From: Escherichia phage BP32
Reading direction: 5' to 3' (one strand)
Sequence record: OR906198.1
Length of the DNA stretch: 64,000 bases
Part shown: one piece after another, positions 1 through 64,000 of the stretch
Numbering within the stretch: position 1 is the stretch's first letter
How the letters are laid out: the number at the start of each line of letters is the position of its first letter
The notes under the pieces: model-generated
What the model was told of the DNA's origin: nothing
The model's database searches: none
The model's input: only the letters and a program-made list of their open reading frames with translations
Program-made: the position numbers and the translations under genes

Positions 1-95
1 TAAATGATGTTAATGTTGTTGTATTAAACAAAGAAGAAGCTGTTTTATTAAAGACTTATCTTGATTCTGTCATTCCAACTATGATTTCAAAGTGA
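1..95 (+). CDS. 3' end of an upstream ORF (partial; start lies outside the window)
   Basis: Open frame in codon phase 3 with no stop until TGA at 93-95; followed by GAGGAAA RBS and the ATG at 102. Confidence 0.35.
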   Translation, partial: NDVNVVVLNKEEAVLLKTYLDSVIPTMISK

Positions 96-101
96 GGAAA
101 T

Positions 102-623
102 ATGTTTATTTCAAGTGGAAGTGGTTTAATTCGTGTTGAATTTAAAAATGACATCTTCCTTATTCAAGGAGATGATATTATTAAAATGAGTTATGACGAA
201 ATCAAGAAAATTTGTCACGCTCTTGAAAGTCATGGAAAGGAAAATGCTACTATCGATATAGGTGATTTATGGGTAACGCTTTATGAAGTATCCGAAGGAT
301 TTAACATTGAAGATGAAAATAACATTTTAGCTATTGATAAAAGGACCGATTTGTTTGATGTGTTAAAAGTTTATGAACAGTCAAACGGTGGAAGAAAAGC
401 CGTATTGATTTATCAAAAACCGCATTCATGTGGAACTGCTTCAATCATTTCAAATATTGAAGATGAAACTGATACCTATATGTGTGTTTTGAAAGCTGGT
501 GGTGACCGTCATCCGGATTTTATTTCTATTCGTCAAAACAATGGAGAAATTTCATTATCAAAATCAGAAGCTGAAGCTATGATTAAGTATTTAACAACTG
601 TTACACCTTCAATGAAAGGATAA
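102..623 (+). CDS. hypothetical protein (173 aa), nrdC-distal block
   Basis: Track ORF; ATG preceded by GAGGAAA RBS; tightly packed with the next gene. Confidence 0.7.
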   Translation: MFISSGSGLIRVEFKNDIFLIQGDDIIKMSYDEIKKICHALESHGKENATIDIGDLWVTLYEVSEGFNIEDENNILAIDKRTDLFDVLKVYEQSNGGRKAVLIYQKPHSCGTASIISNIEDETDTYMCVLKAGGDRHPDFISIRQNNGEISLSKSEAEAMIKYLTTVTPSMKG

Positions 624-625
624 TT

Positions 626-1072
626 ATGATTATTAATGAAAACTCTTGGCACGTTCGTATGCATGATTTCTTTTACTGGCAGCGTCCGAATTCTTTGTGT
701 AAATATTTCTGGAAAATGGCGTGGACGTTCTTAGTTATCGGTGTTATTTGCACATCGGGGCTATTAGGTAGTTGGGTGGTAGGACAAGCTATTTTAAGTC
801 AATTTGGTGTTACAGGATTCTGGCTTCTACATGCAGGCGGAACCGTATTTGGTGTACTGATATTTGCTACGATTGTCATTATTGCAGTAGGTATAGCATA
901 TATTGTAGCTAAGATTTCAGGTTTATGGGAAGGAGTCAGGTATGATAGAGCGTGGAAGCGTCAACAAGACGAAGAAAACGGTATTGAACATCCTAAGAGT
1001 GTAATCGTTGAATACCTTAAAGCTAGTAAATCTAAAATCTGCCCTATGATAGAATTTAAGGATGTTAAATGA
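626..1072 (+). CDS. small membrane protein (148 aa, 2-3 predicted TM helices)
   Basis: Track ORF; long hydrophobic stretches (WTFLVIGVICTSGLLGSWVVGQAIL; VFGVLIFATIVIIAVGIAYIVA); starts 3 nt after previous stop. Confidence 0.65.
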   Translation: MIINENSWHVRMHDFFYWQRPNSLCKYFWKMAWTFLVIGVICTSGLLGSWVVGQAILSQFGVTGFWLLHAGGTVFGVLIFATIVIIAVGIAYIVAKISGLWEGVRYDRAWKRQQDEENGIEHPKSVIVEYLKASKSKICPMIEFKDVK

Positions 1073-2079
1073 AAACAGTAATGAAAAGCTATTTTGGTAG
1101 TCATCTTTATGGAACTTCTACTCCAGAATCTGATGTAGATTTCAAAGAAATCTTTGTTCCTCCTGCTCGCGACATTCTTATCGGAAATGTTAAAGAGCAT
1201 ATGAGTAAAAACACTAACAACACATCATCTAAAAACACTAAAGATGATATTGACCATGAACTATACAGTCTTAAGTATTTCTTTAAATTAGCAGCAGATG
1301 GTGAAACTGTAGCATTGGATATGCTCCATACTCCACCTGAACTGGTAGTTAAATCTGATTTGCCTGATGTATGGAAGTTTATTCAAGACAATCGTTCTCG
1401 TTTTTATACGACTAACATGAAATCCTATTTAGGATATGTCCGCAAGCAAGCTTCTAAATACGGTGTCAAGGGTTCTCGTTTGGCTGCATTGCGTGATGTA
1501 TTGAAAGTAGTTAATCAAATCCCTGATCAGTGGGTTGATTATCAAGAAGACGGTTCCATTAAGCAACGTCGTACTAAAGTTGAAGATATTAAGCATCGTC
1601 TTCCAGAGAACGAGTTCTGTGAATGGGTGTTCCATAATCACGAGAAAACAGGCCCGCAAACGTTCTATACTGTGTTGGGTCGTAAATATCAGACAACGCT
1701 TTCTCTTATTGAGCTTAAGCAGTCACTGAACAAATTAGATGCTGAATACGGCGAACGTGCTCGTAAGGCTGAAGCGAATGAGGGCATTGACTGGAAAGCT
1801 CTTAGTCATGCTTGCCGTGGTGGACTCCAACTATTGGAAATTTACAAAACTGGTGATTTGGTTTATCCACTCCAAGATGCTCCATTTATTCTCGACGTGA
1901 AGTTGGGTAAACATCCATTTAAAACTGTTCAAGAGTTTTTGGAAGATGTGGTCGATCAAGTAGAAGCAGCATCCATTGAAGCTTCTAAGAACGGTATGCA
2001 GCAAAAAGTAGACATGAGTTTCTGGGATGACTTCCTTGAGAGGGTTTATCTTGAAAACCACCGAAGTTATTATAAATGA
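1069..2079 (+). CDS. nucleotidyltransferase-fold protein (Pol-beta superfamily-like motif), 336 aa
   Basis: N-terminal YFGSHLYGTSTPESDVDF matches the hG[GS]x(9-13)Dh[DE]h NTase signature; ATGA overlap with upstream gene; terminator follows. Confidence 0.6.
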   Translation: MKTVMKSYFGSHLYGTSTPESDVDFKEIFVPPARDILIGNVKEHMSKNTNNTSSKNTKDDIDHELYSLKYFFKLAADGETVALDMLHTPPELVVKSDLPDVWKFIQDNRSRFYTTNMKSYLGYVRKQASKYGVKGSRLAALRDVLKVVNQIPDQWVDYQEDGSIKQRRTKVEDIKHRLPENEFCEWVFHNHEKTGPQTFYTVLGRKYQTTLSLIELKQSLNKLDAEYGERARKAEANEGIDWKALSHACRGGLQLLEIYKTGDLVYPLQDAPFILDVKLGKHPFKTVQEFLEDVVDQVEAASIEASKNGMQQKVDMSFWDDFLERVYLENHRSYYK

Positions 2080-2082
2080 TAA

Positions 2083-2106
2083 GGGAGCCTTCGGGCTCCC
2101 TTTTTT
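2083..2106 (+). terminator. rho-independent terminator
   Basis: GGGAGCC-TTCG-GGCTCCC hairpin followed by TTTTTT, directly after stop at 2079. Confidence 0.8.
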
Positions 2107-2130
2107 ATTTCAAAAATTTTTCATAAAACT

Positions 2131-2160
2131 GTTTACAAGCATAAAGCTTTATGGTACTAT
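2131..2160 (+). promoter_or_regulatory. T4-type early (sigma70) promoter
   Basis: -35 GTTTAC (2131-2136), 18-bp spacer, -10 TACTAT with upstream TGG; A/T-rich upstream region. Confidence 0.65.
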
Positions 2161-2194
2161 ACAACTATCAACTGATACGGATTTGGAGAATAAA

Positions 2195-3163
2195 ATGAAA
2201 ACTGTAACTATCAATAAAGGTATCTACTTCGGTAAAGAAATCTCTGGAACTTTTGAGCTCTTAGGCGAATGGTTCCCAGATAATGCTCCGGTAGATGCAC
2301 AAGGAGATGGTAAAGTTTTTGTTGAAATTGACGGTAAACGTCGCGGTGTTTGGGTTTACAAATCAGATATTTCATATGATGGTGTAAAAGTTGAAGAAGT
2401 TAAAGAATCATATGAAGATATGAAAACCCGCATTAATAAAAGATTTAATGTTATGGGAATGATGACGAATGGTATTATTAATGGAAATATTCGTTCATTA
2501 ATTATCTCTGGCGCAGCAGGTATTGGTAAAACGTATTCTTTAGATAAAGCTTTAAATAAAGCAAATGATATTGGATACATTGAATATAAAAGCATTAATG
2601 GTAAAATCTCTGGTATTGGTCTTTATGAGCAGCTTTGGAATAATCGTGAAGAGAACTCTGTCCTTTTGATTGATGATGTGGATGTTTTCTCTGATATGGA
2701 CATTCTTAATCTTCTGAAAGCTGCTCTGGACACTGGAGAGACCCGTAAAGTCTGCTGGAGCACTGCATCTTCTTACTTAGAAGAAAAAGGCATTGACCGT
2801 GAGTTTGAATTTAAAGGAACGATTGTTTTTATCACAAACGTTGATATTGACCGCGAATTAGACCGTGGTACTAAACTTGCCCCACACTTACAAGCATTAG
2901 TGTCCCGCTCAGTTTATTTAGATTTGGGTGTTCACACTAATGAAGAAATTATGGTCAGGGTTGAAGATGTTATTCTTTCAACCGACATGATGCAAAAGCG
3001 CGGTCTTTCTGATGAAGAAACTTATAAAGCATTATCATGGATGAAAGTTAATGTTAATCGTTTACGCAATGTTTCACTGCGTACTGCTCTTTATCTTGCT
3101 GACTTTATTATGACCGACAAAAACGGTTGGGAAGAAATTGCTGAGGTTACTCTTCTGAAATAA
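2195..3163 (+). CDS. P-loop NTPase (AAA-like ATPase), 322 aa
   Basis: Walker A GAAGIGKT and Walker B-like VLLIDDVD; ATG after GGAGAATAAA RBS; track ORF 2027 start is an upstream extension through the promoter. Confidence 0.7.
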   Translation: MKTVTINKGIYFGKEISGTFELLGEWFPDNAPVDAQGDGKVFVEIDGKRRGVWVYKSDISYDGVKVEEVKESYEDMKTRINKRFNVMGMMTNGIINGNIRSLIISGAAGIGKTYSLDKALNKANDIGYIEYKSINGKISGIGLYEQLWNNREENSVLLIDDVDVFSDMDILNLLKAALDTGETRKVCWSTASSYLEEKGIDREFEFKGTIVFITNVDIDRELDRGTKLAPHLQALVSRSVYLDLGVHTNEEIMVRVEDVILSTDMMQKRGLSDEETYKALSWMKVNVNRLRNVSLRTALYLADFIMTDKNGWEEIAEVTLLK

Positions 3164-3264
3164 TTCATAAGAGGACTTCTATGACAAAAAGGCAGTTCAG
3201 AAATAGATTATATGGACTGCCATTAAAAAGATGACTAGAATTAAACTGGTGAATGGAGGTAGTG

Positions 3265-3567
3265 ATGTTATACTCAAAGGCTCGTGAAATTTACGAAACT
3301 AAAATTAAAGAAGCAGTATTTCAATTCGCAACGACAATGCGATGGACAAATGACTGGGAGTATTCAAAAAATCATAAGAAGCCCATGGTGACAAGAAAGG
3401 CTCATATGTTAGTGTTAATAGACCGTGAGCAGATTAAAGCCCGAGAAGCCCTCCAGAATCATAAAAAGGCTGCCTTTGAATGGTTTATGGATAATACTGC
3501 TCCTGAGACTAAGAAAGCGGTAAGTGCATGGTTCAGTGGAAAAAATTGTGAAAGAAGTTTCTTTTAG
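3265..3567 (+). CDS. hypothetical protein (100 aa)
   Basis: Track ORF; ATG at 3265 follows GGAGG with 5-nt spacer. Confidence 0.5.
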   Translation: MLYSKAREIYETKIKEAVFQFATTMRWTNDWEYSKNHKKPMVTRKAHMLVLIDREQIKAREALQNHKKAAFEWFMDNTAPETKKAVSAWFSGKNCERSFF

Positions 3568-3569
3568 TT

Positions 3570-3599
3570 GTTTACAAGACTGTTCCTCTGTGGTACTAT
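3570..3599 (+). promoter_or_regulatory. T4-type early promoter (cassette copy 1)
   Basis: -35 GTTTAC, -10 TACTAT; 57-58 bp cassette nearly identical to 56752-56808. Confidence 0.65.
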
Positions 3600-3627
3600 A
3601 CAACTATCAACTACGGAGGAACAGAAA

Positions 3628-4155
3628 ATGAACGCTAAAGATATTTTCAACTTGGTAAATTACAACGATGGTAAATTTAAATCTGAAGCACAAAGCAAGT
3701 TCTTTAACGACATCTCAATCGGAGGTGAAATCACTGTTGATGGAGGACAAATTTACAAATCCCGTTGGAATTGGATCGTTATTATTGATGAGATCGGTAT
3801 TGTAGAAATTTACAAGAATACGAATAAAAATAGTACATTACACTGGTCTCGTGATACTAACGAACAGTACAAAAAGGATAAAGCATCTAAATTATCTCGT
3901 GTAACTCAAGAAGATATTGAGTTCATCAAGAAAGATATTTTAATGTATGATAACTTAATTGCTGAAGAGCAAGCTGTTATTGATAAATTTGACGAGATTA
4001 AAGCTTCTCGTGAAATTCCTGATTTTATGAAAGAATCAGTAAATGAACGATACACTCTCATTTCAGAGCGTATTGAAACTTACAAAAAGCAAAGAGCTGA
4101 ACGCCAAAATACTCTTCGGAAGTTTGAAGAACGGTTAAAGACGGTACTCGCATAA
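3628..4155 (+). CDS. hypothetical protein (175 aa)
   Basis: ATG after ACGGAGGAACAGAAA leader; track ORF 3568 start is a TTG extension through the promoter. Confidence 0.65.
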   Translation: MNAKDIFNLVNYNDGKFKSEAQSKFFNDISIGGEITVDGGQIYKSRWNWIVIIDEIGIVEIYKNTNKNSTLHWSRDTNEQYKKDKASKLSRVTQEDIEFIKKDILMYDNLIAEEQAVIDKFDEIKASREIPDFMKESVNERYTLISERIETYKKQRAERQNTLRKFEERLKTVLA

Positions 4156-4181
4156 CCGCTTTATACCAAGGATGGTATAAT
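4153..4181 (+). promoter_or_regulatory. candidate extended -10 promoter
   Basis: TGGTATAAT with weak -35; upstream of the 4211 gene. Confidence 0.4.
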
Positions 4182-4210
4182 GGTTCTAAGCCCTTTTAAT
4201 TGAGATTATT

Positions 4211-4618
4211 ATGAAACAGCTGATAATTAAAAGATTGAATTTATTGATATGTTGTTTATGTGTAGTAGTTGCATATGGTTATTACGCAATTAATGATTAT
4301 ATGCATTATAAAGATTATGATGTTACTGTAGTTAATACCATTACAGGAACACAAGGAAAAGGGTCTAGTTTATCGTTTATTGCCGTATATGAACTCAAAG
4401 ACGGTTATAGATTTAGTGAATATATTTCACCAGAGATGTATTCGTCAATAGAAAAAGGTGATAATATTACTGTAAGTTTACGTCCTTTCGACGTAAAACA
4501 GACATTGTTTGATAATATTGTTTGGTTCTTTGGAATGGTATTAGTTCAATCTGTGTGTGGTGCTTATATAGTCTTTTCCATCATATTCTGTGTATTTAGT
4601 AAAATTGAAATTGAGTGA
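4211..4618 (+). CDS. membrane protein (135 aa)
   Basis: Track ORF; N- and C-terminal hydrophobic segments. Confidence 0.6.
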   Translation: MKQLIIKRLNLLICCLCVVVAYGYYAINDYMHYKDYDVTVVNTITGTQGKGSSLSFIAVYELKDGYRFSEYISPEMYSSIEKGDNITVSLRPFDVKQTLFDNIVWFFGMVLVQSVCGAYIVFSIIFCVFSKIEIE

Positions 4619-4625
4619 GGAAAAT

Positions 4626-5513
4626 ATGTCAGTCGTAATTAATAATGTCAATGCAGTAATTAAATCTTTAGTTAATAAAAAATCAAATGAATGGACTGTA
4701 CTTCAACACGACGAGTCAGATAAATTTTTTCATAAATTTAACCCAGTACTAAATTTAAATGTTATTGATAAAGATGTTCACGCCGAAATTTTAGATAAGT
4801 TTAAAGTTGATATTGGATTTGGATTAGAAAAACATTTACAACGAACAAACGGGTCTGGAATGCTTTTATCTAATCGCATCATGAAAGCCCTTAATAAAAT
4901 TGGAGCGTTGTCTCGCATTAACGCGAGTGAAATTCTTCGCAATTATAATAAAGGATATGACCTTTATGGTCGACTAATGCCGAAATTATCATTTGACCAA
5001 ATGATCGCAGATTTGTGGGAAAATCAACGACGATTATTAGCATTAGGCGCTCGATTAGCTAAAGGTCTAGATAAACAAATGATTTTTAAAACTAATAATA
5101 CAGAAGACCTTAAATGCTTTAAATTTAGTACTCGTGGAGATGATTATTACGTCAGAGCTCGCTCTACAGATTATGTTAATATGGGGCATCATCTCTGTTT
5201 AGCTTTTGAAATTTTAAAAGAAGCTGGAACATTAGAATATGTGTCTGGTGCTAAATGTCCGATTGGTTCAAGTTGTATTTTAATTTATCGCCCGGATGAA
5301 TCCAGTTCAACTAAATTGCCTACAAAACCTGTACCAGTTCATAGTAATGAAAAACATTCTGAACAAATTGATTATTTTAATAAGCAAATTGAAGAGCTGA
5401 ATATTTCTATTCAACAATATGACGATGAAATCTTTAGACTATCCGGATTGAGTAGTAAAGCTAAATCTGAACGTGAAAAATTAATTAAAATTGTTGATTT
5501 ACTTAAATCTTAA
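4626..5513 (+). CDS. hypothetical protein with C-terminal coiled coil; member 1 of a tandem paralogue array
   Basis: ATG after GAGTGAGGAAAAT RBS; C-terminal heptad-like segment; internal motif LLALGARLAKG resembles paralogues. Confidence 0.65.
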   Translation: MSVVINNVNAVIKSLVNKKSNEWTVLQHDESDKFFHKFNPVLNLNVIDKDVHAEILDKFKVDIGFGLEKHLQRTNGSGMLLSNRIMKALNKIGALSRINASEILRNYNKGYDLYGRLMPKLSFDQMIADLWENQRRLLALGARLAKGLDKQMIFKTNNTEDLKCFKFSTRGDDYYVRARSTDYVNMGHHLCLAFEILKEAGTLEYVSGAKCPIGSSCILIYRPDESSSTKLPTKPVPVHSNEKHSEQIDYFNKQIEELNISIQQYDDEIFRLSGLSSKAKSEREKLIKIVDLLKS

Positions 5514-5521
5514 GGAACACC

Positions 5522-6550
5522 ATGAAAACTCGTTCTCAAATTGAAGATATGGTTCGTAATGCCAGTTATACTCGTGATGTTATGACATTTTTGTGTGAAA
5601 ATAATTTAGACCTTAATAAAGTTAATTGTTCCATTCACGCCTTTAAACATCTGAATAGCAGTGAATGGGTGCGTAATTTTAGCGAAGCAGGGTATATTAC
5701 ACAAATGACGGCTCGTGAGCAGCTCACTGATTTCTGTAAAACTATCGATTATAAAAATCCTCTATTTGTTCAAGGCGTTGGTCAAAGTAAGGTCGATTTA
5801 TCATCTGGATTTTTTAATCCAAATCATTATCGTATTGAATGGAGATTTATTGCTCTGTTCCGCAAGCAACTAAAACAAATTTTATCAACTGCGAGTCGAT
5901 TAAAAGGTTCTGATATTAACTTAAAGAATCTGAAATTTGATGGTTATACTCTTCAGATGGAAGTAAGACCATTAAAAGAAAATAATAGAACTGCACGAAT
6001 TAGCTTTAAACCTAATACAAAAAATTCTCTTTCAATTTGTGAATGCCTTAAATCGCAGTTGACAGAAGCATTTAAGTATATGGATGTTGTTGCTGCTGTC
6101 CAGTCTAAGATTTCACAGCGTTTCGAACTATTTAAATTAGACACAACAACATATAAACTTGATATGATCGTTTCATTTAAATACGATTTTTTGAGAAAGG
6201 ACGAAGTCACACAAGAGAAAAAGCAGGAAGTGCAAGATAACTTAAATTTAAATTTATCCAATTACTCATCAAACGATCCTAAATTTTGGATGTATAGTTC
6301 AGGTAATAAAGATGCATGGAAATTCAATAAAGTGAATTTTCTTCCTATTGAAAATCCGAGTCTTAAACCTGTTGAAAAATGGCATGCAGATGCGATTGAA
6401 AAGTCTATCAAGGCAGTAGATGATGAACTCGTTAAAGCAACTAATGAAGTGTTAGAAGCTGAAAAGATGCTAGAAAAAGCTCAAGAAAAAGTCAAAAATC
6501 TCACGAAGCAACGTTCTAAACTGAACAATGCACTAAATGCACTGAACTAG
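5522..6550 (+). CDS. hypothetical protein with C-terminal coiled coil; paralogue array member 2 (342 aa)
   Basis: Track ORF; N-terminus MKTR..; motif FRKQLKQILSTASRL shared with next gene. Confidence 0.7.
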   Translation: MKTRSQIEDMVRNASYTRDVMTFLCENNLDLNKVNCSIHAFKHLNSSEWVRNFSEAGYITQMTAREQLTDFCKTIDYKNPLFVQGVGQSKVDLSSGFFNPNHYRIEWRFIALFRKQLKQILSTASRLKGSDINLKNLKFDGYTLQMEVRPLKENNRTARISFKPNTKNSLSICECLKSQLTEAFKYMDVVAAVQSKISQRFELFKLDTTTYKLDMIVSFKYDFLRKDEVTQEKKQEVQDNLNLNLSNYSSNDPKFWMYSSGNKDAWKFNKVNFLPIENPSLKPVEKWHADAIEKSIKAVDDELVKATNEVLEAEKMLEKAQEKVKNLTKQRSKLNNALNALN

Positions 6551-6579
6551 TTTACTTTACCACAGGGATGTGGTATAAT
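6550..6579 (+). promoter_or_regulatory. T4-type early promoter
   Basis: -35 GTTTAC, spacer TTTACCACAGGGATGTGG, -10 TATAAT. Confidence 0.65.
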
Positions 6580-6607
6580 GTTCTTACTTTCTACTGAGGA
6601 GATTAAT

Positions 6608-7609
6608 ATGACTCGTAACGAATATATCAAATCATTCAATAGCGTTATTGATGATAAAGCTATACCGATGTTTGGCCAAAATAGCGTTCTTTCTATTATC
6701 AATCAATGGCTCAATAGTGTTGATGCAGGTATTGTTTCTTCTACTAAATTTATTCATGAAATTCGTAAAATTTCTAGTCGTGTAGATAAAGATGTTATCA
6801 AGAAAACCTTTAAAGAGTCTCGTCTTCTTTCATATTTGGTTAATCGGGATATTCTTGGTAATTTTGGGAAAGAAATTAAACGAACCAAAGATGTAGTAGG
6901 ATATAATTGGTTCGGTGATGTTAATACTTATCATCTTAATACTAAAGAAGACCCTGAGAATATTTTTACTCGTCGTTGGGTTAGTGAATTTAGGAGTTTT
7001 ACGAAGCAAATTCTAAAATCAGCTTCTAAATTATGTTATGGCGATTATCGTCAAATTCATCCCTTAGCTGATGATATGATTATAGCAGAAGAATATGAGC
7101 TTGATAAAAACAAAGTAGCTATTTTTATTAATTACAGATTTTTTACACCAGAAACTAACCAAAGGAATATTAATAAATTTTTCTCAATTGCTAGCACTAT
7201 AACTCGTCAATTAGAGACTGCACTACTTTGTATGGAAACGGTAGAAAATATTCATACTTATCCTTTTAAGAATATGTGCGGCTGGGAAGGATATAAAATT
7301 GTAGTTAGTCTTCGTGAAGTGAAATGTGCTTATTCACCGACTGATAAAGAAATTTACCAACAAAAATGCGAAGAAATTGTGAATACTCCTAAAGAAGAAA
7401 CTACCCTTGAGGAACTAATGGAATGTCTTGATGATTCGCCTGAACCGGTAGAAATTCGTCCAGAAGTTATTGCATTAGAAAAAGCTTATAAAGAAGTTTT
7501 AGAAATTTCTAATAAAGCGCAGAAAGAATATGAGAAGGCTAAAAGGATTTGGGAAGAATCTGTTAATCGCTTGGATCGTCTTGAACAAGCTTTACAGTTA
7601 ATTAAGTAA
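6608..7609 (+). CDS. hypothetical protein with C-terminal coiled coil; paralogue array member 3 (333 aa)
   Basis: ATG after GGAGATTAAT; motif FRSFTKQILKSASKL; own early promoter upstream. Confidence 0.7.
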   Translation: MTRNEYIKSFNSVIDDKAIPMFGQNSVLSIINQWLNSVDAGIVSSTKFIHEIRKISSRVDKDVIKKTFKESRLLSYLVNRDILGNFGKEIKRTKDVVGYNWFGDVNTYHLNTKEDPENIFTRRWVSEFRSFTKQILKSASKLCYGDYRQIHPLADDMIIAEEYELDKNKVAIFINYRFFTPETNQRNINKFFSIASTITRQLETALLCMETVENIHTYPFKNMCGWEGYKIVVSLREVKCAYSPTDKEIYQQKCEEIVNTPKEETTLEELMECLDDSPEPVEIRPEVIALEKAYKEVLEISNKAQKEYEKAKRIWEESVNRLDRLEQALQLIK

Positions 7610-7639
7610 TTTAAAGCCAAGGATGGCTCGGAGTATAAA
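7610..7639 (+). promoter_or_regulatory. candidate promoter (sigma70-like or late-like TATAAAT)
   Basis: TTTAAA ... 18 bp ... TATAAA upstream of the 7662 gene. Confidence 0.35.
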
Positions 7640-7661
7640 TCATTAACTAAGTGAGAAGAAC

Positions 7662-8591
7662 ATGAAAACTCGTAAACATTATATTGATTATTTTGACAGT
7701 CTTATTACTAAACATCGTAATTATCAGATCGGGCACAGAGCAGTAATCAATAATATTCTTCGTGATTTCCTTCAATATGTTGGCCAGGAAAATCATATCT
7801 GTAAAGATACTCAAAACGCTTATTCTCATTCGTTGGGCAATTTGCTTCAATGGTTTAAACGTTCTCGTCTGTTATCTTCTACTGTAGCTAGTGATAACAT
7901 TAAAAACTTTATGAAGCCGAGCTTCATTAAATCTGCGACATCTATAACCGATTTGGTTGAATTTACTATTGTTAACGATGTTAAAAAGACCCATTTGGCT
8001 GATTGGTTATCTACCATTCCTGAAACTAAATTTGCTGATAAATTCGCTTGTCAATTCAATGACCAAGTGAATATGCTTTTTAAGCATGCTCGTAAACTAT
8101 TTACCGCGGGTGATGACCGTACAAATACAGTTCATGTTAAGGACTGGGTTATTGCTGATGAAGTAACACACAAGCCAGGTGGTTCATCAGTATTAATTAA
8201 TATCCAGGTTCCTTATTATTACTCACGTAATCTCGGCACCATGACAGCTAGAGAAATTAATAAGCATAACAAAACTATTCGTTCGTTGTCTTATAAACTC
8301 TGCACGATGGTGGAGATGATGGACGTAGTGGAAATGTATGACGAAACCGAAGATAATGGTTCAATGTTATACAGTTCACGCATTCTAATTAAACTGAAGA
8401 ACCCTAATACGTATAAGCCAGTTGTAAAAGAACCTAAAATAGAAAAGGTTGATAACTTGAGCGAAGAACGTGAATACCTCAAATCTCGACTAGTTGAAGT
8501 TGAAGCTCAGATTGCCGAACACACTAAATTGTTAAAAGCTCTTAATGCAAAAGCAAATGGTTTACGTAATGCTATTGAGGTATTGAAATGA
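7662..8591 (+). CDS. hypothetical protein with C-terminal coiled coil; paralogue array member 4 (309 aa)
   Basis: Track ORF; N-terminus MKTRK..; C-terminal coiled coil. Confidence 0.7.
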   Translation: MKTRKHYIDYFDSLITKHRNYQIGHRAVINNILRDFLQYVGQENHICKDTQNAYSHSLGNLLQWFKRSRLLSSTVASDNIKNFMKPSFIKSATSITDLVEFTIVNDVKKTHLADWLSTIPETKFADKFACQFNDQVNMLFKHARKLFTAGDDRTNTVHVKDWVIADEVTHKPGGSSVLINIQVPYYYSRNLGTMTAREINKHNKTIRSLSYKLCTMVEMMDVVEMYDETEDNGSMLYSSRILIKLKNPNTYKPVVKEPKIEKVDNLSEEREYLKSRLVEVEAQIAEHTKLLKALNAKANGLRNAIEVLK

Positions 8592-8905
8592 AAAAGCGTC
8601 TATTAGAAGATATTGCAGCTTCAAGTAATTCCAGTCTAATTAAAATTATTATGGCTGGTGAAGAAGACGATTTAGAAATGCGTGGAAAGATTCATGGTTG
8701 TGACGATCTAGACTTTAAACCTCCTGCTTGGGATGCCATTATGGCTATGGTTGAACGCCGCGAAAGGGCTTCTAAGAATGTTCCGAACTGCCCAAAATGT
8801 GGTACTAAACAGGTCCAATTGGTCAATTGGCATAAACCAGAACTTGAATATAAATGTCGTCATTGCAAACACCGATTTAACCGAGAAGAAAATGCCCAAG
8901 CGTAA
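8588..8905 (+). CDS. small zinc-ribbon protein (105 aa)
   Basis: CPKCG ... CRHCKH four-cysteine motif; ATGA overlap with upstream gene. Confidence 0.6.
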
Positions 8906-9134
8906 AGAATATATGGAGATTGCTGAAAAAGCAGTCCGTGAATTAGCAATAGCTTATTATAATGAACACGGTAAATTTCCTGATAGATATAGCGTTCTTA
9001 AATCTGCTTTAACTCGTTCATATAAAAATATGCTATCAGAAGTAAGTGATATTATATACAAACATAAAGAACAAACGGGCCAAAGTCTTGATTATGACGA
9101 GACTTTTAAACAAGTACTAGGAATTAAGGAATAA
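8892..9134 (+). CDS. hypothetical protein (80 aa)
   Basis: In-frame ATG at 8892 within track ORF 8733..9134; overlaps upstream gene by 14 nt. Confidence 0.45.
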
Positions 9135-9135
9135 T

Positions 9136-9399
9136 ATGTTTAAAGTATATGGTTATGATAGCAACATCCACAAATGTGTGTATTGCGATAATGCAAAACG
9201 TCTTTTGACTGTGAAGAAACAGCCGTTTGAATTTATCAACATTATGCCGGAAAAAGGTGTTTTTGATGATGAGAAAATTGCTGAACTTCTGACTAAACTA
9301 GGTCGTGACACTCAAATCGGATTGACGATGCCTCAGGTATTTGCTCCTGATGGAAGTCATATTGGTGGATTTGACCAATTGCGGGAATACTTTAAATGA
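9136..9399 (+). CDS. nrdC: phage thioredoxin/glutaredoxin NrdC
   Basis: 87 aa, CVYC redox motif; sequence matches my recall of T4 thioredoxin. Confidence 0.85.
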   Translation: MFKVYGYDSNIHKCVYCDNAKRLLTVKKQPFEFINIMPEKGVFDDEKIAELLTKLGRDTQIGLTMPQVFAPDGSHIGGFDQLREYFK

Positions 9400-9611
9400 T
9401 GCTCGAAGGAACTGATTATATCCATGACTACCGCGGAAGCGCGGTATATGTGGGTGATGAGGTTGCAGTTTATTATGGGTATGGAACTTTGATGACAGCA
9501 AAGGTTATTCAAATTAAAAATGGCCGTGCTAAACTCGAAGTTTATTATTCTAATGGTGAAAAGTCTATTTCTAAATGGAAATACGGCGATTGTATGGTCA
9601 AATTGGGGTAA
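9396..9611 (+). CDS. hypothetical protein (71 aa)
   Basis: Track ORF; ATGA overlap with nrdC stop. Confidence 0.55.
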   Translation: MMLEGTDYIHDYRGSAVYVGDEVAVYYGYGTLMTAKVIQIKNGRAKLEVYYSNGEKSISKWKYGDCMVKLG

Positions 9612-9613
9612 AT

Positions 9614-9784
9614 ATGATTTACGATATTAGTGTATCAAGAACTCCGTCAATGGTTACTATTCCAGCTGAAGAATTAGATCGTCTTCAGAAAATTGAAGAA
9701 CTTCTTTGGGAAATTGAATCTGATTTGCCATCAGGATTAGAATCCTGGATTGATTATGAAGAACTTAATAAATTGCGAAATTAA
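9614..9784 (+). CDS. hypothetical protein (56 aa)
   Basis: ATG at 9614 after GGGGTAA; within track ORF 9575..9784. Confidence 0.4.
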   Translation: MIYDISVSRTPSMVTIPAEELDRLQKIEELLWEIESDLPSGLESWIDYEELNKLRN

Positions 9785-9794
9785 GTGGTGACAA

Positions 9795-10115
9795 ATGACT
9801 ATTGAAAATAAATTAGATGTTGATGCAGTTCTGAGTGAAATCATCGAAGACCATGATGCATTTTCAGAAAACTATGATTTCGATTTTTCGGATTATCTTA
9901 AACCTGTCGAAATAGAAGACTGGGTACAAGATGGCAAATGCCAATATCGGCAGTGTGTTTATTTTAGCCCAAAACATAATGTACATGTTTCCGTAAATGA
10001 ATGCCGTTCAGGTTCTTACCATTCTGACTGGTATTATGCAGTTCCGACTGTTGAATTAGTCGAGCCCCGTGAACGTGTAGTAACTCAGACAATACGAGAA
10101 TGGATTACGCTATAA
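9795..10115 (+). CDS. hypothetical protein (106 aa)
   Basis: Track ORF. Confidence 0.55.
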   Translation: MTIENKLDVDAVLSEIIEDHDAFSENYDFDFSDYLKPVEIEDWVQDGKCQYRQCVYFSPKHNVHVSVNECRSGSYHSDWYYAVPTVELVEPRERVVTQTIREWITL

Positions 10116-10238
10116 AACCTTGGTGGGCGGCTAGATGGGAAACAGTAGAGCCAGAGCCGGAAGAACCGGTTTACACTGATGAAGAAACAGTATATAATGA
10201 ACCAACGATAAATGACTTAATTGATATGGAGATGGGAC

Positions 10239-10685
10239 ATGATTACAGTAGATAAGTGGTTTAGAATTAATCGTGCTGATAAAGGGCTGTGTAATTACTG
10301 GCCGGAACTTAGTGCAGGTACTGTCTTTAAAGTTCGTGAACTCGCAAAAGAATGCGAAGATGATATAGAACCTGATACTGGAATTATTGAAATTGAACTT
10401 TCTGATGGAAAGATTATTAACATCTATGATAAGCCAATTACGTATTGGTGCTTATGGAATACTGAATCAGTAGAAAATGGCGAAATTGAAGAAGTTGTAG
10501 AACGAGCTGATCAAGCTCTTCATAAACCTAAAGCTGGATTTCAGGGTGAACGCATTTCATATGCATTATCTAAATCGGCGTTGAAAAAAGATATTGATGA
10601 TTATGAAGGAAATTTGATGCAAGCTGCGGCAGAATATATTGAATGGCTTGAAACTCAAATTTCTTTTTCTGACCGAGCGTTTTAA
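10239..10685 (+). CDS. hypothetical protein (148 aa) in the T4 pin/49.x position
   Basis: ATG at 10239 preceded by GGAG; track start 10221 is TTG; position relative to gene 49 resembles T4 pin but identity unverified. Confidence 0.5.
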   Translation: MITVDKWFRINRADKGLCNYWPELSAGTVFKVRELAKECEDDIEPDTGIIEIELSDGKIINIYDKPITYWCLWNTESVENGEIEEVVERADQALHKPKAGFQGERISYALSKSALKKDIDDYEGNLMQAAAEYIEWLETQISFSDRAF

Positions 10686-10704
10686 TACTTGAAAATAATA
10701 AATA

Positions 10705-10734
10705 CCCTTATCTATTTAAGGTAAGGGTTTTATT
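10705..10734 (+). promoter_or_regulatory. hairpin overlapping the gene 49 ribosome-binding site (terminator-like, translational control element)
   Basis: CCCTTA ... TAAGGG inverted repeat then TTTTATT immediately 5' of the gene 49 ATG at 10735; the 3' arm carries the AAGG/GGG SD. Confidence 0.5.
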
Positions 10735-11208
10735 ATGTTATTGACTGGCAAATTATACAAAGAAGAAAAACAAAAATTTTATAATGCGCAAAATGGTAAA
10801 TGCTTAATTTGCCAACGAGAACTAAATCCTGATGTTCAAGCTAATCACCTCGACCATGACCATGAATTAAATGGACCAAAAGCAGGAAAGGTACGTGGAT
10901 TGCTCTGTAATCTCTGCAATGCTGCGGAAGGTCAAATGAAGCATAAATTTAATCGTTCTGGCTTAAAGGGACAAGGTGTTGATTATCTTGAATGGTTAGA
11001 AAATTTACTTACTTATTTAAAATCCGATTACACCCAAAATAATATTCACCCTAACTTCGTTGGAGATAAATCAAAGGAATTTTCTCGTTTAGGAAAAGAG
11101 GAAATGATGGCTGAGATGCTTCAAAGAGGATTTGAATATAATGAATCTGACACTAAAACACAATTAATAGCTTCATTTAAGAAGCAGCTTAGAAAGAGTT
11201 TAAAATGA
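10735..11208 (+). CDS. 49: recombination endonuclease VII (Holliday junction resolvase)
   Basis: 157 aa; Cys-rich zinc motif CLICQ ... CNLCN; matches my recall of T4 gp49. Confidence 0.9.
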   Translation: MLLTGKLYKEEKQKFYNAQNGKCLICQRELNPDVQANHLDHDHELNGPKAGKVRGLLCNLCNAAEGQMKHKFNRSGLKGQGVDYLEWLENLLTYLKSDYTQNNIHPNFVGDKSKEFSRLGKEEMMAEMLQRGFEYNESDTKTQLIASFKKQLRKSLK

Positions 11209-13022
11209 CAATTGAAAAAGAAATTGAAGGATTAATTCATAAAACTAATAAAGACCTTTTGAACGAGAATGCTAATAAAGATTCTCGTGTTTTTCCAACT
11301 CAACGGGACCTTATGGCTGGTATTGTGTCTAAACACATTGCCAAAAATATGGTCCCGTCTTTTATTATGAAAGCGCATGAAAGCGGAATTATTCATTTCC
11401 ATGATATTGATTATTCCCCTGCTCTTCCATTTACTAATTGCTGTTTAGTAGATTTAAAAGGAATGCTTGAGAACGGATTTAAGCTCGGTAATGCACAGAT
11501 TGAAACTCCTAAATCAATCGGCGTTGCTACTGCAATTATGGCGCAAATTACTGCACAGGTTGCTTCCCATCAATATGGTGGAACGACTTTTGCGAATGTA
11601 GACAAAGTACTTTCTCCTTATGTTAAACGCACCTATGCAAAACATATTGAAGATGCAGAAAAATGGCAAATCGCTGATGCGCTGAATTACGCCCAGTCTA
11701 AAACAGAAAAAGACGTATACGATGCATTCCAAGCTTATGAATATGAAGTAAATACTCTCTTTAGTTCAAACGGACAAACGCCCTTTGTAACAATTACATT
11801 TGGCACGGGAACTGACTGGACTGAACGAATGATTCAGAAAGCAATTCTGAAAAATCGTATCAAAGGTCTTGGTCGTGATGGGATAACTCCTATTTTCCCT
11901 AAGCTTGTTATGTTCGTTGAAGAGGGTGTTAATCTTTATAAAGACGATCCGAACTATGATATTAAGCAGCTTGCTCTAGAGTGTGCAAGTAAAAGAATGT
12001 ATCCTGACATCATTTCGGCTAAGAACAATAAAGCTATCACAGGTTCATCTATTCCTGTTTCTCCAATGGGTTGCCGCAGTTTCTTAAGTGTATGGAAAGA
12101 TTCGACTGGTAATGAAATTCTTGATGGACGTAATAATCTTGGCGTTGTAACACTGAATCTTCCTCGTATTGCGTTAGATTCTTATATTGGAACACAGTTC
12201 AATGAACAGAAATTTGCCGAATTGTTCAATGAACGAATGGATTTATGTTTTGAAGCTTTGATGTGTAGAATCAGTTCCTTAAAAGGAGTTAAAGCTACTG
12301 TTGCTCCTATTCTTTACCAAGAAGGTGCATTCGGGGTTCGTCTTAAACCTGATGACGATATAATTGAGTTATTTAAAAACGGTAGAAGTTCAGTGTCCCT
12401 AGGATACATTGGTATTCACGAATTGAATATTCTTGTCGGTCGTGATATTGGACAAGAAATTTTAACTAAAATGAATACTCATCTTAAACAATGGACTGAA
12501 AGAACCGGATTTGCTTTTAGTTTATATTCTACTCCTGCTGAAAACCTGTGCTATCGCTTCTGTAAACTTGATACCGAAAAATATGGAAGTGTAAAAGATG
12601 TTACCGATAAAGGCTGGTACACTAACAGTTTCCACGTTTCAGTAGAAGAAAATATTACTCCGTTTGAAAAGATTTCTCGCGAAGCACCGTATCATTTCAT
12701 TGCGACAGGTGGTCACATTTCTTATGTTGAACTTCCTGATATGAAAAATAACCTAAAAGGTCTTGAGGCTGTATGGGATTATGCTGCACAACATTTAGAT
12801 TATTTTGGTGTTAATATGCCAGTAGATAAATGTTTTACATGCGGAAGTACCCATGAAATGACTCCTACTGAAAACGGATTTGTTTGTTCTATTTGTGGAG
12901 AAACTGATCCTAAAAAGATGAACACAATAAGAAGAACATGTGGCTATTTGGGAAATCCGAATGAACGCGGATTTAATCTTGGCAAAAATAAAGAAATCAT
13001 GCATAGGGTTAAACACCAATGA
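11205..13022 (+). CDS. nrdD: anaerobic ribonucleoside-triphosphate reductase
   Basis: 605 aa uninterrupted ORF; C-terminal glycyl-radical region and Cys cluster (CFTCG ... CSICG); ATGA overlap with gene 49. Confidence 0.95.
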   Translation: MTIEKEIEGLIHKTNKDLLNENANKDSRVFPTQRDLMAGIVSKHIAKNMVPSFIMKAHESGIIHFHDIDYSPALPFTNCCLVDLKGMLENGFKLGNAQIETPKSIGVATAIMAQITAQVASHQYGGTTFANVDKVLSPYVKRTYAKHIEDAEKWQIADALNYAQSKTEKDVYDAFQAYEYEVNTLFSSNGQTPFVTITFGTGTDWTERMIQKAILKNRIKGLGRDGITPIFPKLVMFVEEGVNLYKDDPNYDIKQLALECASKRMYPDIISAKNNKAITGSSIPVSPMGCRSFLSVWKDSTGNEILDGRNNLGVVTLNLPRIALDSYIGTQFNEQKFAELFNERMDLCFEALMCRISSLKGVKATVAPILYQEGAFGVRLKPDDDIIELFKNGRSSVSLGYIGIHELNILVGRDIGQEILTKMNTHLKQWTERTGFAFSLYSTPAENLCYRFCKLDTEKYGSVKDVTDKGWYTNSFHVSVEENITPFEKISREAPYHFIATGGHISYVELPDMKNNLKGLEAVWDYAAQHLDYFGVNMPVDKCFTCGSTHEMTPTENGFVCSICGETDPKKMNTIRRTCGYLGNPNERGFNLGKNKEIMHRVKHQ

Positions 13023-13489
13023 ATTATGATAGATTTTATCCTTGCGATTTTGTGAATGGCCCTGGATGCAGGGTCGTTCTTTTCGTTACAGGTTGTTTGC
13101 ATAAATGCGAAGGGTGTTATAATAAATCAACGTGGAATGCTAGAAATGGCGTTCCATTCACTGGTGAAACACTGGAACAATTAATTGAATGTTTGAATAA
13201 TGATTATATAGAAGGATTAACTATAACTGGAGGAGACCCTCTTTATCCTGATAATCGAGATGTTGTTCATTGCATTGTTCAAACAGTAAAAAATCTTTAT
13301 CCAAATAAAAGCATTTGGTTGTGGACAGGATATAAATTTGAAGATATTAAACAACTAGAAATGCTTAAATATGTTGATGTTATTATTGATGGGAAGTATG
13401 AGAAAAATCTTCCGACCAAAAAGCTGTGGCGAGGTTCAGATAATCAGCGACTTTGGTCAAATACCGATGGGGTGTGGAAACATGATTAA
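13019..13489 (+). CDS. nrdG: anaerobic RNR activating protein (radical SAM)
   Basis: 156 aa; CLHKCEGC cluster; ATGA overlap with nrdD. Confidence 0.9.
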   Translation: MNYDRFYPCDFVNGPGCRVVLFVTGCLHKCEGCYNKSTWNARNGVPFTGETLEQLIECLNNDYIEGLTITGGDPLYPDNRDVVHCIVQTVKNLYPNKSIWLWTGYKFEDIKQLEMLKYVDVIIDGKYEKNLPTKKLWRGSDNQRLWSNTDGVWKHD

Positions 13490-13603
13490 ATTGAATTATA
13501 TTATGGACACTATAAATGATATGATTTTTCATTTTGGTCCAGAATTTTATTCGCAGTATAGTTTAGTACTTATCAATGCTTGGTTAATCAATTAAGGGTA
13601 AAT

Positions 13604-13816
13604 ATGTATAAATTTCGTAAAGGTTTAGCTGATTTTCTTACAACCGTAACGTTCTTTTTGTTTATGGCAGTTGGAGCTATTTTCCTTATTCCTTTTATTG
13701 CTATATTTTTCGTGATTAGTTTGATTTCTCCAGAAAAAGGACTATCTTCTAGCGAATTCAATGAGCGTCTGGATAAAATTACTAACAAGCTGAATGCTGC
13801 TCTTAGTAAGGAATAG
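13604..13816 (+). CDS. small membrane protein (70 aa)
   Basis: ATG at 13604 after AAGGGTAA; hydrophobic core FLFMAVGAIFLIPFIAIFFVISLI. Confidence 0.5.
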   Translation: MYKFRKGLADFLTTVTFFLFMAVGAIFLIPFIAIFFVISLISPEKGLSSSEFNERLDKITNKLNAALSKE

Positions 13817-13818
13817 TT

Positions 13819-14127
13819 GTGAAACAAAACAAGATTGAAGTCTATGGAATTCCAGATGAAGTAGGTCGTTGTCCTGGATGTCAATCAGTTACAAAACTTC
13901 TAAAGGAGCTCAATGCTCCTTTTACTTTCTATAAAGTTCTTACAAATAATGGTAAGATTGAGTATGATCGTCCACTGATTGTATCTCTTGCTAAACGAGC
14001 TGGATTCACATCTCTTAACATTCGTTATCCAGTCATTTTCATCAATGATTCTAGACAAAAGAACATTAAACACTTCAAAGAAACTCTCATTTCACTTGGA
14101 TATGATAGAGATATCATAGAAGATTAA
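13819..14127 (+). CDS. nrdH: glutaredoxin-like protein NrdH
   Basis: 102 aa; CPGC redox motif; GTG start; terminator downstream. Confidence 0.8.
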   Translation: MKQNKIEVYGIPDEVGRCPGCQSVTKLLKELNAPFTFYKVLTNNGKIEYDRPLIVSLAKRAGFTSLNIRYPVIFINDSRQKNIKHFKETLISLGYDRDIIED

Positions 14128-14130
14128 GAT

Positions 14131-14150
14131 GGGCCCTCTGGGCCTTTCTT
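14131..14150 (+). terminator. weak rho-independent terminator after nrdH
   Basis: GGCCC-TCT-GGGCC short hairpin followed by TTTCTTTC. Confidence 0.4.
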
Positions 14151-14225
14151 TCTCACATTCTGTATATTACCATTCTAAGCTATCGTTCCCTTCTTATCAT
14201 TCCCTAAAATAATTTTCACAAAGTT

Positions 14226-14255
14226 GTTTACAAGAAGTTTAAACTGTGGTATTAT
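14226..14255 (+). promoter_or_regulatory. T4-type early promoter
   Basis: -35 GTTTAC, -10 TATTAT with upstream TGTGG. Confidence 0.6.
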
Positions 14256-14285
14256 TAACATATGAATTGCCTTTGAGGATTTGAT

Positions 14286-14468
14286 ATGGTTGTGGTTGAT
14301 AAAGAAATTAAAAAGGGACAATATTATTTTATTAATGGTAATGTTGTTCGTGTTACTTATGTAAACGGTTTTGAAGTTTATTATCTTATACTCAAGTTAC
14401 ATAAACAGATGATTTGTGATCGTGCTGTATTTAGTTCAGTTGCTAAGGAAATTAAACTCCATGGGTAA
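14286..14468 (+). CDS. hypothetical protein (60 aa)
   Basis: Track ORF downstream of an early promoter. Confidence 0.5.
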   Translation: MVVVDKEIKKGQYYFINGNVVRVTYVNGFEVYYLILKLHKQMICDRAVFSSVAKEIKLHG

Positions 14469-14754
14469 AACGTATCGTCGTAAAGATTTAAAAGTACGTG
14501 ATTATGACTATTTCGGAAAGCGTAAAGCTCCTGATGGTGTAAGTCATAAAGATATGGTTGAAAACATTTTTCGCTCTGATAAATGGCGTAGAATGAAAGG
14601 CATTGATTCAGAAGTTAAAGATGAGTTAAATCGTCAATTGCGTGGTGAAGTAAGAAAGTTGAAAAAATCAGTTTACATTGACGATGATTTTGATTACAAT
14701 ACTTCTCAACGAGTTGCTAAGCGTAAATCAAACGAGTGCTATCGTTACAGCTGA
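14461..14754 (+). CDS. hypothetical basic protein (97 aa)
   Basis: In-frame ATG at 14461 within track ORF 14416..14754; Lys/Arg-rich. Confidence 0.5.
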   Translation: MGKTYRRKDLKVRDYDYFGKRKAPDGVSHKDMVENIFRSDKWRRMKGIDSEVKDELNRQLRGEVRKLKKSVYIDDDFDYNTSQRVAKRKSNECYRYS

Positions 14755-14761
14755 GGAAAAT

Positions 14762-14893
14762 ATGAATATCAAACGCATGCTTTTTAAACAAGGATTATAC
14801 ACTTTAAATATTGCTCCAAAAGGCGATACGACCAAGTGGTCAGTAAATGACTGGATTAAATTCATTGATGAAAACGGTAACTGGAAAATTTAA
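14762..14893 (+). CDS. hypothetical small protein (43 aa)
   Basis: ATG after GAGGAAAAT RBS; within track ORF 14678..14893. Confidence 0.45.
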   Translation: MNIKRMLFKQGLYTLNIAPKGDTTKWSVNDWIKFIDENGNWKI

Positions 14894-15094
14894 ATGAATC
14901 CTGAATCTAAATTATCACAACGAATTGCCGAAGCTCGTCGTCAGTTCTTTGAAAATATGATAGCCCAAGGTATTGATGACGAAGTTTTTCTGAACTGGTT
15001 TTGGAATCACAAATATTCAAGCTGTTCAGGGGCAATATTAATATCAGCCGCAATGATGTATGAAGGCTGGAAAGGTGCCAAACAGTTTAGCTAA
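14894..15094 (+). CDS. hypothetical protein (66 aa)
   Basis: Track ORF; terminator immediately downstream. Confidence 0.55.
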   Translation: MNPESKLSQRIAEARRQFFENMIAQGIDDEVFLNWFWNHKYSSCSGAILISAAMMYEGWKGAKQFS

Positions 15095-15112
15095 GGGCTT
15101 CGGCCCTTTTTG
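15093..15112 (+). terminator. rho-independent terminator
   Basis: AAGGGC-TTCG-GCCCTT hairpin plus T-run. Confidence 0.75.
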
Positions 15113-15146
15113 GATAATAAAATTTTAACGCAATTGAGGATAATGT

Positions 15147-15473
15147 ATGACTATTCAAATTAAAAACGCCATCAATTCTTATGCATATGATAAAGTAGTT
15201 TCTCTGCTAGAAAAAGGCGATATTGTAACTCCTCAAATTTTGGATAAATGGGAAAAAGAGCTTCATCAGACGATGAAACAGAATGATCAGAAGATTGGAC
15301 GAAATACTGTCCGTGAATTGATGGTTCAATATATCTTGTCAGAATTTGATGTTAAAGCTTTTGGTGTAGAATCTAAAGCTTATCAAAAGCATGAAATTTC
15401 TGATAAAACTATTCGTCGTATGAAAAATCAACGCAAGAAAAAATTTGCTGATCTGAAAATTACTAAGGTATGA
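15147..15473 (+). CDS. hypothetical protein (108 aa)
   Basis: Track ORF; RBS GAGGATAATGT upstream. Confidence 0.6.
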   Translation: MTIQIKNAINSYAYDKVVSLLEKGDIVTPQILDKWEKELHQTMKQNDQKIGRNTVRELMVQYILSEFDVKAFGVESKAYQKHEISDKTIRRMKNQRKKKFADLKITKV

Positions 15474-15691
15474 ATATGAATGAAGCTCTTATTAACGATT
15501 TGCGTCTTGCCGGATATGAAGTAAATACTAATGGCATTGGTTTAACTCAAATTGAAGGAAACGGATTCATCCTTGAGTATGAATTTAGCCAATGGTGGTT
15601 ATATGCTAATTATGGCGAATTAATTGAATATGTCGATCAATTTGATTCACTAGATGCAGCTCTTGAAGCGGCTAAGTTGATGAATACATGA
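15470..15691 (+). CDS. hypothetical protein (73 aa)
   Basis: Track ORF; ATGA overlap with upstream gene. Confidence 0.55.
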   Translation: MNMNEALINDLRLAGYEVNTNGIGLTQIEGNGFILEYEFSQWWLYANYGELIEYVDQFDSLDAALEAAKLMNT

Positions 15692-15957
15692 AATTTATTA
15701 ATATTTCTATTACTATTGAAAATTATGGAATTTTCTATGTTGACCAATATATGAAAATTTCATTTTTCCCAAATAAGACTGGTGTTGGATATTGGGAAAG
15801 CCATGTTTCTGAATTAAATGAAAGTGAATATGTTAGCACACATGAAAAGTTTTTAGACTTTTTATATCATGCTGATTTAACTAGTCATTACATAGATATT
15901 CATGAATTTAAAAAGATGATGGAGAAAGTGTTCCAAGCATACTGTTTACTTAGATAA
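15688..15957 (+). CDS. hypothetical protein (89 aa)
   Basis: Track ORF; ATGA overlap with upstream gene. Confidence 0.5.
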   Translation: MKFINISITIENYGIFYVDQYMKISFFPNKTGVGYWESHVSELNESEYVSTHEKFLDFLYHADLTSHYIDIHEFKKMMEKVFQAYCLLR

Positions 15958-16035
15958 CTGATATCCTCTATGCTTTAAGATAGATCTTCAAATATTATGA
16001 TATAATAGATCTATGAATTGAGCTAAGAGGTGAAA

Positions 16036-16593
16036 ATGTCAGAAACTAAGCCTAAATATAATTACGTAAACAATAAAGAGCTTTTACAAGCTATTATTGA
16101 TTGGAAAACAGAATTAGCAAATAATAAAGACCCAAATAAAGTAGTTCGTCAGAATGATACTATCGGATTAGCCATTATGCTTATTGCAGAAGGCTTATCT
16201 AAACGTTTCAACTTTTCAGGATACACCCAGTCTTGGAAACAAGAAATGATTGCAGATGGTATAGAAGCTTCTATTAAGGGGCTTCATAATTTTGACGAAA
16301 CGAAATATAAAAACCCACATGCATATATAACTCAAGCTTGTTTTAATGCATTCGTCCAACGTATTAAAAAAGAACGTAAGGAAGTTGCAAAGAAATATAG
16401 TTACTTCGTTCACAATGTCTATGACAGTCGTGACGACGATATGGTTGCGTTAGTAGATGAAACTTTTATTCAAGACATTTACGATAAAATGACGCATTAC
16501 GAAGAATCAACCTATAGAACACTAGGGGCTGAAAAGAAAAGTGTTGTAGACGATTCTCCTAGTTTGGATTTTTTATATGAGGCTAACGATTAA
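16036..16593 (+). CDS. 55: late-transcription sigma factor gp55
   Basis: 185 aa from ATG at 16036 ([20 protein letters not shown]...) matches my recall of T4 gp55; RBS GAGGTGAAA. Confidence 0.9.
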
Positions 16594-16795
16594 CCTCTCC
16601 GGATTCTTGGAAGAAATACCCGAAGTTGAAGCTATTCCCTATTTACTTAAAATGTATCTCAGGGAAGTTTTAGCTCTTGACATTGATATTGATCCAGAAA
16701 ATCCGTATGATACCGCTTTTAAATCTAATGGTGTAGAATTAAACTATCGGTATCATTTAACAGATGATGATTTTTATTTTATATTAGAGAAATAA
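16577..16795 (+). CDS. hypothetical protein (72 aa)
   Basis: Track ORF; overlaps gene 55 3' end by 17 nt. Confidence 0.45.
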
Positions 16796-16796
16796 T

Positions 16797-17114
16797 ATGA
16801 CTGATAAACCCGAAATTAATGATGAAGTGGAAAAGCTTATTTCTTCTATTGAAGAAAAGAACCGTCTTGAAGCAGAAAGAAAAGCAAATAAGTTATTGTC
16901 TAAAAATAAACGCGAACTGAACCGTCTTTATAAACACGCTCAAATTGCAGCTGAAAACAATAATTTTGCTCAATACGAATATGCTATCAAGAAAAGTCGG
17001 GATATTCTAAAACAGCCATATAATGATGAACTCATTAGTATTCTTTGGAAGACTACTAGATCACAGATTGAGGATATGATTGATGCTTACACACGTAAAA
17101 TTCAAGCGTCTTAA
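16797..17114 (+). CDS. hypothetical protein (105 aa)
   Basis: Track ORF. Confidence 0.6.
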   Translation: MTDKPEINDEVEKLISSIEEKNRLEAERKANKLLSKNKRELNRLYKHAQIAAENNNFAQYEYAIKKSRDILKQPYNDELISILWKTTRSQIEDMIDAYTRKIQAS

Positions 17115-17286
17115 AATTAATGCAGGATTTACTGAATCTTTGAATGGTCATCTTTGTGTGAAAATTTCTGAAAAAGAATACCATGATAGTTCAATTAAAG
17201 AAGTTAATCCTCCTATTGTAAGAGCAGACCCTAATATGAAAGTGTGGGTTGATTCTTATCAAGTCAAAAAATGGTGGCAACTGTGA
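17080..17286 (+). CDS. hypothetical protein (68 aa)
   Basis: Track ORF; overlaps upstream gene. Confidence 0.45.
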   Translation: MMLTHVKFKRLKINAGFTESLNGHLCVKISEKEYHDSSIKEVNPPIVRADPNMKVWVDSYQVKKWWQL

Positions 17287-17289
17287 AAG

Positions 17290-17463
17290 ATGAACACCCA
17301 GACTTCTGAAATAGATTATAATAAAATTCGTTCCTCTAAAGTAGAAATGATGAGACGTTTTAAAGAGTCTCATGATAAAGCTAAAGCAGAAGGAACTATA
17401 ACATATAAGCGTATAAAATTTAGAAGCTCTAATGAGCCTCTGTATGGCGTATTATGTGGATAG
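17290..17463 (+). CDS. hypothetical small protein (57 aa)
   Basis: Hand-translated ORF MNTQTSEIDYNKIRSS...; stop codon lies in a GC hairpin at 17462-17477. Confidence 0.35.
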   Translation: MNTQTSEIDYNKIRSSKVEMMRRFKESHDKAKAEGTITYKRIKFRSSNEPLYGVLCG

Positions 17464-17481
17464 GAGCCTCGGCTCCTATAT

Positions 17482-17505
17482 TGCTTTATAAATTTTTGGT
17501 AAAAT
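17482..17505 (+). promoter_or_regulatory. candidate MotA-dependent middle promoter for alpha-gt
   Basis: MotA-box-like TTGCTTTA about 13 bp upstream of TAAAAT. Confidence 0.45.
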
Positions 17506-17529
17506 AAACCAAAACAATGAGGATATTAA

Positions 17530-18732
17530 ATGAAAGTATGCATTTTTATGGCTCGAGGTCTTGAAGGTTGTGGTGTAACTAAATTTTCTCTTGAGCAACG
17601 TGATTGGTTTATTAAAAATGGTCATGAAGTAACTTTGGTTTATGCTAAAGATAAATCATTTACTCGTAATTGCGCGCATGATTATAAGTCATTTTCAATT
17701 CCAGTTTTATTGGCAAAAGAATACGATAAAACACTTAAGCTGGTAAATGATTGTGATATTCTAATTATCAATTCAGTTCCTGCTACTTCAGTAGAAGAAG
17801 ACACTATTAATAACTATAAAAAAATTATTGATAACATTAAACCTTCGGTTCGTGTTGTAGTTTATCAGCATGACCATTCTTCTCTTTCTTTGCGCCGAAA
17901 TTTGGGATTAGAAGAAACTGTTCGTCGAGCTGATGTTATTTTTAGCCATTCTGATAATGGTGATTTTAATAAAGTTCTGATGAAAGAATGGTATCCGGAA
18001 ACTGTTTCTCTGTTTGATGATATTGAAGAAGCACCGACCGTATATAACTTTCAGCCTCCTATGGATATTGCGAAGGTTCGATCAACCTACTGGAAAGATG
18101 TTTCTGAAATTAACATGAATATCAACCGTTGGATTGGTCGTACTACTACATGGAAAGGCTTTTATCAGATGTTTGATTTTCACGAAAAACATCTTAAACC
18201 TGCAGGACTAAGTACTATTATGGAAGGTCTGGAACGTTCTCCAGCTTTCATTCCTATTAAAGAAAAAGGAATTCCATACGAGTATTATCGTCTTCATCAA
18301 GTAGACCAAATTAAAATTGCTCCTAATTTGCCGACGCAAATTCTCGACCGTTATGTAAATAGCGAAATGCTTGAACGCATGAGTAAATCCGGATTTGGTT
18401 ATCAGCTGAGTAAGTTGGACAAAAAATATCTACAACGTTCTTTAGAATATACTCATCTCGAGCTTGGTGCATGTGGAACAATTCCGGTATTTTGGAAATC
18501 TACGGGCGAAAATTTAAAATTCCGTGTTGATAACACTCCGTTAATTTCTCATGATAGCGGTATCGTTTGGTTTGATGAAAATGACATGGAATCAACATTT
18601 GAACGTATTAAAGAACTGTCATCTGACCGAGCTCTTTATGACCGCGAACGTGAAAAAGCTTATGAATTTTTGTATCAGCATCAAGATTCAAGCTTCTGCT
18701 TTAAAGAACAGTTTGACATTATTACAAAATAA
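17530..18732 (+). CDS. agt: DNA alpha-glucosyltransferase
   Basis: 400 aa; near-identical to my recall of T4 alpha-gt (CIFMARGLEGCGVTKFSLEQRDWFIKNGHEV...). Confidence 0.9.
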   Translation: MKVCIFMARGLEGCGVTKFSLEQRDWFIKNGHEVTLVYAKDKSFTRNCAHDYKSFSIPVLLAKEYDKTLKLVNDCDILIINSVPATSVEEDTINNYKKIIDNIKPSVRVVVYQHDHSSLSLRRNLGLEETVRRADVIFSHSDNGDFNKVLMKEWYPETVSLFDDIEEAPTVYNFQPPMDIAKVRSTYWKDVSEINMNINRWIGRTTTWKGFYQMFDFHEKHLKPAGLSTIMEGLERSPAFIPIKEKGIPYEYYRLHQVDQIKIAPNLPTQILDRYVNSEMLERMSKSGFGYQLSKLDKKYLQRSLEYTHLELGACGTIPVFWKSTGENLKFRVDNTPLISHDSGIVWFDENDMESTFERIKELSSDRALYDREREKAYEFLYQHQDSSFCFKEQFDIITK

Positions 18733-18752
18733 AGGGCTTCGGCCCTTTAGCT
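18731..18752 (+). terminator. rho-independent terminator after alpha-gt
   Basis: AAAGGGC-TTCG-GCCCTTT hairpin; T-run interrupted. Confidence 0.6.
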
Positions 18753-18771
18753 TTATACGGAGTTTGATATA

Positions 18772-18912
18772 ATGATATTCCTTGGATATGTGATACTTTT
18801 TCTAGCGTTTTATCTATTCACTAGAGCATGTTGGATTGGGTTCTTTAGCACCCCAGATGGATTTATTTCAATAATTTTATTTTGCATTTCAATGACGGTT
18901 CTTGATATATGA
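18772..18912 (+). CDS. small hydrophobic peptide (46 aa)
   Basis: Hand-translated ORF MIFLGYVILFLAFYLF...; ATGA overlap with the downstream GIY-YIG gene. Confidence 0.3.
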   Translation: MIFLGYVILFLAFYLFTRACWIGFFSTPDGFISIILFCISMTVLDI

Positions 18913-19532
18913 AAAAATATATAACTTATTTAACAATATATAGTGGAGATAAACTTCCTCCTTTTTATATTGGATCTACATCTTTAGATAGGCATTTAGC
19001 CGGATATCATGGATCAGTTTTATCTAAAAAGTATAAGAAAATTTATAATGAAGAACTTTCAAATAACCCACATTTATTTGATTCATGCATTTTAGATGAA
19101 TTTGATACGCGCGAAGAAGCTATTAAATGCGAGCTATATTATCAACGTTTGCATGATGCGGTTAAAAATCCATTATTCTTTAATATGTCATATGCTGCTC
19201 CAAAAGGTTCATTTGGAAGAGATATTAAAGGACAAAATCATCCATTATATGGTTCTCATAATTGTAAAGGAAACATACATTCACATGACCCATTAACAGG
19301 AAAATCTGCCTTTTTACCGTATATTCCAGAAGGTTATGTAAAAGGAAGGTCAAATAAATTTAAAGCTTCATCACATAATAAAGGTAAAAAATGGTATAAT
19401 AACGGAGTTAAGCAAATGTTATGTCATGAACCTCCTGGTCCTGAATGGACAAAGGGAAAAATTAAAGAACTAGTTTCAAAAGCAGCTAAATTAGGATGGA
19501 AAAGACACCATGAAAATACTAAACTTGGGTGA
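18909..19532 (+). CDS. GIY-YIG family endonuclease, seg-like (putative homing endonuclease)
   Basis: N-terminal YITYLTIYSGDKLPPFYIGSTS ... R ... E ... N resembles the GIY-(x8-11)-YIG catalytic module; C-terminal KKWYNNG resembles NUMOD-type DNA-binding motifs of T4 Seg proteins. Confidence 0.6.
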   Translation: MKKYITYLTIYSGDKLPPFYIGSTSLDRHLAGYHGSVLSKKYKKIYNEELSNNPHLFDSCILDEFDTREEAIKCELYYQRLHDAVKNPLFFNMSYAAPKGSFGRDIKGQNHPLYGSHNCKGNIHSHDPLTGKSAFLPYIPEGYVKGRSNKFKASSHNKGKKWYNNGVKQMLCHEPPGPEWTKGKIKELVSKAAKLGWKRHHENTKLG

Positions 19533-20529
19533 TTGGCATTTAGGCGTTAAAGCTGATGATGAGTGGATTCGCGGTATTCAAATTGATGGAATTAAGCAAG
19601 CGATAGAATATTCTAAGAAAAATGGAATTACGGTATGGATTCAATACGGTGATATTTTTGATGTACGAAAAGCGATCACGCATAAAACTATGGAGTTTGC
19701 TCGTGAAATAGTTCAAATGCTTGATGGCGCTGGAATCACATTACATACTATTGTAGGAAATCACGATCTCCACTATAAAAATGTAATGCATCCAAACGCT
19801 TCTACTGAGCTTTTGGCTAAATATCCTAATGTTAAAGTATATGATAAGCCTACTACAGTAGATTTTGACGGATGTTTGATTGATTTAATTCCTTGGATGT
19901 GTGAAGAAAATACTGGTGAAATTCTTGAACACATCAAAACTTCATCTGCTTCTTTTTGTGTTGGTCACTGGGAGCTGAATGGATTTTATTTTTATAAAGG
20001 AATGAAATCTCACGGTCTTGAACCTGATTTCCTTAAGACTTATAAAGAGGTTTGGTCTGGTCACTTCCATACTATCTCTGAGGCTGCTAACGTCAAATAT
20101 ATTGGGACACCATGGACACTAACTGCAGGTGACGAGAATGACCCTCGCGGGTTCTGGATGTTTGATACAGAAACAGAACGAATGGAATTTATTCCAAACA
20201 ACACTACCTGGCATCGTCGAATTCAATATCCATTTAAGGGAAAAATTGACTATAAAGATTTTACAAATCTATCAGTACGTGTTATAGTAACTGAGGTAGA
20301 CAAAAATCTGACGAAGTTCGAATCTGAACTAGAAAAAGTTGTGCATTCATTACGAGTTGTGTCAAAGATTGATAACTCTGTTGAGTCAGATGATAGTGAA
20401 GAAGTTGAAGTTCAATCTCTTCAGACGTTGATGGAAGAATATATTAATGCAATTCCAGACATCACTGATTCTGATCGCGAAGCACTTATTCAATATGCAA
20501 ATCAGTTATATGTAGAGGCAACACAATGA
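19510..20529 (+). CDS. 47: recombination nuclease subunit gp47 (Mre11-like)
   Basis: 339 aa; phosphoesterase motifs GDWHLG, GNHD; matches my recall of T4 gp47. Confidence 0.9.
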   Translation: MKILNLGDWHLGVKADDEWIRGIQIDGIKQAIEYSKKNGITVWIQYGDIFDVRKAITHKTMEFAREIVQMLDGAGITLHTIVGNHDLHYKNVMHPNASTELLAKYPNVKVYDKPTTVDFDGCLIDLIPWMCEENTGEILEHIKTSSASFCVGHWELNGFYFYKGMKSHGLEPDFLKTYKEVWSGHFHTISEAANVKYIGTPWTLTAGDENDPRGFWMFDTETERMEFIPNNTTWHRRIQYPFKGKIDYKDFTNLSVRVIVTEVDKNLTKFESELEKVVHSLRVVSKIDNSVESDDSEEVEVQSLQTLMEEYINAIPDITDSDREALIQYANQLYVEATQ

Positions 20530-20789
20530 CTTTTGATGAATTTAAAAATGTTATGATGAGTCAGCATTTTGAATGCGAAGTAAAAGATGATATTGGGCAT
20601 AAAGAAATTATTGAATATTGGTTTGAACCGTTAGAGGTTGAAGATAATTGTATTAAAAAGGTTACGGTCTGCACTGACTGGGCTGTATCTTTTAACTTCA
20701 ACATTTTAGATAATGACACACCTAAATCATTACAAGATATGGCTGTATCTTGTATTAAGGATGCATACTGTGAAGTTTTCGACATTTGA
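20526..20789 (+). CDS. hypothetical protein (87 aa)
   Basis: Track ORF; ATGA overlap with gene 47. Confidence 0.55.
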   Translation: MTFDEFKNVMMSQHFECEVKDDIGHKEIIEYWFEPLEVEDNCIKKVTVCTDWAVSFNFNILDNDTPKSLQDMAVSCIKDAYCEVFDI

Positions 20790-20976
20790 CATTAACGATG
20801 AATTCATAGCAAATATTGATTACACCGAAGAAGATTCTAGATATGTTGGAATAATTTATATCACATCAAAAGCAGCACAAGGTGTTGTTTGCATGGCTGA
20901 ATTTGATGAATACTTTTTAGATTATGATGATATGATAGAATGGTCTAAAAGATACATTAAAAGGAATCTTTTGTGA
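20761..20976 (+). CDS. hypothetical protein (71 aa)
   Basis: In-frame ATG within track ORF 20713..20976; GTGA overlap with gene 46 start. Confidence 0.4.
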   Translation: MHTVKFSTFDINDEFIANIDYTEEDSRYVGIIYITSKAAQGVVCMAEFDEYFLDYDDMIEWSKRYIKRNLL

Positions 20977-22655
20977 AGAATTTTAAACTAAACCGAGTTA
21001 GGTATCAAAATATAATGTCAGTAGGTGGAAATCCTATTGACATTCAATTAGATAAGGTTCAAAAAACTCTTATTACTGGACGAAATGGTGGTGGTAAGTC
21101 TACTATGTTAGAAGCCATCACATTTGGGCTTTTTGGCAAGCCATTTCGTGATGTAAAGAAAGGTCAATTAATAAACAGCACAAATAAGAAAGAGCTTTTA
21201 GTTGAACTGTGGATGGAATATGATGAGAAAAAGTACTATATCAAAAGAGGACAAAAACCAAATGTTTTCGAAATCACCGTTAACGGTACACGTCTTAATG
21301 AATCTGCCAGCAGTAAAGATTTCCAAGCAGAATTTGAACAGCTTATCGGAATGTCATACGCCAGTTTCAAACAGATCGTCGTACTCGGCACGGCTGGATA
21401 TACCCCTTTTATGGGCCTATCCACTCCTGCAAGAAGAAAACTCGTCGAAGACCTGCTCGAGGTAGGAACATTAGCTGAAATGGATAAGCTTAATAAAGCA
21501 CTAATACGTGAATTAAATTCACAAAACCAAGTGCTTGATGTTAAAAAAGATAGTATTATCCAACAAATTAAAATATATAATGATAATGTTGAACGCCAGA
21601 AAAAATTGTCTGGTGACAATCTTACTCGTCTGCAGAATATGTATGATGATTTGGCAAAGGAAGCTAGAACGCTAAAATCGGAAATAGAAGAAGCTAATGA
21701 AAGATTAGTTAATATTGTTTTAGATGAAGACCCGACTGATGCATTTAATAAAATCGGTCAAGAAGCATTTTTAATTAAATCAAAAATTGACTCGTATAAT
21801 AAAGTCATTAATATGTATCACGAAGGTGGATTATGTCCAACCTGTTTGTCACAATTAAGTTCCGGTGATAAAGTTGTTTCTAAAATTAAAGATAAAGTTT
21901 CTGAATGCACCCATTCGTTTGAACAGCTTTCAACACATCGTGATAATTTAAAAGTTCTTGTTGATGAATACCGAGATAATATTAAAACCCAGCAGACGTT
22001 GGCGAATGATATTCGCAATAAAAAGCAATCCTTAATCACGACAGTAGATAAAGCTAAAAAGGTTAAAGCGGCTATAGAAAAAGCATCATCCGAGTTTATT
22101 GACCATGCTGATGAAATAGCACTGCTTCAAGAAGAACTTGATAAAATTGTTAAGACAAAAACTAATTTAGTAATGGAAAAATACCATAGAGGAATTTTGA
22201 CTGATATGCTCAAAGATTCTGGTATTAAAGGTGCTATTATTAAAAAGTACATTCCATTATTTAATAAGCAAATTAACCATTATCTTAAAATAATGGAAGC
22301 GGATTATGTGTTTACATTAGATGAAGAATTTAATGAGACAATTAAATCCCGTGGTCGTGAAGATTTTAGTTATGCTTCATTTAGTGAAGGTGAAAAAGCA
22401 CGAATTGATATTGCTCTTTTATTTACTTGGCGTGATATTGCTTCTATCGTATCTGGGGTTAGTATTAGTACATTAATTCTTGATGAAGTGTTTGACGGGT
22501 CATTTGATGCCGAAGGTATTAAAGGTGTAGCTAATATTATAAATTCAATGAAAAATACTAATGTTTTTATAATTTCGCATAAAGACCATGACCCGCAAGA
22601 ATATGGTCAACATCTTCAAATGAAGAAAGTTGGTCGATTTACTGTAATGGTTTAA
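20973..22655 (+). CDS. 46: recombination nuclease subunit gp46 (Rad50-like ATPase)
   Basis: 560 aa; Walker A GRNGGGKST; central coiled coil with CPTC zinc hook; matches my recall of T4 gp46. Confidence 0.9.
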   Translation: MKNFKLNRVRYQNIMSVGGNPIDIQLDKVQKTLITGRNGGGKSTMLEAITFGLFGKPFRDVKKGQLINSTNKKELLVELWMEYDEKKYYIKRGQKPNVFEITVNGTRLNESASSKDFQAEFEQLIGMSYASFKQIVVLGTAGYTPFMGLSTPARRKLVEDLLEVGTLAEMDKLNKALIRELNSQNQVLDVKKDSIIQQIKIYNDNVERQKKLSGDNLTRLQNMYDDLAKEARTLKSEIEEANERLVNIVLDEDPTDAFNKIGQEAFLIKSKIDSYNKVINMYHEGGLCPTCLSQLSSGDKVVSKIKDKVSECTHSFEQLSTHRDNLKVLVDEYRDNIKTQQTLANDIRNKKQSLITTVDKAKKVKAAIEKASSEFIDHADEIALLQEELDKIVKTKTNLVMEKYHRGILTDMLKDSGIKGAIIKKYIPLFNKQINHYLKIMEADYVFTLDEEFNETIKSRGREDFSYASFSEGEKARIDIALLFTWRDIASIVSGVSISTLILDEVFDGSFDAEGIKGVANIINSMKNTNVFIISHKDHDPQEYGQHLQMKKVGRFTVMV

Positions 22656-22710
22656 TTTATAAGAGATTATGCTTTAATTTATTAGAGTATAATCTCTATG
22701 GAGGAAAAAC

Positions 22711-22899
22711 ATGGAATATTCAACTGGACAGCATCTATTAACTATTCCTGAAATAAAACGATATATTCTGAGAAATAATTTTTCTAATGAAGAGCATATA
22801 GTTACTGAATCTATGCTTAAGAATGCATTTAAAGCAGAATATACGAAAATAATGTCCAACAGAAATGAAGCTTGGACTGTTACTGATTATTATGACTAA
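22711..22899 (+). CDS. hypothetical protein (62 aa)
   Basis: Track ORF; RBS GGAGGAAAAAC upstream. Confidence 0.55.
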   Translation: MEYSTGQHLLTIPEIKRYILRNNFSNEEHIVTESMLKNAFKAEYTKIMSNRNEAWTVTDYYD

Positions 22900-22908
22900 A
22901 GGTGTATT

Positions 22909-23298
22909 ATGACTAAAATTACTGTGAATTATACTGTTGATGTAAAAGATATTCAGCCAAAACACGTGCGTTCTGAATCAAATCCACAAAACCAAAATAA
23001 AATTCGTCGAGCATGGGTTTTGTCTCTTTCTGATAACGCGATGGAAGTTATTCAGAACAAAATTAAATCTGCACCTGCTCGTCATGCGTATTATGAAGCT
23101 ATCGATCGTGAAGTGAGTGATAAATGGATTGAACTGATGCGCAAACATACGACAGAATCTCTAAACGCTGGTGCTAAATTTATTATGACTTCATGTGGTG
23201 AACGCCTTGAAGATGATTATTGCGGTAATGCAGATGAACGTCTAATTGTTGCTGCTCAAATTGTTGCGGAAACAATTGCTGCTGATTTTAATCGTTAA
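22909..23298 (+). CDS. rpbA: RNA polymerase-binding protein RpbA
   Basis: 129 aa; position between 46 and 45 and length match T4 rpbA. Confidence 0.75.
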
Positions 23299-23322
23299 TT
23301 GCTTTATTAAATTAGTTATAAA
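23299..23322 (+). promoter_or_regulatory. candidate MotA-dependent middle promoter for gene 45
   Basis: MotA-box-like TTGCTTTA about 12 bp upstream of TATAAA. Confidence 0.45.
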
Positions 23323-23353
23323 ATTAAATCTCATTTGAATTGAAGGAAATTAC

Positions 23354-24040
23354 ATGAAACTGTCTAAAGATACTACTGCTCTGCTTAAAAATTTCGCTAC
23401 TATTAACTCTGGTATTATGCTTAAATCCGGTCAATTTATTATGACTCGCGCGGTTAATGGTACAACTTATGCGGAAGCAAATATTTCTGACACTATTGAT
23501 TTTGATGTAGCAATTTACGATTTGAACGGTTTTCTCGGTATTCTGTCTCTAGTTAATGATGATGCAGAAATTTCCCAGTCAGAAGATGGTAATATTAAAA
23601 TTGCTGATGCCCGTTCAACAATTTTTTGGCCAGCAGCCGATCCGAGTACAGTAGTTGCTCCTAATAAACCAATTCCATTCCCGGTAGCATCTGTTGTTAC
23701 TGAAATTAAAGCTGAAGACCTTCAACAGCTATTGCGTGTATCTCGTGGTCTGCAGATTGATACAATTGCTATCACAGTAAAAGAAGGTAAAATCGTAATT
23801 AACGGTTTTAATAAAGTAGAAGATTCTGCTTTGACTCGTGTTAAATATTCTTTGACTCTTGGTGATTATGATGGTGAAAATACATTTAATTTCATTATCA
23901 ATATGGCAAATATGAAAATGCAACCAGGAAATTATAAACTGCTGCTCTGGGCAAAAGGTAAACAAGGCGCTGCTAAATTTGAAGGTGAACATGCGAATTA
24001 TGTAGTAGCTCTTGAAGCTGATTCTACCCACGACTTTTAA
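23354..24040 (+). CDS. 45: sliding clamp gp45
   Basis: 228 aa; matches my recall of T4 gp45 (MKLSKDTTALLKNFATINSGIMLKSG...). Confidence 0.92.
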   Translation: MKLSKDTTALLKNFATINSGIMLKSGQFIMTRAVNGTTYAEANISDTIDFDVAIYDLNGFLGILSLVNDDAEISQSEDGNIKIADARSTIFWPAADPSTVVAPNKPIPFPVASVVTEIKAEDLQQLLRVSRGLQIDTIAITVKEGKIVINGFNKVEDSALTRVKYSLTLGDYDGENTFNFIINMANMKMQPGNYKLLLWAKGKQGAAKFEGEHANYVVALEADSTHDF

Positions 24041-24041
24041 T

Positions 24042-24066
24042 AAAGGGCTTCGGCCCTTTATAATTT
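24042..24066 (+). terminator. rho-independent terminator after gene 45
   Basis: AAAGGGC-TTCG-GCCCTTT hairpin followed by A/T-rich stretch. Confidence 0.65.
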
Positions 24067-24091
24067 ACACTAAAACTTGAATGAGGAAATT

Positions 24092-25051
24092 ATGATTACT
24101 GTAAATGAAAAAGAACACATTCTTGAACAGAAATATCGTCCATCTACTATCGATGAATGTATTCTTCCCGCCTTTGATAAAGAAACCTTTAAATCTATTA
24201 CAAGTAAAGGTAAGATTCCACATATTATTCTTCATTCTCCTTCTCCAGGAACAGGTAAAACAACCGTAGCAAAAGCATTGTGTCATGATGTAAATGCTGA
24301 TATGATGTTTGTGAATGGCTCAGATTGTAAAATTGATTTCGTTCGCGGTCCTTTGACCAATTTTGCTAGCGCAGCTTCATTTGATGGTCGTCAAAAAGTA
24401 ATCGTTATTGATGAATTTGACCGTTCAGGGTTAGCAGAGTCTCAGCGACATCTTCGTTCCTTTATGGAAGCTTATAGTTCAAACTGTAGTATTATTATTA
24501 CTGCTAACAATATTGATGGTATTATTAAACCACTTCAGTCACGCTGTCGAGTTATTACATTCGGTCAACCGACCGATGAAGATAAAATTGAAATGATGAA
24601 GCAGATGATTCGTCGATTGACTGAAATCTGTAAGCATGAAGGAATTGCTATAGCTGATATGAAAGTTGTAGCAGCTTTGGTTAAAAAGAATTTTCCTGAT
24701 TTTCGTAAAACTATTGGTGAGCTCGATAGTTATTCATCTAAAGGTGTTTTGGATGCTGGTATTTTATCACTGGTTACTAACGATCGTGGTGCTATTGATG
24801 ATGTTCTTGAATCTCTCAAAAATAAAGATGTTAAACAGCTCAGAGCTTTAGCACCAAAATATGCAGCTGATTATTCGTGGTTCGTAGGTAAACTTGCCGA
24901 AGAAATCTATACACGTGTAACTCCACAGAGTATTATTCGTATGTATGAAATTGTTGGTGAAAATAACCAGTATCATGGAATTGCGGCTAATACGGAATTA
25001 CATTTAGCATATCTTTTCATTCAATTGGCATGCGAAATGCAGTGGAAGTGA
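24092..25051 (+). CDS. 44: clamp loader large subunit gp44
   Basis: 319 aa from [17 protein letters not shown]; Walker A GTGKTT; matches my recall of T4 gp44. Confidence 0.92.
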
Positions 25052-25052
25052 T

Positions 25053-25616
25053 ATGAGCTTATTTGAAGATGATATTCAATTAAACGAGCATCAAGTTGCT
25101 TGGTATTCAAAAGATTGGACAGCTGTCCAATCTGCTGCTGATTCTTTTAAAGAAAAAGTTGAAAATGAATTTTTTGAAATAATTGGAGCTATCAATAATA
25201 AAATTAAATGCTCTATTGCTCAAAAAGATTATTCAAAATACATGGTTGAGAATGCATTATCACAATTTCCGGAGTGCATGCCAGCTGTATATGCTATGAA
25301 TTTAATTGGATCAGGTTTAAGCGATGAAGCCCATTTTAATTATCTGATGGCTGCTGTTCCTCGGGGTAAAAGATATGGTAAATGGGCAAAACTGGTTGAA
25401 GATTCTACCGAAGTATTGATTATTAAGTTACTTGCTAAGCGGTATCAAGTTAATACAAATGATGCAATTAACTATAAATCAATTCTTACTAAAAATGGAA
25501 AACTTCCTTTAGTATTAAAAGAACTAAAAGGTTTAGTCACGGATGATTTTTTGAAAGAAGTGACTAAGAATGTAAAAGAACAGAAACAACTCAAAAAACT
25601 AGCATTGGAATGGTAA
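25053..25616 (+). CDS. 62: clamp loader small subunit gp62
   Basis: 187 aa; immediately downstream of 44, as in T4. Confidence 0.88.
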
Positions 25617-25617
25617 A

Positions 25618-25986
25618 ATGATTGAAATTACTCTTAAAAAACCTGAAGATTTTCTGAAAGTAAAAGAAACCTTGACTCGTATGGGAATTGCTAATAATAA
25701 AGATAAAGTTCTGTATCAGTCCTGCCACATTCTTCAGAAAAAAGGACTATACTATATCGTTCATTTTAAAGAAATGCTTCGTATGGATGGTCGTCAAGTT
25801 GAAATGACAGAAGAAGATGAAGTTCGTCGTGATTCGATTGCATGGCTGTTAGAAGATTGGGGACTGATTGAAATCGCTCCCGGTCAAAGAACTTTTATGA
25901 AAGATTTAACTAATAACTTCCGAGTTATTTCTTTTAAGCAAAAACATGAATGGAAACTCGTTCCTAAATATACGATTGGTAATTAA
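25618..25986 (+). CDS. regA: translational repressor RegA
   Basis: 122 aa; position and length match T4 regA; terminator follows. Confidence 0.88.
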   Translation: MIEITLKKPEDFLKVKETLTRMGIANNKDKVLYQSCHILQKKGLYYIVHFKEMLRMDGRQVEMTEEDEVRRDSIAWLLEDWGLIEIAPGQRTFMKDLTNNFRVISFKQKHEWKLVPKYTIGN

Positions 25987-25988
25987 GC

Positions 25989-26010
25989 AAGGGGCTTCGG
26001 CCCCTTATTT
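25989..26010 (+). terminator. rho-independent terminator after regA
   Basis: AAGGGGC-TTCG-GCCCCTT hairpin followed by ATTT. Confidence 0.65.
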
Positions 26011-26064
26011 GGAGTATAATATATCAAGAGCCTAATAACTCGGGCTATAAACTAAGGAATATCT

Positions 26065-28761
26065 ATGAAAGAATTTTATATCTCTATTGAAACAGTCGGA
26101 AATAGCATTGTTGAACGTTATATTGATGAAAATGGAAAGGAACGTACTCGTGAAGTAGAATATCTTCCGACTATGTTTAGGCATTGTAAGGAAGAGTCAA
26201 AATACAAAGACATTTATGGTAAAAATTGCGCTCCTCAAAAATTTCCATCAATGAAAGATGCCCGAGATTGGATGAAACGAATGGAAGACATCGGTCTCGA
26301 AGCTCTTGGTATGAACGATTTTAAACTCGCTTATATCAGTGATACATATGGTTCAGAAATTGTTTATGACCGAAAATTTGTTCGTGTAGCTAACTGTGAC
26401 ATTGAGGTTACTGGTGATAAATTTCCTGACCCAATGAAAGCAGAATATGAAATTGATGCTATCACACATTATGATTCAATTGACGACCGTTTTTACGTCT
26501 TTGATTTGTTGAATTCAATGTACGGTTCAGTATCAAAATGGGATGCAAAGTTAGCTGCTAAGCTTGACTGTGAAGGTGGTGATGAAGTTCCTCAAGAAAT
26601 TCTTGACCGAGTAATTTATATGCCATTTGATAATGAGCGTGATATGCTCATGGAATATATTAATCTCTGGGAACAGAAACGACCTGCTATTTTTACCGGT
26701 TGGAATATTGAGGGATTTGACGTTCCGTATATCATGAATCGTGTTAAAATGGTTCTCGGTGAACGTAGTATGAAACGCTTCTCTCCAATCGGTCGAGTAA
26801 AATCTAAACTAATTCAAAATATGTACGGTAGCAAAGAAATTTATTCTATTGATGGCGTATCTATTCTTGATTATTTAGATTTGTACAAGAAATTCGCATT
26901 TACTAATTTGCCATCGTTCTCTTTGGAATCAGTTGCTCAGCATGAAACCAAAAAAGGTAAATTACCGTACGATGGTCCTATTAATAAACTTCGTGAGACT
27001 AATCATCAACGATACATTAGTTATAACATCATTGACGTAGAATCAGTTCAAGCAATTGATAAAATTCGTGGGTTTATCGATCTAGTTTTAAGTATGTCTT
27101 ATTATGCTAAAATGCCTTTTTCTGGTGTAATGAGTCCTATTAAAACTTGGGATGCTATTATTTTTAACTCACTGAAAGGTGAACATAAGGTTATTCCTCA
27201 ACAAGGTTCGCACGTTAAACAAAGTTTTCCAGGTGCATTTGTGTTTGAACCTAAACCGATTGCTCGTCGATACATTATGAGTTTTGACTTGACGTCTCTG
27301 TATCCTAGCATTATTCGTCAGGTTAACATTAGTCCTGAGACTATTCGTGGACAGTTTAAAGTTCATCCAATTCATGAATATATCGCAGGAACAGCTCCTA
27401 AGCCAAGTGATGAATATTCTTGTTCTCCGAATGGATGGATGTATGATAAGCATCAAGAAGGTATCATTCCAAAGGAAATCGCTAAAGTATTTTTCCAGCG
27501 TAAAGATTGGAAAAAGAAAATGTTCGCTGAAGAAATGAATGCCGAAGCTATTAAAAAGATTATTATGAAAGGTGCAGGGTCTTGTTCAACTAAACCAGAA
27601 GTTGAACGATATGTTAAGTTCAATGATGATTTCTTAAACGAATTATCGAATTACACTGAATCTGTTCTTAATAGTCTGATCGAAGAATGTGAAAAAGCAG
27701 CTACACTTGCTAACACAAATCAGCTGAACCGTAAAATTCTTATTAACAGTCTTTATGGTGCTCTTGGTAACATTCATTTCCGCTATTATGATTTGCGAAA
27801 TGCTACTGCTATCACAATTTTTGGTCAAGTTGGTATTCAGTGGATTGCTCGTAAAATTAATGAATATCTGAATAAAGTATGTGGAACTGATGGTGAAGAT
27901 TTCATCGCAGCAGGTGATACTGATTCGGTATATGTTTGTGTAGATAAAGTAATTGAAAAAGTAGGTCTTGACCGCTTTAAAGAACAAAATGATTTAGTTG
28001 AATTCATGAATCAGTTCGGTAAGAAAAAGATGGAACCTATGATTGATGTTGCATATCGTGAGTTATGTGATTATATGAATAACCGCGAGCATCTGATGCA
28101 TATGGACCGTGAAGCTATTTCTTGTCCTCCGCTTGGTTCAAAGGGTGTTGGTGGATTTTGGAAAGCGAAAAAGCGTTATGCTCTGAACGTTTATGATATG
28201 GAAGATAAGCGATTTGCTGAACCGCATCTAAAAATCATGGGTATGGAAACTCAACAGAGCTCAACACCAAAAGCAGTACAAGAAGCTCTCGAAGAAAGTA
28301 TTCGTCGTATTCTTCAGGAAGGTGAAGAGTCTGTCCAAGAATACTACAAGAACTTTGAGAAAGAATATCGTCAACTTGACTATAAAGTTATTGCTGAAGT
28401 AAAAACTGCGAACGATATAGCGAAATATGATGATAAAGGTTGGCCAGGATTTAAATGCCCGTTCCACATTCGTGGGGTGCTAACTTATCGTCGAGCTGTT
28501 AATGGTTTAGGTGTAGCTCCAATTTTGGATGGAAATAAGGTAATGGTTCTTCCATTACGTGAAGGAAATCCATTTGGTGATAAGTGCATTGCTTGGCCGT
28601 CGGGTACGGAACTTCCAAAAGAAATTCGTTCTGATGTACTGTCTTGGATTGACTACTCAACTTTGTTCCAAAAATCGTTTGTTAAACCGCTTGCGGGCAT
28701 GTGTGAATCGGCAGGTATGGACTATGAGGAAAAAGCTTCGTTAGACTTCCTGTTTGGCTGA
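26065..28761 (+). CDS. 43: DNA polymerase gp43
   Basis: 898 aa; family-B polymerase motifs (exo FDIE, pol DTDS) ; length equals T4 gp43. Confidence 0.95.
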   Translation: MKEFYISIETVGNSIVERYIDENGKERTREVEYLPTMFRHCKEESKYKDIYGKNCAPQKFPSMKDARDWMKRMEDIGLEALGMNDFKLAYISDTYGSEIVYDRKFVRVANCDIEVTGDKFPDPMKAEYEIDAITHYDSIDDRFYVFDLLNSMYGSVSKWDAKLAAKLDCEGGDEVPQEILDRVIYMPFDNERDMLMEYINLWEQKRPAIFTGWNIEGFDVPYIMNRVKMVLGERSMKRFSPIGRVKSKLIQNMYGSKEIYSIDGVSILDYLDLYKKFAFTNLPSFSLESVAQHETKKGKLPYDGPINKLRETNHQRYISYNIIDVESVQAIDKIRGFIDLVLSMSYYAKMPFSGVMSPIKTWDAIIFNSLKGEHKVIPQQGSHVKQSFPGAFVFEPKPIARRYIMSFDLTSLYPSIIRQVNISPETIRGQFKVHPIHEYIAGTAPKPSDEYSCSPNGWMYDKHQEGIIPKEIAKVFFQRKDWKKKMFAEEMNAEAIKKIIMKGAGSCSTKPEVERYVKFNDDFLNELSNYTESVLNSLIEECEKAATLANTNQLNRKILINSLYGALGNIHFRYYDLRNATAITIFGQVGIQWIARKINEYLNKVCGTDGEDFIAAGDTDSVYVCVDKVIEKVGLDRFKEQNDLVEFMNQFGKKKMEPMIDVAYRELCDYMNNREHLMHMDREAISCPPLGSKGVGGFWKAKKRYALNVYDMEDKRFAEPHLKIMGMETQQSSTPKAVQEALEESIRRILQEGEESVQEYYKNFEKEYRQLDYKVIAEVKTANDIAKYDDKGWPGFKCPFHIRGVLTYRRAVNGLGVAPILDGNKVMVLPLREGNPFGDKCIAWPSGTELPKEIRSDVLSWIDYSTLFQKSFVKPLAGMCESAGMDYEEKASLDFLFG

Positions 28762-28774
28762 TAGAATAAATCTA

Positions 28775-28796
28775 GGGACCTCCGGGTCCCTTTTTC
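28775..28796 (+). terminator. rho-independent terminator after gene 43
   Basis: GGGACC-TCCG-GGTCCC hairpin followed by TTTTT. Confidence 0.8.
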
Positions 28797-28878
28797 ATAC
28801 AAGTAATATAAATCTATACTTAGGAAAAATAGATGATTCTGGGCCCTTTGAATTCATTAAAAATTTTTTCACAAAATG

Positions 28879-28908
28879 GTTTACATCCCGGTTCCTTTAT
28901 GGTACTAT
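28879..28908 (+). promoter_or_regulatory. T4-type early promoter
   Basis: -35 GTTTAC, -10 TACTAT; leader nearly identical to that at 2161-2194. Confidence 0.65.
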
Positions 28909-28942
28909 ATAACTATCAACTGATACGGATTTGGAGAATGAA

Positions 28943-29323
28943 ATGAAAATCGCTATTTTGGTTATTGCATTGGGTCTTACTGGTTGTGTAGCTCAAGGAC
29001 CAGTAGTAAATCAGTCTGATGTAGGAAAAATTGTAAACTGTTCAAGCAAATTTTATAATCCTAATGTTAAGTGTTATAAAGAAGCTCCAAAACAGACAGT
29101 AGAACAAATGCAGGCGAATTTTGACGAAGCTATTCGTCCAGATGAATCTGCCCAAGCATATCGTAATTCAGATGTAATTACACGCGAAGAAAAAATTGAA
29201 AGCTACTGCGCTGAACTTTGGGCTAATTGGGCTAATAATTACCAATGGCGTACTGGTAAAAATGCTCCGATGGAGTATGTAGTGAATTCTTATAATTCAT
29301 GTGTAAAAAATTTGACTAAGTGA
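28943..29323 (+). CDS. lipoprotein (imm.1-position), 126 aa
   Basis: Signal peptide with lipobox LTGC; ATG at 28943 after GGAGAATGAA; own early promoter. Confidence 0.65.
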   Translation: MKIAILVIALGLTGCVAQGPVVNQSDVGKIVNCSSKFYNPNVKCYKEAPKQTVEQMQANFDEAIRPDESAQAYRNSDVITREEKIESYCAELWANWANNYQWRTGKNAPMEYVVNSYNSCVKNLTK

Positions 29324-29330
29324 GGAAAAC

Positions 29331-29582
29331 ATGGAAACTTTAGTAGCAGGTTCAATTTTTATGGTTTTAGTTTCAGGCGTGTTGGCTATTATTATATACA
29401 TGCTTCCATGGTTCATCGCCTTGATGCGTGGGTCAAAATCGACAGTAGGAATCTTTTTTACATCTTTACTGTTTAACTGGTCAATCATTGGTTGGTTTAT
29501 TACATTTATTTGGTCAATTGCGGGTGAAACCAAAAAGTCTGCACAGCCAAATCAAGTAATTATCATCAGAGAGAAGGAATGA
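29331..29582 (+). CDS. imm: superinfection immunity membrane protein Imm
   Basis: 83 aa, two TM segments; position between 43 and 42 and length match T4 imm. Confidence 0.7.
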   Translation: METLVAGSIFMVLVSGVLAIIIYMLPWFIALMRGSKSTVGIFFTSLLFNWSIIGWFITFIWSIAGETKKSAQPNQVIIIREKE

Positions 29583-29728
29583 AAAGCAAAATTATAGCAG
29601 TGTTGCTTTTAATCTTGATGATTATAATAAGTATATACTATAGTGTAACGGTTCCTTGCATGATTCCAACTATTATTTTAGGTTGGGGTTTATTACTGTT
29701 ACAAGTTAAATATGAATGTATCAATTGA
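29579..29728 (+). CDS. small membrane peptide (49 aa)
   Basis: Hand-translated ORF MKSKIIAVLLLILMIIISIYY...; ATGA overlap with imm stop. Confidence 0.35.
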   Translation: MKSKIIAVLLLILMIIISIYYSVTVPCMIPTIILGWGLLLLQVKYECIN

Positions 29729-29735
29729 GGTTTAA

Positions 29736-30476
29736 ATGATTAGTGACTCTATGACAGTTGAAGAAATCCGTCTTCATTTGGGGCTTGCATTAAAAGAAAA
29801 AGATTTCGTAGTTGATAAAACTGGTGTTAAAACTATTGAAATTATTGGCGCATCATTTGTAGCAGATGAACCGTTTATTTTTGGCGCTCTTAATGATGAA
29901 TACATTCAGCGTGAACTTGAATGGTATAAATCTAAGAGCTTGTTTGTTAAAGATATTCCAGGTGAAACACCAAAGATTTGGCAGCAGGTAGCATCTTCTA
30001 AAGGCGAAATTAACTCGAATTATGGTTGGGCTATCTGGTCAGAAGATAACTATGCTCAGTATGATATGTGTTTAGCTGAACTTGGTCAAAATCCTGATTC
30101 TCGGCGTGGTATCATGATTTATACTCGTCCATCCATGCAGTTTGACTACAACAAAGATGGTATGTCAGATTTCATGTGTACGAATACAGTACAGTATCTG
30201 ATTCGTGATAAGAAAGTCAATGCAGTAGTTAACATGCGCTCAAATGACGTGGTCTTCGGATTCCGCAATGATTATGCGTGGCAAAAATACGTACTAGATA
30301 AATTAGTATCTGATTTGAATGCAGGTGATTCAACTCGTCAGTATAAAGCAGGTTCCATTATATGGAATGTCGGAAGCCTTCACGTGTATTCTCGTCATTT
30401 TTATTTGGTCGACCATTGGTGGAAAACTGGCGAAACTCATATTGCGAAAAAAGATTATAATGGTGAGTGGAAATGA
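29736..30476 (+). CDS. 42: dCMP hydroxymethylase gp42
   Basis: 246 aa; thymidylate-synthase-like fold; length and position match T4 gp42. Confidence 0.9.
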   Translation: MISDSMTVEEIRLHLGLALKEKDFVVDKTGVKTIEIIGASFVADEPFIFGALNDEYIQRELEWYKSKSLFVKDIPGETPKIWQQVASSKGEINSNYGWAIWSEDNYAQYDMCLAELGQNPDSRRGIMIYTRPSMQFDYNKDGMSDFMCTNTVQYLIRDKKVNAVVNMRSNDVVFGFRNDYAWQKYVLDKLVSDLNAGDSTRQYKAGSIIWNVGSLHVYSRHFYLVDHWWKTGETHIAKKDYNGEWK

Positions 30477-31315
30477 TTCAATTCGTAATTCCAAGCTATC
30501 AACGTGTAGGGGCAGTTTCTGCCCTTGATATGTTTCCATCTGATTATGAACCACATATTGTAGTACGTGAACATGAAGAAAAAGCTTATTATGACGCTTA
30601 CGGGTCTAGAGCTAAAATTATAACTATTCCTGATGATGTCAATGGAATTGCTGGTACTCGTAAAGCGATTACTGATATGTATGCAGGTCAGCGAATTTGG
30701 ATGATTGATGATGATACTACTATTCGTATGAGTTCAATGCGAAAGAAAGATGATCGTCGCTGCGTAGATAAAATTAATCAGTTAACTCGTGAACAATTCT
30801 ATGAATTGATTCAATACGTTGAAGATGCCATGGATTGCGGGTATTATCACGGTCATGCTCGTTTACCTATTTTTAAAATTACTTCATCTTGGGGTAATTA
30901 TCGTGAAAATTCATATGGATTCACGAATACATGGTATGACCTTGGAAAACTTACAACAGAACAAATTGGGTATGGAAAAATTGATTTATGCGAAGATATG
31001 TATGCATTTCTCAATTTAATTAATCAAGGTTATCCGCATTTGGCCTTGTTCAAATATCTGGTTGTATCCGGAAAAGCACAGGCTCCCGGTGGATGCAGCT
31101 CAATTCGTAGTAATTCTAAGCATAATAGAGCTCTTGAGCAAATCAATAAAGAGTTTCCAGAGCAAGCTCGTTGGAAAACTTCTAATATTGAAAAACGAAA
31201 ATCATTAGGTGAAGAAGACGAGCCATTAAAGGTTCTTCGCATGTGTGTTTCGCGCAAAGAAAAGTCAGAAGCGTTTCATAAGTTTAATGCTATTCATCCA
31301 ATAGCAGTTGATTAA
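30473..31315 (+). CDS. putative DNA glucosyltransferase in the beta-gt locus (not T4 beta-gt-like; possibly T2/T6 beta-alpha-gt type)
   Basis: 280 aa from ATG at 30473 (ATGA overlap with gene 42); sits where T4 has beta-gt (351 aa) but does not resemble my recall of T4 beta-gt. Confidence 0.55.
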   Translation: MIQFVIPSYQRVGAVSALDMFPSDYEPHIVVREHEEKAYYDAYGSRAKIITIPDDVNGIAGTRKAITDMYAGQRIWMIDDDTTIRMSSMRKKDDRRCVDKINQLTREQFYELIQYVEDAMDCGYYHGHARLPIFKITSSWGNYRENSYGFTNTWYDLGKLTTEQIGYGKIDLCEDMYAFLNLINQGYPHLALFKYLVVSGKAQAPGGCSSIRSNSKHNRALEQINKEFPEQARWKTSNIEKRKSLGEEDEPLKVLRMCVSRKEKSEAFHKFNAIHPIAVD

Positions 31316-31392
31316 TGCCTAAATTTATTGTGTTATAATTACCCTATCTTTAACCAGTGAGGAAAATATAATGATGCCTATGGAAAAAATGA

Positions 31393-32574
31393 ATGTCTAT
31401 TGCAGATTTAAAATCCCGTTTGATTAAAGCTTCCACTTCTAAAATGACTGCTGAACTGACTACATCTAAATTCTTTAATGAAAAGGATGTAATCCGTACA
31501 AAAATTCCAATGCTCAATATCGCTATTTCCGGCGCGATTGATGGTGGTATGCAGTCTGGTTTAACCATTTTTGCAGGTCCTTCTAAACACTTTAAATCAA
31601 ATATGTCTTTGACTATGGTTGCGGCGTATTTGAACAAATATCCTGATGCGGTTTGTCTATTTTATGATAGCGAATTTGGTATTACTCCAGCTTATTTGCG
31701 ATCCATGGGAGTTGACCCGGAACGAGTAATTCATACACCAATCCAGTCAGTTGAACAACTGAAAATTGATATGGTGAATCAGCTTGAAGCTATTGAGCGC
31801 GGTGAAAAAGTTATTGTATTCATCGACTCAATCGGTAATATGGCTTCTAAGAAAGAAACGGAAGATGCCTTGAATGAAAAATCTGTGGCAGATATGACTC
31901 GTGCTAAATCACTGAAGTCATTATTCCGTATTGTTACTCCTTATTTTAGTATTAAAAACATTCCATGTGTTGCGGTTAACCATACAATTGAAACAATTGA
32001 AATGTTTAGTAAAACCGTGATGACAGGTGGTACAGGCGTAATGTATTCGGCTGATACTGTATTCATTATCGGTAAGCGTCAGATTAAAGATGGTTCTGAT
32101 CTTCAGGGGTATCAATTTGTTCTAAATGTAGAAAAATCTCGTACCGTCAAAGAAAAAAGTAAATTCTTTATTGATGTTAAATTTGACGGTGGTATCGATC
32201 CTTATTCTGGATTGTTAGATATGGCTCTTGAATTAGGATTTGTAGTAAAACCTAAAAATGGTTGGTATGCTCGTGAATTTCTTGACGAAGAAACCGGCGA
32301 GATGATTCGCGAAGAAAAATCTTGGCGCGCAAAAGATACCAATTGCACTACATTCTGGGGTCCTTTATTTAAGCATCAACCATTCCGAGATGCTATTAAA
32401 CGTGCTTATCAGTTAGGTGCTATTGATAGTAATGAAATTGTTGAAGCTGAAGTCGACGAATTGATTAACTCAAAGGTTGAAAAATTTAAATCTCCAGAAA
32501 GTAAAAGTAAATCAGCAGCTGATTTAGAAACTGACCTAGAACAGTTAAGTGGTATGGAAGAATTTAATGAATAA
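31393..32574 (+). CDS. uvsX: RecA-like recombinase UvsX
   Basis: 393 aa; near-identical to my recall of T4 UvsX (ADLKSRLIKASTSKMTAELT ... Walker A GPSKHFKS). Confidence 0.92.
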   Translation: MSIADLKSRLIKASTSKMTAELTTSKFFNEKDVIRTKIPMLNIAISGAIDGGMQSGLTIFAGPSKHFKSNMSLTMVAAYLNKYPDAVCLFYDSEFGITPAYLRSMGVDPERVIHTPIQSVEQLKIDMVNQLEAIERGEKVIVFIDSIGNMASKKETEDALNEKSVADMTRAKSLKSLFRIVTPYFSIKNIPCVAVNHTIETIEMFSKTVMTGGTGVMYSADTVFIIGKRQIKDGSDLQGYQFVLNVEKSRTVKEKSKFFIDVKFDGGIDPYSGLLDMALELGFVVKPKNGWYAREFLDEETGEMIREEKSWRAKDTNCTTFWGPLFKHQPFRDAIKRAYQLGAIDSNEIVEAEVDELINSKVEKFKSPESKSKSAADLETDLEQLSGMEEFNE

Positions 32575-32905
32575 AGATGATTTAGATTTAGAAATTATCG
32601 ATGAATCCCCCTCTTCGGAGGGGGAAGAAGAAAGAAAAGAACGTCTTTTTAATGAATCTCTTAAGATAATTAAATCTGCCATGGAAAATGTTATCCAGGA
32701 GATTGTCATTAAACTAGAAGATGGTTCTACACACATTGTGTATGTGACAAAATTAGATTGGGTTGATGGAAAAGTCGTAATGGACTTTGCTGTTCTTGAC
32801 CAAGAAAGAAAAGCTGAGTTAGCTCCTCATGTAGAAAAATGTATTACAATGCAACTACAAGATGCATTTAATAAAAGGTCAAAGAAAAAATTTAAATTCT
32901 TTTAA
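32567..32905 (+). CDS. 40: head vertex assembly protein gp40
   Basis: 112 aa from ATG at 32567 (track start 32549 is GTG); position between uvsX and 41 as in T4; overlaps uvsX stop. Confidence 0.65.
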   Translation: MNKDDLDLEIIDESPSSEGEEERKERLFNESLKIIKSAMENVIQEIVIKLEDGSTHIVYVTKLDWVDGKVVMDFAVLDQERKAELAPHVEKCITMQLQDAFNKRSKKKFKFF

Positions 32906-32914
32906 GGAGTAAGT

Positions 32915-34342
32915 GTGGTAGAAATTATTCTTTCTCATCTCATATTTGATCAAGCTTATTTTTCAAAAGTTTGGCCATATATGGATTCAGAATATTTTGA
33001 AAGTGGTCCAGCTAAAAATACATTCAAATTAATTAAATCTCATGTTAATGAGTACCATAGCGTTCCATCTATTAATGCGTTAAATGTTGCATTAGAAAAT
33101 AGTTCATTTACTGAAACAGAATATTCTGGTGTAAAAACACTTATTTCAAAACTAACCGATTCTCCGGAAGACCACAGCTGGTTAGTAAAAGAAACAGAAA
33201 AATATGTTCAGCAAAGGGCGATGTTTAATGCTACGTCTAAAATAATTGAAATTCAAACTAATGCTGAGCTTCCTCCGGAAAAACGAAATAAGAAAATGCC
33301 AGATGTAGGTGCTATTCCTGACATCATGCGCCAAGCATTATCAATTTCATTTGATAGCTACGTTGGTCATGATTGGATGGATGACTACGAAGCACGTTGG
33401 CTATCTTATATGAATAAAGCTCGTAAGGTTCCATTTAAACTCAAAATTCTAAATAAAATTACTAAAGGCGGAGCTGAAACTGGAACACTGAACGTTTTAA
33501 TGGCTGGTGTTAACGTCGGTAAGTCATTAGGTCTGTGTTCATTAGCAGCAGATTATTTGCAGCTCGGACATAATGTTCTTTACATTTCCATGGAAATGGC
33601 AGAAGAAGTTTGTGCTAAGCGTATTGATGCTAATATGCTTGATGTTTCTCTTGATGACATTGATGATGGGCATATTTCTTACGCTGAATATAAAGGAAAA
33701 ATGGAAAAATGGCGTGAGAAATCTACTCTTGGACGTTTAATCGTTAAACAGTATCCTACTGGTGGAGCAGACGCTAATACATTTCGGTCGCTTTTAAATG
33801 AATTAAAGCTCAAGAAGAATTTTGTTCCAACAATCATTATTGTTGACTATCTAGGTATTTGTAAATCTTGCCGCATCAGAGTTTATTCAGAAAATAGTTA
33901 CACAACTGTTAAAGCTATCGCAGAAGAATTACGTGCTCTGGCTGTTGAAACCGAAACTGTTCTTTGGACTGCAGCACAGGTTGGTAAACAAGCTTGGGAT
34001 TCTTCTGATGTTAACATGAGCGATATTGCAGAATCTGCCGGTCTTCCAGCAACAGCCGATTTTATGCTTGCGGTCATTGAAACCGAGGAGTTAGCAGCTG
34101 CTGAACAACAACTCATTAAGCAAATCAAATCACGATATGGTGATAAGAATAAATGGAATAAGTTTTTGATGGGTGTTCAAAAAGGAAATCAGAAATGGGT
34201 AGAAATTGAACAAGATTCTACTCCAACTGAAGTGAACGAAGTGGCAGGTTCACAGCAGATTCAAGCTGAGCAGAATCGCTATCAAAGAAACGAATCCGCT
34301 CGAGCTCAGTTAGATGCTTTGGCAAATGAATTAAAATTTTAG
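32915..34342 (+). CDS. 41: replicative DNA helicase gp41
   Basis: 475 aa; Walker A GVNVGKS; matches my recall of T4 gp41; GTG start after AAGGAG. Confidence 0.92.
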   Translation: MVEIILSHLIFDQAYFSKVWPYMDSEYFESGPAKNTFKLIKSHVNEYHSVPSINALNVALENSSFTETEYSGVKTLISKLTDSPEDHSWLVKETEKYVQQRAMFNATSKIIEIQTNAELPPEKRNKKMPDVGAIPDIMRQALSISFDSYVGHDWMDDYEARWLSYMNKARKVPFKLKILNKITKGGAETGTLNVLMAGVNVGKSLGLCSLAADYLQLGHNVLYISMEMAEEVCAKRIDANMLDVSLDDIDDGHISYAEYKGKMEKWREKSTLGRLIVKQYPTGGADANTFRSLLNELKLKKNFVPTIIIVDYLGICKSCRIRVYSENSYTTVKAIAEELRALAVETETVLWTAAQVGKQAWDSSDVNMSDIAESAGLPATADFMLAVIETEELAAAEQQLIKQIKSRYGDKNKWNKFLMGVQKGNQKWVEIEQDSTPTEVNEVAGSQQIQAEQNRYQRNESARAQLDALANELKF

Positions 34343-34371
34343 TTTACAAGCTGACAAGACTATGGTATAGT
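34342..34371 (+). promoter_or_regulatory. T4-type early promoter
   Basis: -35 GTTTAC overlapping the gene 41 stop, -10 TATAGT flanked by inverted repeat CAAGACT / AGTCTTG. Confidence 0.6.
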
Positions 34372-34401
34372 AGTCTTGTTGGTTAAATTGGGGAAATTAT
34401 T

Positions 34402-34593
34402 ATGGAATTAGCAAAGATTGTTTTTATTGGCTGGTTTGAAAATGGTAATATGTTTACCAAAGAAATCACTATGGATGTGTCTGATAAAGATCAAATTCTA
34501 TGGGTCACTTCACAACTTGCTGAAGTTAATAAAGCTTTAGTTAAAGCATTTGTTAATGATAAAAAAGTTTTTGAATCTGATTGGCGAGGGTAA
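34402..34593 (+). CDS. small protein in the T4 dmd (61.5) position
   Basis: 63 aa directly downstream of gene 41; T4 Dmd is about 60 aa; identity by position only. Confidence 0.45.
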   Translation: MELAKIVFIGWFENGNMFTKEITMDVSDKDQILWVTSQLAEVNKALVKAFVNDKKVFESDWRG

Positions 34594-34594
34594 T

Positions 34595-34837
34595 ATGCAT
34601 ACGGTTTTATTTAAACCTACTCCGTATAATGTTAGGAAAAATACTCAATTCAAAGCACTTGTTGCAGATACGTGGGAATTGGTGTTAGATATTCCAGCAG
34701 AAGAAAGTCCTCCATTTGGTCGAGTGGAATTTATTAAGTTTGCTGTGCGCCCTACGAAGCGACAGATTCGTCAATGCAAAAGATACTTTCGTAAAATCGT
34801 CAAGTTAGAGAAACAGTTATTGATGCTAGTAAAATAG
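34595..34837 (+). CDS. hypothetical protein (80 aa), 61.x block
   Basis: In-frame ATG at 34595 within track ORF 34550..34837. Confidence 0.5.
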   Translation: MHTVLFKPTPYNVRKNTQFKALVADTWELVLDIPAEESPPFGRVEFIKFAVRPTKRQIRQCKRYFRKIVKLEKQLLMLVK

Positions 34838-34839
34838 TA

Positions 34840-34869
34840 GTTTACAAGCTGATAGAGTTGTGTTATAGT
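34840..34869 (+). promoter_or_regulatory. T4-type early promoter
   Basis: -35 GTTTAC, -10 TATAGT flanked by inverted repeat GCTGATAG / CTATCAGC. Confidence 0.6.
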
Positions 34870-34900
34870 AATTCTATCAGCTAATCGCGGAGAAAAGAAA

Positions 34901-35155
34901 ATGATGCTAGTTAATAGAGAATATCAGTTTAAATCAGAAGAAGATTTGGAAAAATTCGCAAGTGGTTGTGAACTGAATAGACGCACAGCTAAAGTCATAG
35001 GATTAAAACCCTTTACAGTTCTAGATTGTGAAGTTTCTAAATTCCGCAGAGGGTGTTCTATTAGCGGTCATGCTCTGGTTGATGGGAACACATTTTTCTT
35101 TGTTTTTAGCGTCAGAGAACTTTTATTGATTAACGAACTTGAGGAAATAAAATAG
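34901..35155 (+). CDS. hypothetical protein (84 aa), 61.x block
   Basis: Track ORF; own early promoter. Confidence 0.55.
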   Translation: MMLVNREYQFKSEEDLEKFASGCELNRRTAKVIGLKPFTVLDCEVSKFRRGCSISGHALVDGNTFFFVFSVRELLLINELEEIK

Positions 35156-35212
35156 TTTACTTTTGTTGGAAATTGAGATACTATATAAACATAAACTACT
35201 GAGGAGATTATC

Positions 35213-35506
35213 ATGAAAAAATTTGTTTTTGCTGCAATTTTTGCTTTGGCTTCTTGTACTGCTCAGCCTGCTATGGCGGGTTATGATAAAGATTTGTGCG
35301 AATGGTCTATGACTGCAGATCAGACTGAGGTTGAAACTCAGATTGAAGCAGATATTATGAATATCGTTGAGCGTGATCGCCCTGAAATGAAAGCTGAAGT
35401 ACAAAAACAGCTTAAGTCTGGTGGTGTAATGCAGTATAATTACGTTTTGTATTGCGATAAAAACTTCAATAATAAAAATATCATCGCTGAAGTGGTAGGT
35501 GAATAA
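35213..35506 (+). CDS. sp: periplasmic spackle protein Sp (lysozyme inhibitor)
   Basis: 97 aa with signal peptide MKKFVFAAIFALASCTAQPAMA; length and locus match T4 sp. Confidence 0.7.
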   Translation: MKKFVFAAIFALASCTAQPAMAGYDKDLCEWSMTADQTEVETQIEADIMNIVERDRPEMKAEVQKQLKSGGVMQYNYVLYCDKNFNNKNIIAEVVGE

Positions 35507-35518
35507 TTAGAGGTTAAT

Positions 35519-35683
35519 ATGAAAACATATAAAGAATTTATCAAAGAAGATATGGTCGCTGGAGATTCAGGTGGTAATCCTGAAAATATCTCTACTGGAA
35601 CAACATCAGGTGCTGTAGTAAATAAAGGCCCTGAACAGATTCCTAAAAAGAAAAAAGAGGAATCTAAAGAAAAAGAAGAGTAA
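35519..35683 (+). CDS. hypothetical small acidic/basic protein (54 aa)
   Basis: Hand-translated ORF MKTYKEFIKEDMVAGDSGG...; ends 2 nt before the gene 61 ATG. Confidence 0.4.
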   Translation: MKTYKEFIKEDMVAGDSGGNPENISTGTTSGAVVNKGPEQIPKKKKEESKEKEE

Positions 35684-35685
35684 AA

Positions 35686-36714
35686 ATGTCATCAATACCT
35701 TGGATTGATAATGAGTTTGCATATCGTGCATTAGCTCATTTACCTAAATTCACACAAGTAAATAATAGTTCAACTTTTAAATTACGGTTTAGATGCCCTG
35801 TTTGTGGAGATTCAAAAACCGACCAAAATAAAGCCCGTGGATGGTATTACGGTGATAATAATGAAGGAAATATTCATTGTTATAACTGCAACTATCATGC
35901 ACCAATCGGAATATATTTAAAGGAGTTTGAACCCGATTTATATCGTGAGTATATCTTTGAAATAAGAAAAGAAAAAGGTAAAAGTCGTCCAGTAGAAAAA
36001 CCTAAAGAACTTCCTAAACAACCTGAGAAGAAAATAATTAAATCTCTTCCGTCATGCATTAGATTAGATAAACTGGCGGAAGACCATCCAATTATAAAAT
36101 ACGTAAAAGCTCGCTGTATTCCAAAGGATAAATGGAAATATCTTTGGTTTACAACCGAATGGCCTAAATTAGTTAATAGCATAGCACCAGGAACATACAA
36201 AAAGGAAATACCTGAGTCTCGTCTTGTTATTCCAATTTATAATGCTAATGGAAAAGCCGAGTCTTTTCAAGGACGTGCATTAAAGAAAGATGCTCCTCAA
36301 AAATATATCACCATCAAAGCTTATCCTGAGGCAACAAAAATCTATGGAGTTGAACGAGTTAAAGATGGTGATGTATATGTTCTAGAAGGACCTATAGATT
36401 CACTTTTTATTGAAAATGGTATAGCTATTACAGGTGGTCAATTAGACCTAGAAATTGTTCCATTTAAAGATAGACGTGTATGGGTTTTAGATAATGAACC
36501 TCGTCACCCTGATACTATTAAACGAATGACTAAATTAGTTGATGCAGGAGAAAGGGTTATGTTTTGGGATAAATCTCCCTGGAAATCAAAAGATGTTAAT
36601 GATATGATTAGAAAGGAAGGTGCAACCCCTGAACAAATTATGGAATATATGAAAAATAATATTGCCCAAGGGTTGATGGCTAAAATGCGGCTATCTAAAT
36701 ATGCTAAGATTTAA
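35686..36714 (+). CDS. 61: DNA primase gp61
   Basis: 342 aa; N-terminal zinc ribbon CPVCGDS ... CYNC and TOPRIM-like core; length equals T4 gp61. Confidence 0.9.
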   Translation: MSSIPWIDNEFAYRALAHLPKFTQVNNSSTFKLRFRCPVCGDSKTDQNKARGWYYGDNNEGNIHCYNCNYHAPIGIYLKEFEPDLYREYIFEIRKEKGKSRPVEKPKELPKQPEKKIIKSLPSCIRLDKLAEDHPIIKYVKARCIPKDKWKYLWFTTEWPKLVNSIAPGTYKKEIPESRLVIPIYNANGKAESFQGRALKKDAPQKYITIKAYPEATKIYGVERVKDGDVYVLEGPIDSLFIENGIAITGGQLDLEIVPFKDRRVWVLDNEPRHPDTIKRMTKLVDAGERVMFWDKSPWKSKDVNDMIRKEGATPEQIMEYMKNNIAQGLMAKMRLSKYAKI

Positions 36715-36911
36715 ATTAACCCAACTAAAGCAAATGCTAAATCTACGAATGTATCAAGAGTAATTACTGGAATACTAACGCCATGAGCAATAGCAACTGG
36801 CGATAAAACAAAATTCCAAAGTAAAATTCCTATCATAGCAGAAATAGTAAAAGCTATACGTTTTTTATTACCTTTGATGGCATTAACAAGTGCCATTAAT
36901 TTTTGTACCAT
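36711..36911 (-). CDS. small membrane protein (66 aa), convergent with gene 61
   Basis: Minus-strand track ORF with strong SD (AAAGGAGG, 7-nt spacer) and two hydrophobic segments; no counterpart in my recall of this T4 locus. Confidence 0.5.
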   Translation of the reverse strand: MVQKLMALVNAIKGNKKRIAFTISAMIGILLWNFVLSPVAIAHGVSIPVITLDTFVDLAFALVGLI

Positions 36912-36960
36912 GCGTCGTCCTCCTTTAAATTAAATATTTATCGCAAATTTTACAAAATTT

Positions 36961-36990
36961 GTTTACTTTCTCAGCTTGTTGTGGTATTAT
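36961..36990 (+). promoter_or_regulatory. T4-type early promoter of the nuclease-like gene
   Basis: -35 GTTTAC, -10 TATTAT; inverted repeat CTCAGC (spacer) / GCTGAG (next to SD). Confidence 0.6.
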
Positions 36991-37015
36991 AAAATAAACT
37001 GCTGAGGATAATATA

Positions 37016-38355
<1,340 letters not shown>

Positions 38356-38413
38356 CTGCTTATATTCAAATGATATAATTATTTAACTTATTAATGAATT
38401 GAAAGGAAAAATA

Positions 38414-38932
38414 ATGGCTTACTTTAATGAATGTTCACAACTGATTGAAGGCGCTGATAAAGCTCAAAACGAATACTGGGATATTCTCGGTGATGAAAAA
38501 GACCCGCTGCAGGTTATGCTTGATATGCAGAAATCTTTACAGGTTCGTTTAGCTAAAGATAAACCTGAATATAACCGTCATCCTGATGATTTGGCTACTG
38601 CTGGTGAAGTTGTTGATTGGCTACGTAATCAGAAAGATTATATTGACGATGAATTCCGTGAACTTCTGACATCTCTTGGCGGTATGAGCAATGGCGAAAA
38701 AGATGCATCTGCTGTATGGAAGCCTTGGAAAGCTCAACACGGTGAACGCCGCGAAACTCTAATTACTGATTTGTCTCCACAAGACCAGTTGGAAATTAAA
38801 TTCGAAATGATTGATATTCTTCATTTCGTTCTGAACATGTTCCAAGGTCTTGGTCTTACGGCTGAAGAAATCTTTAAACTTTATTATCTGAAAAATGCTG
38901 AAAACTTCGCTCGTCAAGACCGAGGTTATTAA
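38414..38932 (+). CDS. 56: dCTP/dCDP pyrophosphatase gp56
   Basis: 171 aa from MAYFNECSQLIEGADKAQNEYWD; length and sequence match my recall of T4 gp56. Confidence 0.88.
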   Translation: MAYFNECSQLIEGADKAQNEYWDILGDEKDPLQVMLDMQKSLQVRLAKDKPEYNRHPDDLATAGEVVDWLRNQKDYIDDEFRELLTSLGGMSNGEKDASAVWKPWKAQHGERRETLITDLSPQDQLEIKFEMIDILHFVLNMFQGLGLTAEEIFKLYYLKNAENFARQDRGY

Positions 38933-38976
38933 TAGCTCGTTTATTTAAACGACGACTTAAAAGCCGTGAGAATTAT

Positions 38977-38984
38977 TATAAATA
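38977..38984 (+). promoter_or_regulatory. T4 late promoter for soc
   Basis: Exact TATAAATA about 30 nt upstream of the soc ATG. Confidence 0.6.
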
Positions 38985-39014
38985 ATCATGTAATTTAAAT
39001 AAAAGGAGAATTAC

Positions 39015-39260
39015 ATGGCTAGTACTCGCGGTTATGTTAATATCAAAACATTTGAGCAGAAATTAGATGGAAATAAGAAAATTGAAGGAAAGGAAATTTC
39101 AGTAGCTTTCCCTCTTTATTCTGACGTTCACAAAATTTCTGGCGCTCATTACCAGACATTCCCTTCAGAAAAAGCAGCATATACTACTGTATATGAAGAA
39201 AATCAGCGTACTGAATGGATTGCTGCAAACGAAGATTTGTGGAAAGTAACTGGCGGTTAA
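39015..39260 (+). CDS. soc: small outer capsid protein Soc
   Basis: 81 aa; MASTRGYVNIKTFEQKLDGNKKIEGKE matches my recall of T4 Soc; late promoter upstream, terminator downstream. Confidence 0.92.
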   Translation: MASTRGYVNIKTFEQKLDGNKKIEGKEISVAFPLYSDVHKISGAHYQTFPSEKAAYTTVYEENQRTEWIAANEDLWKVTGG

Positions 39261-39266
39261 TAATTC

Positions 39267-39292
39267 AAGGACTTCTTCGGGAGTCCTTTTTT
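39267..39292 (+). terminator. rho-independent terminator after soc
   Basis: AAGGACTTC-TTCG-GGAGTCCTT hairpin followed by TTTTTT. Confidence 0.8.
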
Positions 39293-39358
39293 CATTTAAA
39301 CGGTTTACTTTCCAAAATGAGTATGGTATAATAGAATTATCTTATAGAGGAGAGCGCT

Positions 39359-39565
39359 ATGTTAAATCGTTGGATTAAACCAAATGAAGATTTAGATATT
39401 ATCATTTCACGACATGTAATGAAGAAATATGAACTACAGCCATGGTCTACAGAAGTTGTTGTGCATTCATTTATGATGTACGCAGATGGTTCTGTCGAAT
39501 TTAACGCAGAGATTCGATATGATTATGGTGAGAAGCAAGTTGAATTCAAGAGAGGCTTTTTGTAA
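39359..39565 (+). CDS. hypothetical protein (68 aa)
   Basis: Track ORF; RBS AGAGGAGAG upstream. Confidence 0.55.
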   Translation: MLNRWIKPNEDLDIIISRHVMKKYELQPWSTEVVVHSFMMYADGSVEFNAEIRYDYGEKQVEFKRGFL

Positions 39566-39906
39566 TGTTTATCTTTAATTGGTTTAAAAATTTCTTTACA
39601 GATTTTTTCTCTACAGCTCCTGGAGAAGGTGTAGTTCCTATTTCAAACGACTACCTTCCTTTAACTGTAGTTGAATATGTTTATATGGGAGATGGAACAG
39701 TAGAAGCAGTTACTATGACTTATGAAGAAGCCCAAGAATATTATAAAAATCCTTGGCGCTGGTCAACACCTACTACATCATCTAATACACAGAATACACA
39801 GTCTAGTTCTGATTCATATGACACTAATGTTCCTGTTCATGTATGGACGGGCGATTCGTGTGGAAGTTCTTGTGATTCTAGTTGTTCATCTACATCTTGT
39901 GATTGA
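39565..39906 (+). CDS. hypothetical protein with Cys/Ser-rich C-terminal tail (113 aa)
   Basis: Track ORF; C-terminus [15 protein letters not shown]. Confidence 0.55.
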
Positions 39907-39914
39907 GGAAAATT

Positions 39915-40400
39915 ATGGAAGCGATTTTGTTTGAAATGTATATTAGCAGTAATAGCATGTCGTTTGCTAAAGATGTTCCAATTACCGTAGCAGTAATGAT
40001 TGATAAAAGATATGATAATAGCATGTATCTAGTAGAAGATTTTATTTCAATGCCAGTTCCAGAAGATGTTGAAATAAAACTTAAAAAGATCGGAATTATT
40101 GAAACTGTACGAAATTCTCCATTTATGTCAATTCAAGCATTTACTAAATCTAACTATATTGATGTTGCTGAAGCATATTATAACAATAAACCGCTGCCAT
40201 TATATTCATATGATTCAATATATGACTGGAAAATAGATAAGGGAAATAAATTTATAATTACGGAAGAAAATGCGCTATCATATTTTATTACTTCTTTATG
40301 GAATAATTTAAATCCAAATTTGCTAAAAATTCATAAATTTGATGATGCTCCTACTGTTGTTTTAGGTAAAATAAATGAAAGTTCTGAAGAAAATGTTTGA
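39915..40400 (+). CDS. hypothetical protein (161 aa)
   Basis: ATG at 39915 after GAGGAAAATT; track start 39903 is TTG. Confidence 0.55.
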
Positions 40401-40578
40401 ATGGTTCAGTAGACCAAACTCAATGTACATTGATGATGGTTGGGTTGAACAAGCAAATAAAGAAATGCAGAACGAATCGGAAGAATGGATGAAATCAATG
40501 ATTAGTGCTGAGAAAGAAAAGAAATTAGAACGCTCAGCTCTTAAATTGATGAGAGACATCTATGGGGATAAATCATGA
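40375..40578 (+). CDS. hypothetical protein (67 aa)
   Basis: Track ORF; overlaps upstream gene. Confidence 0.4.
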
Positions 40579-40739
40579 ACAGAGATATGACGTTAGAAGA
40601 GGCCAAGGCTAAAGCAAATGAAGCATTGGATTTGCTTCTTAAAATTGGCAGTAAAATGATGGAAGAAAATGAGAAATATATCCAGGAAAACAAAATTCTT
40701 GACGGTCCATTAGTAGGCAAAAGGAAATCACATGATTGA
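40575..40739 (+). CDS. hypothetical small protein (54 aa)
   Basis: Hand-translated [22 protein letters not shown]...; ATGA overlap upstream. Confidence 0.35.
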
Positions 40740-41202
40740 AGTAGCAAAACATTATTCAATAGAATTTATGTCTAAAGAAGGTAAATCAGTAAATACGCTT
40801 GACAAAAAGTGCTCATTAATTATTCCTTTGGCAGAAAATCCGGATATTTTAATTAAAGATATAAAAGAAAGAAAATATCCAGAAAATGTTATCCTAATTA
40901 TAAAGCATACTGAAGATATTTTGCAGAATACTGATTCACCATTTTCTTCTTCTGAGGCTTTAACTATCAAAGGCTATAAAAGAGCTCATGAATATGGTCT
41001 TTTTAGCCTGTTTGAAGATGATAAGGTTAAATTAGCGAGTCAACCTTTTAAAAGTAAAACATTCATTATTGAAGATATTAAAGATATAAATGCATTTGTT
41101 AAGATGGTCTGGGCTCATTTTGATGTTGGACTACGCTGGAGAATGTCCGAAGAAGAAAGAAAGACTATTGAAACTAATCGTTATTTTGGTTTTTATCGCT
41201 AG
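40732..41202 (+). CDS. hypothetical protein (156 aa)
   Basis: Track ORF. Confidence 0.55.
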
Positions 41203-41210
41203 GAATTAAT

Positions 41211-41393
41211 ATGGATTTATTTGAGATGTTAGAAGATAATCATTCTACGAATATCCAGAATGATTCTAGTGATTATAAGAAAGAATACCGTATAGTATTA
41301 CAGAATTATGGAATTGAAGCCCCAGATGCTCTTCTAGAAGAACTAGCTTCATACCATCTTGACCCTCCGCCCTGGGCTCCCTGGGCAAAATAA
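41211..41393 (+). CDS. hypothetical protein (60 aa)
   Basis: Track ORF. Confidence 0.45.
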   Translation: MDLFEMLEDNHSTNIQNDSSDYKKEYRIVLQNYGIEAPDALLEELASYHLDPPPWAPWAK

Positions 41394-41460
41394 TTCAAAA
41401 AGTTGTTTACTTTCCTTTCTAACGATGATATGATAGCTTCTGAAGTATATGGAGGCTATC

Positions 41461-42084
41461 ATGATTATTAATCTTGCAGATGTTGAACAGTTATCTATAA
41501 AAGCTGAAAGCGTTGATTTTCAATATGATATGTATAAAAAGGTCTGTGAAAAATTTACTGACTTTGAACAGTCAGTTCTTTGGCAATGTATGGAAGCCAA
41601 AAAGAATGAAGCTCTTCACCGGCAATTGAATAAAATCGTTAAAAAGCATTTAACTAAATCACCTTATCAGCTATATCGTGGTATATCAAAATCGACAAAA
41701 GAGCTCATTAAAGATTTACAAGTCGGAGAAGTGTTTTCAACGAACAGAGTAGATTCATTTACTACTAGTTTGCACACAGCATGTGGTTTTTCTTATGTTG
41801 AGTATTTCACTGAAATAATATTTCGCTTAAAAACTGATAAAGCTTTTAATTATTCTGACCATATCAGCGATATTATACTTTCTTCTCCTAATACTGAGTT
41901 TAAGTATACATATGAAGATACTGATGGATTAGATTCAGAACGTACTGATAACTTAATGATGATTGTGCGTGAACAAGAATGGATGATTCCAATTGGAAAG
42001 TATAAAATAACTTCTATTTCAAAAGAAAAATTACACGATTCATTTGGAACATTTAAAGTGTATGATATTGAGGTAGTTGAATGA
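41461..42084 (+). CDS. modB: ADP-ribosyltransferase ModB
   Basis: 207 aa from MIINLADVEQ; paralogue of the downstream ModA; RBS GGAGG. Confidence 0.8.
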   Translation: MIINLADVEQLSIKAESVDFQYDMYKKVCEKFTDFEQSVLWQCMEAKKNEALHRQLNKIVKKHLTKSPYQLYRGISKSTKELIKDLQVGEVFSTNRVDSFTTSLHTACGFSYVEYFTEIIFRLKTDKAFNYSDHISDIILSSPNTEFKYTYEDTDGLDSERTDNLMMIVREQEWMIPIGKYKITSISKEKLHDSFGTFKVYDIEVVE

Positions 42085-42683
42085 AATATTCAGCAATGCA
42101 ATTAAAAGATTTTAAAATCAAATCAATGGATGCATCGGTGCGTGCTTCTATTCGTGAAGAATTACTTTCTGAAGGATTTAATTTATCTGAAATTGAACTT
42201 TTAATTCATTGTATTACTAATAAGCCAGACGATCATTCTTGGTTAAATGAAATAATCAAATCTCGTTTGGTTCCAAACGATAAACCTCTTTGGAGAGGTG
42301 TTCCAGTTGAGACTAAGCAGGTGTTAAATCAAGGAATTGATATTATTACATTTGATAAAGTAGTATCAGCTTCATATGATAAAAATATAGCTCTACATTT
42401 TGCTTCTGGATTAGAATACAACACACAAGTTATTTTTGAATTCAAAGCTCCTATGGTATTTAATTTCCAGGAGTATGCTATAAAAGCTCTACGTTGTAAA
42501 GAATATAGTCCAAGTTTTAAGTTTCCAGATAGCCATCGCTATCGTAATATGGAATTAGTTTCAGATGAACAAGAAGTAATGATACCAGCTGGAAGTGTAT
42601 TTAGAATTGCGGATAGATATGAGTATAAAAAGTATTCAACATACACTATCTATACTCTTGACTTTGAAGGATTTAATCTATAA
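42081..42683 (+). CDS. modA: ADP-ribosyltransferase ModA
   Basis: 200 aa; matches my recall of T4 ModA (MKYSAMQLKDFKIKSMDASVRASIREELL...). Confidence 0.85.
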   Translation: MKYSAMQLKDFKIKSMDASVRASIREELLSEGFNLSEIELLIHCITNKPDDHSWLNEIIKSRLVPNDKPLWRGVPVETKQVLNQGIDIITFDKVVSASYDKNIALHFASGLEYNTQVIFEFKAPMVFNFQEYAIKALRCKEYSPSFKFPDSHRYRNMELVSDEQEVMIPAGSVFRIADRYEYKKYSTYTIYTLDFEGFNL

Positions 42684-42738
42684 TGGAAGGACTTAGATTC
42701 ATTATACCATGAAAGTTTTAAAGCATTTTCATAAAGTT

Positions 42739-42768
42739 GTTTACAAGCTGAAGTAAAAATGATATAGT
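42739..42768 (+). promoter_or_regulatory. T4-type early promoter
   Basis: -35 GTTTAC, -10 TATAGT upstream of the srd-position gene. Confidence 0.6.
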
Positions 42769-42798
42769 ATAAGTAGTTAACCCGTCCGTGAGAAAAAT

Positions 42799-43545
42799 AT
42801 GAAACTGACTAATAATCAAATTCGTAAAATTAAACGTCGTCTAGAGCATACTCAGGCATCTGCTAAAAGACGTTCTAAAGATTTTAACTTAGACTTTAAT
42901 TACATTAAAAATATTTTAGATCAGAAAGTTTGCGCTTACTCGGGAGAACCTTTTGATAATCGTATTGAAGGAGAGAAATTATCATTAGAACGTTTTGATA
43001 ATAACGTTGGATACATTAAAGGGAATGTTATTGCAGTAAAGAAAAAGTATAATACATTTCGTTCTGATTATACTTTAGAAGAGTTGATTGAAAAGCGTGA
43101 TTTATTTGCTTTGCGAATTGGTCGTTCATCTGCGAAAAAAGTTCATAAACTAAATTTAGATGAAAAGAAATGGGCTAAAATCAAAAAGACTTATAATCAA
43201 ATTAAATCTATACAGAAAAAACGTGAAAACCGAATTGAGCACATTTCTCAGCTTTCTAAATCAAAACAAACTTCTGACGTTAAGCTAACGATTATAGCAC
43301 TTAAAGCTCGTATTGATGGTTCTCGTATAGCAGAAGGTGCTGAAGTTGTTAAATTGAACGTTCTTCTTAAAGGCTCGGATTGGAAAACTGTGAAAAAGTT
43401 GTCAGAAGCAGAAATGCAATATGATATGTGTGATAAAATTATTCAAGGTATAGAGCGGTATCAAAACTTGTCTTTTATTGATAAACTTAAACTGAAAAGA
43501 GGATACCCGCTAAATTGTTCAATTTTTAAACTTATCCGAGGATAA
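42799..43545 (+). CDS. srd: Srd-like protein (T4 srd position)
   Basis: 248 aa; lies between mod genes and dda as T4 srd does; identity by position and size. Confidence 0.55.
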   Translation: MKLTNNQIRKIKRRLEHTQASAKRRSKDFNLDFNYIKNILDQKVCAYSGEPFDNRIEGEKLSLERFDNNVGYIKGNVIAVKKKYNTFRSDYTLEELIEKRDLFALRIGRSSAKKVHKLNLDEKKWAKIKKTYNQIKSIQKKRENRIEHISQLSKSKQTSDVKLTIIALKARIDGSRIAEGAEVVKLNVLLKGSDWKTVKKLSEAEMQYDMCDKIIQGIERYQNLSFIDKLKLKRGYPLNCSIFKLIRG

Positions 43546-43546
43546 T

Positions 43547-43858
43547 ATGTTTTATGTATATGCGATAGTGTATAGAGATAAAGATGGATTTGCGGTGCCT
43601 GTTCCTCTTGATGAACATCGCCCTGCTGTATTTTTTGAAAGGGAGATTGCTGATAAAGTATTTACAACTCTTAAAGAGCAGTATCAACTAGCTTTAGGTA
43701 TGGGAATTCCGAGATTAGTTGAGACTCCACGTAAGTTTTGGTTTAATAAAATAGAAGTTAAACATGTTAAGCCTGATGTAGACACACAAAGATTATATCG
43801 GCGAATTTTAGATACTGGGCGTATTGTTAGTATACCAATTGCAGGGAATTTACGATGA
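43547..43858 (+). CDS. hypothetical protein (103 aa), dda.1 position
   Basis: Track ORF directly upstream of dda. Confidence 0.6.
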   Translation: MFYVYAIVYRDKDGFAVPVPLDEHRPAVFFEREIADKVFTTLKEQYQLALGMGIPRLVETPRKFWFNKIEVKHVKPDVDTQRLYRRILDTGRIVSIPIAGNLR

Positions 43859-45174
43859 CATTTGATGATTTGACCGAAGGCCAGAAAAATGCCTTTAACA
43901 TTGTTATGAGGGCTATTAAAGAAAAGAAACACCATGTAACTATTAATGGACCTGCTGGTACTGGTAAGACTACTCTTACTAAGTTCATCATTGAAGCTTT
44001 AATATCTACAGGCGAAACTGGAATTATTTTAGCAGCTCCTACACATGCAGCTAAAAAGATTCTTTCAAAACTATCGGGGAAAGAAGCGAGTACTATTCAC
44101 AGTATTCTCAAAATTAACCCAGTAACATACGAAGAAAACGTTCTTTTTGAACAAAAAGAAGTACCGGATTTAGCTAAATGCAGGGTATTAATCTGCGACG
44201 AAGTGTCAATGTATGATAGAAAGCTATTTAAAATTCTGCTTTCAACTATCCCGCCGTGGTGTACTATAATTGGAATAGGCGATAATAAGCAAATTAGACC
44301 TGTTGACCCAGGAGAAAACACTGCTTATATCAGTCCGTTCTTTACGCACAAAGACTTTTATCAGTGTGAACTCACCGAAGTTAAACGCAGTAATGCTCCT
44401 ATTATTGATGTAGCTACTGATGTTCGTAACGGTAAGTGGATTTATGATAAAATTATTGATGGGCATGGAGTACGTGGATTTACTGGTGATACCGCTTTAC
44501 GCGATTTTATGGTAAATTATTTTTCAATCGTAAAATCACTAGATGATTTGTTTGAAAATCGTGTAATGGCATTTACGAATAAATCTGTTGATAAGTTGAA
44601 TAGCATTATTCGCAAAAAGATTTTTGAAACCGATAAAGATTTTATCGTTGGTGAAATTATTGTAATGCAGGAACCATTAATTAAAACATATAAAATTGAT
44701 GGAAAGCCTGTGTCAGAAATTATTTTTAATAACGGACAATTAGTTCGTATTATAGAAGCAGAGTATACATCAACATTTGTTAAAGCTCGTGGTGTTCCTG
44801 GAGAATATCTAATTCGTCATTGGGATTTAACAGTAGAAACTTACGGCGATGATGAATATTATCGTGAAAAGATTAAAATAATTTCATCTGATGAAGAGCT
44901 GTATAAGTTTAACTTATTTTTAGGTAAAACGGCAGAAACTTATAAAAATTGGAATAAAGGCGGAAAAGCTCCGTGGAGCGATTTTTGGGATGCTAAATCA
45001 CAGTTTAGTAAAGTGAAAGCACTTCCTGCGTCAACATTCCATAAAGCTCAGGGCATGTCTGTAGATCGTGCTTTCATCTATACACCTTGTATTCATTATG
45101 CAGATGCTGAACTAGCACAGCAGCTTCTTTATGTTGGTGTAACACGTGGTCGTTATGATGTGTTTTATGTATGA
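43855..45174 (+). CDS. dda: DNA helicase Dda (SF1)
   Basis: 439 aa; Walker A GPAGTGKTT; length equals T4 Dda. Confidence 0.9.
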   Translation: MTFDDLTEGQKNAFNIVMRAIKEKKHHVTINGPAGTGKTTLTKFIIEALISTGETGIILAAPTHAAKKILSKLSGKEASTIHSILKINPVTYEENVLFEQKEVPDLAKCRVLICDEVSMYDRKLFKILLSTIPPWCTIIGIGDNKQIRPVDPGENTAYISPFFTHKDFYQCELTEVKRSNAPIIDVATDVRNGKWIYDKIIDGHGVRGFTGDTALRDFMVNYFSIVKSLDDLFENRVMAFTNKSVDKLNSIIRKKIFETDKDFIVGEIIVMQEPLIKTYKIDGKPVSEIIFNNGQLVRIIEAEYTSTFVKARGVPGEYLIRHWDLTVETYGDDEYYREKIKIISSDEELYKFNLFLGKTAETYKNWNKGGKAPWSDFWDAKSQFSKVKALPASTFHKAQGMSVDRAFIYTPCIHYADAELAQQLLYVGVTRGRYDVFYV

Positions 45175-45195
45175 TTAAATTTGAGGAAGCTATTC

Positions 45196-45441
45196 GTGGA
45201 AATAACTAAAGACCAGTTTTATCTACTTCAAGATAAAGTGAGCGAAATATATGAAATAGCTTATAGTAAAAATCGCAAAAACGTGAAAATTGAATCAGGC
45301 AAGTTAATGCTTCAATTGGAAGAAATCGAACGAGATTTGATTGCGTTAGAATTCTTTTGCGGTGAAGTGAAAACTGTCACAATCAGTGATTATGTTTTAG
45401 GTGAAATTAGCCATCTTTATAAGGCGATTATTAATGATTGA
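45196..45441 (+). CDS. hypothetical protein (about 81 aa), paralogue of next gene
   Basis: Track ORF 45181..45441; start uncertain (TTG 45181 or GTG 45196); shares LEEIE/QKD ... DY ... G ... I pattern with next ORF. Confidence 0.4.
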   Translation: MEITKDQFYLLQDKVSEIYEIAYSKNRKNVKIESGKLMLQLEEIERDLIALEFFCGEVKTVTISDYVLGEISHLYKAIIND

Positions 45442-45676
45442 ATTAAGTTTACATCAGTTTAAATCTCTTATGACAAATGTTAAAGCTGTCATTGAGGAAA
45501 ATCCAGGACCTGATAATGTTACTATTCGCGAAAAAGCTTCAAAGATAGTATACAGTCTTGAAGAGATACAAAAAGATATTGAATCTATGGCAAAATTTAT
45601 TGATGAGCCCATTAATAAAGTTTATATCCAAGATTATACTGTAGGTCAAATTCGCGATTTAGCAAGGAAAATTTAA
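45434..45676 (+). CDS. hypothetical protein (80 aa), paralogue of previous gene
   Basis: In-frame ATG at 45434 within track ORF 45401..45676. Confidence 0.45.
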   Translation: MIELSLHQFKSLMTNVKAVIEENPGPDNVTIREKASKIVYSLEEIQKDIESMAKFIDEPINKVYIQDYTVGQIRDLARKI

Positions 45677-46359
45677 TGTTTGATTTTATTATAGATTTTG
45701 AAACAATGGGAAGTGGTGAAAAGGCAGCTGTTATTGATTTGGCTGTTATTGCCTTTGACCCTAATCCAGAAGTAGTTGAAACATTCGATGAATTAGTTTC
45801 GCGCGGCATTAAAATCAAATTTGATTTAAAAAGTCAAAAAGGACATCGTCTTTTTACTAAAAGCACTATCGAATGGTGGAAAAATCAGTCTCCTGAAGCT
45901 CGAAAAAATATTGCACCGTCAGATGAAGATGTAAGCACTATCGATGGTATTGTAAAATTTAATGATTACATCAATGCACATAACATCGATCCTTGGAAAT
46001 CTCAAGGCTGGTGCCGTGGAATGTCGTTTGATTTTCCAATTTTAGTCGATCTCATTCGCGATATTCAACGTCTTAATGGCGTTTCTGAGAATGAACTTGA
46101 CACATTTAAGTTAGAACCGTGTAAATTCTGGAATCAGCGTGATATTCGTACCAGAATTGAAGCACTTCTCCTTGTTCGTGATATGACCACGTGTCCTCTT
46201 CCAAAAGGAACTTTAGATGGATTCGTTGCACATGATTCTATTCATGACTGTGCGAAAGACATCCTGATGATGAAGTATGCTTTGCGATATGCTATGGGTC
46301 TTGAAGATGCTCCGTCAGAGGAAGAGTGCGATCCTCTATCTCTTCCAACAAAACGATAA
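45676..46359 (+). CDS. dexA: exonuclease A (DEDD 3'-5' exonuclease)
   Basis: 227 aa; N-terminal acidic motif DFETMG typical of DnaQ-like exonucleases; length equals T4 DexA. Confidence 0.85.
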   Translation: MFDFIIDFETMGSGEKAAVIDLAVIAFDPNPEVVETFDELVSRGIKIKFDLKSQKGHRLFTKSTIEWWKNQSPEARKNIAPSDEDVSTIDGIVKFNDYINAHNIDPWKSQGWCRGMSFDFPILVDLIRDIQRLNGVSENELDTFKLEPCKFWNQRDIRTRIEALLLVRDMTTCPLPKGTLDGFVAHDSIHDCAKDILMMKYALRYAMGLEDAPSEEECDPLSLPTKR

Positions 46360-46365
46360 AAAGTT

Positions 46366-46395
46366 GTTTACTTCCTCGGTTAGTTGTGGTATTAT
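46366..46395 (+). promoter_or_regulatory. T4-type early promoter
   Basis: -35 GTTTAC, -10 TATTAT with upstream TGTGG. Confidence 0.6.
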
Positions 46396-46422
46396 AACAC
46401 CATAGCTACTGAGGATAATAAA

Positions 46423-46923
46423 ATGAAAATTTATCGTGTTGAATCATCTTTTAGTATTCTTAATTGTGAAGATGCTATAACAATACGTCGAAATCTTTGT
46501 GTTCAAATAACGCCATACAGGAGTATAATAGATTCATGGAGCGAAGAGTGGTTATTACACGTAGGTTATGACAGACCTAATTTTATGCATCATAGCGATG
46601 ATAATAAAAGAATTCCTTTACCACACGAAGATAAACTATTAGTTAAAAACGCTAATATAGTAATTAATACTAAGTTCAAGAAAGATTATGTTGGAGTAGA
46701 ATATCATATTCCAGGATGGTTTATAGCTCTTTATCATTTTGCTTTCGCTAGTGAATATGATATGATGAGATGGTTCACACGAGAAGAGCGGGAAGAATTA
46801 TCTTCTAAAGGATTTTATCTCGCTGTATACGAAGTTTCTGAAGATGAAGTTATCATTGGCGGGCACCAAGTAATGTTCCGCAAATCGCATGCTGAACTCA
46901 TAGATTTTATTGAAATGAGATAA
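46423..46923 (+). CDS. hypothetical protein (166 aa), T4 motB position
   Basis: ATG at 46423 after GAGGATAATAAA; T4 MotB is about 162 aa; identity by position only. Confidence 0.5.
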   Translation: MKIYRVESSFSILNCEDAITIRRNLCVQITPYRSIIDSWSEEWLLHVGYDRPNFMHHSDDNKRIPLPHEDKLLVKNANIVINTKFKKDYVGVEYHIPGWFIALYHFAFASEYDMMRWFTREEREELSSKGFYLAVYEVSEDEVIIGGHQVMFRKSHAELIDFIEMR

Positions 46924-46925
46924 TT

Positions 46926-47468
46926 ATGAAATTTAATTATAATCCTGAATACATACCAAATCCGGTAGCTAAACTGATTGATTTTGATGTTGTAAGCACT
47001 TATGTATGCCCTGTTAAACCACTGGAAATTAAGGAACCTACTATGACTACCGCTATTGAAATCGGCAAAACCTACAAACTGGTTGAACCTGAAATTAAAA
47101 CTAATGCCTTGATTTCCGGCCATAAAACTCTGACTGATGTTTTTGGCGAAGGCGAATTTACTGTTGAAGACTTTGAAAAAAGTAAATGGTTTACTAAATC
47201 TTATATTGTACACGGTCGTCGTTTAGACAATAACAAAATAGAGAAAATCCTGGTTTATGAAGCAGAGTTCATCCTGTTCCAAGAAGTTGAAGAACAAGAC
47301 CCTACAGACCTTCTAACTCGTGCGGTAGCTATCAAGACTCCATTTATTTCAGTCTGTGGTTGGGTAACAGACCAGTGGATTGAAGATGGTGTTGAACTTC
47401 TGAACGTTGTTCATGCAGGTGATTTTAGTGTAGTACCTCGTAGTGCGGTGGTAGCTATTTTGAATTAA
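46926..47468 (+). CDS. hypothetical protein (180 aa), paralogue of next gene
   Basis: Track ORF; C-terminus VTDQWIEDGVELLNVVHAGDFSVVP resembles next ORF. Confidence 0.6.
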   Translation: MKFNYNPEYIPNPVAKLIDFDVVSTYVCPVKPLEIKEPTMTTAIEIGKTYKLVEPEIKTNALISGHKTLTDVFGEGEFTVEDFEKSKWFTKSYIVHGRRLDNNKIEKILVYEAEFILFQEVEEQDPTDLLTRAVAIKTPFISVCGWVTDQWIEDGVELLNVVHAGDFSVVPRSAVVAILN

Positions 47469-47470
47469 TA

Positions 47471-47500
47471 GTTTACAAACTCTTGGGACCAGAGTATAAT
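47471..47500 (+). promoter_or_regulatory. T4-type early promoter
   Basis: -35 GTTTAC, -10 TATAAT flanked by GGACC / GGTCC inverted repeat. Confidence 0.6.
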
Positions 47501-47544
47501 GGTCCTGTGGAGTATAAAATCTTTTTAACAAGTGAGAGATAACT

Positions 47545-48033
47545 ATGATTATTAATATTGGTGAAATTGCTCGTGTATCTGATAAATCCCGTTCTAAAGC
47601 AGCAGGAAAATTGGTTGAAATTGTAAGCATTCAGCTTAAACGTGGTGTTAAAGACGAAGATTCTGAAGTAAAAGTGCGTATCATTCCTAAAGATGGAAAG
47701 TCTAAACCTCAGTTTGGCTATGTTCGTGCGAAATTTCTTGAATCTGCGTTTTTGAAAGCTGTTCCTGCTAAAGGAATTGAAACGATTGATACTTCGCATG
47801 TAGGTGTAGACTTTAAGTGGAAACTCGGTCAGGCTATTAAGTTCATTGCTCCCTGTGAATTTAAATTTATCAAAGATGATGGTGTGGCTGTTTATACTCG
47901 CGCTATGTGCGCATACATTACCGATCAGTGGGTAGAAGACGGTGTTAAGCTGTATAATGTGGTATTTTTAGGAACATACAAAGTCATTCCTGAAAGCTGG
48001 ATTAAACACTATAGCAAAGCTCTCTATGCATAA
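47545..48033 (+). CDS. hypothetical protein (162 aa), paralogue of previous gene
   Basis: Track ORF; C-terminus ITDQWVEDGVKLYNVVFLGTYKVIP. Confidence 0.6.
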   Translation: MIINIGEIARVSDKSRSKAAGKLVEIVSIQLKRGVKDEDSEVKVRIIPKDGKSKPQFGYVRAKFLESAFLKAVPAKGIETIDTSHVGVDFKWKLGQAIKFIAPCEFKFIKDDGVAVYTRAMCAYITDQWVEDGVKLYNVVFLGTYKVIPESWIKHYSKALYA

Positions 48034-48057
48034 AGTTTAAAATTTTTTCATAAAACT

Positions 48058-48087
48058 ATATACATCAGTAGTTGATTATGGTACTAT
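48058..48087 (+). promoter_or_regulatory. early promoter variant with 13-bp perfect inverted repeat
   Basis: -35-like ATATAC, -10 TACTAT; ATCAGTAGTTGAT (48064-48076) and ATCAACTACTGAT (48094-48106) flank the -10. Confidence 0.5.
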
Positions 48088-48130
48088 ATCAATATCAACT
48101 ACTGATACAGAAAACAACTTGGAGAATAAA

Positions 48131-48400
48131 ATGGAAAACTTAATTATCATCGAACAATCTTTCAACGATTATGGTATGGCTTACGGTTATCGTGCGATAA
48201 TGGAAGATTCTCGTGGATGTGTTATCGATATTGCTGAATGTAAAGATTTACTGCAGCTTTTGAAGATTGTTCGTAAAAATTGGGATTGTGAAAACATTAA
48301 AGTTCGTGTTGTAACGGAAGAAGAAACTGTTTTTCATGATGTAAAATTTGCCAAAGGTGCTGCTACTATTCTGAAACGCATCGCTCCACTGTTCAATTAA
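48131..48400 (+). CDS. hypothetical protein (89 aa)
   Basis: ATG at 48131 after GGAGAATAAA; track start 48119 is TTG. Confidence 0.6.
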   Translation: MENLIIIEQSFNDYGMAYGYRAIMEDSRGCVIDIAECKDLLQLLKIVRKNWDCENIKVRVVTEEETVFHDVKFAKGAATILKRIAPLFN

Positions 48401-48413
48401 TGAGGAAATTGTA

Positions 48414-48629
48414 ATGAAACGTAAAACTGTTCAGAATTGCACTAATGACGAATTTGAAGATGTATTATTTGATCCAGATTTGGTAGTGGTTCAAAAGGAA
48501 CATACTGTTAAGTTTACTCACTTGACTTCGGTTTATGTGTATGAAAAGGTTGGTGATAAACAACCAATTTACGGTGTATTTCGTGAAATTACTGAAGATG
48601 GCACAACTTACTGGAAGGAAATTTATTAA
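48414..48629 (+). CDS. hypothetical protein (71 aa)
   Basis: Track ORF; RBS GAGGAAATTGTA. Confidence 0.55.
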
Positions 48630-49048
48630 TGGCTATTAAATTTGAAGTTAATAAATGGTATCAATTTAAAAATAAACAAGCTCAAGAAAATTTTATTAAA
48701 GACCATACTGATAACGGAATCTATGCACGACGTTTAGGTATAGAACCTTTTAAAATTTTAGATGTTGACTATTACGGGCGTCCTACTAAAATTGTGACAT
48801 CTACTGGCACAATTGGATATTCAACATGTGGTACAGTCATTGACGAAAACTTTATCTGGCTCTCTACTAACGAAGCTGAGTTCTTTGATGAAGTTGAAAA
48901 TCCATACCAGGCTGCTGAAGAACAAGAGCAGGAAGAGCAAGAACAAATAGAAGATTTCACAGAATTCCCGGTAATGAAAGTTACTATTGAAAATAATGAA
49001 CAGGCATGGTCCTTGTATCAGATGTTGAAAGCACACTTTAAGGAATAA
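48629..49048 (+). CDS. hypothetical acidic protein (139 aa)
   Basis: Track ORF; acidic [10 protein letters not shown] stretch. Confidence 0.6.
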
Positions 49049-49050
49049 TT

Positions 49051-49227
49051 ATGCCAATGTATGATTATAAATGCCAATCCGAAGATTGTGGGCATGAATA
49101 TGAAAAAATTAAAAAGATTTCTGAACGAGAAAATGATGTTTGCCCTAAATGTCATCGTTTGTCTACTCGTCGGCCTTCTGCTCCTAAGCATGTGAATGGT
49201 GGATTTTACGACTTACTTAAAGGGTAA
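49051..49227 (+). CDS. small zinc-ribbon protein (58 aa)
   Basis: Hand-translated MPMYDYKCQSEDCGHEYE ... CPKCH: paired CxxC motifs. Confidence 0.45.
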   Translation: MPMYDYKCQSEDCGHEYEKIKKISERENDVCPKCHRLSTRRPSAPKHVNGGFYDLLKG

Positions 49228-49229
49228 TT

Positions 49230-49601
49230 ATGTTTAAAATCGGTAAGAAATATCGTGTTCGCGAAGGTGAAGAAAAGAAATATCTACTTTCTTCTATTTA
49301 TAGGAATAGTTCTATTAATACTGTAATATCTACAAGCGAATTTATCGTTGAAGATATGAAAGGTCATAATGTTACAATGATTAGTACAGCATCTGGAAAT
49401 GATGGAAAAATTCTTCACAGCTTTCAGAGTAATGTTCTAATTTATGATGAAGAATTTGACTTCTTCGAAGAAGTTACAGAAGATTTTGATTTTGGATGCA
49501 CCATCACTATGAAATCTGGTGACCCTCTTTCATTTACGGTTAAAGATGAAAGAAGTCGCTTGAGAATTATTAGTCTTCTTCAAGCCATTAAATTTGAGTG
49601 A
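49230..49601 (+). CDS. hypothetical protein (123 aa)
   Basis: Track ORF. Confidence 0.6.
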   Translation: MFKIGKKYRVREGEEKKYLLSSIYRNSSINTVISTSEFIVEDMKGHNVTMISTASGNDGKILHSFQSNVLIYDEEFDFFEEVTEDFDFGCTITMKSGDPLSFTVKDERSRLRIISLLQAIKFE

Positions 49602-49605
49602 AATT

Positions 49606-49866
49606 ATGAAATATGTTAATCGTTCTATCGCGGCATTAGTATTAGCAGTATCTTTAGTAGGATGTACTGATGCTGATAATGCAACCAAAGTTTTGTCTTC
49701 AAGTGGGTTTACTAATATTGAAATCACTGGATACAATTGGTTTGGTTGCTCTGAAAATGATTTCCAACACACTGGATTTCGTGCTATTGGACCTACTGGG
49801 CAGAAAGTAGAAGGAACCGTGTGTTCTGGTCTATTCTTCAAGGATTCGACTATCCGTTTTAAATAA
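49606..49866 (+). CDS. lipoprotein (86 aa)
   Basis: ATG at 49606; signal peptide with lipobox LVGC; terminator downstream. Confidence 0.6.
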   Translation: MKYVNRSIAALVLAVSLVGCTDADNATKVLSSSGFTNIEITGYNWFGCSENDFQHTGFRAIGPTGQKVEGTVCSGLFFKDSTIRFK

Positions 49867-49885
49867 AAGGCCTTCGGGCCTTTAG
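49867..49885 (+). terminator. rho-independent terminator
   Basis: AAGGCC-TTCG-GGCCTT hairpin followed by TAGCTTT. Confidence 0.55.
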
Positions 49886-49935
49886 CTTTATGATTACTGG
49901 AGTATAATATTCCCGAAACCAAACGAGGATAAGTG

Positions 49936-51753
49936 ATGATTAAGAATGAAATTAAAATTCTGAGCGATATTGAACATATCAAAAAGCGTAGCGGCATGTA
50001 CATTGGCTCTTCCGCTAATGAAATGCATGAGCGCTTTCTGTTTGGTAAATGGGAAAGTGTTCAGTATGTACCTGGTCTTGTTAAGCTTATTGATGAAATT
50101 ATTGATAACTCAGTAGATGAAGGTATTCGTACTAAGTTTAAATTCGCAAATAAAATTAATGTTACTATCAAAAACAATCAAGTAACAGTTGAAGATAACG
50201 GTCGTGGTATTCCACAAGCGATGGTTAAAACACCTACTGGTGAAGAAATTCCTGGTCCAGTTGCTGCCTGGACTATTCCAAAAGCAGGTGGTAACTTTGG
50301 TGATGATAAAGAACGCGTCACCGGTGGTATGAATGGTGTTGGTTCTAGTTTAACTAACATTTTTTCTGTGATGTTTGTCGGTGAAACCGGCGATGGTCAA
50401 AATAATATTGTAGTTCGTTGTTCAAATGGCATGGAAAATAAATCGTGGGAAACTATTCCTGGAAAATGGAAAGGAACTCGCGTTACTTTCATTCCCGATT
50501 TTATGTCATTTGAAACTAATGAGCTATCTCAGGTTTATCTTGACATTACACTAGATCGTCTCCAGACACTTGCGGTAGTTTATCCTGATATTCAATTTAC
50601 CTTTAACGGTAAAAAGGTTCAGGGTAATTTTAAGAAATATGCACGCCAATATGATGAACACGCTATCGTTCAAGAACAAGAAAATTGTTCTATTGCGGTT
50701 GGTCGTTCACCTGATGGTTTTCGTCAATTAACATACGTCAATAACATTCATACTAAGAATGGTGGCCATCACATTGACTGCGTTATGGATGATATTTGTG
50801 AAGACCTTATTCCACAAATCAAACGTAAATTCAAAATTGATGTAACTAAAGCACGTGTCAAAGAATGTTTGACTATCGTTATGTTTGTTCGTGATATGAA
50901 AAACATGCGATTTGATTCTCAAACTAAAGAGCGTCTGACTTCTCCATTTGGTGAAATCCGTAGTCATATTCAGCTTGATGCTAAAAAGATTTCACGTGCT
51001 ATTTTGAATAATGAAGCAATTTTAATGCCAATCATTGAAGCTGCCTTGGCTCGTAAATTGGCGGCAGAAAAAGCAGCAGAAACTAAAGCAGCTAAAAAGG
51101 CCTCTAAAGCTAAGGTTCATAAACACATTAAAGCGAATCTTTGCGGTAAAGATGCTGACACTACTCTTTTCTTGACTGAGGGTGATTCTGCTATCGGATA
51201 TCTTATTGATGTTCGTGATAAAGAACTTCATGGTGGTTATCCATTACGCGGTAAAGTTCTTAACAGCTGGGGTATGTCATATGCTGATATGCTTAAAAAC
51301 AAAGAACTGTTTGATATTTGCGCAATCACTGGATTAGTTCTTGGCGAAAAAGCTGAAAACTTGAATTATCATAATATTGCTATTATGACCGATGCTGATC
51401 ATGATGGTCTAGGAAGCATTTATCCTTCTCTGCTCGGATTTTTTAGTAATTGGCCAGAACTGTTTGAACAAGGAAGAATTCGCTTTGTCAAAACTCCTGT
51501 AATCATCGCTCAGGTCGGTAAAAAACAAGAATGGTTTTATACAGTCGCTGAATATGAGAGTGCCAAAGATGCTCTACCTAAACATAGCATCCGTTATATT
51601 AAGGGGCTTGGCTCTTTGGAAAAATCTGAATATCGCGAGATGATTCAAAACCCAGTATATGATGTTGTTAAACTTCCTGAGAATTGGAAAGAGCTTTTTG
51701 AAATGCTCATGGGAGATAATGCTGACCTTCGTAAAGAATGGATGAGCCAGTAG
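49936..51753 (+). CDS. 39: DNA topoisomerase II large subunit gp39, fused T2/T6 type (covers T4 gp39 plus gp60)
   Basis: 605 aa from MIKNEIKILSDIEHIKKRSGMYIGS; GyrB-like ATPase plus TOPRIM in one ORF, whereas T4 gp39 is shorter with a separate gene 60. Confidence 0.9.
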   Translation: MIKNEIKILSDIEHIKKRSGMYIGSSANEMHERFLFGKWESVQYVPGLVKLIDEIIDNSVDEGIRTKFKFANKINVTIKNNQVTVEDNGRGIPQAMVKTPTGEEIPGPVAAWTIPKAGGNFGDDKERVTGGMNGVGSSLTNIFSVMFVGETGDGQNNIVVRCSNGMENKSWETIPGKWKGTRVTFIPDFMSFETNELSQVYLDITLDRLQTLAVVYPDIQFTFNGKKVQGNFKKYARQYDEHAIVQEQENCSIAVGRSPDGFRQLTYVNNIHTKNGGHHIDCVMDDICEDLIPQIKRKFKIDVTKARVKECLTIVMFVRDMKNMRFDSQTKERLTSPFGEIRSHIQLDAKKISRAILNNEAILMPIIEAALARKLAAEKAAETKAAKKASKAKVHKHIKANLCGKDADTTLFLTEGDSAIGYLIDVRDKELHGGYPLRGKVLNSWGMSYADMLKNKELFDICAITGLVLGEKAENLNYHNIAIMTDADHDGLGSIYPSLLGFFSNWPELFEQGRIRFVKTPVIIAQVGKKQEWFYTVAEYESAKDALPKHSIRYIKGLGSLEKSEYREMIQNPVYDVVKLPENWKELFEMLMGDNADLRKEWMSQ

Positions 51754-51782
51754 TTTACTTTACCACAAGGATGTGGTATAAT
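51753..51782 (+). promoter_or_regulatory. T4-type early promoter
   Basis: -35 GTTTAC overlapping the gene 39 stop, spacer TTTACCACAAGGATGTGG, -10 TATAAT. Confidence 0.65.
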
Positions 51783-51807
51783 TAATTGGGCAAATGAGGA
51801 TATTGAA

Positions 51808-52011
51808 ATGAAATCATATAGAGTAAATTTAGAACTTTTTGATAAAGCAGTTCATCGAGAATATAGAATCATTCAACGCTTTTTCGATATGGGAGAAGCC
51901 GAAGAGTTTAAAAACCGCTTTAAGGATATTAGAGATAAAATTCAATCTGACACCGCAACTAAAGATGAACTACTAGAAGTTGCTGAAGTTATTAAACGCA
52001 ATATGAATTAA
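51808..52011 (+). CDS. hypothetical protein (67 aa), rIIA.1 position
   Basis: Track ORF between 39 and rIIA. Confidence 0.55.
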
Positions 52012-52021
52012 TGAGGAAATT

Positions 52022-54199
52022 ATGATTATCACCACTGAAAAAGAAACAATTCTTGGTAATGGTTCTAAATCAAAAGCATTTAGCATCACAGCATCTCCTA
52101 AAGTATTTAAAATTCTATCATCTGATTTGTACACAAACAAGATTCGCGCAGTAGTCCGTGAATTGATTACCAACATGATTGATGCCCATGCTCTTAATGG
52201 AAATCCTGAAAAATTTATCATACAAGTTCCAGGACGATTAGATCCGCGATTTGTTTGTCGAGATTTTGGTCCGGGTATGAGCGATTTTGATATTCAGGGT
52301 GATGATAATTCTCCTGGGTTGTATAATTCATACTTCAGTTCATCTAAGGCTGAATCCAACGATTTCATTGGCGGATTTGGTTTAGGTTCTAAATCTCCGT
52401 TTAGTTATACTGATACATTTAGTATTACTTCGTACCATAAAGGTGAAATTCGCGGTTATGTAGCTTACATGGATGGTGACGGTCCGCAAATTAAACCTAC
52501 ATTCGTAAAAGAAATGGGTCCAAATGATAAAACTGGTATTGAAATCGTAGTTCCAGTTGAAGAAAAAGATTTTAGAAACTTTGCTTATGAAGTTTCTTAT
52601 ATCATGCGACCATTCAAAGATTTAGCTATCATTAACGGTCTTGACCGCGAAATTGATTATTTTCCGGATTTTGATGACTATTACGGTGTAAATCCAGAAA
52701 GATACTGGCCAGATCGTGGTGGATTGTATGCTATCTATGGCGGCATTGTTTATCCTATCGAAGGTGTTATTAGAGATCGTAACTGGTTAAGCATCCGCAA
52801 TGAAGTGAATTATATTAAGTTTCCAATGGGTTCACTTGATATTGCTCCATCGCGTGAGGCTCTTTCACTAGATGATCGTACTCGTAAAAATATTATTGAG
52901 CGTGTTAAAGAGCTCAGTGAGAAGGCATTTAATGAAGATGTAAAACGATTTAAAGAATCTACATCTCCTCGTCATACATACCGTGAATTGATGAAGATGG
53001 GATATTCTGCTCGAGATTATATGATTAGCAATTCGGTCAAATTCACGACTAAAAATCTGTCATATAAAAAGATGCAAAGCATGTTTGAACCTGACAGTAA
53101 GTTATGTAATGCAGGAGTTGTGTATGAAGTAAATCTTGACCCTCGACTGAAACGCATTAAGCAAAGCCATGAAACTTCAGCCGTTGCATCAAGTTATCGT
53201 CTGTTTGGTATTAACACAACAAAAATTAATATCGTTATTGATAATATTAAAAACCGCGTTAATATTGTCCGTGGATTAGCACGTGCATTAGATGATAGCG
53301 AATTTAATAACACCTTAAATATTCATCACAATGAGCGTCTTCTGTTTATTAATCCGGAAGTAGAATCACAGATTGATTTACTCCCTGATATTATGGCAAT
53401 GTTTGAAAGTGATGAAGTTAACATTCATTATTTGTCAGAAATTGAAGCTTTAGTTAAAAGTTATATTCCAAAGGCAGTAAAAAGTACAGCTCCTCGTCCT
53501 AAAACTGCCACTGCATTTAAGTTTGAAATTAAAGACGGGCGTTGGGAAAAAGAGGAATTGTTTACGCTCACATCAGAAGCAGATGAAATTACTGGTTATG
53601 TAGCATACATGCATCGTTCTGATATTTTCTCTATGGATGGTACTACATCGCTTTGTCATCCATCTACGAATATTTTGATTCGTATGGCTAATCTTATTGG
53701 CATTAATGAATTTTATGTTATTCGTCCGCTTTTGCAGAAAAAGGTAAAAGAACTTGGTCAGTGCCAATGTATTTTTGAAACTTTGCGTGATTTATATGTA
53801 GATGCTTTTGATGATGTAGATTATGATAAGTATGTAGGTTATTCAAGTTCAGCTAAACGATATATTGATAAAATTATTAAGTATCCTGAACTAGATTTTA
53901 TGATGAAGTACTTCAGTGTAGATGAAGTTTCTGAAGAATATACACGACTCGCTAATATGGTTAGTTCATTACAGGGTGTATATTTCAACGGTGGAAAAGA
54001 TACCATCGGTCATGACATCTGGACAGTAACTAATCTTTTTGATGTATTATCAAATAATGCTTCAAAAAACAGTGATAAAATGGTTGCTGAGTTTACCAAG
54101 AAATTCCGTATTGTTTCCGACTTCATCGGTTATCGCAACTCTTTAAGTGATGATGAAGTTTCCCAAATCGCTAAAACTATGAAGGCCCTTGCGGCCTAA
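52022..54199 (+). CDS. rIIA: rIIA protein
   Basis: 725 aa; N-terminal GHKL-like ATPase motifs; length equals T4 rIIA; followed by rIIB. Confidence 0.93.
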
Positions 54200-54210
54200 T
54201 AAGGAAAATT

Positions 54211-55149
54211 ATGTACAATATTAAATGCCTGACCAAAAACGAACAAGCTGAAATTGTCAAACTGTATTCAAGTGGTAATTATACCCAGCAGGAATTGGCT
54301 GATTGGCAAGGTGTATCGGTTGACACAATCCGTCGTGTTTTGAAAAATGCTGAAGAAGTTGAGCGCTCCAAAGTTACCATTAGCGGTGACATTACAGTTG
54401 AAGTTAAGAGTGATGTAGCTATTGCTCCAGTTGCTAAATCTGACATTATTTGGAATGCATCTAAAAAATTCATTTCAATTACTGTTGATGGCGTAACTTA
54501 TAACGCAACTCCTAATACTCATTCAAACTTCCAGGAAATTCTTAATCTGCTTGTTGCAGATAAATTGGAAGAAGCGGCACAAAAAATTAATGTTCGTCGC
54601 GCTGTTGAAAAATATATTTCCGGTGATGTTCGAATTGAAGGTGGAAGCCTGTTCTATCAAAATATTGAATTGCGGTCTGGTTTAGTTGATCGTATTCTTG
54701 ATTCGATGGAAAAAGGTGAAAACTTTGAATTTTATTTTCCGTTCTTGGAAAATCTGCTGGAAAACCCAAGCCAAAAAGCAGTATCTCGACTCTTTGATTT
54801 CTTGGTAGCAAACGATATTGAAATTACAGAAGACGGCTACTTCTATGCTTGGAAAGTAGTTCGCAGCAATTACTTTGACTGTCACTCAAATACCTTTGAT
54901 AACAGTCCTGGTAAAGTAGTTAAAATGCCACGTACTCGTGTGAATGACGATGATACACAAACTTGTTCTCGTGGTCTGCATGTGTGTTCTAAATCTTATA
55001 TTCGTCACTTTGGCAGTTCAACCAGCCGAGTTGTAAAAGTTAAAGTACATCCTCGCGATGTAGTATCAATTCCAATTGATTACAACGATGCTAAAATGCG
55101 TACCTGCCAATACGAAGTAGTTGAAGACGTTACTGAACAATTTAAATAA
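54211..55149 (+). CDS. rIIB: rIIB protein
   Basis: 312 aa; length and position match T4 rIIB. Confidence 0.93.
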   Translation: MYNIKCLTKNEQAEIVKLYSSGNYTQQELADWQGVSVDTIRRVLKNAEEVERSKVTISGDITVEVKSDVAIAPVAKSDIIWNASKKFISITVDGVTYNATPNTHSNFQEILNLLVADKLEEAAQKINVRRAVEKYISGDVRIEGGSLFYQNIELRSGLVDRILDSMEKGENFEFYFPFLENLLENPSQKAVSRLFDFLVANDIEITEDGYFYAWKVVRSNYFDCHSNTFDNSPGKVVKMPRTRVNDDDTQTCSRGLHVCSKSYIRHFGSSTSRVVKVKVHPRDVVSIPIDYNDAKMRTCQYEVVEDVTEQFK

Positions 55150-55163
55150 GGGCTTCGGCCCTT
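55148..55163 (+). terminator. terminator-like hairpin after rIIB (no clear T-run)
   Basis: AAGGGC-TTCG-GCCCTT including the rIIB stop codon. Confidence 0.45.
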
Positions 55164-55177
55164 AACTAAGGAAAATT

Positions 55178-55372
55178 ATGTTAGGTTATCAAGCACGAGT
55201 AAAAGAAGAATACGATCAATTAATGCTCAAAATTAATGCACTGAGCAAATTTTTAGAAAGCACAAAGTTTCTAACTATTAATGAAGTTGAACAAGAATTG
55301 CTGCTTTCACAGTTTATCTCAATGAAATCTTACGCAGATTGTTTAGAGAAAAGAATTGCACAATTCAAATAA
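55178..55372 (+). CDS. hypothetical protein (64 aa)
   Basis: Track ORF flanked on both sides by near-identical hairpins. Confidence 0.6.
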   Translation: MLGYQARVKEEYDQLMLKINALSKFLESTKFLTINEVEQELLLSQFISMKSYADCLEKRIAQFK

Positions 55373-55374
55373 TT

Positions 55375-55398
55375 AAGGGGCTTCGGCCCTTTTGTTTT
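55375..55398 (+). terminator. rho-independent terminator
   Basis: AAGGGGC-TTCG-GCCCTT hairpin followed by TTTGTTTT. Confidence 0.7.
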
Positions 55399-55408
55399 AA
55401 GGAAAATT

Positions 55409-55735
55409 ATGATTTATTGTATGAATATCGGTGATTCCGACATAAAAGAAATTTCTCTACACGGTAATCATCACGCTAATATTGTGTACTGCAATAAATT
55501 CGAGTTTGGACATGAAAAACTTGGAGTTCTTTACTGCAATGATGTTATAGTCATGGATAAAAAGAATCTCGATGAACTTGATCGTAATTCTTTAGATGAA
55601 AATGATCGAATTTATTATGGTACTCTTAAAGTATATAACGCTTATCTTAGTGGTAAAAAGGAAAGTCTAAATGCAGAAAACGAATCCAGGTTTACAGAGA
55701 CTATTTCAGATTCCGACATTTACCCTATCGAATAG
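55409..55735 (+). CDS. hypothetical protein (108 aa)
   Basis: Track ORF; RBS AAGGAAAATT. Confidence 0.55.
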   Translation: MIYCMNIGDSDIKEISLHGNHHANIVYCNKFEFGHEKLGVLYCNDVIVMDKKNLDELDRNSLDENDRIYYGTLKVYNAYLSGKKESLNAENESRFTETISDSDIYPIE

Positions 55736-56228
55736 TGACTTGACTAGTGAAATGAAGGTCAAAATTGCTGATACAGCAAGATACTCTTTAAAACAAAACC
55801 CGAACCAGGATAAAGCAGAAGTTATCGAAAGATGCCGTATCGCTGTGTACGCAGAGTTTTTTGTAGCAGATTGGCTAAGCGGGTATGTCAACAAAGGCCA
55901 AGAGGATGTTAATGATCCGTATACATACGCATGGGATGTATTGGCACATCCAAAATACTGCGGGCTTCGTGTAGAAGTTAAGACACATCAAACTGACTCA
56001 CGTTGGATTTCGGTAACAACAGGATGCAGCGGAGAGTATCCATACGGTTCTGGAATAAATCTAGGGCCCATTCTGAATCATCAAGTCGCTGACTGTATAA
56101 TTATATTCAACACTAAAGAAATTCATCCAGGTGTCATCCAGTACACTCCGAAGTTCATCGGTGATAGAGAAGACCTTCGTAAGGTTGTAAGAAAAAGCAA
56201 CTACAACGGATGGTATCTTTCTATTTAA
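55671..56228 (+). CDS. denB: endonuclease IV DenB (start uncertain)
   Basis: 185 aa track ORF, same length as T4 DenB and near rIIB; the 5' 65 nt overlap the upstream gene, so the true start may be downstream. Confidence 0.55.
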   Translation: MQKTNPGLQRLFQIPTFTLSNSDLTSEMKVKIADTARYSLKQNPNQDKAEVIERCRIAVYAEFFVADWLSGYVNKGQEDVNDPYTYAWDVLAHPKYCGLRVEVKTHQTDSRWISVTTGCSGEYPYGSGINLGPILNHQVADCIIIFNTKEIHPGVIQYTPKFIGDREDLRKVVRKSNYNGWYLSI

Positions 56229-56245
56229 AAAATTTTCACAAAACA

Positions 56246-56275
56246 GTTTACATACCACAAGGACCGTGGTACTAT
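56246..56275 (+). promoter_or_regulatory. T4-type early promoter
   Basis: -35 GTTTAC, spacer with CCACAAGGACCGTGG, -10 TACTAT. Confidence 0.65.
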
Positions 56276-56302
56276 ACAACTATCAGCTACGGAGGAGTAA
56301 AA

Positions 56303-56566
56303 ATGAAATTTAAATTTTATTACGCTAAACATAAAATAACTGATGAGTTTGTGTCAGTTGAATATTCTAGCGACGATGAAGGTATGATTTATACTCGCTT
56401 GGGACTATCGCATTGGGAGTCTGATACGCCTTATTTTTCAACTCCCGAAGAAATTACACGCTTAGTTAATGGTCATATGAATGACCACTGGAATGTAATT
56501 CTTTCAGATAGTCTTAAAGCGGCTATTAATAGTAATGAAATGAAAATCGCTGAGATTGAACTATGA
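56303..56566 (+). CDS. hypothetical protein (87 aa)
   Basis: ATG at 56303 after ACGGAGGAGTAAAA; track start 56210 runs through the promoter. Confidence 0.6.
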   Translation: MKFKFYYAKHKITDEFVSVEYSSDDEGMIYTRLGLSHWESDTPYFSTPEEITRLVNGHMNDHWNVILSDSLKAAINSNEMKIAEIEL

Positions 56567-56649
56567 GTTCATTGTGGTGGTGTTTCGTTTGGTTAATTAG
56601 TATTCCATTAATTTGTTTAACATTTACTTTTATGATGAGGTTATTATGA
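56563..56649 (+). CDS. hydrophobic micropeptide (28 aa)
   Basis: Hand-translated MSSLWWCFVWLISIPLICLTFTF...; ATGA overlaps on both sides. Confidence 0.3.
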   Translation: MSSLWWCFVWLISIPLICLTFTFMMRLL

Positions 56650-56744
56650 AAATTTTAAATTCTGTACTTATTGCTTGTGCGTGGTGGGTTGCGCAAGTTT
56701 CGGCAGTAGTGATTGGTATTCACATTTATTACGAATATTTTTAA
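56646..56744 (+). CDS. hydrophobic micropeptide (32 aa)
   Basis: Hand-translated MKILNSVLIACAWWVAQVSAVVIGIHIYYEYF. Confidence 0.3.
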   Translation: MKILNSVLIACAWWVAQVSAVVIGIHIYYEYF

Positions 56745-56751
56745 AAAAGTT

Positions 56752-56781
56752 GTTTACAAGACTGTTCCTCTGTGGTATTAT
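56752..56781 (+). promoter_or_regulatory. T4-type early promoter (cassette copy 2)
   Basis: -35 GTTTAC, -10 TATTAT; cassette nearly identical to 3570-3627. Confidence 0.6.
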
Positions 56782-56808
56782 TACCCTATCAACTACGGAG
56801 GAACAGAA

Positions 56809-56922
56809 ATGAAAAAGATTGTTAAAGCTATATGGAATGTAGTTATAATACTAGTAGTTTTGAGTATATTCCCAATCGTTTTAATGATTGATGTATTAAA
56901 CGCTTACTTTGGATTTATATGA
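56809..56922 (+). CDS. hydrophobic micropeptide (37 aa)
   Basis: ATG after ACGGAGGAACAGAA leader; MKKIVKAIWNVVIILVVLSIFPIVLMIDVL. Confidence 0.45.
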   Translation: MKKIVKAIWNVVIILVVLSIFPIVLMIDVLNAYFGFI

Positions 56923-56929
56923 GGAAAAT

Positions 56930-57127
56930 ATGAAGCGTAAACGCAGTGCTTTTACATTTATTGAATGGTTTTTCGATAATATTTTTCCAGCTTTATTCAT
57001 TTTCATGCTGATTTTCGCCTTAGGTTCAGTTGTAGTTGGAATCTATTTGATGGCAGTTGTCGGAATGGATATTCACCAAAATGGTTTGAAATCTGTGGTT
57101 GAAACAATTTGGAATGGTGTAAAATGA
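56930..57127 (+). CDS. small membrane protein (65 aa)
   Basis: ATG at 56930 after GAGGAAAAT; hydrophobic core. Confidence 0.5.
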   Translation: MKRKRSAFTFIEWFFDNIFPALFIFMLIFALGSVVVGIYLMAVVGMDIHQNGLKSVVETIWNGVK

Positions 57128-57234
57128 TGAATTTGCTGAGCGGTTGGTTTTATATTCTCATGTTTTACATTGGCGCAAATTTCCCATATTGGATGGGATG
57201 GTCAACAACTGCATTTGGATTTTATACTCCTTGA
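57124..57234 (+). CDS. hydrophobic micropeptide (36 aa)
   Basis: Hand-translated MMNLLSGWFYILMFYIGANFPYWMGW...; ATGA overlap. Confidence 0.3.
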   Translation: MMNLLSGWFYILMFYIGANFPYWMGWSTTAFGFYTP

Positions 57235-57242
57235 GGTGAATT

Positions 57243-57458
57243 ATGAAAATTTTTAAAGATGTAAAAGTTGGTGAAATTTTCTGTTTAGATAATGGTGATC
57301 AGTTAATTCGTATTTCGCCTCTTAAGAGCACCAGCGAGAAAATGACAGTTAATGCTACTTTAGCAAATAACAGTAATGAACGTTTCTGTATTGAAAATGA
57401 TACTGAAACTTATACTGTAGAAGAGTTTTGGGAATTGAGCGTCGACTGCGACGATTAA
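57243..57458 (+). CDS. hypothetical protein (71 aa)
   Basis: Track ORF; RBS GAGGTGAATT. Confidence 0.6.
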   Translation: MKIFKDVKVGEIFCLDNGDQLIRISPLKSTSEKMTVNATLANNSNERFCIENDTETYTVEEFWELSVDCDD

Positions 57459-57517
57459 TTTATCGGCCGTGTGTATTCATGCGGCCTTGGAGTAGAAAAT
57501 AATTAGAGGAAATTAAA

Positions 57518-57973
57518 ATGAAATATATGACTGTTACTGATCTGAATAATGCAGGTGCTACTGTTATTGGTACAATCAAGGGCGGTGAATGGGTTTTTGG
57601 AACTCCGCATAAAGACATTTTGTCTAAACCTGGATTTTACTTTTTAGTGAGCAAATTTGGTGGTCCATTTGATAGTCCGTGTGTATCTGCACGATTTTAT
57701 GTAGGTAATCAGCGTTCTAAGCAAGGATTCAGTGCAGTTCTAAGTCATATTCGTCAGCGTCGGTCTCAGCTTGCGCGTACTATTGCAAATAACAATGTTC
57801 CATACACGGTATTTTATCTACCTGCTTCTAAGATGAAACCTCTGACGACGGGATTTGGAAAGGGTCAGTTAGCTTTAGCGTTTACTCGTAATCATCATTC
57901 TGAGTATCAAACACTTGAAGAAATGAACCGTATGTTGGCTGATAACTTTAAATTTGTTTTGCAGGCATATTAA
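57518..57973 (+). CDS. ndd: nucleoid disruption protein Ndd
   Basis: 151 aa; length and locus (upstream of stp/ac/52) match T4 ndd. Confidence 0.8.
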
Positions 57974-58053
57974 TGAGTAATTTCCATAACGAACATGTGA
58001 TGCAGTTCTATCGTAACAATCTTAAAACTAAAGGCGTCTTCGGACGCCAGTGA
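57973..58053 (+). CDS. stp: Stp peptide (26 aa)
   Basis: Hand-translated [26 protein letters not shown] matches my recall of T4 Stp; start overlaps ndd stop. Confidence 0.6.
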
Positions 58054-58060
58054 GGAAAAT

Positions 58061-58216
58061 GTGAATATTGCAAAATTATTAGGAGTTATTTCATTTATTT
58101 GTTGGATAGTAGCATGTGTTTTAACTATCTGTATAGATGCTAGCAGTGTATTTTCGCAAGCTTTAGCTCAGGGTATGTGTGCATATTTAACATTTGCGTT
58201 GTTATCTAATGATTAA
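58061..58216 (+). CDS. ac: acriflavine-resistance membrane peptide Ac (51 aa)
   Basis: GTG start after GAGGAAAAT; hydrophobic 51-aa product in the T4 ac position. Confidence 0.5.
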   Translation: MNIAKLLGVISFICWIVACVLTICIDASSVFSQALAQGMCAYLTFALLSND

Positions 58217-58349
58217 GAAAATCTTGGGCTATTCATTAGCCCTTGCTACTTTATTGGTAGCACTATATTATGGAGTAATGTTCGGATTAATTCAAGTCGT
58301 GCTTTTCATTTCTGATGTTATTATGGCACTACATTCACTAGTATGGTAA
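58209..58349 (+). CDS. small membrane peptide (46 aa)
   Basis: Hand-translated MIKKILGYSLALATLLVALYYGVMFG...; overlaps ac 3' end out of frame. Confidence 0.35.
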   Translation: MIKKILGYSLALATLLVALYYGVMFGLIQVVLFISDVIMALHSLVW

Positions 58350-58353
58350 ATTT

Positions 58354-59682
58354 ATGCAACTGAATAATCGCGATTTAAAAAGTATCATTGATAATGAAGC
58401 ATTGGCTTATGCTATGTACACGGTTGAAAATCGTGCTATTCCAAATATGATTGATGGATTTAAGCCAGTTCAACGATTTGTTATCGCTCGAGCTCTTGAT
58501 TTGGCACGGGGAAATAAAGATAAGTTTCACAAACTCGCTTCTATTGCAGGTGGTGTAGCTGACCTTGGATATCATCATGGCGAAAACTCTGCACAAGATG
58601 CGGGGGCTTTGATGGCTAACACTTGGAATAATAACTTTCCTTTGTTAGATGGTCAAGGAAACTTTGGTTCTCGTACCGTTCAAAAAGCAGCGGCAAGCCG
58701 TTATATTTTTGCTCGTGTAAGTAAAAATTTCTATAACGTATATAAAGATACTGAATATGCTCCGGTACATCAAGATAAAGAACACATTCCTCCTGCTTTC
58801 TATTTGCCTATTATTCCTACTGTTCTTCTTAATGGTGTTTCCGGTATTGCAACTGGTTATGCAACTTACATTCTTCCTCATAGTGTTTCTTCTGTCAAGA
58901 AAGCTGTACTACAAGCTCTTCAAGGAAAGAAAGTAACTAAACCGAAGGTAGAATTCCCAGAATTTCGTGGTGAAGTCGTTGAGATTGACGGGCAATATGA
59001 AATTCGTGGAACATATAAGTTTACTTCACGAACTCAAATGAATATCACTGAGATTCCGTATAAGTATGATCGTGAAACTTATGTGAGTAAAATCTTAGAC
59101 CCGCTTGAAGATAAGGGCTTCATTACATGGGATGATGCTTGCGGTGAGCATGGTTTTGGCTTCAAAGTTAAATTCCGCAAAGAATATTCTTTGAGTGATA
59201 ACGAAGAAGAACGCCATGCAAAAATTATGAAAGACTTTGGGTTGATTGAGCGTCGTTCCCAAAATATTACAGTCATCAACGAGAAAGGAAAGTTACAAGT
59301 TTACGATAACGTAGTTGATTTAATTAAAGACTTCGTTGAAGTTCGTAAAACTTATGTCCAAAAGCGAATTGATAACAAAATCAAAGAAACTGAATCAGCA
59401 TTTCGTTTAGCCTTTGCCAAGGCGCATTTCATTAAGAAAGTAATTTCAGGTGAAATTGTTGTGCAGGGTAAAACTCGCAAAGAACTGACCGAAGAACTTT
59501 CTAAAATTGAGATGTATTCTTCTTATGTCGATAAACTAGTCGGAATGAATATTTTTCATATGACTTCCGACGAAGCAAAGAAACTTGCTGAAGAAGCTAA
59601 AACTAAGAAAGAAGAAAACGAATATTGGAAAACTACTGATGTAGTTACAGAATACACTAAAGATTTAGAGGAAATCAAATGA
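58354..59682 (+). CDS. 52: DNA topoisomerase II medium subunit gp52 (GyrA-like)
   Basis: 442 aa; active-site region AASRYIFARV; length equals T4 gp52. Confidence 0.9.
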   Translation: MQLNNRDLKSIIDNEALAYAMYTVENRAIPNMIDGFKPVQRFVIARALDLARGNKDKFHKLASIAGGVADLGYHHGENSAQDAGALMANTWNNNFPLLDGQGNFGSRTVQKAAASRYIFARVSKNFYNVYKDTEYAPVHQDKEHIPPAFYLPIIPTVLLNGVSGIATGYATYILPHSVSSVKKAVLQALQGKKVTKPKVEFPEFRGEVVEIDGQYEIRGTYKFTSRTQMNITEIPYKYDRETYVSKILDPLEDKGFITWDDACGEHGFGFKVKFRKEYSLSDNEEERHAKIMKDFGLIERRSQNITVINEKGKLQVYDNVVDLIKDFVEVRKTYVQKRIDNKIKETESAFRLAFAKAHFIKKVISGEIVVQGKTRKELTEELSKIEMYSSYVDKLVGMNIFHMTSDEAKKLAEEAKTKKEENEYWKTTDVVTEYTKDLEEIK

Positions 59683-59828
59683 GTCCATTCATTGGTATTA
59701 CAAGCGCGGCGTTAGTATCTGGCGGCATTTTACTAGCGGGTTTAGGTGTTGTTCCAGCCGTAGCAGGAGGTCTTCTTGCGTTCGGCATTCAACGCGTTAT
59801 CATGACAGTTATCACAGTCATGCAGTAA
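59679..59828 (+). CDS. small membrane peptide (49 aa)
   Basis: Hand-translated MSPFIGITSAALVSGGILLAGLGVV...; ATGA overlap with gene 52; terminator follows. Confidence 0.4.
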   Translation: MSPFIGITSAALVSGGILLAGLGVVPAVAGGLLAFGIQRVIMTVITVMQ

Positions 59829-59833
59829 TTTTA

Positions 59834-59860
59834 GGGAGAGCCGAGGCTCTCCCTTTTTAT
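59834..59860 (+). terminator. rho-independent terminator after the gene 52 block
   Basis: GGGAGAGCC ... GGCTCTCCC hairpin followed by TTTTT. Confidence 0.8.
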
Positions 59861-59882
59861 TTTAAAATTTTTTCACAAAACG

Positions 59883-59912
59883 GTTTACAACCAAAGCATA
59901 CTGTGGTACTAT
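59883..59912 (+). promoter_or_regulatory. T4-type early promoter for motA
   Basis: -35 GTTTAC, -10 TACTAT; upstream A/T tract AAAATTTTTTCACAAAA. Confidence 0.65.
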
Positions 59913-59953
59913 ACAACTATCAACTACTGATACAGAATTACGGAGATTAGAAA

Positions 59954-60589
59954 ATGTCTAAAGTAACTTACATCATCAAAGCTTCTAACGATGTTCTGAA
60001 TGAAAAAACTGCTGCGATTTTAATTACCATTGCTAAGAAAGATTTCATTACAGCTGCAGAAGTTCGTGAGGTGCATCCAGATTTAGGTAATGCAGTAGTT
60101 AATAGTAATATTGGGGTATTGATTAAAAAAGGCCTAGTGGAGAAATCCGGTGATGGATTAATCATTACAGGTGAAGCTCAGGATATTATTTCAAATGCGG
60201 CAACTTTATACGCACAGGAAAACGCTCCTGAACTGCTGAAAAAACGAGCAACTCGTAAAGCTCGCGAAATTACTTCTGATATGGAAGAAGATAAAGACTT
60301 CATGTTAAAACTTTTAGATGAAAATGGATTTGTTCTTAAAAAAGTTGAAACTTATCGTAGTAACTATCTCGCTATTTTAGAAAAACGCACTCACGGAATT
60401 CGCAATTTTGAAATTAACAACAATGGAAATATGCGAATTTTTGGATACAAAATGATGGAACATCATATTCAGAAATTTACTGATATCGGAATGTCATGTA
60501 AAATCGCTAAAAACGGTAATGTGTATCTTGACATTAAACGCTCGGCAGAAAACATTGAAGCTGTAATCACCGTAGCATCTGAACTGTGA
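59954..60589 (+). CDS. motA: middle-transcription activator MotA
   Basis: 211 aa; near-identical to my recall of T4 MotA. Confidence 0.92.
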   Translation: MSKVTYIIKASNDVLNEKTAAILITIAKKDFITAAEVREVHPDLGNAVVNSNIGVLIKKGLVEKSGDGLIITGEAQDIISNAATLYAQENAPELLKKRATRKAREITSDMEEDKDFMLKLLDENGFVLKKVETYRSNYLAILEKRTHGIRNFEINNNGNMRIFGYKMMEHHIQKFTDIGMSCKIAKNGNVYLDIKRSAENIEAVITVASEL

Positions 60590-60599
60590 GGAATAAATA

Positions 60600-60929
60600 A
60601 TGAACAAGTTAGAAATTATCAATGAACTTCGTCGTTGTGCAGAACCCACTCAAGAGGGGTGGGATATCTGGTACCATGGAGCTTATCTTGGAACTATCGT
60701 AAAGATTAAGACTGGCAAATACATGATTATTCGTGAAAGTAAAGATGCTCCAGTAGGTATTCGCAATAATTTCATGGCAGCGATAAGTTCCTTTACGGAT
60801 TCAGCTTACGAAATTTACCTTGCTGATTATAAAGAATTCCAGGAATCTCAACCGGTTATTCGCTCAATTGGTGTTAATAAAGCTCAACAGAAAACTTTGT
60901 GGCAACGTATTAAAGGATGGTTTAAATGA
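60600..60929 (+). CDS. hypothetical protein (109 aa), motA.1 position
   Basis: Track ORF. Confidence 0.6.
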
Positions 60930-61387
60930 ATCCATTTATTAATCGTTTAAAAATGCTGAATGTTCCTTTATCTCGTGAAACTCCAGAAAGTCTTGTTCAA
61001 AAATTTAAAGCACATGGTTATAAATACACAGAAGAAGATATTCTTGCAGAAGTTCCGGAAATTTGTTGGCAAACCGCATACTGGGATGAAAACCAAAAGT
61101 ACCAACGACGGATTGTTTGCGCAGCCAACCGTTTTAAATTAAAAGATGGACGAACTCTTGTTATTCCAGGTGCTCGTCATTATTCTAAAGATATGGCAGC
61201 AGTTTTAGATGTAGTTAAACCCCAATTAGTTACTCAGCAAGTTTGTGATGATGACCAAGGGTTTATTGACCAATATAGTAATTATTGGACACGTGAAGAA
61301 GCAATGATTATTGCAACTTACGCTGGACAAGTACGTATTGAACGCGGCGTTAGTGAAAAAGAACTTTACTCTGAGGACCTTTACTAA
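60926..61387 (+). CDS. hypothetical protein (153 aa)
   Basis: Track ORF; ATGA overlap. Confidence 0.6.
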
Positions 61388-61683
61388 TGAATATTAAAAA
61401 GTTTCAAATTGATGGAATTACTAATCAAATCCAGGCGTTGGAATATGCCAATAAAATGATGTCAACTAATTGGGGAATTTATGCTAATGAACCTGCATTT
61501 CAGTTTTGTGATATGGAATTAACTAAAAAGCTCGTAGGAAAAAATTATGTATGTCCATTTAGTTCCCCAATAAATGGAATGTTAAAACCTGCTTTACGCG
61601 ATCTTTATATTGCGATGAACGAAGAGATGATAAAAGAGCTAAAACGTCAACTGAAGGTGATTCAATTTGGCCAGGGAAATTAA
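61387..61683 (+). CDS. hypothetical protein (98 aa)
   Basis: Track ORF. Confidence 0.55.
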   Translation: MNIKKFQIDGITNQIQALEYANKMMSTNWGIYANEPAFQFCDMELTKKLVGKNYVCPFSSPINGMLKPALRDLYIAMNEEMIKELKRQLKVIQFGQGN

Positions 61684-61885
61684 TTCAAAATCCGATTATT
61701 TTAACTCTCTCAATGATAAAGATAAAAATCTAATACGGCATTTTATTGTTGAGATGGGATATACTGACACACGTGATTTAAGAGAACATATATTTGAATG
61801 TGGTGTAGCTAAAAAGTTTTCATTCACATGCAAATGTTTAAGAGAGGTAATTCAGCATTATGAACAATTTAGTCGCAAAACATAA
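61667..61885 (+). CDS. hypothetical protein (72 aa)
   Basis: Track ORF; overlaps upstream gene. Confidence 0.45.
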   Translation: MAREINSKSDYFNSLNDKDKNLIRHFIVEMGYTDTRDLREHIFECGVAKKFSFTCKCLREVIQHYEQFSRKT

Positions 61886-61968
61886 TTTTAATAGAGCTTC
61901 TGTCCATAAAGATAAGAAGAAAGCGTTTAAAGAATCTAATCGCAAACAGAAACATAAGGGGAAGGTCT

Positions 61969-62247
61969 ATGATTATTGATTCTCAATCTGTGGTTCAATA
62001 CACAATCAAAATTGATATTCTAGAAAAGCTATATAAGTTTCTACCAAATCTATATCACTCAATTGTCAATGAATTAGTTGAAGAATTACATCTCGAGAAT
62101 AATGATTTCTTGGTTGGAACTTATAAAGACCTCTCAAAAGCAGGATATTTTTACGTAATTCCAGCTCCAGGAAAAAGTATTGATGATGTATTAAAAACTA
62201 TAATGATTTACGTCCATGATTACGAAATTGAAGATTATTTCGAATGA
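61969..62247 (+). CDS. arn: Arn-like protein (anti-restriction nuclease inhibitor position)
   Basis: 92 aa acidic protein between motA and asiA, same length and locus as T4 Arn; identity not verified. Confidence 0.5.
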   Translation: MIIDSQSVVQYTIKIDILEKLYKFLPNLYHSIVNELVEELHLENNDFLVGTYKDLSKAGYFYVIPAPGKSIDDVLKTIMIYVHDYEIEDYFE

Positions 62248-62396
62248 GTCATAATCTTGAAAAGGTAATCGAGCATAATGTAGCTCAGGAACGCGAGTCG
62301 TTCAAGGAATTCGTAGAAAAAATTTTTAAAGAAAATAACACAGACCAGTTTACAAATCAAGTGTCTGATGATATTATAATAAAGTCAACTAATTGA
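62244..62396 (+). CDS. hypothetical small protein (50 aa)
   Basis: Hand-translated MSHNLEKVIEHNVAQERESF...; ATGA overlap with upstream stop. Confidence 0.3.
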   Translation: MSHNLEKVIEHNVAQERESFKEFVEKIFKENNTDQFTNQVSDDIIIKSTN

Positions 62397-62408
62397 GTGG
62401 TATAGTTA

Positions 62409-62681
62409 ATGAATAAAAACATTGATACAGTTCGTGAAATTATTACTGTTGCGTCTATTTTGATTAAATTTTCCAGAGAAGATATTGTTGAGAATCGTGC
62501 TAATTTTATTGCATTTCTGAATGAGATTGGAGTAACGCATGAAGGTAGAAAGTTAAATCAGAATTCATTCCGTAAAATTGTTTCTGAATTAACCCAAGAA
62601 GATAAGAAAACCCTCATCGACGAATTCAACGAGGGTTTTGAGGGTGTATATCGATATCTAGAGATGTATACAAACAAATAA
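62409..62681 (+). CDS. asiA: anti-sigma70 factor AsiA
   Basis: 90 aa; MNKNIDTVREIITVASILIKFSREDIVENRANFIAFL matches my recall of T4 AsiA. Confidence 0.92.
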   Translation: MNKNIDTVREIITVASILIKFSREDIVENRANFIAFLNEIGVTHEGRKLNQNSFRKIVSELTQEDKKTLIDEFNEGFEGVYRYLEMYTNK

Positions 62682-63338
62682 TTATTTAGCCCTTCCTAAT
62701 ATTCTGGCCGCCTGAGAACATATTGATTCAAGGCGGTCATTACTTATATGATCATTTCTATACCAGTACATGGTTATTGTTCCAGCATAGATATTATCCA
62801 AGTTAAAATATGGACAACTGTACATGTAATTTATTTCAGGAGTAGGCTTTTTAGTTGGCAAAAAAGCAAATTTTGAGTCAGAATAATAATGACGTCCATT
62901 TAAATGAACTGTATATTCATCCATAGTTTTATCAACAGGATATCCTCCAAGTGATTTTTCGCTTATTGTTGAAGGTAATTTTCCTTCATATGCTATAATA
63001 TCAACAAAATAGTTTAAGTTTTTAGGGCGGAAAGAATACACCGCACTAAAGTCTGCCTCAGATGATATGTGAACTATCTGGAGTTGTTCCAGGGCGACAG
63101 ATTCAAAGCGTGCATTTCTTTCCTTTTCAATAATTTCACTGTATGTTTCATACTTTGATTGCTTATAGTACTCAAAGAAACTATCTCCCCTATACCAAAC
63201 AATCGCCATCATAAATAAAAGAATTACGACAGCTACTCGGGAAGCAAGAACCTTCCCGGTAGCGTTATCTTTGAACAAGCGATCTAGAACACCCAACAGA
63301 ATATCAGAGGGCGAAAATGATATTCTAGGTGCTGCCAT
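62682..63338 (-). CDS. t: holin T
   Basis: 218 aa on minus strand; matches my recall of T4 holin; strong SD AAGGAGGG. Confidence 0.92.
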   Translation of the reverse strand: MAAPRISFSPSDILLGVLDRLFKDNATGKVLASRVAVVILLFMMAIVWYRGDSFFEYYKQSKYETYSEIIEKERNARFESVALEQLQIVHISSEADFSAVYSFRPKNLNYFVDIIAYEGKLPSTISEKSLGGYPVDKTMDEYTVHLNGRHYYSDSKFAFLPTKKPTPEINYMYSCPYFNLDNIYAGTITMYWYRNDHISNDRLESICSQAARILGRAK

Positions 63339-63368
63339 AGACCCTCCTTTTAAGGATATTTATTCAAA

Positions 63369-64000
63369 TTATACTCTTGGACCATATATTGCTCCAACGT
63401 TTTGCCATGTCGGTGTAGACCCTATGACGGCATAACCAGCAGCACCGCCATCGTATTCATATCCTTGACCACGAATATTACATCTACCTCCTGCGGAGCC
63501 AACTTCACCACCAGACCCGCCGCTATAGATACCGTTCACAGACCCTGCGCCAGGCGCAGAAATAGTACCAGCAGTTGCTCCTGATTGCATATCAATAGAT
63601 CCGCCCGGCGCGCCAAACGGACGACCGCCACCACCGCCAAAGGTCAATCTCATTTGTGAAAAAGGAGAATAATATCCGCCGCCGCCGCCGCCACCGCCGC
63701 CAGCAATAGCTCCGCCATTATTAATTCTTAGTCTCCCACCAATATCATTTTGAATACAATGACCCCCAGCTGAGCCAGGACTATTGCTACCGCCATTACC
63801 GCCACGGCCATACATCGTTACACCATGTATATTCAGTTGAACATATTCATTCGGTGTATCTCCGTACATGAAGAATAAAGGAACATCTTTAGAATATGAT
63901 ACTAAATCTCCAGTGATATTAAACACTATAGGTGCACTACCTGCCTCAAAACATCTATCTCGGAACCATTGGCCATTGAAGTTATGGTCTGCTCCAAGCG
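63369..64000 (-). CDS. 38: long tail fibre tip adhesin gp38, T2/T6 type (partial; N-terminus beyond window end)
   Basis: Minus-strand frame open to the window edge; poly-glycine motifs ([16 protein letters not shown]) separated by variable segments. Confidence 0.75.

Follow-up and report, generated by a model that had tools for sequence, protein, structure and literature searches.

The gene that closes the early transcription unit at the start of this phage DNA is an ortholog of T4 nrdC.11, and its product is probably a template-independent RNA 3'-nucleotidyltransferase of the RlaP family. The window, by which we mean the whole 64,000-nucleotide stretch of Escherichia phage BP32 (OR906198.1) that was analysed, is ~96-97% identical in DNA to Tequatroviruses and belongs to Tequatrovirus. 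To judge from its sequence, the gene product is an RlaP-family enzyme, an RNA-repair assignment that is already known; the idea that NrdC.11 restores lost nucleotides is also in the literature, and this part of the finding therefore does little more than confirm the assignment. What is new is that a hypervariable membrane protein recurs beside RlaP and RNA ligases, and that the phage-type clade is distinct from the assayed bacterial RlaPs and yet stands beside them in bacterial repair operons.

Organization of the Transcription Unit

Three open reading frames (genes 1, 2, and 3), each preceded by a Shine-Dalgarno-like site, lie on the + strand at the start of the window. Homologues are numerous for all three, and they are therefore genuine genes rather than chance reading frames. 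The features of the region are as follows.

3-95, + strand: 3' end of a mobD.1 ortholog (y05I family), its 5' part cut off by the window edge
102-623, + strand: gene 1, soluble 173-aa protein, a tandem MobD.1 paralog (Pfam T4_y05I_N and T4_y05I_C)
626-1072, + strand: gene 2, 148-aa two-transmembrane (2-TM) hairpin protein, PHROG 944 (hydropathy, AF2, family alignments)
652-1003, + strand: hypervariable core of gene 2, covering both TM helices (DNA comparison to Tequatroviruses)
1069-2079, + strand: gene 3 (336 aa), NrdC.11 ortholog, RlaP-family Pol-beta nucleotidyltransferase (synteny, PF10127, PHROG 388, AF2)
2081-2107, + strand: intrinsic terminator closing the unit; stem 2081-2102, then a T-run
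2132-2160, + strand: T4 early-type promoter of the next unit, TTTACA-17-TACTAT with TG
2195-3163, + strand: nrdC.10 ortholog, P-loop/AAA-like protein, separate transcription unit

The preliminary description had taken genes 1 to 3 for a translationally coupled operon closed by a strong terminator. The terminator is borne out: its stem of 9 bp, with six GC pairs, has a dG of -19.3 kcal/mol (z = -4.7 against shuffles), and the T4 record U76612 likewise lists one after nrdC.11. As to coupling, the ATGA overlap of genes 2 and 3 stands, but the gap between genes 1 and 2 is 2 nt (624-625) rather than 3. The three reading frames and their closing terminator do form part of one unit, but this is not self-contained. 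At the very start of the window, a frame-3 translation ending in LNKEEAVLLKTYLDSVIPTMISK* matches the C-terminus of T4 MobD.1, and its stop at position 95 lies 6 nt ahead of gene 1 in the same orientation; the transcription unit therefore extends upstream past the window edge. In U76612, the annotated promoters are 1.5-2.3 kb upstream of nrdC.11. Genes 1 to 3 are thus the distal end of an early unit in a T2/T4-like phage, in the order mobD.1, mobD.1 paralog, 2-TM gene, and nrdC.11.

The promoter at 2132-2160 marks the downstream boundary and lies outside the operon; U76612 has a corresponding annotation, "early promoter 54.4", placed after the nrdC.11 terminator and ahead of nrdC.10. The nrdC.10 ortholog itself, syntenic in 36 of the 78 related loci, was considered as a functional partner and rejected, having its own promoter past the terminator and being present in that subset of loci only.

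Gene 3 Is a Pol-beta Nucleotidyltransferase of the RlaP Family

Gene 3 occupies the position of T4 nrdC.11, of which it is the ortholog, and encodes a protein that shares 99% identity with that of T2. Among profile families, it matches PHROG 388 (E 1e-136) and the RlaP family PF10127 (43.9 bits against a gathering cutoff of 23; E 3e-11), the latter match spanning only aa 6-134, or profile positions 23-142 of 249. PF10127 is also the precomputed assignment of all listed homologues.

The Pol-beta-type nucleotidyltransferase (NTase) signature that had been noticed at the N-terminus holds up well. Residues 10-25 of the protein hold the motif GSHLYGTSTPESDVDF, and the complete signature (hG[GS], DxD, and a third carboxylate on the next core strand) is present. 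In an alignment of 86 homologues with 34-84% identity, G10, S11, S21, D22, and D24 are conserved in every sequence, so that GS ... DxD is nowhere lost; the third carboxylate, D62 on strand 61-67, is D in 85 sequences and E in one, and D84 is kept in 82. The AF2 model (pLDDT 94) has a Pol-beta NTase fold, for which NTase fold matches were found, and is divided into an NTase domain (~aa 1-135), a beta-rich insert (~150-210), and a helical bundle (~213-335). Neither the protein by itself nor the family profile picked up an NTase when searched against PDB sequences, a set that did not include PfRlaP.

The same comparisons bear on the functions that were first suggested for the gene. One suggestion was a CBASS-like or AbiE/MenT-like phage module, in which the enzyme would make a cyclic or linear signal or act as a toxin on the tRNA acceptor end, with the TM protein as effector or partner. 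All that speaks for it is a generic layout, with a small TM protein adjoining a Pol-beta NTase, and a sub-threshold match of gene 3 to NCBIfam MntA (13 bits; cutoff 60). Neither a sequence nor a fold of the CBASS CD-NTase/cGAS type was found in gene 3, and no AbiEii/MenT HMM in Pfam or PADLOC matches it, the upstream genes coding for a y05I-family protein and the 2-TM protein. Nor does gene 3 correspond to the MntA-type minimal NTase that acts on a HEPN toxin in MNT-HEPN (type VII TA) systems. PADLOC, run on four proteins, returned nothing except a sub-threshold match of gene 2. We consider this module largely refuted and its probability close to nil. A tRNA-repair enzyme had been put forward as well. 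The CCA-adding type of such an enzyme finds no support, since neither the head domain of CCA-adding enzymes and poly(A) polymerases nor their tRNA-binding body/tail was found. What survives of the earlier guess is repair of the RlaP type, which is supported by the family match and by the gene neighbourhoods described below.

The RlaP family was reportedly named by Burroughs and Aravind in 2016. The RlaPs of Pseudomonas RtcB operons (PfRlaP and PaRlaP, PF10127) share with NrdC.11 a homologous NTase domain and its catalytic motifs. A profile comparison (hhalign) with canonical full-length RlaPs gives a probability of 94% and an E-value of 8.5e-8 over the N-terminal 117 columns only; GSHLYG is aligned with GSRAWG, SDvD with SDYD, and D62 with the invariant D73, so that the catalytic residues of NrdC.11 correspond to the G25/S26 region, D37, D39, and D73 of canonical RlaP. 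The C-terminal ~200 aa of gene 3 remain unaligned, although the AF2 model does show a helical domain there, and PfRlaP has been described with a C-terminal helical domain (PMC12776372). In overall layout the two types are alike, the NTase coming first and a helical domain after it, and both have relatives in RNA-ligase/RNA-repair operons. In the 2025 preprint of Carruthers et al., T4 NrdC.11 is listed as a PF10127 member in SSN cluster 5, whereas the assayed RlaPs belong to cluster 1a, a different clade (PMC12776372). NrdC.11 also differs from canonical RlaP in being ~80 aa longer and in having the beta-rich insert.

RNA-Repair Genes Surround the Relatives of NrdC.11

The link of RlaP-type enzymes to RNA-ligase and repair genes, to which the family owes its name, holds for the relatives of gene 3 and not within the window itself: no RNA ligase or Pnk gene lies beside nrdC.11 there, and in T4, rnlA, rnlB, and pseT are 50-80 kb away from nrdC.11. 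Among bacterial loci, one from Nitrosospira has the order RtcB-RtcA-[NrdC.11-like]-[canonical RlaP]-Hen1, another reads Pnkp-[NrdC.11-like]-RlaP, and in a third a kinase-phosphatase-Rnl1 fusion adjoins the NTase. A Ro60/TROVE gene is located upstream of the NrdC.11-like gene in three bacterial loci. In one phage locus, an AAA_33 kinase gene overlaps that of RlaP, with Rnl1 and Rnl2 close by, and in RB43-like loci the gene for a ProQ-C-like RNA-binding protein is directly upstream of the RlaP gene. The NrdC.11-type and the canonical RlaP occur in tandem in 11 bacterial loci. That bacteria keep both clades side by side suggests that their activities differ.

These neighbourhoods also bear on whether the enzyme might instead serve general tailing or repair of RNA 3' ends, either by rebuilding damaged tRNA 3'-CCA ends or by tailing host or phage RNAs so as to change their stability during takeover. 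Bacterial (Pseudomonas) RlaPs add 1-2 NMPs to an RNA 3'-OH and can use any NTP to label rRNA, tRNA, and fragments of tRNA, cleaved-tRNA mimics being only modestly preferred (PMC12776372). This broad labelling would suit general tailing, as would expression in an early unit beside host-takeover genes and the ProQ-like RNA-binding neighbour in some phages. However, the recurrent neighbours are ligases, end-healing kinases/phosphatases, and Hen1, which act on internal breaks rather than 3' termini, and gene 3 has no similarity to CCA-adding enzymes. General tailing is therefore an improbable, though not negligible, alternative to the repair of cleaved tRNA.

A Possible Role in Restoring Lost tRNA Nucleotides

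RNA repair as a phage counter-defence was first exemplified by the T4 Pnk/Rnl1 pathway, which counters PrrC; RloC-type nucleases have been proposed to defeat this pathway by excising the wobble nucleotide. The role that we favour for NrdC.11 has the same purpose, the undoing of anticodon-nuclease damage. By analogy with its relatives, the phage enzyme is predicted to transfer nucleotides to RNA 3'-OH ends, and its in vivo target would be a cleaved tRNA. A host anticodon nuclease (a "smart" ribotoxin of the RloC type) would cut the tRNA and trim 1-2 nt off the 5' half; NrdC.11, by means of D22, D24, D62, and a divalent metal, would then put 1-2 NMPs on the 3'-OH; and the anticodon loop, again of full length, would be resealed by phage Pnk and RNA ligase 1 or 2, enzymes that require 3'-OH and 5'-P ends. 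The 3'-OH end of the RlaP product is of the substrate type required by Rnl1 and Rnl2. On this model, NrdC.11 would extend the classical Pnk/Rnl1 pathway by a step that it does not contain, the restoration of nucleotides. That RlaP restores the nucleotides taken out by RloC has been predicted before (PMC7824862), and bacterial RlaPs partly rescue the aminoacylation of a tRNA lacking one nucleotide (PMC12776372). An RlaP enzyme is encoded by almost every T4-like phage and would provide the nucleotide-restoring step that the pathway lacks; the question is directly testable in a model phage.

The Hypervariable Membrane Protein

Gene 2 had been described as coding for a membrane protein with two or three TM segments, in agreement with the two long hydrophobic helices seen in its hydropathy. 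In the AF2 model (pLDDT 81) the TM helices span residues 24-59 and 65-117, and both termini pair as short strands. Family alignments show that the two cytoplasmic tails, one at each terminus, are conserved and carry invariant S7, H9, C25, Y27, and C139. The protein belongs to no Pfam family, and no fold in the PDB matches it.

Other Tequatroviruses match the DNA on both sides of the core (23-651 and 1004-3200) at ~96% identity but show no similarity to it at 652-1003. At the protein level, gene 2 is 35% identical to its counterpart in phage SP1, against 96.5-99.7% for its neighbours, and an allele more than 95% identical occurs in only seven of 756 phage records. With gene 2 by itself as the query, a word-indexed search gave two homologous proteins; a profile reached more. 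The family adjoins RlaP or RNA ligases in five distinct gene arrangements, and the 2-TM protein most plausibly serves phage RNA-repair enzymes as a membrane-anchored accessory. A search of the bacterial NrdC.11-type loci for gene 2 homologues found none that was credible. More speculatively, and with rather less than even probability, the 2-TM family, whose membrane core shows fast turnover of alleles, could belong to the phage RNA-repair machinery as a membrane-anchored part that has gone unrecognised, and the NrdC.11 type could be a functionally distinct second RlaP clade, both clades together perhaps rebuilding the 1-2 nt excised by RloC-like anticodon nucleases.

An NTase beside a 2-TM protein also recalls the Hailong system, in which HalB (PDB 9dbh), a 217-aa bacterial defence protein, makes oligo-dA, and which has other genomic associations than NrdC.11. 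HalB reportedly carries a C-terminal priming tyrosine (Tan et al., 2025). A Hailong-like module would have gene 3 make oligodeoxyadenylate or another oligonucleotide signal, with the 2-TM protein as a HalA-like effector; alternatively, an anti-Hailong signal would keep a host HalA channel closed. However, HalB is only 15% identical to gene 3 and is missed by the profile search of PDB sequences, the C-terminal tyrosines of gene 3 are not conserved, and PADLOC gives no Hailong match. The 148-aa hairpin matches no solved channel fold, and the gene partners of the subfamily are RtcB, Pnkp, Hen1, Ro60, and RNA ligases, not channels. Moreover, T4 retains the NTase without the membrane gene. Neither a HalB-like enzyme with a priming tyrosine nor a HalA-type channel partner was found, and we regard this reading as very unlikely.

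Two other candidates for gene 2 were set aside: T4 e.4 as a homologue, given a marginal and non-significant match (E 0.003-0.009, 12-14 bits), and the PADLOC "2TM effector", a sub-threshold match (E 0.06) that was judged compositional.

Comparison with T4 and the Upstream Gene

T4 NrdC.11 (NP_049709; Y05K-type "nucleotidyltransferase") is likewise 336 aa long; its gene is flanked by the mobD.1 region on one side and by nrdC.10 on the other, as in the window, and the terminator and early promoter downstream of it are shared too. From position 1068 on, the window and T4 are ~95% identical in DNA. T4 differs upstream, where the mobD homing endonuclease stands in place of the two genes at 121-1067 of the window. 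The mobD arrangement is found in 47 T4-type records only, and the membrane gene in 756; T4 has lost the membrane gene to mobD, and the 2-TM protein is dispensable for retention of the NTase. T4 tolerates laboratory deletion of the whole block from nrdC.11 to mobD.3 (PMC9825161), and any role of NrdC.11 is therefore conditional.

Gene 1 is matched by T4_y05I_N and T4_y05I_C with E-values of 1e-32 and 2e-23, respectively, and by PHROG 1502, and is 25% identical to T4 MobD.1 (E 4e-10). In most Tevenvirinae loci, a y05I-type gene is located immediately upstream of the membrane gene; the y05I family is described in Pfam as a "putative transcription factor".

Gene Layout and the Counterpart in T4

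The three + strand open reading frames (ORFs) of the preliminary description are present at 102-623, 626-1072, and 1069-2079. The coupling it reported holds for the ATGA overlap of genes 2 and 3, but the gap between genes 1 and 2 is 2 nt rather than 3 nt. The strong terminator assigned to the end of gene 3 was recovered, whereas the view of a self-contained three-gene operon has to be given up, as a co-oriented ORF ends 6 nt before gene 1.

Features at the start of the window
3-95, +, end of mobD.1, an ORF cut by the window edge, with its stop at 95, 6 nt ahead of gene 1
102-623, +, gene 1, 173 aa, Shine-Dalgarno-like site present
626-1072, +, gene 2, 148 aa, Shine-Dalgarno-like site present
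1069-2079, +, gene 3, 336 aa, Shine-Dalgarno-like site present
2081-2102, +, GC-rich hairpin of 9 bp followed by a T-run (-19.3 kcal/mol, z = -4.7 vs shuffles)
2132-2160, +, T4 early-type promoter just past the terminator (TTTACA-17-TACTAT, TG upstream), driving the nrdC.10 ortholog
2195-3163, +, nrdC.10 ortholog, 322 aa

In the old T4 record U76612, promoters are marked 1.5-2.3 kb upstream of nrdC.11, one of them as early promoter 57.9; a terminator is placed 3' of nrdC.11, and another early promoter (54.4) ahead of nrdC.10. From these annotations and the upstream co-oriented ORF, the genes at 102-2079 are the distal portion of a longer early unit. The nrdC.10 ortholog itself has weak P-loop/AAA and STAND-NTPase matches, all under the Pfam thresholds.

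Over its first 3.2 kb the window shares 96-97% identity with many Tequatrovirus genomes. The T4 map is drawn in the reverse orientation; on it, gene 3 (336 aa) is nrdC.11 (NP_049709, annotated "nucleotidyltransferase"), and nrdC.10 comes next. Between the gene 3 product and its T2 counterpart, identity is 99%. The nucleotidyltransferase (NTase) nature of nrdC.11 was recognised in 2006, as COG3541 (PMC1524935), and the T4 nrdC.11-mobD.3 block can be deleted under laboratory conditions (PMC9825161). The gene and its family, RlaP, are thus known, and so is the main finding. The less ordinary part of the first observation is the membrane protein, a recurrent and hypervariable companion; two further points are the putative activity of the phage clade and the pairing of that clade in tandem with canonical RlaP in bacterial loci. 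Gene 1 and MobD.1 are tandem paralogs (25% identity, E 4e-10; both match Pfam T4_y05I_N/C). Directly ahead of the membrane gene, more distant Tevenvirinae encode a y05I C domain on its own, as a protein of ~70-85 aa.

The Nucleotidyltransferase

Over aa 6-134 the gene 3 product matches RlaP (PF10127) at 43.9 bits, where the gathering score is 23; all other matches in the Pfam scan are sub-threshold. The NCBIfam scan yields just an MntA match of 13 bits, and PADLOC yields no match. An exhaustive homologue search returned 3421 cluster representatives at E ≤ 0.001, from which 86 family members (34-84% identity) were aligned. In this alignment G10, S11, S21, D22, and D24 are invariant, as are N56, Y131, R230, K243, H247, R250, and K278; D62 is D in 85 sequences and E in one, and D84 is kept in 82/86. 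The AlphaFold2 model built from the same alignment (pLDDT 94, pTM 0.82) begins with an alpha/beta NTase core, in which D62 lies on strand 61-67; a beta-rich insert follows at ~150-210, and the C-terminal part is a helical bundle. The NTase call therefore holds: the fold is present in the model, and the GS...DxD residues (G10, S11, D22, D24) are retained in the homologues.

In profile-profile comparison the NTase domain aligns with canonical bacterial RlaPs (probability 94%, E 8.5e-8), and the C-terminal ~200 residues do not. On these grounds the gene 3 product is a RlaP member in the Pfam sense and by context, yet of a distinct clade. The top structural match of the model is HalB, which also has a membrane partner, and these are the sole grounds for raising a Hailong-like or anti-Hailong oligonucleotide synthase. 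That reading is very improbable, as the gene 3 product has no sequence relationship to HalB, the C-terminal tyrosine is not conserved in the NrdC.11 family, and the gene 2 partner is not channel-like. The analogies drawn earlier with CBASS and AbiE do not hold, and a module of either kind is more improbable still.

RNA-Repair Context and Proposed Role

A genome-wide scan showed that bacteria and archaea also carry the NrdC.11 subfamily, with identities of 33-54%. When the ORFs adjoining these genes were clustered and representatives scanned, a canonical full-length PF10127 RlaP (E 3e-51) was found immediately downstream on the same strand in 11 loci. The order is RtcB-RtcA-[NrdC.11-like]-[RlaP]-Hen1 in Nitrosospira (locus L122) and Pnkp-[NrdC.11-like]-RlaP in Asticcacaulis (L141); at a third locus (L131) a kinase-phosphatase-Rnl1 fusion lies directly upstream, and Ro60/TROVE is upstream in three loci. 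These neighbourhoods are classical bacterial RNA-repair modules. The tandem occurrence of two RlaP clades in one repair operon (L122, L141, and nine others) implies, from gene order, that their activities would be non-redundant. In the RB43-like phages (L049, L054, L055, and L060), the ORF overlapping the NTase start encodes a PF24203 "Phage ProQ C-terminal-like" protein, a putative RNA-binding domain ahead of the NrdC.11 ortholog.

Experimental work is confined to one paper, a preprint of December 2025, which assigns T4 NrdC.11 to SSN cluster 5 of PF10127 and concerns two Pseudomonas RlaPs of cluster 1a, in agreement with the separate clade found here (PMC12776372). These enzymes favour Mn2+ and extend the 3'-OH of RNA, but not that of DNA, by one or two NMPs (or dNMPs); their preferred acceptor is the 5' half of a cleaved-tRNA mimic, and with them a tRNA lacking one anticodon-loop nucleotide partly regained aminoacylation (PMC12776372). 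In jumbo phages, RlaP is predicted to put back RloC-removed nucleotides ahead of ligation (PMC7824862).

NrdC.11 would be an early-expressed, template-independent RNA 3'-nucleotidyltransferase that mends "over-trimmed" tRNA halves, making them sealable by the phage Pnk and Rnl1 or Rnl2. Because both ligases need 3'-OH and 5'-P ends, replacing 3' nucleotides would enable sealing. We consider it likely that NrdC.11 repairs tRNA halves in this way before Pnk/Rnl sealing: fold, residues, family, and context come from this analysis, the chemistry is taken by analogy from the sister clade, and we infer the in vivo target. The interpretation in the preliminary description is supported in part: its NTase call and its tRNA-repair alternative, as a possible role, both stand. 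General RNA 3'-end tailing or CCA repair seems unlikely.

The Membrane Protein and Its Neighbours

The small membrane protein is borne out by modelling. In its model (pLDDT 81), the gene 2 product, which falls in PHROG 944 and in no Pfam family, forms a transmembrane (TM) hairpin of two helices with its N- and C-terminal tails paired on the same membrane side, and the model has no fold match in PDB. Conserved residues are confined to the tails (S7, H9, C25, Y27, and C139 invariant; W8, Y10, K137, and P140 nearly so).

Of 78 related viral loci, 45 have the family on the NTase strand, upstream of the NTase; it is directly coupled in Tequatrovirus, Dhakavirus, and Mosigvirus and separated by one extra gene in other Tevenvirinae, almost always with a y05I-type gene ahead of it. 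Taken alone, this adjacency could be inherited synteny. In Pakpunaviruses of Pseudomonas (123 records; family HMM E 1e-19 to 1e-22), the homologue has an HTH gene on one side and, on the other, an Rnl1-like RNA ligase together with an AAA_33 kinase; HD and metallophosphoesterase genes lie a short way upstream. In the gp32-frd interval of one T4-like lineage it immediately precedes an Rnl2-type ligase; in a second lineage it lies upstream of Rnl2 near uvsW, and in the L174 contig it has Rnl1 on one side and a kinase-RlaP pair on the other. Another four contexts gave no information. An RNA ligase or RlaP is thus no more than two genes away in five of the roughly nine distinct arrangements, by a phylogeny-uncorrected estimate more than we would expect by chance in a genome with 3-4 such genes among ~280. 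The recurrence of such neighbours in several unrelated gene orders suggests that this uncharacterised membrane family is linked to RNA repair. The loci where homologues adjoin Rnl1-like or Rnl2-type ligases, AAA_33 kinases, or RlaP are L005/L167, L168, L172, L182, L174, and L180.

Against an obligatory partnership, T4 keeps nrdC.11 without gene 2, and the bacterial NrdC.11-type loci searched hold no credible gene 2 homologue. In T4 (56429-57208), mobD, a free-standing HNH homing endonuclease (PMC2988022), takes the place of exactly genes 1 and 2 (window 121-1067). Only 47 near-identical T4-type records show the mobD-replaced state, against 756 phage records with the membrane-gene family, so T4 amounts to a natural deletion of this gene. 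The family HMM finds no credible copy in T4, its best match being e.4 (E 0.003-0.009). The predicted membrane proteins e.4 (68301-68693) and e.3 (67957-68319), at E 0.003-0.05, are probably compositional matches but could be very distant paralogs. Our best guess, held with low confidence, is that the gene 2 product is a membrane anchor or regulator for repair enzymes.

In comparison with phage SP1, the DNA to either side is ~96% identical, and 652-1003 (~350 bp), exactly the TM core of gene 2, is unalignable. Other Tequatroviruses give the same picture, with flanks ~96% identical and no detectable DNA similarity in the core, a sharp-edged allele replacement. The gene 2 proteins are 35% identical, against 96.5-99.7% for the neighbouring genes, and alleles >95% identical to that of the window occur in only 7 of the 756 phage records.

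What the first reader, a model, noticed from the sequence alone, without database searches (positions are those of the whole stretch)
3570..3627. Duplicated 57-58-bp promoter-leader cassette driving two unrelated genes
The sequence GTTTACAAGACTGTTCCTCTGTGG ... CTATCAACTACGGAGGAACAGAA(A)ATG occurs at 3570-3627 and again at 56752-56808, differing only around the -10 hexamer. The downstream ORFs are unrelated (a 175-aa protein versus a 37-aa hydrophobic peptide). A second family of leaders (GGTACTATACAACTATCAACTGATACGGATTTGGAGAAT(A/G)AAATG) recurs at 2152-2197 and 28901-28945, with variants at 48080-48133 and 59905-59956. Together with near-identical AGGGCTTCGGCCCT terminators at 15093, 18731, 24042, 55148 and 55375, this looks like portable regulatory cassettes that could mediate modular gene shuffling by homologous recombination. 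I recall this being described as promoter-early stem-loop elements in T4-type phages but cannot verify it here.
Basis: partly seen in the sequence, partly recalled or inferred. Interest (0 to 1): 0.5.

Follow-up and report, generated by a model that had tools for sequence, protein, structure and literature searches.

The report
Duplicated T4 early-promoter stem-loop cassette
Two genes 53 kb apart in this T4-like phage have near-identical early-promoter and leader cassettes, a known kind of element (PeSL) also present in T4, and each cassette hides a hairpin that would block translation of its gene on read-through transcripts.

Summary
A ~60-nt promoter and leader occurs at 3570-3630 (upstream of nrdC.8) and 56752-56811 (upstream of the 37-aa ndd.4 peptide), 91% identical, with no such match expected by chance. 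The window is a Tequatrovirus, and T4 carries both copies. The ndd locus is a published PeSL example.

The promoter spacer pairs with the Shine-Dalgarno region in a 15-bp stem (-23 to -25 kcal/mol), with the -10 box and the inferred start site in the loop. Only read-through RNA can form this stem. Dhakavirus and Gaprivervirus relatives have different arm sequences that keep the same pairing, including one compensatory G-C/U-A switch.

The two copies exchange sequence. Loop alleles are swapped between the loci in several isolates, and two whole haplotypes occur at both loci. Half-cassette chimeras exist. Neighbouring cassettes carry indel breakpoints in ime09, PST, T4 and HY01.

No gene-content change falls at these two cassettes themselves. 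Across the window, breakpoints are no more frequent at cassettes than at other intergenic sites. The element is therefore of a known kind. The early-promoter hairpin that masks the ribosome-binding site is a modest new angle.

The parts
3566..3630 (+). Cassette A: early promoter plus leader of nrdC.8. -35 TTTACA at 3571-3576; 5' arm CTGTTCCTCTGTGGT at 3580-3594; -10 TACTAT at 3594-3599; loop at 3595-3609, containing the inferred start site near 3606; 3' arm ACTACGGAGGAACAG at 3610-3624, with SD GGAGG at 3615-3619; ATG at 3628.
   Evidence: The orthologous site in SA20RB is annotated as a T4-type early promoter. T4 has the same cassette.
56748..56811 (+). Cassette B: early promoter plus leader of ndd.4 (37-aa membrane peptide). 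-35 TTTACA at 56753-56758; 5' arm at 56762-56776; -10 TATTAT at 56776-56781; loop at 56777-56791; 3' arm at 56792-56806, with SD at 56797-56801; ATG at 56809.
   Evidence: T4 orthologue.
3628..4155 (+). nrdC.8 (175 aa), the gene driven by cassette A.
56809..56922 (+). ndd.4 (37-aa hydrophobic peptide), the gene driven by cassette B.
56206..56305 (+). Neighbouring early promoter, 506 nt upstream of cassette B, with a hybrid family-1-like leader (GCTACGGAGGAG) driving an ORF268 homologue. This is a hot spot for indel breakpoints near 56288-56295.
2091..2197 (+). nrdC.10 early promoter with the family-2 leader, preceded by a canonical terminator. In phage HY01 a promoter-ORF-terminator module is inserted here.
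28839..28945 (+). imm.1 early promoter with the family-2 leader. In T4 the same promoter carries the family-1 spacer, making it a chimera.
46326..46425 (+). motB.2 early promoter with an unrelated spacer-to-SD hairpin (17 bp, dG -23.7, z -7.6).
36921..37018 (+). Paralogue of the motB.2 cassette, with arm changes that preserve pairing. It heads a 541-nt segment absent from T4.
34302..34404 (+). dmd early promoter with a hairpin straddling the -10 box (z -5.6). The SD is not masked.
34800..34903 (+). Second copy of the dmd-type promoter, with a hairpin straddling the -10 box (z -4.2). It heads a promoter plus 84-aa ORF module (34818-35148) that T4 lacks.
48018..48133 (+). Variant family-2 leader cassette. 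A window-versus-T4 indel starts at its start codon (48138).
59843..59956 (+). motA early promoter with a variant family-2 leader, preceded by a canonical terminator.
15094..15107 (+). AGGGCTTCGGCCCT hairpin (GC stem with a UUCG loop) followed by a T-run. It looks like an intrinsic terminator.
18733..18746 (+). The same AGGGCTTCGGCCCT hairpin.
24044..24057 (+). The same AGGGCTTCGGCCCT hairpin.
55149..55162 (+). The same AGGGCTTCGGCCCT hairpin, located after rIIB.
55377..55390 (+). GGGGCTTCGGCCCT variant. The terminator scan calls it with a T-rich tail.

Best explanation
The two repeats are orthologues of the T4 early promoters and leaders of nrdC.8 and ndd.4. They are T-even-type PeSL cassettes, each made of an AT-rich/UP region, a -35 TTTACA, a 17-nt spacer, a TGn plus -10 element, a short leader with SD GGAGG, and the start codon.

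They resemble each other beyond the general early-promoter consensus for two reasons. First, both carry the same nested hairpin. The spacer (CUGUUCCUCUGUGGU) pairs with the leader and SD (ACUACGGAGGAACAG), with the -10 box and the start site in the loop. Second, the two copies are repeatedly homogenised by ectopic gene conversion.

Proposed mechanism, inferred rather than shown: a transcript started at the cassette's own promoter begins about 4 nt before the 3' arm and lacks the 5' arm. Its GGAG Shine-Dalgarno is therefore free, both for ribosomes and probably for RegB cleavage. A transcript reading through from upstream contains both arms, folds, and masks the SD. The gene is then translated only from its own immediate-early promoter. 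This is the design already known for T4 e, soc, 49 and I-TevI, but with an early promoter nested in the hairpin instead of a late one.

Because of their 24+24-nt identical arms and the conserved GGTACTATACAACTATCAACT core, such cassettes also serve as patches of homology for T4's recombination system. This produces conversions, half-cassette chimeras and some gene insertions and deletions, as the PeSL model proposes.
For: Identity and orthology. The window is 96-97% identical to Tequatrovirus genomes. T4 has both cassettes. The orthologous site is annotated as a T4 early promoter in SA20RB. The sigma-70 scan finds TTTACA-17-TACTAT/TATTAT with TG, matching the PST/T4 PeSL consensus TTTACW-N17-TAYWAT.

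Hairpin. It is a 15-bp stem with dG -25.5 and -23.2 kcal/mol, z -6.0 and -4.5. The leader alone has dG about 0 to -7.

Pairing conservation. In Tequatrovirus all 5 internal stem substitutions are wobble-preserving in the sense RNA, and 95% of cells are paired. In Dhakavirus and Gaprivervirus the arms differ but 94.7% of cells are paired, with one G-C/U-A compensatory pair at 5 versus 5 sequences and 9/500 shuffles reaching the score. A further variant is CTCCGTTAG/CTAACGGAG. Unrelated spacer-to-SD hairpins occur at motB.2 and its paralogue. Strong hairpins are specific to promoter-bearing upstream regions, 5/18 versus 3/97, P=0.002, and the same scan recovers the known gene 49 hairpin.

Strand. 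The minus strand or DNA forms only about 9 bp.

Gene conversion. Loop alleles are swapped between loci, and two full haplotypes are shared between loci. The swaps are present in several independent isolates. JS98 nrdC.8 carries an ndd.4-type 5' half.

Shuffling at cassettes.

Literature. PeSLs. RBS-masking hairpins and RegB.
Against: No transcription start site has been mapped here, and I found no such data in the library. Whether the 5' arm is absent from the cassette's own transcripts is inferred from the usual distance between the -10 box and the start site.

Within Tequatrovirus there are no double compensatory changes, and the two outermost pairs break in T4-like haplotypes.

Upstream of nrdC.8, Mosigvirus and Gaprivervirus have promoter-nested hairpins that do not mask the SD. 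SD masking therefore cannot be the only selected function of such hairpins.

For the recombination role, there are no gene-content breakpoints at cassettes A or B themselves, and no enrichment of breakpoints at cassettes relative to intergenic DNA.
Confidence: 0.72

Rival explanations
1. The nested hairpin is the attenuator or insulator half of a PeSL. In read-through RNA it stops or pauses transcription, or it forms a protective 3' end for the upstream gene's mRNA. SD masking is then incidental.
For: Arbiol et al. showed that one PeSL stem-loop reduced downstream lacZ expression about as much as rrnB T1. The hairpins begin within about 15 nt of the upstream gene's stop codon. The Mosigvirus and Gaprivervirus designs do not mask the SD yet are conserved. 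All 5 strong nested hairpins are at promoters with no canonical upstream terminator, and 0 of 4 promoters with a terminator have one.
Against: None of the four hairpin designs is followed by a U-run. The terminator scan does not call these sites, although it does call the GGGCTTCGGCCC elements. The terminator complementarity is not significant (P=0.15). In three independent arm families the 3' arm is exactly the SD.
Confidence: 0.3
2. The inverted repeat acts at the DNA level, as a cruciform or single-strand hairpin that targets recombination (for example cleavage by endonuclease VII) or modulates promoter opening. This would make the cassette a recombination hot spot by itself.
For: Arbiol et al. 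speculated that PeSL stem-loops could be targets of a DNA-binding recombination protein. Exchanges between cassettes are observed. The plus-strand DNA fold is still non-random (dG -11, z -4.3).
Against: Three of the 15 pairs are G·T, and all 5 tolerated substitutions create or keep G·U. These pairs become C·A mismatches on the other strand. The minus strand folds to only 9 bp (dG -6.9, z -2.1), whereas a cruciform needs both strands. T4 homologous recombination needs only short homology, so no special structure is required.
Confidence: 0.08
3. The similarity is only the strong T4 early-promoter consensus plus chance, with no specific relationship between the two sites.
For: At least 8 promoters in the window share UP/-35/TGn/-10 and initial-transcribed-region consensus blocks. 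T4 early promoters are known to have extended consensus regions.
Against: The spacer and leader are non-consensus positions, yet they are 100% identical here against medians of 29% and 35% for other promoter pairs. Zero matches are expected by chance. The same pairing of loci recurs in Dhakavirus with different sequences.
Confidence: 0.02

Closest known systems
PeSL (promoter-early stem-loop) cassettes of T4-type phages (Arbiol et al. 2010, PMC2839356; Comeau et al. 2014, PMC4122927)
   Same: Composite element with an AT-rich region, a sigma-70-type early promoter, a stem-loop, an SD and a start codon. It lies in hyperplastic regions upstream of small genes of unknown function. Copies are similar enough to recombine. 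The T4/PST promoter consensus TTTACW-N17-TAYWAT is matched. The ndd.4/ORF268-269 locus is the papers' own Fig. 6A example.
   Different: In the PST/T4 description the stem-loops lie just upstream of the promoter and are proposed to act as terminators or attenuators. Here the stem encloses the -10 box and start site, its 3' arm is the SD, and there is no U-tract. No gene-content change maps to these two copies. Mini-circles were not tested.
T4 RBS-masking hairpins with a nested late promoter (genes e, soc, 49 and I-TevI; reviewed in PMC3014915)
   Same: The SD is sequestered in a helix whose 5' strand lies upstream of an internal promoter. Long read-through transcripts are therefore translationally silent and promoter-proximal transcripts are active. 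The same scan that finds cassettes A and B also finds the gene 49 hairpin in this window.
   Different: The nested promoter is an early sigma-70-type promoter, not a gp55 late promoter. The predicted effect is restriction to the immediate-early pulse rather than a delay to late times. There is no experimental support for these two genes.
T4 early promoters (Pe), the 'uber' UP/-35/TGn/-10 class (PMC2988021)
   Same: GTTTAC -35, gTGgTAnnAT extended -10, A/T-rich UP element and a conserved initial transcribed region.
   Different: The consensus does not explain the identical spacer and leader, or their complementarity to each other.
C(UUCG)G tetraloop hairpins in T4 intercistronic regions (recalled from Tuerk et al. 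1988, not checked here)
   Same: The AGGGCTTCGGCCCT elements are GC stems closed by a UUCG loop and followed by T-runs.
   Different: They are separate elements from the promoter cassette. Only some lie next to an early promoter.

Membership tests
PeSL | Sigma-70-type early promoter (-35 and -10 at about 17 nt) | tested here: met
   TTTACA-17-TACTAT (A) and TTTACA-17-TATTAT (B), both with TG. These match the PST/T4 PeSL consensus quoted.
PeSL | Sequence able to form a stable stem-loop within or next to the promoter | tested here: met
   A 15-bp stem, dG -25.5 and -23.2, z -6.0 and -4.5. [quoted passage not shown]
PeSL | [quoted passage not shown] | tested here: met
   Read directly from the sequences. 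B has ATATTTTTAAAAAAGTT upstream. Both end in GGAGGAACAGAAA(A)ATG.
PeSL | Location in hyperplastic regions, upstream of small or unknown-function ORFs | tested here: met
   The nrdC.x and ndd.x clusters. The window-versus-T4 comparison shows many indels in these regions.
PeSL | The stem-loop terminates or attenuates upstream transcription | tested here: inconclusive
   There is no U-tract, and the terminator scan does not call these sites. Function cannot be tested in silico. The complementarity with canonical terminators is suggestive only.
PeSL | Copies coincide with insertion, deletion or replacement breakpoints between close relatives | tested here: inconclusive
   Met for neighbouring cassettes: 56246 in ime09, PST and T4; nrdC.10 in HY01; also 34818-35148, 36947 and 48138. 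Not met for cassettes A and B themselves. There is no enrichment over intergenic background (P=0.64).
PeSL | Recombination between copies, including mini-circle formation | tested here: inconclusive
   Exchange between copies is supported by swapped loop alleles and shared haplotypes. Mini-circles cannot be tested with these tools.
T4 nested-promoter RBS-masking hairpin (e, soc, 49, I-TevI type) | The SD and/or AUG is paired in a helix in the long transcript | tested here: met
   GGAGG is fully paired in the minimum-free-energy and centroid folds. The pairing is conserved with different arms in other genera.
T4 nested-promoter RBS-masking hairpin (e, soc, 49, I-TevI type) | The internal promoter's transcripts start downstream of the 5' arm | not testable with these tools
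   Inferred from geometry. The -10 box ends at 3599, so the start is expected near 3606, and the 3' arm starts at 3610. No mapped 5' ends were found.
T4 nested-promoter RBS-masking hairpin (e, soc, 49, I-TevI type) | The nested promoter is a late (TATAAATA, gp55) promoter | tested here: not met
   The promoter is of the early sigma-70 type. The element therefore works like this family but is not a member of it as described.
T4 early promoter (Pe) | GTTTAC -35, N14, gTGgTAnnAT, an UP element and a conserved initial transcribed region | tested here: met
   and 19 such sites in the window.
Rfam RNA families | Match to any curated covariance model | tested here: not met
   No hits at gathering threshold across the whole window.

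The most novel reading that the evidence does not exclude
Early-promoter-nested hairpins that mask the Shine-Dalgarno sequence may form a conserved regulatory class in Tevenvirinae hyperplastic regions. Examples are nrdC.8, ndd.4, motB.2 and their paralogues. They would gate translation by transcript origin: only RNA started at the gene's own immediate-early promoter is translated (and exposed to RegB), while read-through RNA is silent. The nrdC.8 and ndd.4 copies evolve in concert by ectopic gene conversion across about 55 kb in at least two genera, and selection keeps the two arms complementary. This would give the 'SL' of T-even PeSLs a defined RNA-level function. It would also explain why intact cassettes persist while reassorted halves lose the fold.
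Probability: 0.45. Interest if true: 0.45.

Novelty: already known. Interest (0 to 1): 0.3.

Why it matters
As submitted, the finding rediscovers T4 early-promoter/PeSL cassettes, so it adds no new kind of element. It does supply clean comparative evidence for two points that the PeSL papers left open. First, the stem-loop in the T-even cassettes at nrdC.8 and ndd.4 seems to be constrained at the sense-RNA level and masks the ribosome-binding site. This extends the T4 e/soc/49/I-TevI logic to early promoters and predicts strictly promoter-of-origin translation of small hyperplastic-region genes. Second, cassettes do exchange sequence ectopically, as gene conversions and half-cassette chimeras, which is direct support for their role as recombination linkers. 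However, they account for only a minority of gene-content changes. Both points can be tested with standard T4 genetics and 5'-end RNA-seq.

Tried and rejected
1. Chance or consensus-only similarity. Rejected.
2. Canonical intrinsic terminator. The hairpins have no U-run and the scan does not call them.
3. Known RNA family. Rfam finds no hit.
4. Assembly artefact as the cause of the swapped loop alleles. Rejected, because the swaps occur at 100% identity in several independently sequenced isolates.
5. Global enrichment of indel breakpoints at cassettes. It is significant only against a naive uniform null and vanishes against an intergenic null, so I do not claim it.
6. Complementarity between nested hairpins and upstream terminators. 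The trend is in the right direction but is not significant.
7. Miller et al. 2003 (PMC150520) is not held in the library. Searches for T4 start-site maps and for nrdC.8 or ndd.4 experiments found nothing useful. The only hit was a transcriptome mention of nrdC.8 in a DRT1 defence paper.
8. The IMG/VR pattern scan gave only 9 loci. Bulk extraction of cassettes from the ~500 INPHARED Tequatrovirus genomes was not possible with these tools.

Full report
OBSERVATION. The repeat exists as described. GTTTACAAGACTGTTCCTCTGTGG occurs at 3570-3593 and 56752-56775. CTATCAACTACGGAGGAACAGAAA occurs at 3604-3627 and 56786-56809. Each is found exactly twice, with none expected in 100 dinucleotide shuffles. 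The copies differ by five substitutions between the -10 hexamer and the first transcribed bases, and by one A before the ATG. Over 57 nt from the -35 element they are 91% identical. This is the top value among all 171 pairs of early-promoter cassettes in the window (median 51%). The non-consensus spacer and leader are both 100% identical, against medians of 29% and 35%. The second leader family and the AGGGCTTCGGCCCT hairpins are also confirmed, with coordinates off by 1-2 nt. The downstream ORFs are 175 aa and 37 aa and are unrelated.

CONTEXT. The window is a Tequatrovirus, 96-97% identical to many T4-like coliphages. Its + strand corresponds to the T4 minus strand. Copy A is the promoter and leader of nrdC.8. 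Copy B is that of ndd.4, a 37-aa membrane peptide in the ndd.1-ndd.6 cluster of tiny ORFs. T4 has both copies with a few substitutions, and about 500 database phages carry the cassette, typically at two places each. An independent annotation (phage SA20RB) labels the site orthologous to copy A as a T4-type early promoter. The sigma-70 scan finds TTTACA-17-TACTAT/TATTAT with an extended -10 TG.

At least 19 early promoters in the window share a long consensus covering the UP element, GTTTAC, gTGGTAyTAT and ACAACTATCAACT.

The spacer between the -35 and -10 elements (CTGTTCCTCTGTGGT) is complementary to the leader (ACTACGGAGGAACAG). As RNA the cassette folds into a 15-bp stem with a 15-nt loop. 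The free energies are -25.5 and -23.2 kcal/mol, with z-scores of -6.0 and -4.5. The loop holds the -10 box and the inferred start site. The 3' arm holds the Shine-Dalgarno GGAGG.

A transcript begun at this promoter would start about 4 nt before the 3' arm and lack the 5' arm. The leader alone is essentially unstructured. Only read-through RNA from upstream can form the stem and bury the SD. This is the arrangement known for T4 genes e, soc, 49 and I-TevI, where a late promoter sits inside an RBS-masking hairpin. Here the nested promoter is an early one.

The exposed GGAG followed by an A-rich tract also fits the description of RegB cleavage sites, and RegB is blocked by secondary structure. 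That link is inference only.

IS THE PAIRING SELECTED? Within Tequatrovirus there are ten distinct haplotypes. Eight of the 15 pairs never vary. Five vary on one side only, and every such change (C/U or A/G opposite G or U) keeps a standard pair in the sense RNA. Only the two outermost pairs break. No double compensatory change is seen. This evidence is suggestive and no more.

The same five changes would be C·A mismatches on the other strand, and the minus strand folds to only 9 bp. That argues for an RNA-level rather than a cruciform constraint.

Other genera give stronger evidence. Upstream of nrdC.8 there are four unrelated designs, and each has its 5' arm in the promoter spacer:
- Tequatrovirus: the spacer pairs with the SD.
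- Dhakavirus (JS98, JS10): CTCCAGTAG pairs with CTACTGGAG, so the spacer again pairs with the SD.
- Mosigvirus: GGTCTAT... pairs with ...ATAGACC around the -10 box, and the SD is free.
- Gaprivervirus (VR7, VR25, VR26): CAGTATGGGA pairs with TCCCATACTG, with TATAAT in the loop and the SD free.

Upstream of ndd.4 homologues:
- Dhakavirus has CATCTCCATTAG/CTAATGGAGATG, which is paralogous to its own nrdC.8 cassette.
- Gaprivervirus has CATCTCCGGTGGTTG/CAACTACTGGAGATG.
- A further lineage has CTCCGTTAG/CTAACGGAG.

On the 11 Dhakavirus and Gaprivervirus sequences, 94.7% of cells are paired. One pair switches G-C to U-A in 5 versus 5 sequences, and 9 of 500 shuffles reach the observed score.

Unrelated spacer-to-SD hairpins also occur at the motB.2 promoter (46366; dG -23.7, z -7.6) and at its paralogue at 36961. 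Those two differ by changes that preserve pairing, including U-A to C-G.

Across all genes in the window, strong upstream hairpins (z<-3) are found at 5 of 18 promoter-bearing sites and at 3 of 97 others (Fisher P=0.002). The scan recovers the known gene 49 hairpin as a positive control.

Because two of the four nrdC.8 designs leave the SD free, SD masking cannot be the only function of promoter-nested hairpins. The PeSL authors' attenuator or insulator function remains a serious rival. However, none of these hairpins has a U-tract, and the terminator scan does not call them. All five strong nested hairpins lie at promoters with no canonical terminator just upstream, but the numbers are too small for significance (P=0.15).

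RECOMBINATION. The loop comes in two alleles. ACTATACAACTATCA is usual at nrdC.8, and A(T/C)TATTACCCTATCA is usual at ndd.4.

In Yersinia phage ZN18, ECO07P4/P5 and DCP2, the nrdC.8 locus carries the ndd.4 allele. In phage G8 (100% match), and probably in slur03/08/14, Lutter and others (98.8% matches, loop sequences not read), ndd.4 carries the nrdC.8 allele. Two complete 55-nt haplotypes occur at both loci in different genomes. JS98 nrdC.8 has a 5' half identical to the Dhakavirus ndd.4 cassette, which breaks one pair. These are ectopic gene conversions across about 55 kb.

The halves of the cassette also reassort. T4's imm.1 promoter joins the family-1 spacer to the family-2 leader. The window's promoter at 56246 joins another spacer to a family-1-like leader. 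Both chimeras fold weakly.

Gene content changes at neighbouring cassettes. After the same promoter core at 56246-56288, ime09 and PST have the family-2 leader followed by ORF269 and ORF268. T4 has that leader fused to the last 8 codons of ORF268. The window has ORF268 alone. This is the locus in Fig. 6A of Comeau et al. 2014. In HY01 a 161-aa ORF with its own promoter is inserted at the nrdC.10 promoter, bounded by a 39-nt repeat made of terminator, UP element and -35.

LIMITS OF THE SHUFFLING CLAIM. No relative sampled shows a gene-content change at cassettes A or B themselves. Of 18 indels or replacements between the window and T4, 4 have a breakpoint in an early-promoter cassette. That is P=0.003 against random positions but P=0.64 against intergenic positions. 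Many of the other indels are T4 homing-endonuclease or intron insertions. Most junctions lie in short start/stop-codon microhomologies such as ATGAAAA or TTATG. Cassette-mediated exchange is real but contributes only part of the picture, which is also how Comeau et al. phrase it.

COMPARISON AND VERDICT. The element meets the structural definition of a PeSL: promoter, stem-loop, AT-rich upstream region, SD and start codon, and location in a hyperplastic region. It is orthologous to sequences in T4 itself, so it is already known as a kind. It works like the nested-promoter RBS-masking hairpins of e, soc, 49 and I-TevI but fails that family's 'late promoter' feature. The most novel reading that remains defensible is a conserved class of early-promoter hairpins that gate translation by transcript origin, with concerted evolution between nrdC.8 and ndd.4. 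This reading is plausible (about 0.45) and testable but only moderately surprising. The steps shown are the repeat, orthology, fold, pairing conservation, conversions, chimeras and breakpoints. The steps inferred are the start-site position, translational masking in vivo, RegB involvement, and the selective reason for immediate-early-only expression.

Noticed in passing
window 22645-22713: A strong hairpin (dG -20.5, z -7.3) lies just upstream of gene 45.2. It encloses GCTT-N12-TATAAT, which looks like a MotA-type middle promoter. This would be a 'promoter-middle stem-loop' analogous to the PmSLs reported for phage nt-1. The sequence is identical in T4.
   Followed up: partly
window 10670-10737: The known gene 49 (endonuclease VII) RBS-masking hairpin was recovered by the same scan. 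It served as a positive control.
   Followed up: yes
window 6550-6610 and 51753-51810: A second duplicated promoter pair (nrdC.4 and rIIA.1). The spacers are 93% identical and contain their own small hairpin, CCACA(A/G)GGATGTGG, between the -35 and -10 elements. The leaders differ.
   Followed up: partly
window 34818-35148: A module of promoter plus 84-aa ORF that T4 lacks. It is inserted between gene 61.4 and the sp promoter. Its promoter is a 78%-identical copy of the dmd promoter 498 nt upstream. This looks like a PeSL-plus-ORFan cassette.
   Followed up: partly
window 36947-37489: A 541-nt segment absent from T4 (in the gene 61-dam intergenic region). It begins with a paralogue of the motB.2 promoter cassette.
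   Followed up: partly
window 51353-51418: The window lacks T4's 1117-nt segment at T4 2793-3911, which holds mobA, 60.1 and the gene 60 translational-bypass region. The topoisomerase large-subunit gene therefore appears unsplit and lacks the 50-nt hop.
   Followed up: no
window 11740-11743, 13019-13039, 17514-17539, 38895-38977: T4's I-TevII intron in nrdD and the mobC, mobB and segF homing-endonuclease genes are absent from this phage. The mobC site is flanked in T4 by a 21-nt duplication of the nrdG start.
   Followed up: no
window 56304-56566; L004 (T4) 5497-5603: T4 retains only an 8-codon remnant (MKIAEIEL) of the ORF268 homologue that is intact in this window. The deletion junction is at an ATGAAA(A)T microhomology.
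   Followed up: yes
many indel junctions, e.g. 18915/19510, 49232/49604, 48138/48339, 55454/55657: Most window-versus-T4 indel junctions lie in short direct repeats at start/stop codons (ATGAAAA, TTATG, AAAGGAAA). This suggests microhomology-mediated deletion or insertion at translation-initiation regions rather than at promoters.
   Followed up: partly
window 56246 and 56752: The two family-1-related promoters are direct repeats 506 nt apart, flanking ORF268, ndd.6 and ndd.5. This is the geometry from which Arbiol et al. obtained PeSL mini-circles.
   Followed up: no
window 3628-4155 (nrdC.8): A 2026 paper on the DRT1 defence system lists T4 nrdC.8 among transcripts that go down in DRT1-expressing cells. 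No function is known for the protein.
   Followed up: partly

Follow-up and report, generated by a model that had tools for sequence, protein, structure and literature searches.

The products of four consecutive genes of a T4-like phage, homologues of T4 NrdC.6, NrdC.5, NrdC.4 and NrdC.3 in this order, are true full-length and very old paralogues, related beyond mere coiled-coil likeness. We consider it fairly probable that they result from the expansion, within this lineage, of a single family of accessory early genes, the paralogues neutralising different host immune proteins or variants.

The nrdC.6 to nrdC.3 locus

The window, i.e. the whole 64-kb stretch of DNA analysed here, represents a Tequatrovirus (T4-like) genome, and all four open reading frames are located on its plus strand (Table 1). 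Full-length matches to the respective PHROG families were obtained with E=1e-115 to 1e-166. The Pfam scan assigned member 2 to DUF7235 with E=8e-122, and the Pfam families listed for members 1 and 3 were seen on close relatives of these proteins. Member 2 is 92.2% identical to T4 NrdC.5 over residues 1–333, shares DUF7235 with it and occupies the same syntenic place between nrdC.6 and nrdC.4. It is the only one of the four that is orthologous to T4 NrdC.5; pairwise identity among the four proteins is only 12–22%, and members 1, 3 and 4 are paralogues at this level. Many GenBank records carry a thioredoxin or glutaredoxin label for these genes. We found no such family in Pfam or NCBIfam scans, and the secondary structure predicted by AF2 (a helical part, a beta-beta-alpha-beta-beta core and a long helix) is also at odds with a thioredoxin; the label is carried over from the gene name 'nrdC.x'.

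For member 3 the ATG at 6608, chosen in the sequence-only reading, is preferable to the GenBank-style start at 6578, because the latter sits in the -10 box of a T4-type early promoter also annotated in phage SA20RB, whereas the former is preceded by a GAGGAG ribosome-binding site and the PHROG alignment starts at residue 11. Of two members proposed to have early promoters of their own, nrdC.4 does have one that matches the consensus. The second did not stand, since the spacer upstream of nrdC.3 showed no proper -35 or MotA box and only a TATAAA. This spacer holds a CCAAGGATGG element common to the nrdC.7 upstream region. nrdC.4 and nrdC.3 belong to one early transcription unit.

Table 1. Positions of the four genes, their shared motifs and the early promoter within the window.
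Feature	Coordinates	Strand	Remarks
Member 1, NrdC.6 homologue	4626..5513	+	295 aa; PHROG 2257; relatives with Pfam PF26899 Phage_T4_Y05B
Member 2, NrdC.5 homologue	5522..6550	+	342 aa; Pfam PF23882 DUF7235; PHROG 2351
Member 3, NrdC.4 homologue	6608..7609	+	333 aa from ATG 6608; PHROG 1435; relatives with PF26897 Phage_T4_Y04OP
Member 4, NrdC.3 homologue	7662..8591	+	309 aa; PHROG 1435, as for member 3
Motif A, member 1	4878..4955	+	IMKALNKIGALSRINASEILRNYNKG; equivalents 5666-5743 (member 2), 6797-6874 (3), 7842-7919 (4)
Motif B, member 2	5858..5914	+	FRKQLKQILSTASRLKGSD; equivalents 5013-5072 (member 1), 6989-7045 (3), 8055-8117 (4)
Motif C, core helix, member 2	6056..6094	+	QLTEAFKYMDVVA; equivalents 5190-5228, 7208-7246, 8295-8333
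C-terminal heptad helix, member 2	6371..6547	+	residues 284-342
C-terminal heptad helix, equivalents	5349-5510 (member 1), ~7457-7606 (3), ~8430-8588 (4)	+	
T4-type early promoter	6550..6579	+	GTTTAC-N14-GTGG-TATAAT, 0 mismatches; serves nrdC.4 and downstream genes

Common descent of the four families

The four proteins are already covered by Pfam PF26897, PF23882 and PF26899 and by PHROGs 1435, 2351 and 2257. PF26897 and PHROG 1435 already put NrdC.4 together with NrdC.3. Where these databases hold three separate families of unknown function, our comparisons unite them in one superfamily with a shared architecture. NrdC.4 and NrdC.3 matched each other with E=6e-9 in BLASTP and E~1e-13 in hhalign, and NrdC.5 matched the merged NrdC.4 and NrdC.3 profile with E=1e-6 in hhalign. 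For these members similarity is far beyond chance, as expected for the diverged paralogues proposed from sequence alone. NrdC.6 gave marginal values against other single families (E=0.01–0.1, BLASTP and hhalign). Since its pairwise scores are insufficient alone, we turned to profiles merged from several families, to a profile search of the whole library and to iterative searches. Against the merged profile of members 2, 3 and 4, hhalign aligned NrdC.6 with E=1.9e-4 and a score of 37.6, while reversed-profile controls scored 11–21.

Only 28 hits came out of the profile search, which covered 1.84 billion proteins; they include proteins of other T4-like phages that bridge the families: P0231, P0235, P0242 and P0246 match the HMMs of NrdC.6 and NrdC.5, P0236 those of NrdC.5 and NrdC.4, and P0239 matches all four. 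Bridging sequences reach 40–50 bits with each of two family HMMs, in regions outside the coiled coil. The metagenomic contigs of P0231 and P0236 (1.9 and 3.8 kb) are too short for genomic context, for which GenBank phages were used instead. Iterative profile searches joined all four families with 0 decoys, and did so as well when the C-terminal 75 residues had been cut off. Word-indexed homologue searches stayed within the single families and yielded close relatives for the most part. All pairwise alignments of the four families are collinear and mutually consistent. Profile alignment thus joins all four; NrdC.6 is weakly placed by direct comparison, and its membership is solid because of the bridging sequences and the iterative searches. 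That the genes are unrelated and resemble each other through coiled-coil or low-complexity composition and chance motifs would suit the marginal values of member 1 against other single families (E=0.01–0.07) and the three families held in the databases, but is effectively refuted by the union of the families after removal of the coiled coil, by the bridging sequences, by the consistent alignments and by the matching order of secondary-structure elements.

Shared architecture and predicted structure

All four proteins follow the same plan. Their N-terminal part is helical and bears two motifs; a beta-beta-alpha-beta-beta core comes next, and a disordered linker connects it to a long heptad helix at the C-terminus. 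The short motifs FRKQLKQILSTASRL, FRSFTKQILKSASKL, LLALGARLAKG and LFKHARKL, which had been picked out by eye, are real, as they occupy the same alignment columns in the four families and correspond to motif B. A start of the MKTR type, M(K)TR, was found at the N-termini of members 2, 3 and 4. The helix end L..A(L/I).(L/V)(L/I)K is common to the paralogues, with member 2 terminating in ..ALNALN. Mean BLOSUM62 conservation between paralogues was 0.38 for motif A, 0.50 for motif B and 0.53 for the C-terminal helix. The earlier picture of variable domains sitting on a conserved module for oligomerisation therefore has to be corrected, because motifs A and B are conserved about as well as the C-terminal helix; the globular parts are homologous too and unite without the coiled coil.

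The AF2 model of member 1 (pLDDT 80) shows a globular part at residues 1–221, a disordered stretch at 227–241 and helices at 242–271 and 277–294. In the model of member 2 (pLDDT 77) the corresponding regions are 1–225, 230–281 and a helix at 284–341. The C-terminal helix is thus predicted as a single one of 58 residues in member 2 and as a broken one of 30 and 18 residues in member 1. A heptad-like coiled coil of 30–40 residues had been assumed at each C-terminus; its heptad-like nature was borne out (hydrophobic a/d fractions of 0.70, 0.80, 0.55 and 0.85 for members 1 to 4 in a crude heptad count), while in member 2 it is longer. The order of secondary-structure elements is alike in both models, with 73% agreement by sequence alignment compared to 41% in shifted controls, although the models depend on each other to some degree, as the alignment used for member 2 included the other families. 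Both models match one Acinetobacter phage protein in BFVD, A0A345AUV5. No known fold or solved structure was matched in the PDB profile search or by Foldseek against BFVD: the superfamily profile gave only weak matches to the coiled coils of SMC, GCN4 and IF1 (E>=0.0025) in the PDB. Matches of member 2 to tail-completion, tail-terminator and Dit-like proteins in BFVD (Foldseek, E=0.01–0.1) were not significant and were rejected. Scans of NCBIfam and PADLOC gave sub-threshold matches only (XerC/XerD N-terminal domain, PgrA and BrxC coiled-coil regions).

Expansion, evolutionary rate and proposed anti-defence function

Exactly four copies were detected by the superfamily HMM in the window, three in Mosig-, Dhaka- and Gaprivervirus and one in distant T4-like phages, in line with the proposed expansion by duplication. 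The genes found in this way always lie upstream of nrdC.2. We examined synteny in W143, SA20RB, RB32, Bp7, JS09, SP18, RZ, CJ20, Marfa, IME523 and PM2; the family lies upstream of nrdC and is flanked by nrdC.7/.8 and nrdC.2. A neighbor-joining tree separated the clades.6 (support 100),.5 (75) and.4+.3 (93–96), and NrdC.3 alleles have moved from genus to genus without the other members. At least one member is present in nearly all of the T4-like phages examined. The superfamily was found in T4-like phages that infect Escherichia, Klebsiella, Enterobacter, Edwardsiella and Pectobacterium; phages infecting Acinetobacter, Erwinia, Citrobacter and Yersinia are added to this range by fold matches; and a locus scan of IMG/VR with the family alignment gave only 14 loci from the same few genera. 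Alt-type proteins are ADP-ribosyltransferases and differ in function from NrdC.3–.6. The genes alt, alt.-1 and alt.-2 likewise are accessory genes that arose by duplication and lie side by side in plastic regions of T4-like genomes (PMC1524935), but they belong to another protein family, and NrdC.3–.6 are far more diverged.

Gene-wide dN/dS was 0.14–0.24 for the four genes and 0.00–0.06 for nrdC, gp49 and nrdC.1/.8/.9; the Lon inhibitor gene pin reached 0.21. Non-synonymous change is 3–10 times faster in the four genes than in their neighbours, and identity between genera is 23–51% for the family as opposed to 73–90% for neighbouring genes. The family is therefore fast-evolving, as had been suggested, in the sense of evolving more quickly than its surroundings. 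As the gene-wide values remain below 1 they mean relaxed purifying selection and do not demonstrate positive selection.

T4 nrdC.5 has been reported to counteract the Dsr1 sirtuin defence: in the available part of the study by Srikant, Guegler & Laub (eLife 2022; PMC9391042), nrdC.x genes were lost in evolved T4 clones, and plasmid-expressed nrdC.5 alone was sufficient for a T4 deletion clone to plate again on E. coli bearing Dsr1. In that part of the article nrdC.5 figures as an isolated, uncharacterised gene, and neither a mechanism nor paralogues are mentioned. The anti-defence function put forward for the whole array is thus backed by experiment in one case, the orthologue of member 2 in T4; NrdC.5 is the only one of the four with an experimental phenotype, and since it counteracts Dsr1, we infer such a role for NrdC.6, NrdC.4 and NrdC.3. 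According to the available parts of the reports, DSAD1 is a functional analogue, a protein from a Bacillus SPbeta phage which represses or inhibits the SIR2-domain NADase DSR2 rather than Dsr1 (PMC10973363, PMC11087589, PMC11263360), and it is likened to NrdC.5 by function only. BFVD searches with members 1 and 2 gave no match labelled DSAD1, many BFVD entries being unnamed.

The very similar extreme C-termini and heptad helices of all four proteins, together with the adjacent, co-directional arrangement of the genes and the shared transcription unit of nrdC.4 and nrdC.3, would also fit subunits of one hetero-oligomeric complex, held together by the C-terminal helices and serving a single joint early function. 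This is unlikely, as copies per phage range from 1 to 4, NrdC.3 alleles are swapped on their own and nrdC.5 alone rescued plating on Dsr1 cells, although the available part of that article does not state which nrdC genes had been co-deleted (PMC9391042). We regard it as similarly improbable that the family has a general role in host takeover or in connection with nucleic acids, for instance by binding DNA, RNA or a housekeeping factor of the host, with the anti-Dsr1 effect being indirect, for example by removal of the trigger. Early expression and the presence of a member in almost all T4-like phages examined would agree with such a role, and so would a weak match of NrdC.3 around motif A (residues 30–86 only) to the N-terminal, SAM-like domain of the tyrosine recombinases XerC/XerD (E=0.0015). 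We rejected this domain assignment: 17.8 bits are far below the cut-off of 279, and the match was absent from Pfam scans of 47 family members. Moreover, the four genes are dispensable in the laboratory, because they were lost in the evolved T4 clones covered by the available text, and their divergence greatly outpaces that of core genes.

The preferred reading is an expanded accessory family directed against host immunity. In each paralogue a globular head, made up of the helical part bearing motifs A and B and of the core, is tethered by the disordered linker to the long C-terminal heptad helix. Oligomers would form through the helix, while direct binding of a host protein would fall to the diverged head, so that the immune protein, or the variant of one, that is neutralised may differ between paralogues; for NrdC.5 the putative target is the SIR2-TPR defence protein Dsr1. 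The conserved extreme C-terminus of the paralogues could point to a shared partner instead of independent action. Homology has been reported between the TPR sensor of Dsr1 and those of Avs7 and other effector fusions (PMC12803255). A more speculative proposal, to which we give little credence, is that the four proteins form a modular 'anti-sensor' set, in which the heads occlude different immune receptors that sense phage proteins and the conserved helices form homo- or hetero-oligomers, yielding a multivalent and possibly multi-specific inhibitor, with NrdC.6, NrdC.4 and NrdC.3 each disarming a distinct E. coli defence. If this were true, the expansion from one to three to four copies would be a record of an arms race with these receptors.

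Tandem duplicated, fast-evolving accessory genes are familiar in phage genomes, and the finding is a useful lead and no surprise. Even in T4, the best-studied lytic phage, the genes of the nrdC.x block still go under the label 'hypothetical' or, wrongly, 'thioredoxin'. Three Pfam/PHROG families now become one superfamily across T4-like phages, the plan of head, linker and coiled coil provides a basis for designing mutants, and the three orphan genes encoding NrdC.6, NrdC.4 and NrdC.3 become concrete and directly testable counter-defence candidates.

Gene identities and existing labels

The four consecutive ORFs on the plus strand have the coordinates and lengths that the sequence-only reading had assigned to them, and their names NrdC.6, NrdC.5, NrdC.4 and NrdC.3 (members 1–4) were taken from the annotated relatives W143, SA20RB and RB32. 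The array is flanked by nrdC.7 and nrdC.2, with the glutaredoxin gene nrdC, pin and gene 49 located downstream. Of the 743 phage records that match the 5.2-kb region around the four genes, nearly all are Tequatrovirus (T4-like coliphages); the highest nucleotide identity is about 95.7%. Newer Pfam families are assigned on close relatives, PF26899 (Phage_T4_Y05B) to member 1 and PF26897 (Phage_T4_Y04OP) to member 3. All matched Pfam and PHROG families are of unknown function.

Genes and elements of the nrdC.10–nrdC.3 region (window positions)
Feature	Position	Size or match	Assignment or context
NrdC.6 (member 1)	4626-5513	295 aa	PHROG 2257; annotated relatives
NrdC.5 (member 2)	5522-6550	342 aa	Pfam DUF7235 (PF23882), E=8e-122; PHROG 2351
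NrdC.4 (member 3)	6608-7609	333 aa	PHROG 1435; annotated relatives
NrdC.3 (member 4)	7662-8591	309 aa	PHROG 1435 (with member 3)
T4 early promoter, GTTTAC-N14-GTGG-TATAAT	6550-6579	0 mismatches	also annotated in SA20RB
Early promoter-leader cassette	2131-2160		upstream of nrdC.10
Early promoter-leader cassette	3570-3599		upstream of nrdC.8
Middle-promoter-like site, GCTT-N-TATAAT	4158-4181		upstream of nrdC.7
Decamer, first copy	4165-4174		within the middle-promoter-like site
Decamer, second copy	7617-7626		spacer before nrdC.3
XerC/XerD-like match	7749-7919	E=0.0015, 17.8 bits	NrdC.3 residues 30-86
P0224 counterpart, first part	5957-6343		NrdC.5 residues 146-274
P0224 counterpart, second part	8046-8588		NrdC.3 residues 129-309

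The label "thioredoxin", widespread on nrdC.3–.6 homologues in the matched GenBank records, was rejected: it stems from the gene name "nrdC.x", and domain scans show no domain of the thioredoxin type. One homologue is called "inhibitor of host transcription" in the ESCO10 record, likewise without domain support. In NrdC.3, a stretch overlapping motif A weakly resembles the N-terminal domain of XerC/XerD tyrosine recombinases; the match is below threshold and was not reproduced in Pfam scans of 47 family members. Upstream of the array, W143 and RB32 carry a seg-like homing-endonuclease gene between nrdC.10 and nrdC.9 (L001 1464-2183, L020 805-1524), which is absent from the window at 3163-3253.

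Full-length paralogy of the four proteins

The four genes are full-length paralogues, which makes the observation stronger than the sequence-only reading, which had described them as diverged paralogues sharing short motifs, could know. Members 3 and 4 are clearly related in direct comparison (BLASTP E=6e-9 across 226 residues; hhalign E~1e-13 with 98% probability). Members 2 and 3 align collinearly over about 230 columns (hhalign E=5e-5), and member 2 matches the merged profile of members 3 and 4 with 91% probability and E=1e-6. Member 1 is the most distant: matches to each single family were marginal (E=0.012–0.07), those to the merged profile of the other three reached E=1.9e-4 with a score of 37.6. 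Reversed-profile controls scored 11–21, except for scores of 23–34 when member 3 was compared with reversed profiles containing its own family. The pairwise alignments are all collinear and agree with one another, and when the four families are aligned with plain MAFFT the same blocks fall in register. These are motif A (IKKTFKESRLLSYLVNRDILGNFGK, LLQWFKRSRLLSSTVASDNIKNFMK, WVRNFSEAGYITQMTAREQLTDFCK and IMKALNKIGALSRINASEILRNYNK), motif B (FRSFTKQILKSASKLCYGD, FNDQVNMLFKHARKLFTAGDD, FRKQLKQILSTASRLKGSD and LWENQRRLLALGARLAKGLD) and motif C (QLETALLCMETVE, KLCTMVEMMDVVE, QLTEAFKYMDVVA and HLCLAFEILKEAG), followed by a P-x-P-V element before the last helix and the C-terminus ..L..A(L/I).(L/V)(L/I)K.

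Proteins matching more than one family HMM bridge the families. P0231, P0235, P0242 and P0246 match the NrdC.6 HMM with 25–50 bits over HMM positions ~104–281 and the NrdC.5 HMM with 23–41 bits in both its N-terminal and C-terminal parts; P0236 scores 49 bits against NrdC.5 and about 20 bits against NrdC.4 (positions 59–249), and P0239 is matched by all four family HMMs. An iterative search seeded with member 2 reached all four families at convergence. The combined-alignment profile matched only 28 of 1.84 billion representative proteins at E<=1e-3, full-length remote members among them.

The searches were also run with the final 75 residues cut from every sequence. All four families were again recovered when starting from member 2 or member 3; from member 4 we recovered families 2, 3 and 4 together with the bridges, and from member 1 the same bridges, while no decoys or unrelated ORFs were recruited. 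Since the families still unite after removal of this region, the similarity extends over the globular body and is not confined to the coiled coil.

AlphaFold2 models of member 1 (NrdC.6-family sequences only; pLDDT 79.8, pTM 0.66) and member 2 (superfamily alignment; pLDDT 76.7, pTM 0.60) show the same order of elements: helices, a two-helix motif B unit, a beta-beta-alpha-beta-beta core, a low-confidence linker (residues 227–241 and 230–281, respectively) and a long C-terminal helix (242–271 plus 277–294 in member 1, a single helix 284–341 in member 2). When aligned by sequence, they have matching secondary structure at 73% of positions, compared to a mean of 41% and a maximum of 57% in circularly shifted controls, although the two models are not fully independent because the member 2 alignment included relatives of member 1. 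Foldseek searches of BFVD with member 1 returned uncharacterised proteins of 304–335 aa from other T4-like phages (IME523, Pectobacterium PM2, Acinetobacter fHyAci03, Acj9, Acj61, Merlin and fHe-Yen9-01; E=2e-7 to 1e-3). Member 2 retrieved proteins of Erwinia phage Cronus, Klebsiella phage Mineola and fHyAci03, the last also being a match of member 1.

The heptad-like character proposed for the C-termini was borne out: all four are helical, charged and almost free of Pro and Gly, and by a crude heptad count 70–85% of their a/d positions are hydrophobic, except in member 3 (55%). The only PDB matches of the superfamily profile were SMC, GCN4-zipper and IF1 coiled coils, all at the C-terminal helix region. 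Mean BLOSUM62 scores between paralogues were 0.53 for the last helix, 0.38 for motif A and 0.50 for motif B. The helix is thus conserved, but about as much as motifs A and B, so that the earlier picture of variable domains on a conserved module overstates the contrast.

Distribution, divergence and transcription of the array

With the superfamily HMM we found exactly four members in the window, three in each genome from Mosigvirus (JS09), Dhakavirus (Bp7) and Gaprivervirus (SP18, RZ, CJ20), and one copy, always directly upstream of nrdC.2, in Marfavirus, Kanagawavirus (IME523) and Mosugukvirus (PM2). According to tblastn with the bridging proteins the family reaches many Klebsiella, Enterobacter, Kosakonia and Edwardsiella phages. 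Neighbour-joining separated NrdC.6 (bootstrap 100), NrdC.5 (75) and NrdC.4+NrdC.3 (93–96), and the genes of three-gene arrays fall into these clades in that order. Among the sampled groups, only Tequatrovirus combines NrdC.4 with NrdC.3. NrdC.3 occurs there in two allele classes, with identities of at least 90% and about 59%. At 77% identity the copy in the window is closer to Mosigvirus JS09 than to the RB32-type allele (60%; bootstrap 99%), which suggests exchange of NrdC.3 alleles between genera.

Two rearranged family proteins were noted. Metagenomic P0224 is a natural chimera of NrdC.5 and NrdC.3 joined at KVN/QVN, and looks like a deletion product that lost the end of nrdC.5, the whole of nrdC.4 and the start of nrdC.3. 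P0064, the 378-aa NrdC.6 of Shigella phage Sf25, contains an 83-residue internal tandem duplication (residues ~176–258) spanning the beta-beta-alpha-beta-beta core and the linker.

Identity between genera is 23–51% for the four proteins (77% for NrdC.3 against Mosigvirus) and 73–90% for NrdC, gp49 and NrdC.10. Within Tequatrovirus, Nei-Gojobori dN/dS was 0.14–0.24 for the four genes, 0.00–0.06 for nrdC, gp49, nrdC.1, nrdC.8 and nrdC.9; the Lon inhibitor pin stood at 0.21. The pattern had been linked to fast-evolving proteins; the four genes are under purifying selection, yet clearly less constrained than their core neighbours.

Two of the four genes had been thought to have their own early promoters; nrdC.4 does possess one, and no consensus promoter was found in the spacer upstream of nrdC.3. 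GenBank relatives list NrdC.4 with 343 aa, its start being placed at the counterpart of the ATG at 6578, which falls within the -10 box of this perfect promoter. Downstream of the promoter follow a short leader, GAGGAG and the ATG at 6608; with GAGGAG as ribosome-binding site, the latter is likely the true start. By inference from promoter positions, nrdC.6 and nrdC.5 would be read from upstream promoters, nrdC.4 and nrdC.3 from that at 6550. The decamer CCAAGGATGG is shared by the site before nrdC.7 and the spacer before nrdC.3; in the spacer a 7-nt insertion separates it from TATAAA, so this element may be a decayed promoter. Further upstream, two near-identical promoter and leader cassettes, GTTTAC..GGTACTATACAACTATCAAC (2131-2200 and 3570-3640), precede nrdC.10 and nrdC.8. 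Given the first of these, the mechanically called ORF 2027-3163 probably begins near 2195.

A possible role against host defence

The four genes are T4 ORFs known for long, and we found no paper on the mechanism of NrdC.5 or on any function of NrdC.6, NrdC.4 or NrdC.3. Srikant, Guegler and Laub (eLife 2022, PMC9391042) report that an evolved T4 clone which had lost accessory genes did not plate on ECOR17, that deletion of the host dsr1 gene allowed plating again, that plasmid-borne dsr1 protected MG1655 from this clone, and that T4 nrdC.5 restored plating on Dsr1-carrying cells. Dsr1, a defence protein of the NADase type, carries a SIR2 domain. A 2026 preprint (PMC12803255) reports that the TPR sensor of Dsr1 recognises phage major capsid proteins and shares homology with the sensor of Avs7.

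The anti-defence interpretation is therefore experimentally backed for one member, NrdC.5, and plausible for NrdC.6, NrdC.4 and NrdC.3. In the most likely mechanism the C-terminal helix would hold each paralogue together as an oligomer, and heads on flexible tethers would engage an immune protein of the host: Dsr1 in the case of NrdC.5, and other systems or variants in the case of the remaining three. Less probably, the four proteins may form a single hetero-oligomeric complex instead of separate oligomers. It is likewise less probable that the family serves general host takeover, with an indirect effect on Dsr1. What is new here is that three database families are united and that NrdC.6, NrdC.4 and NrdC.3 are put forward as three further counter-defence candidates.
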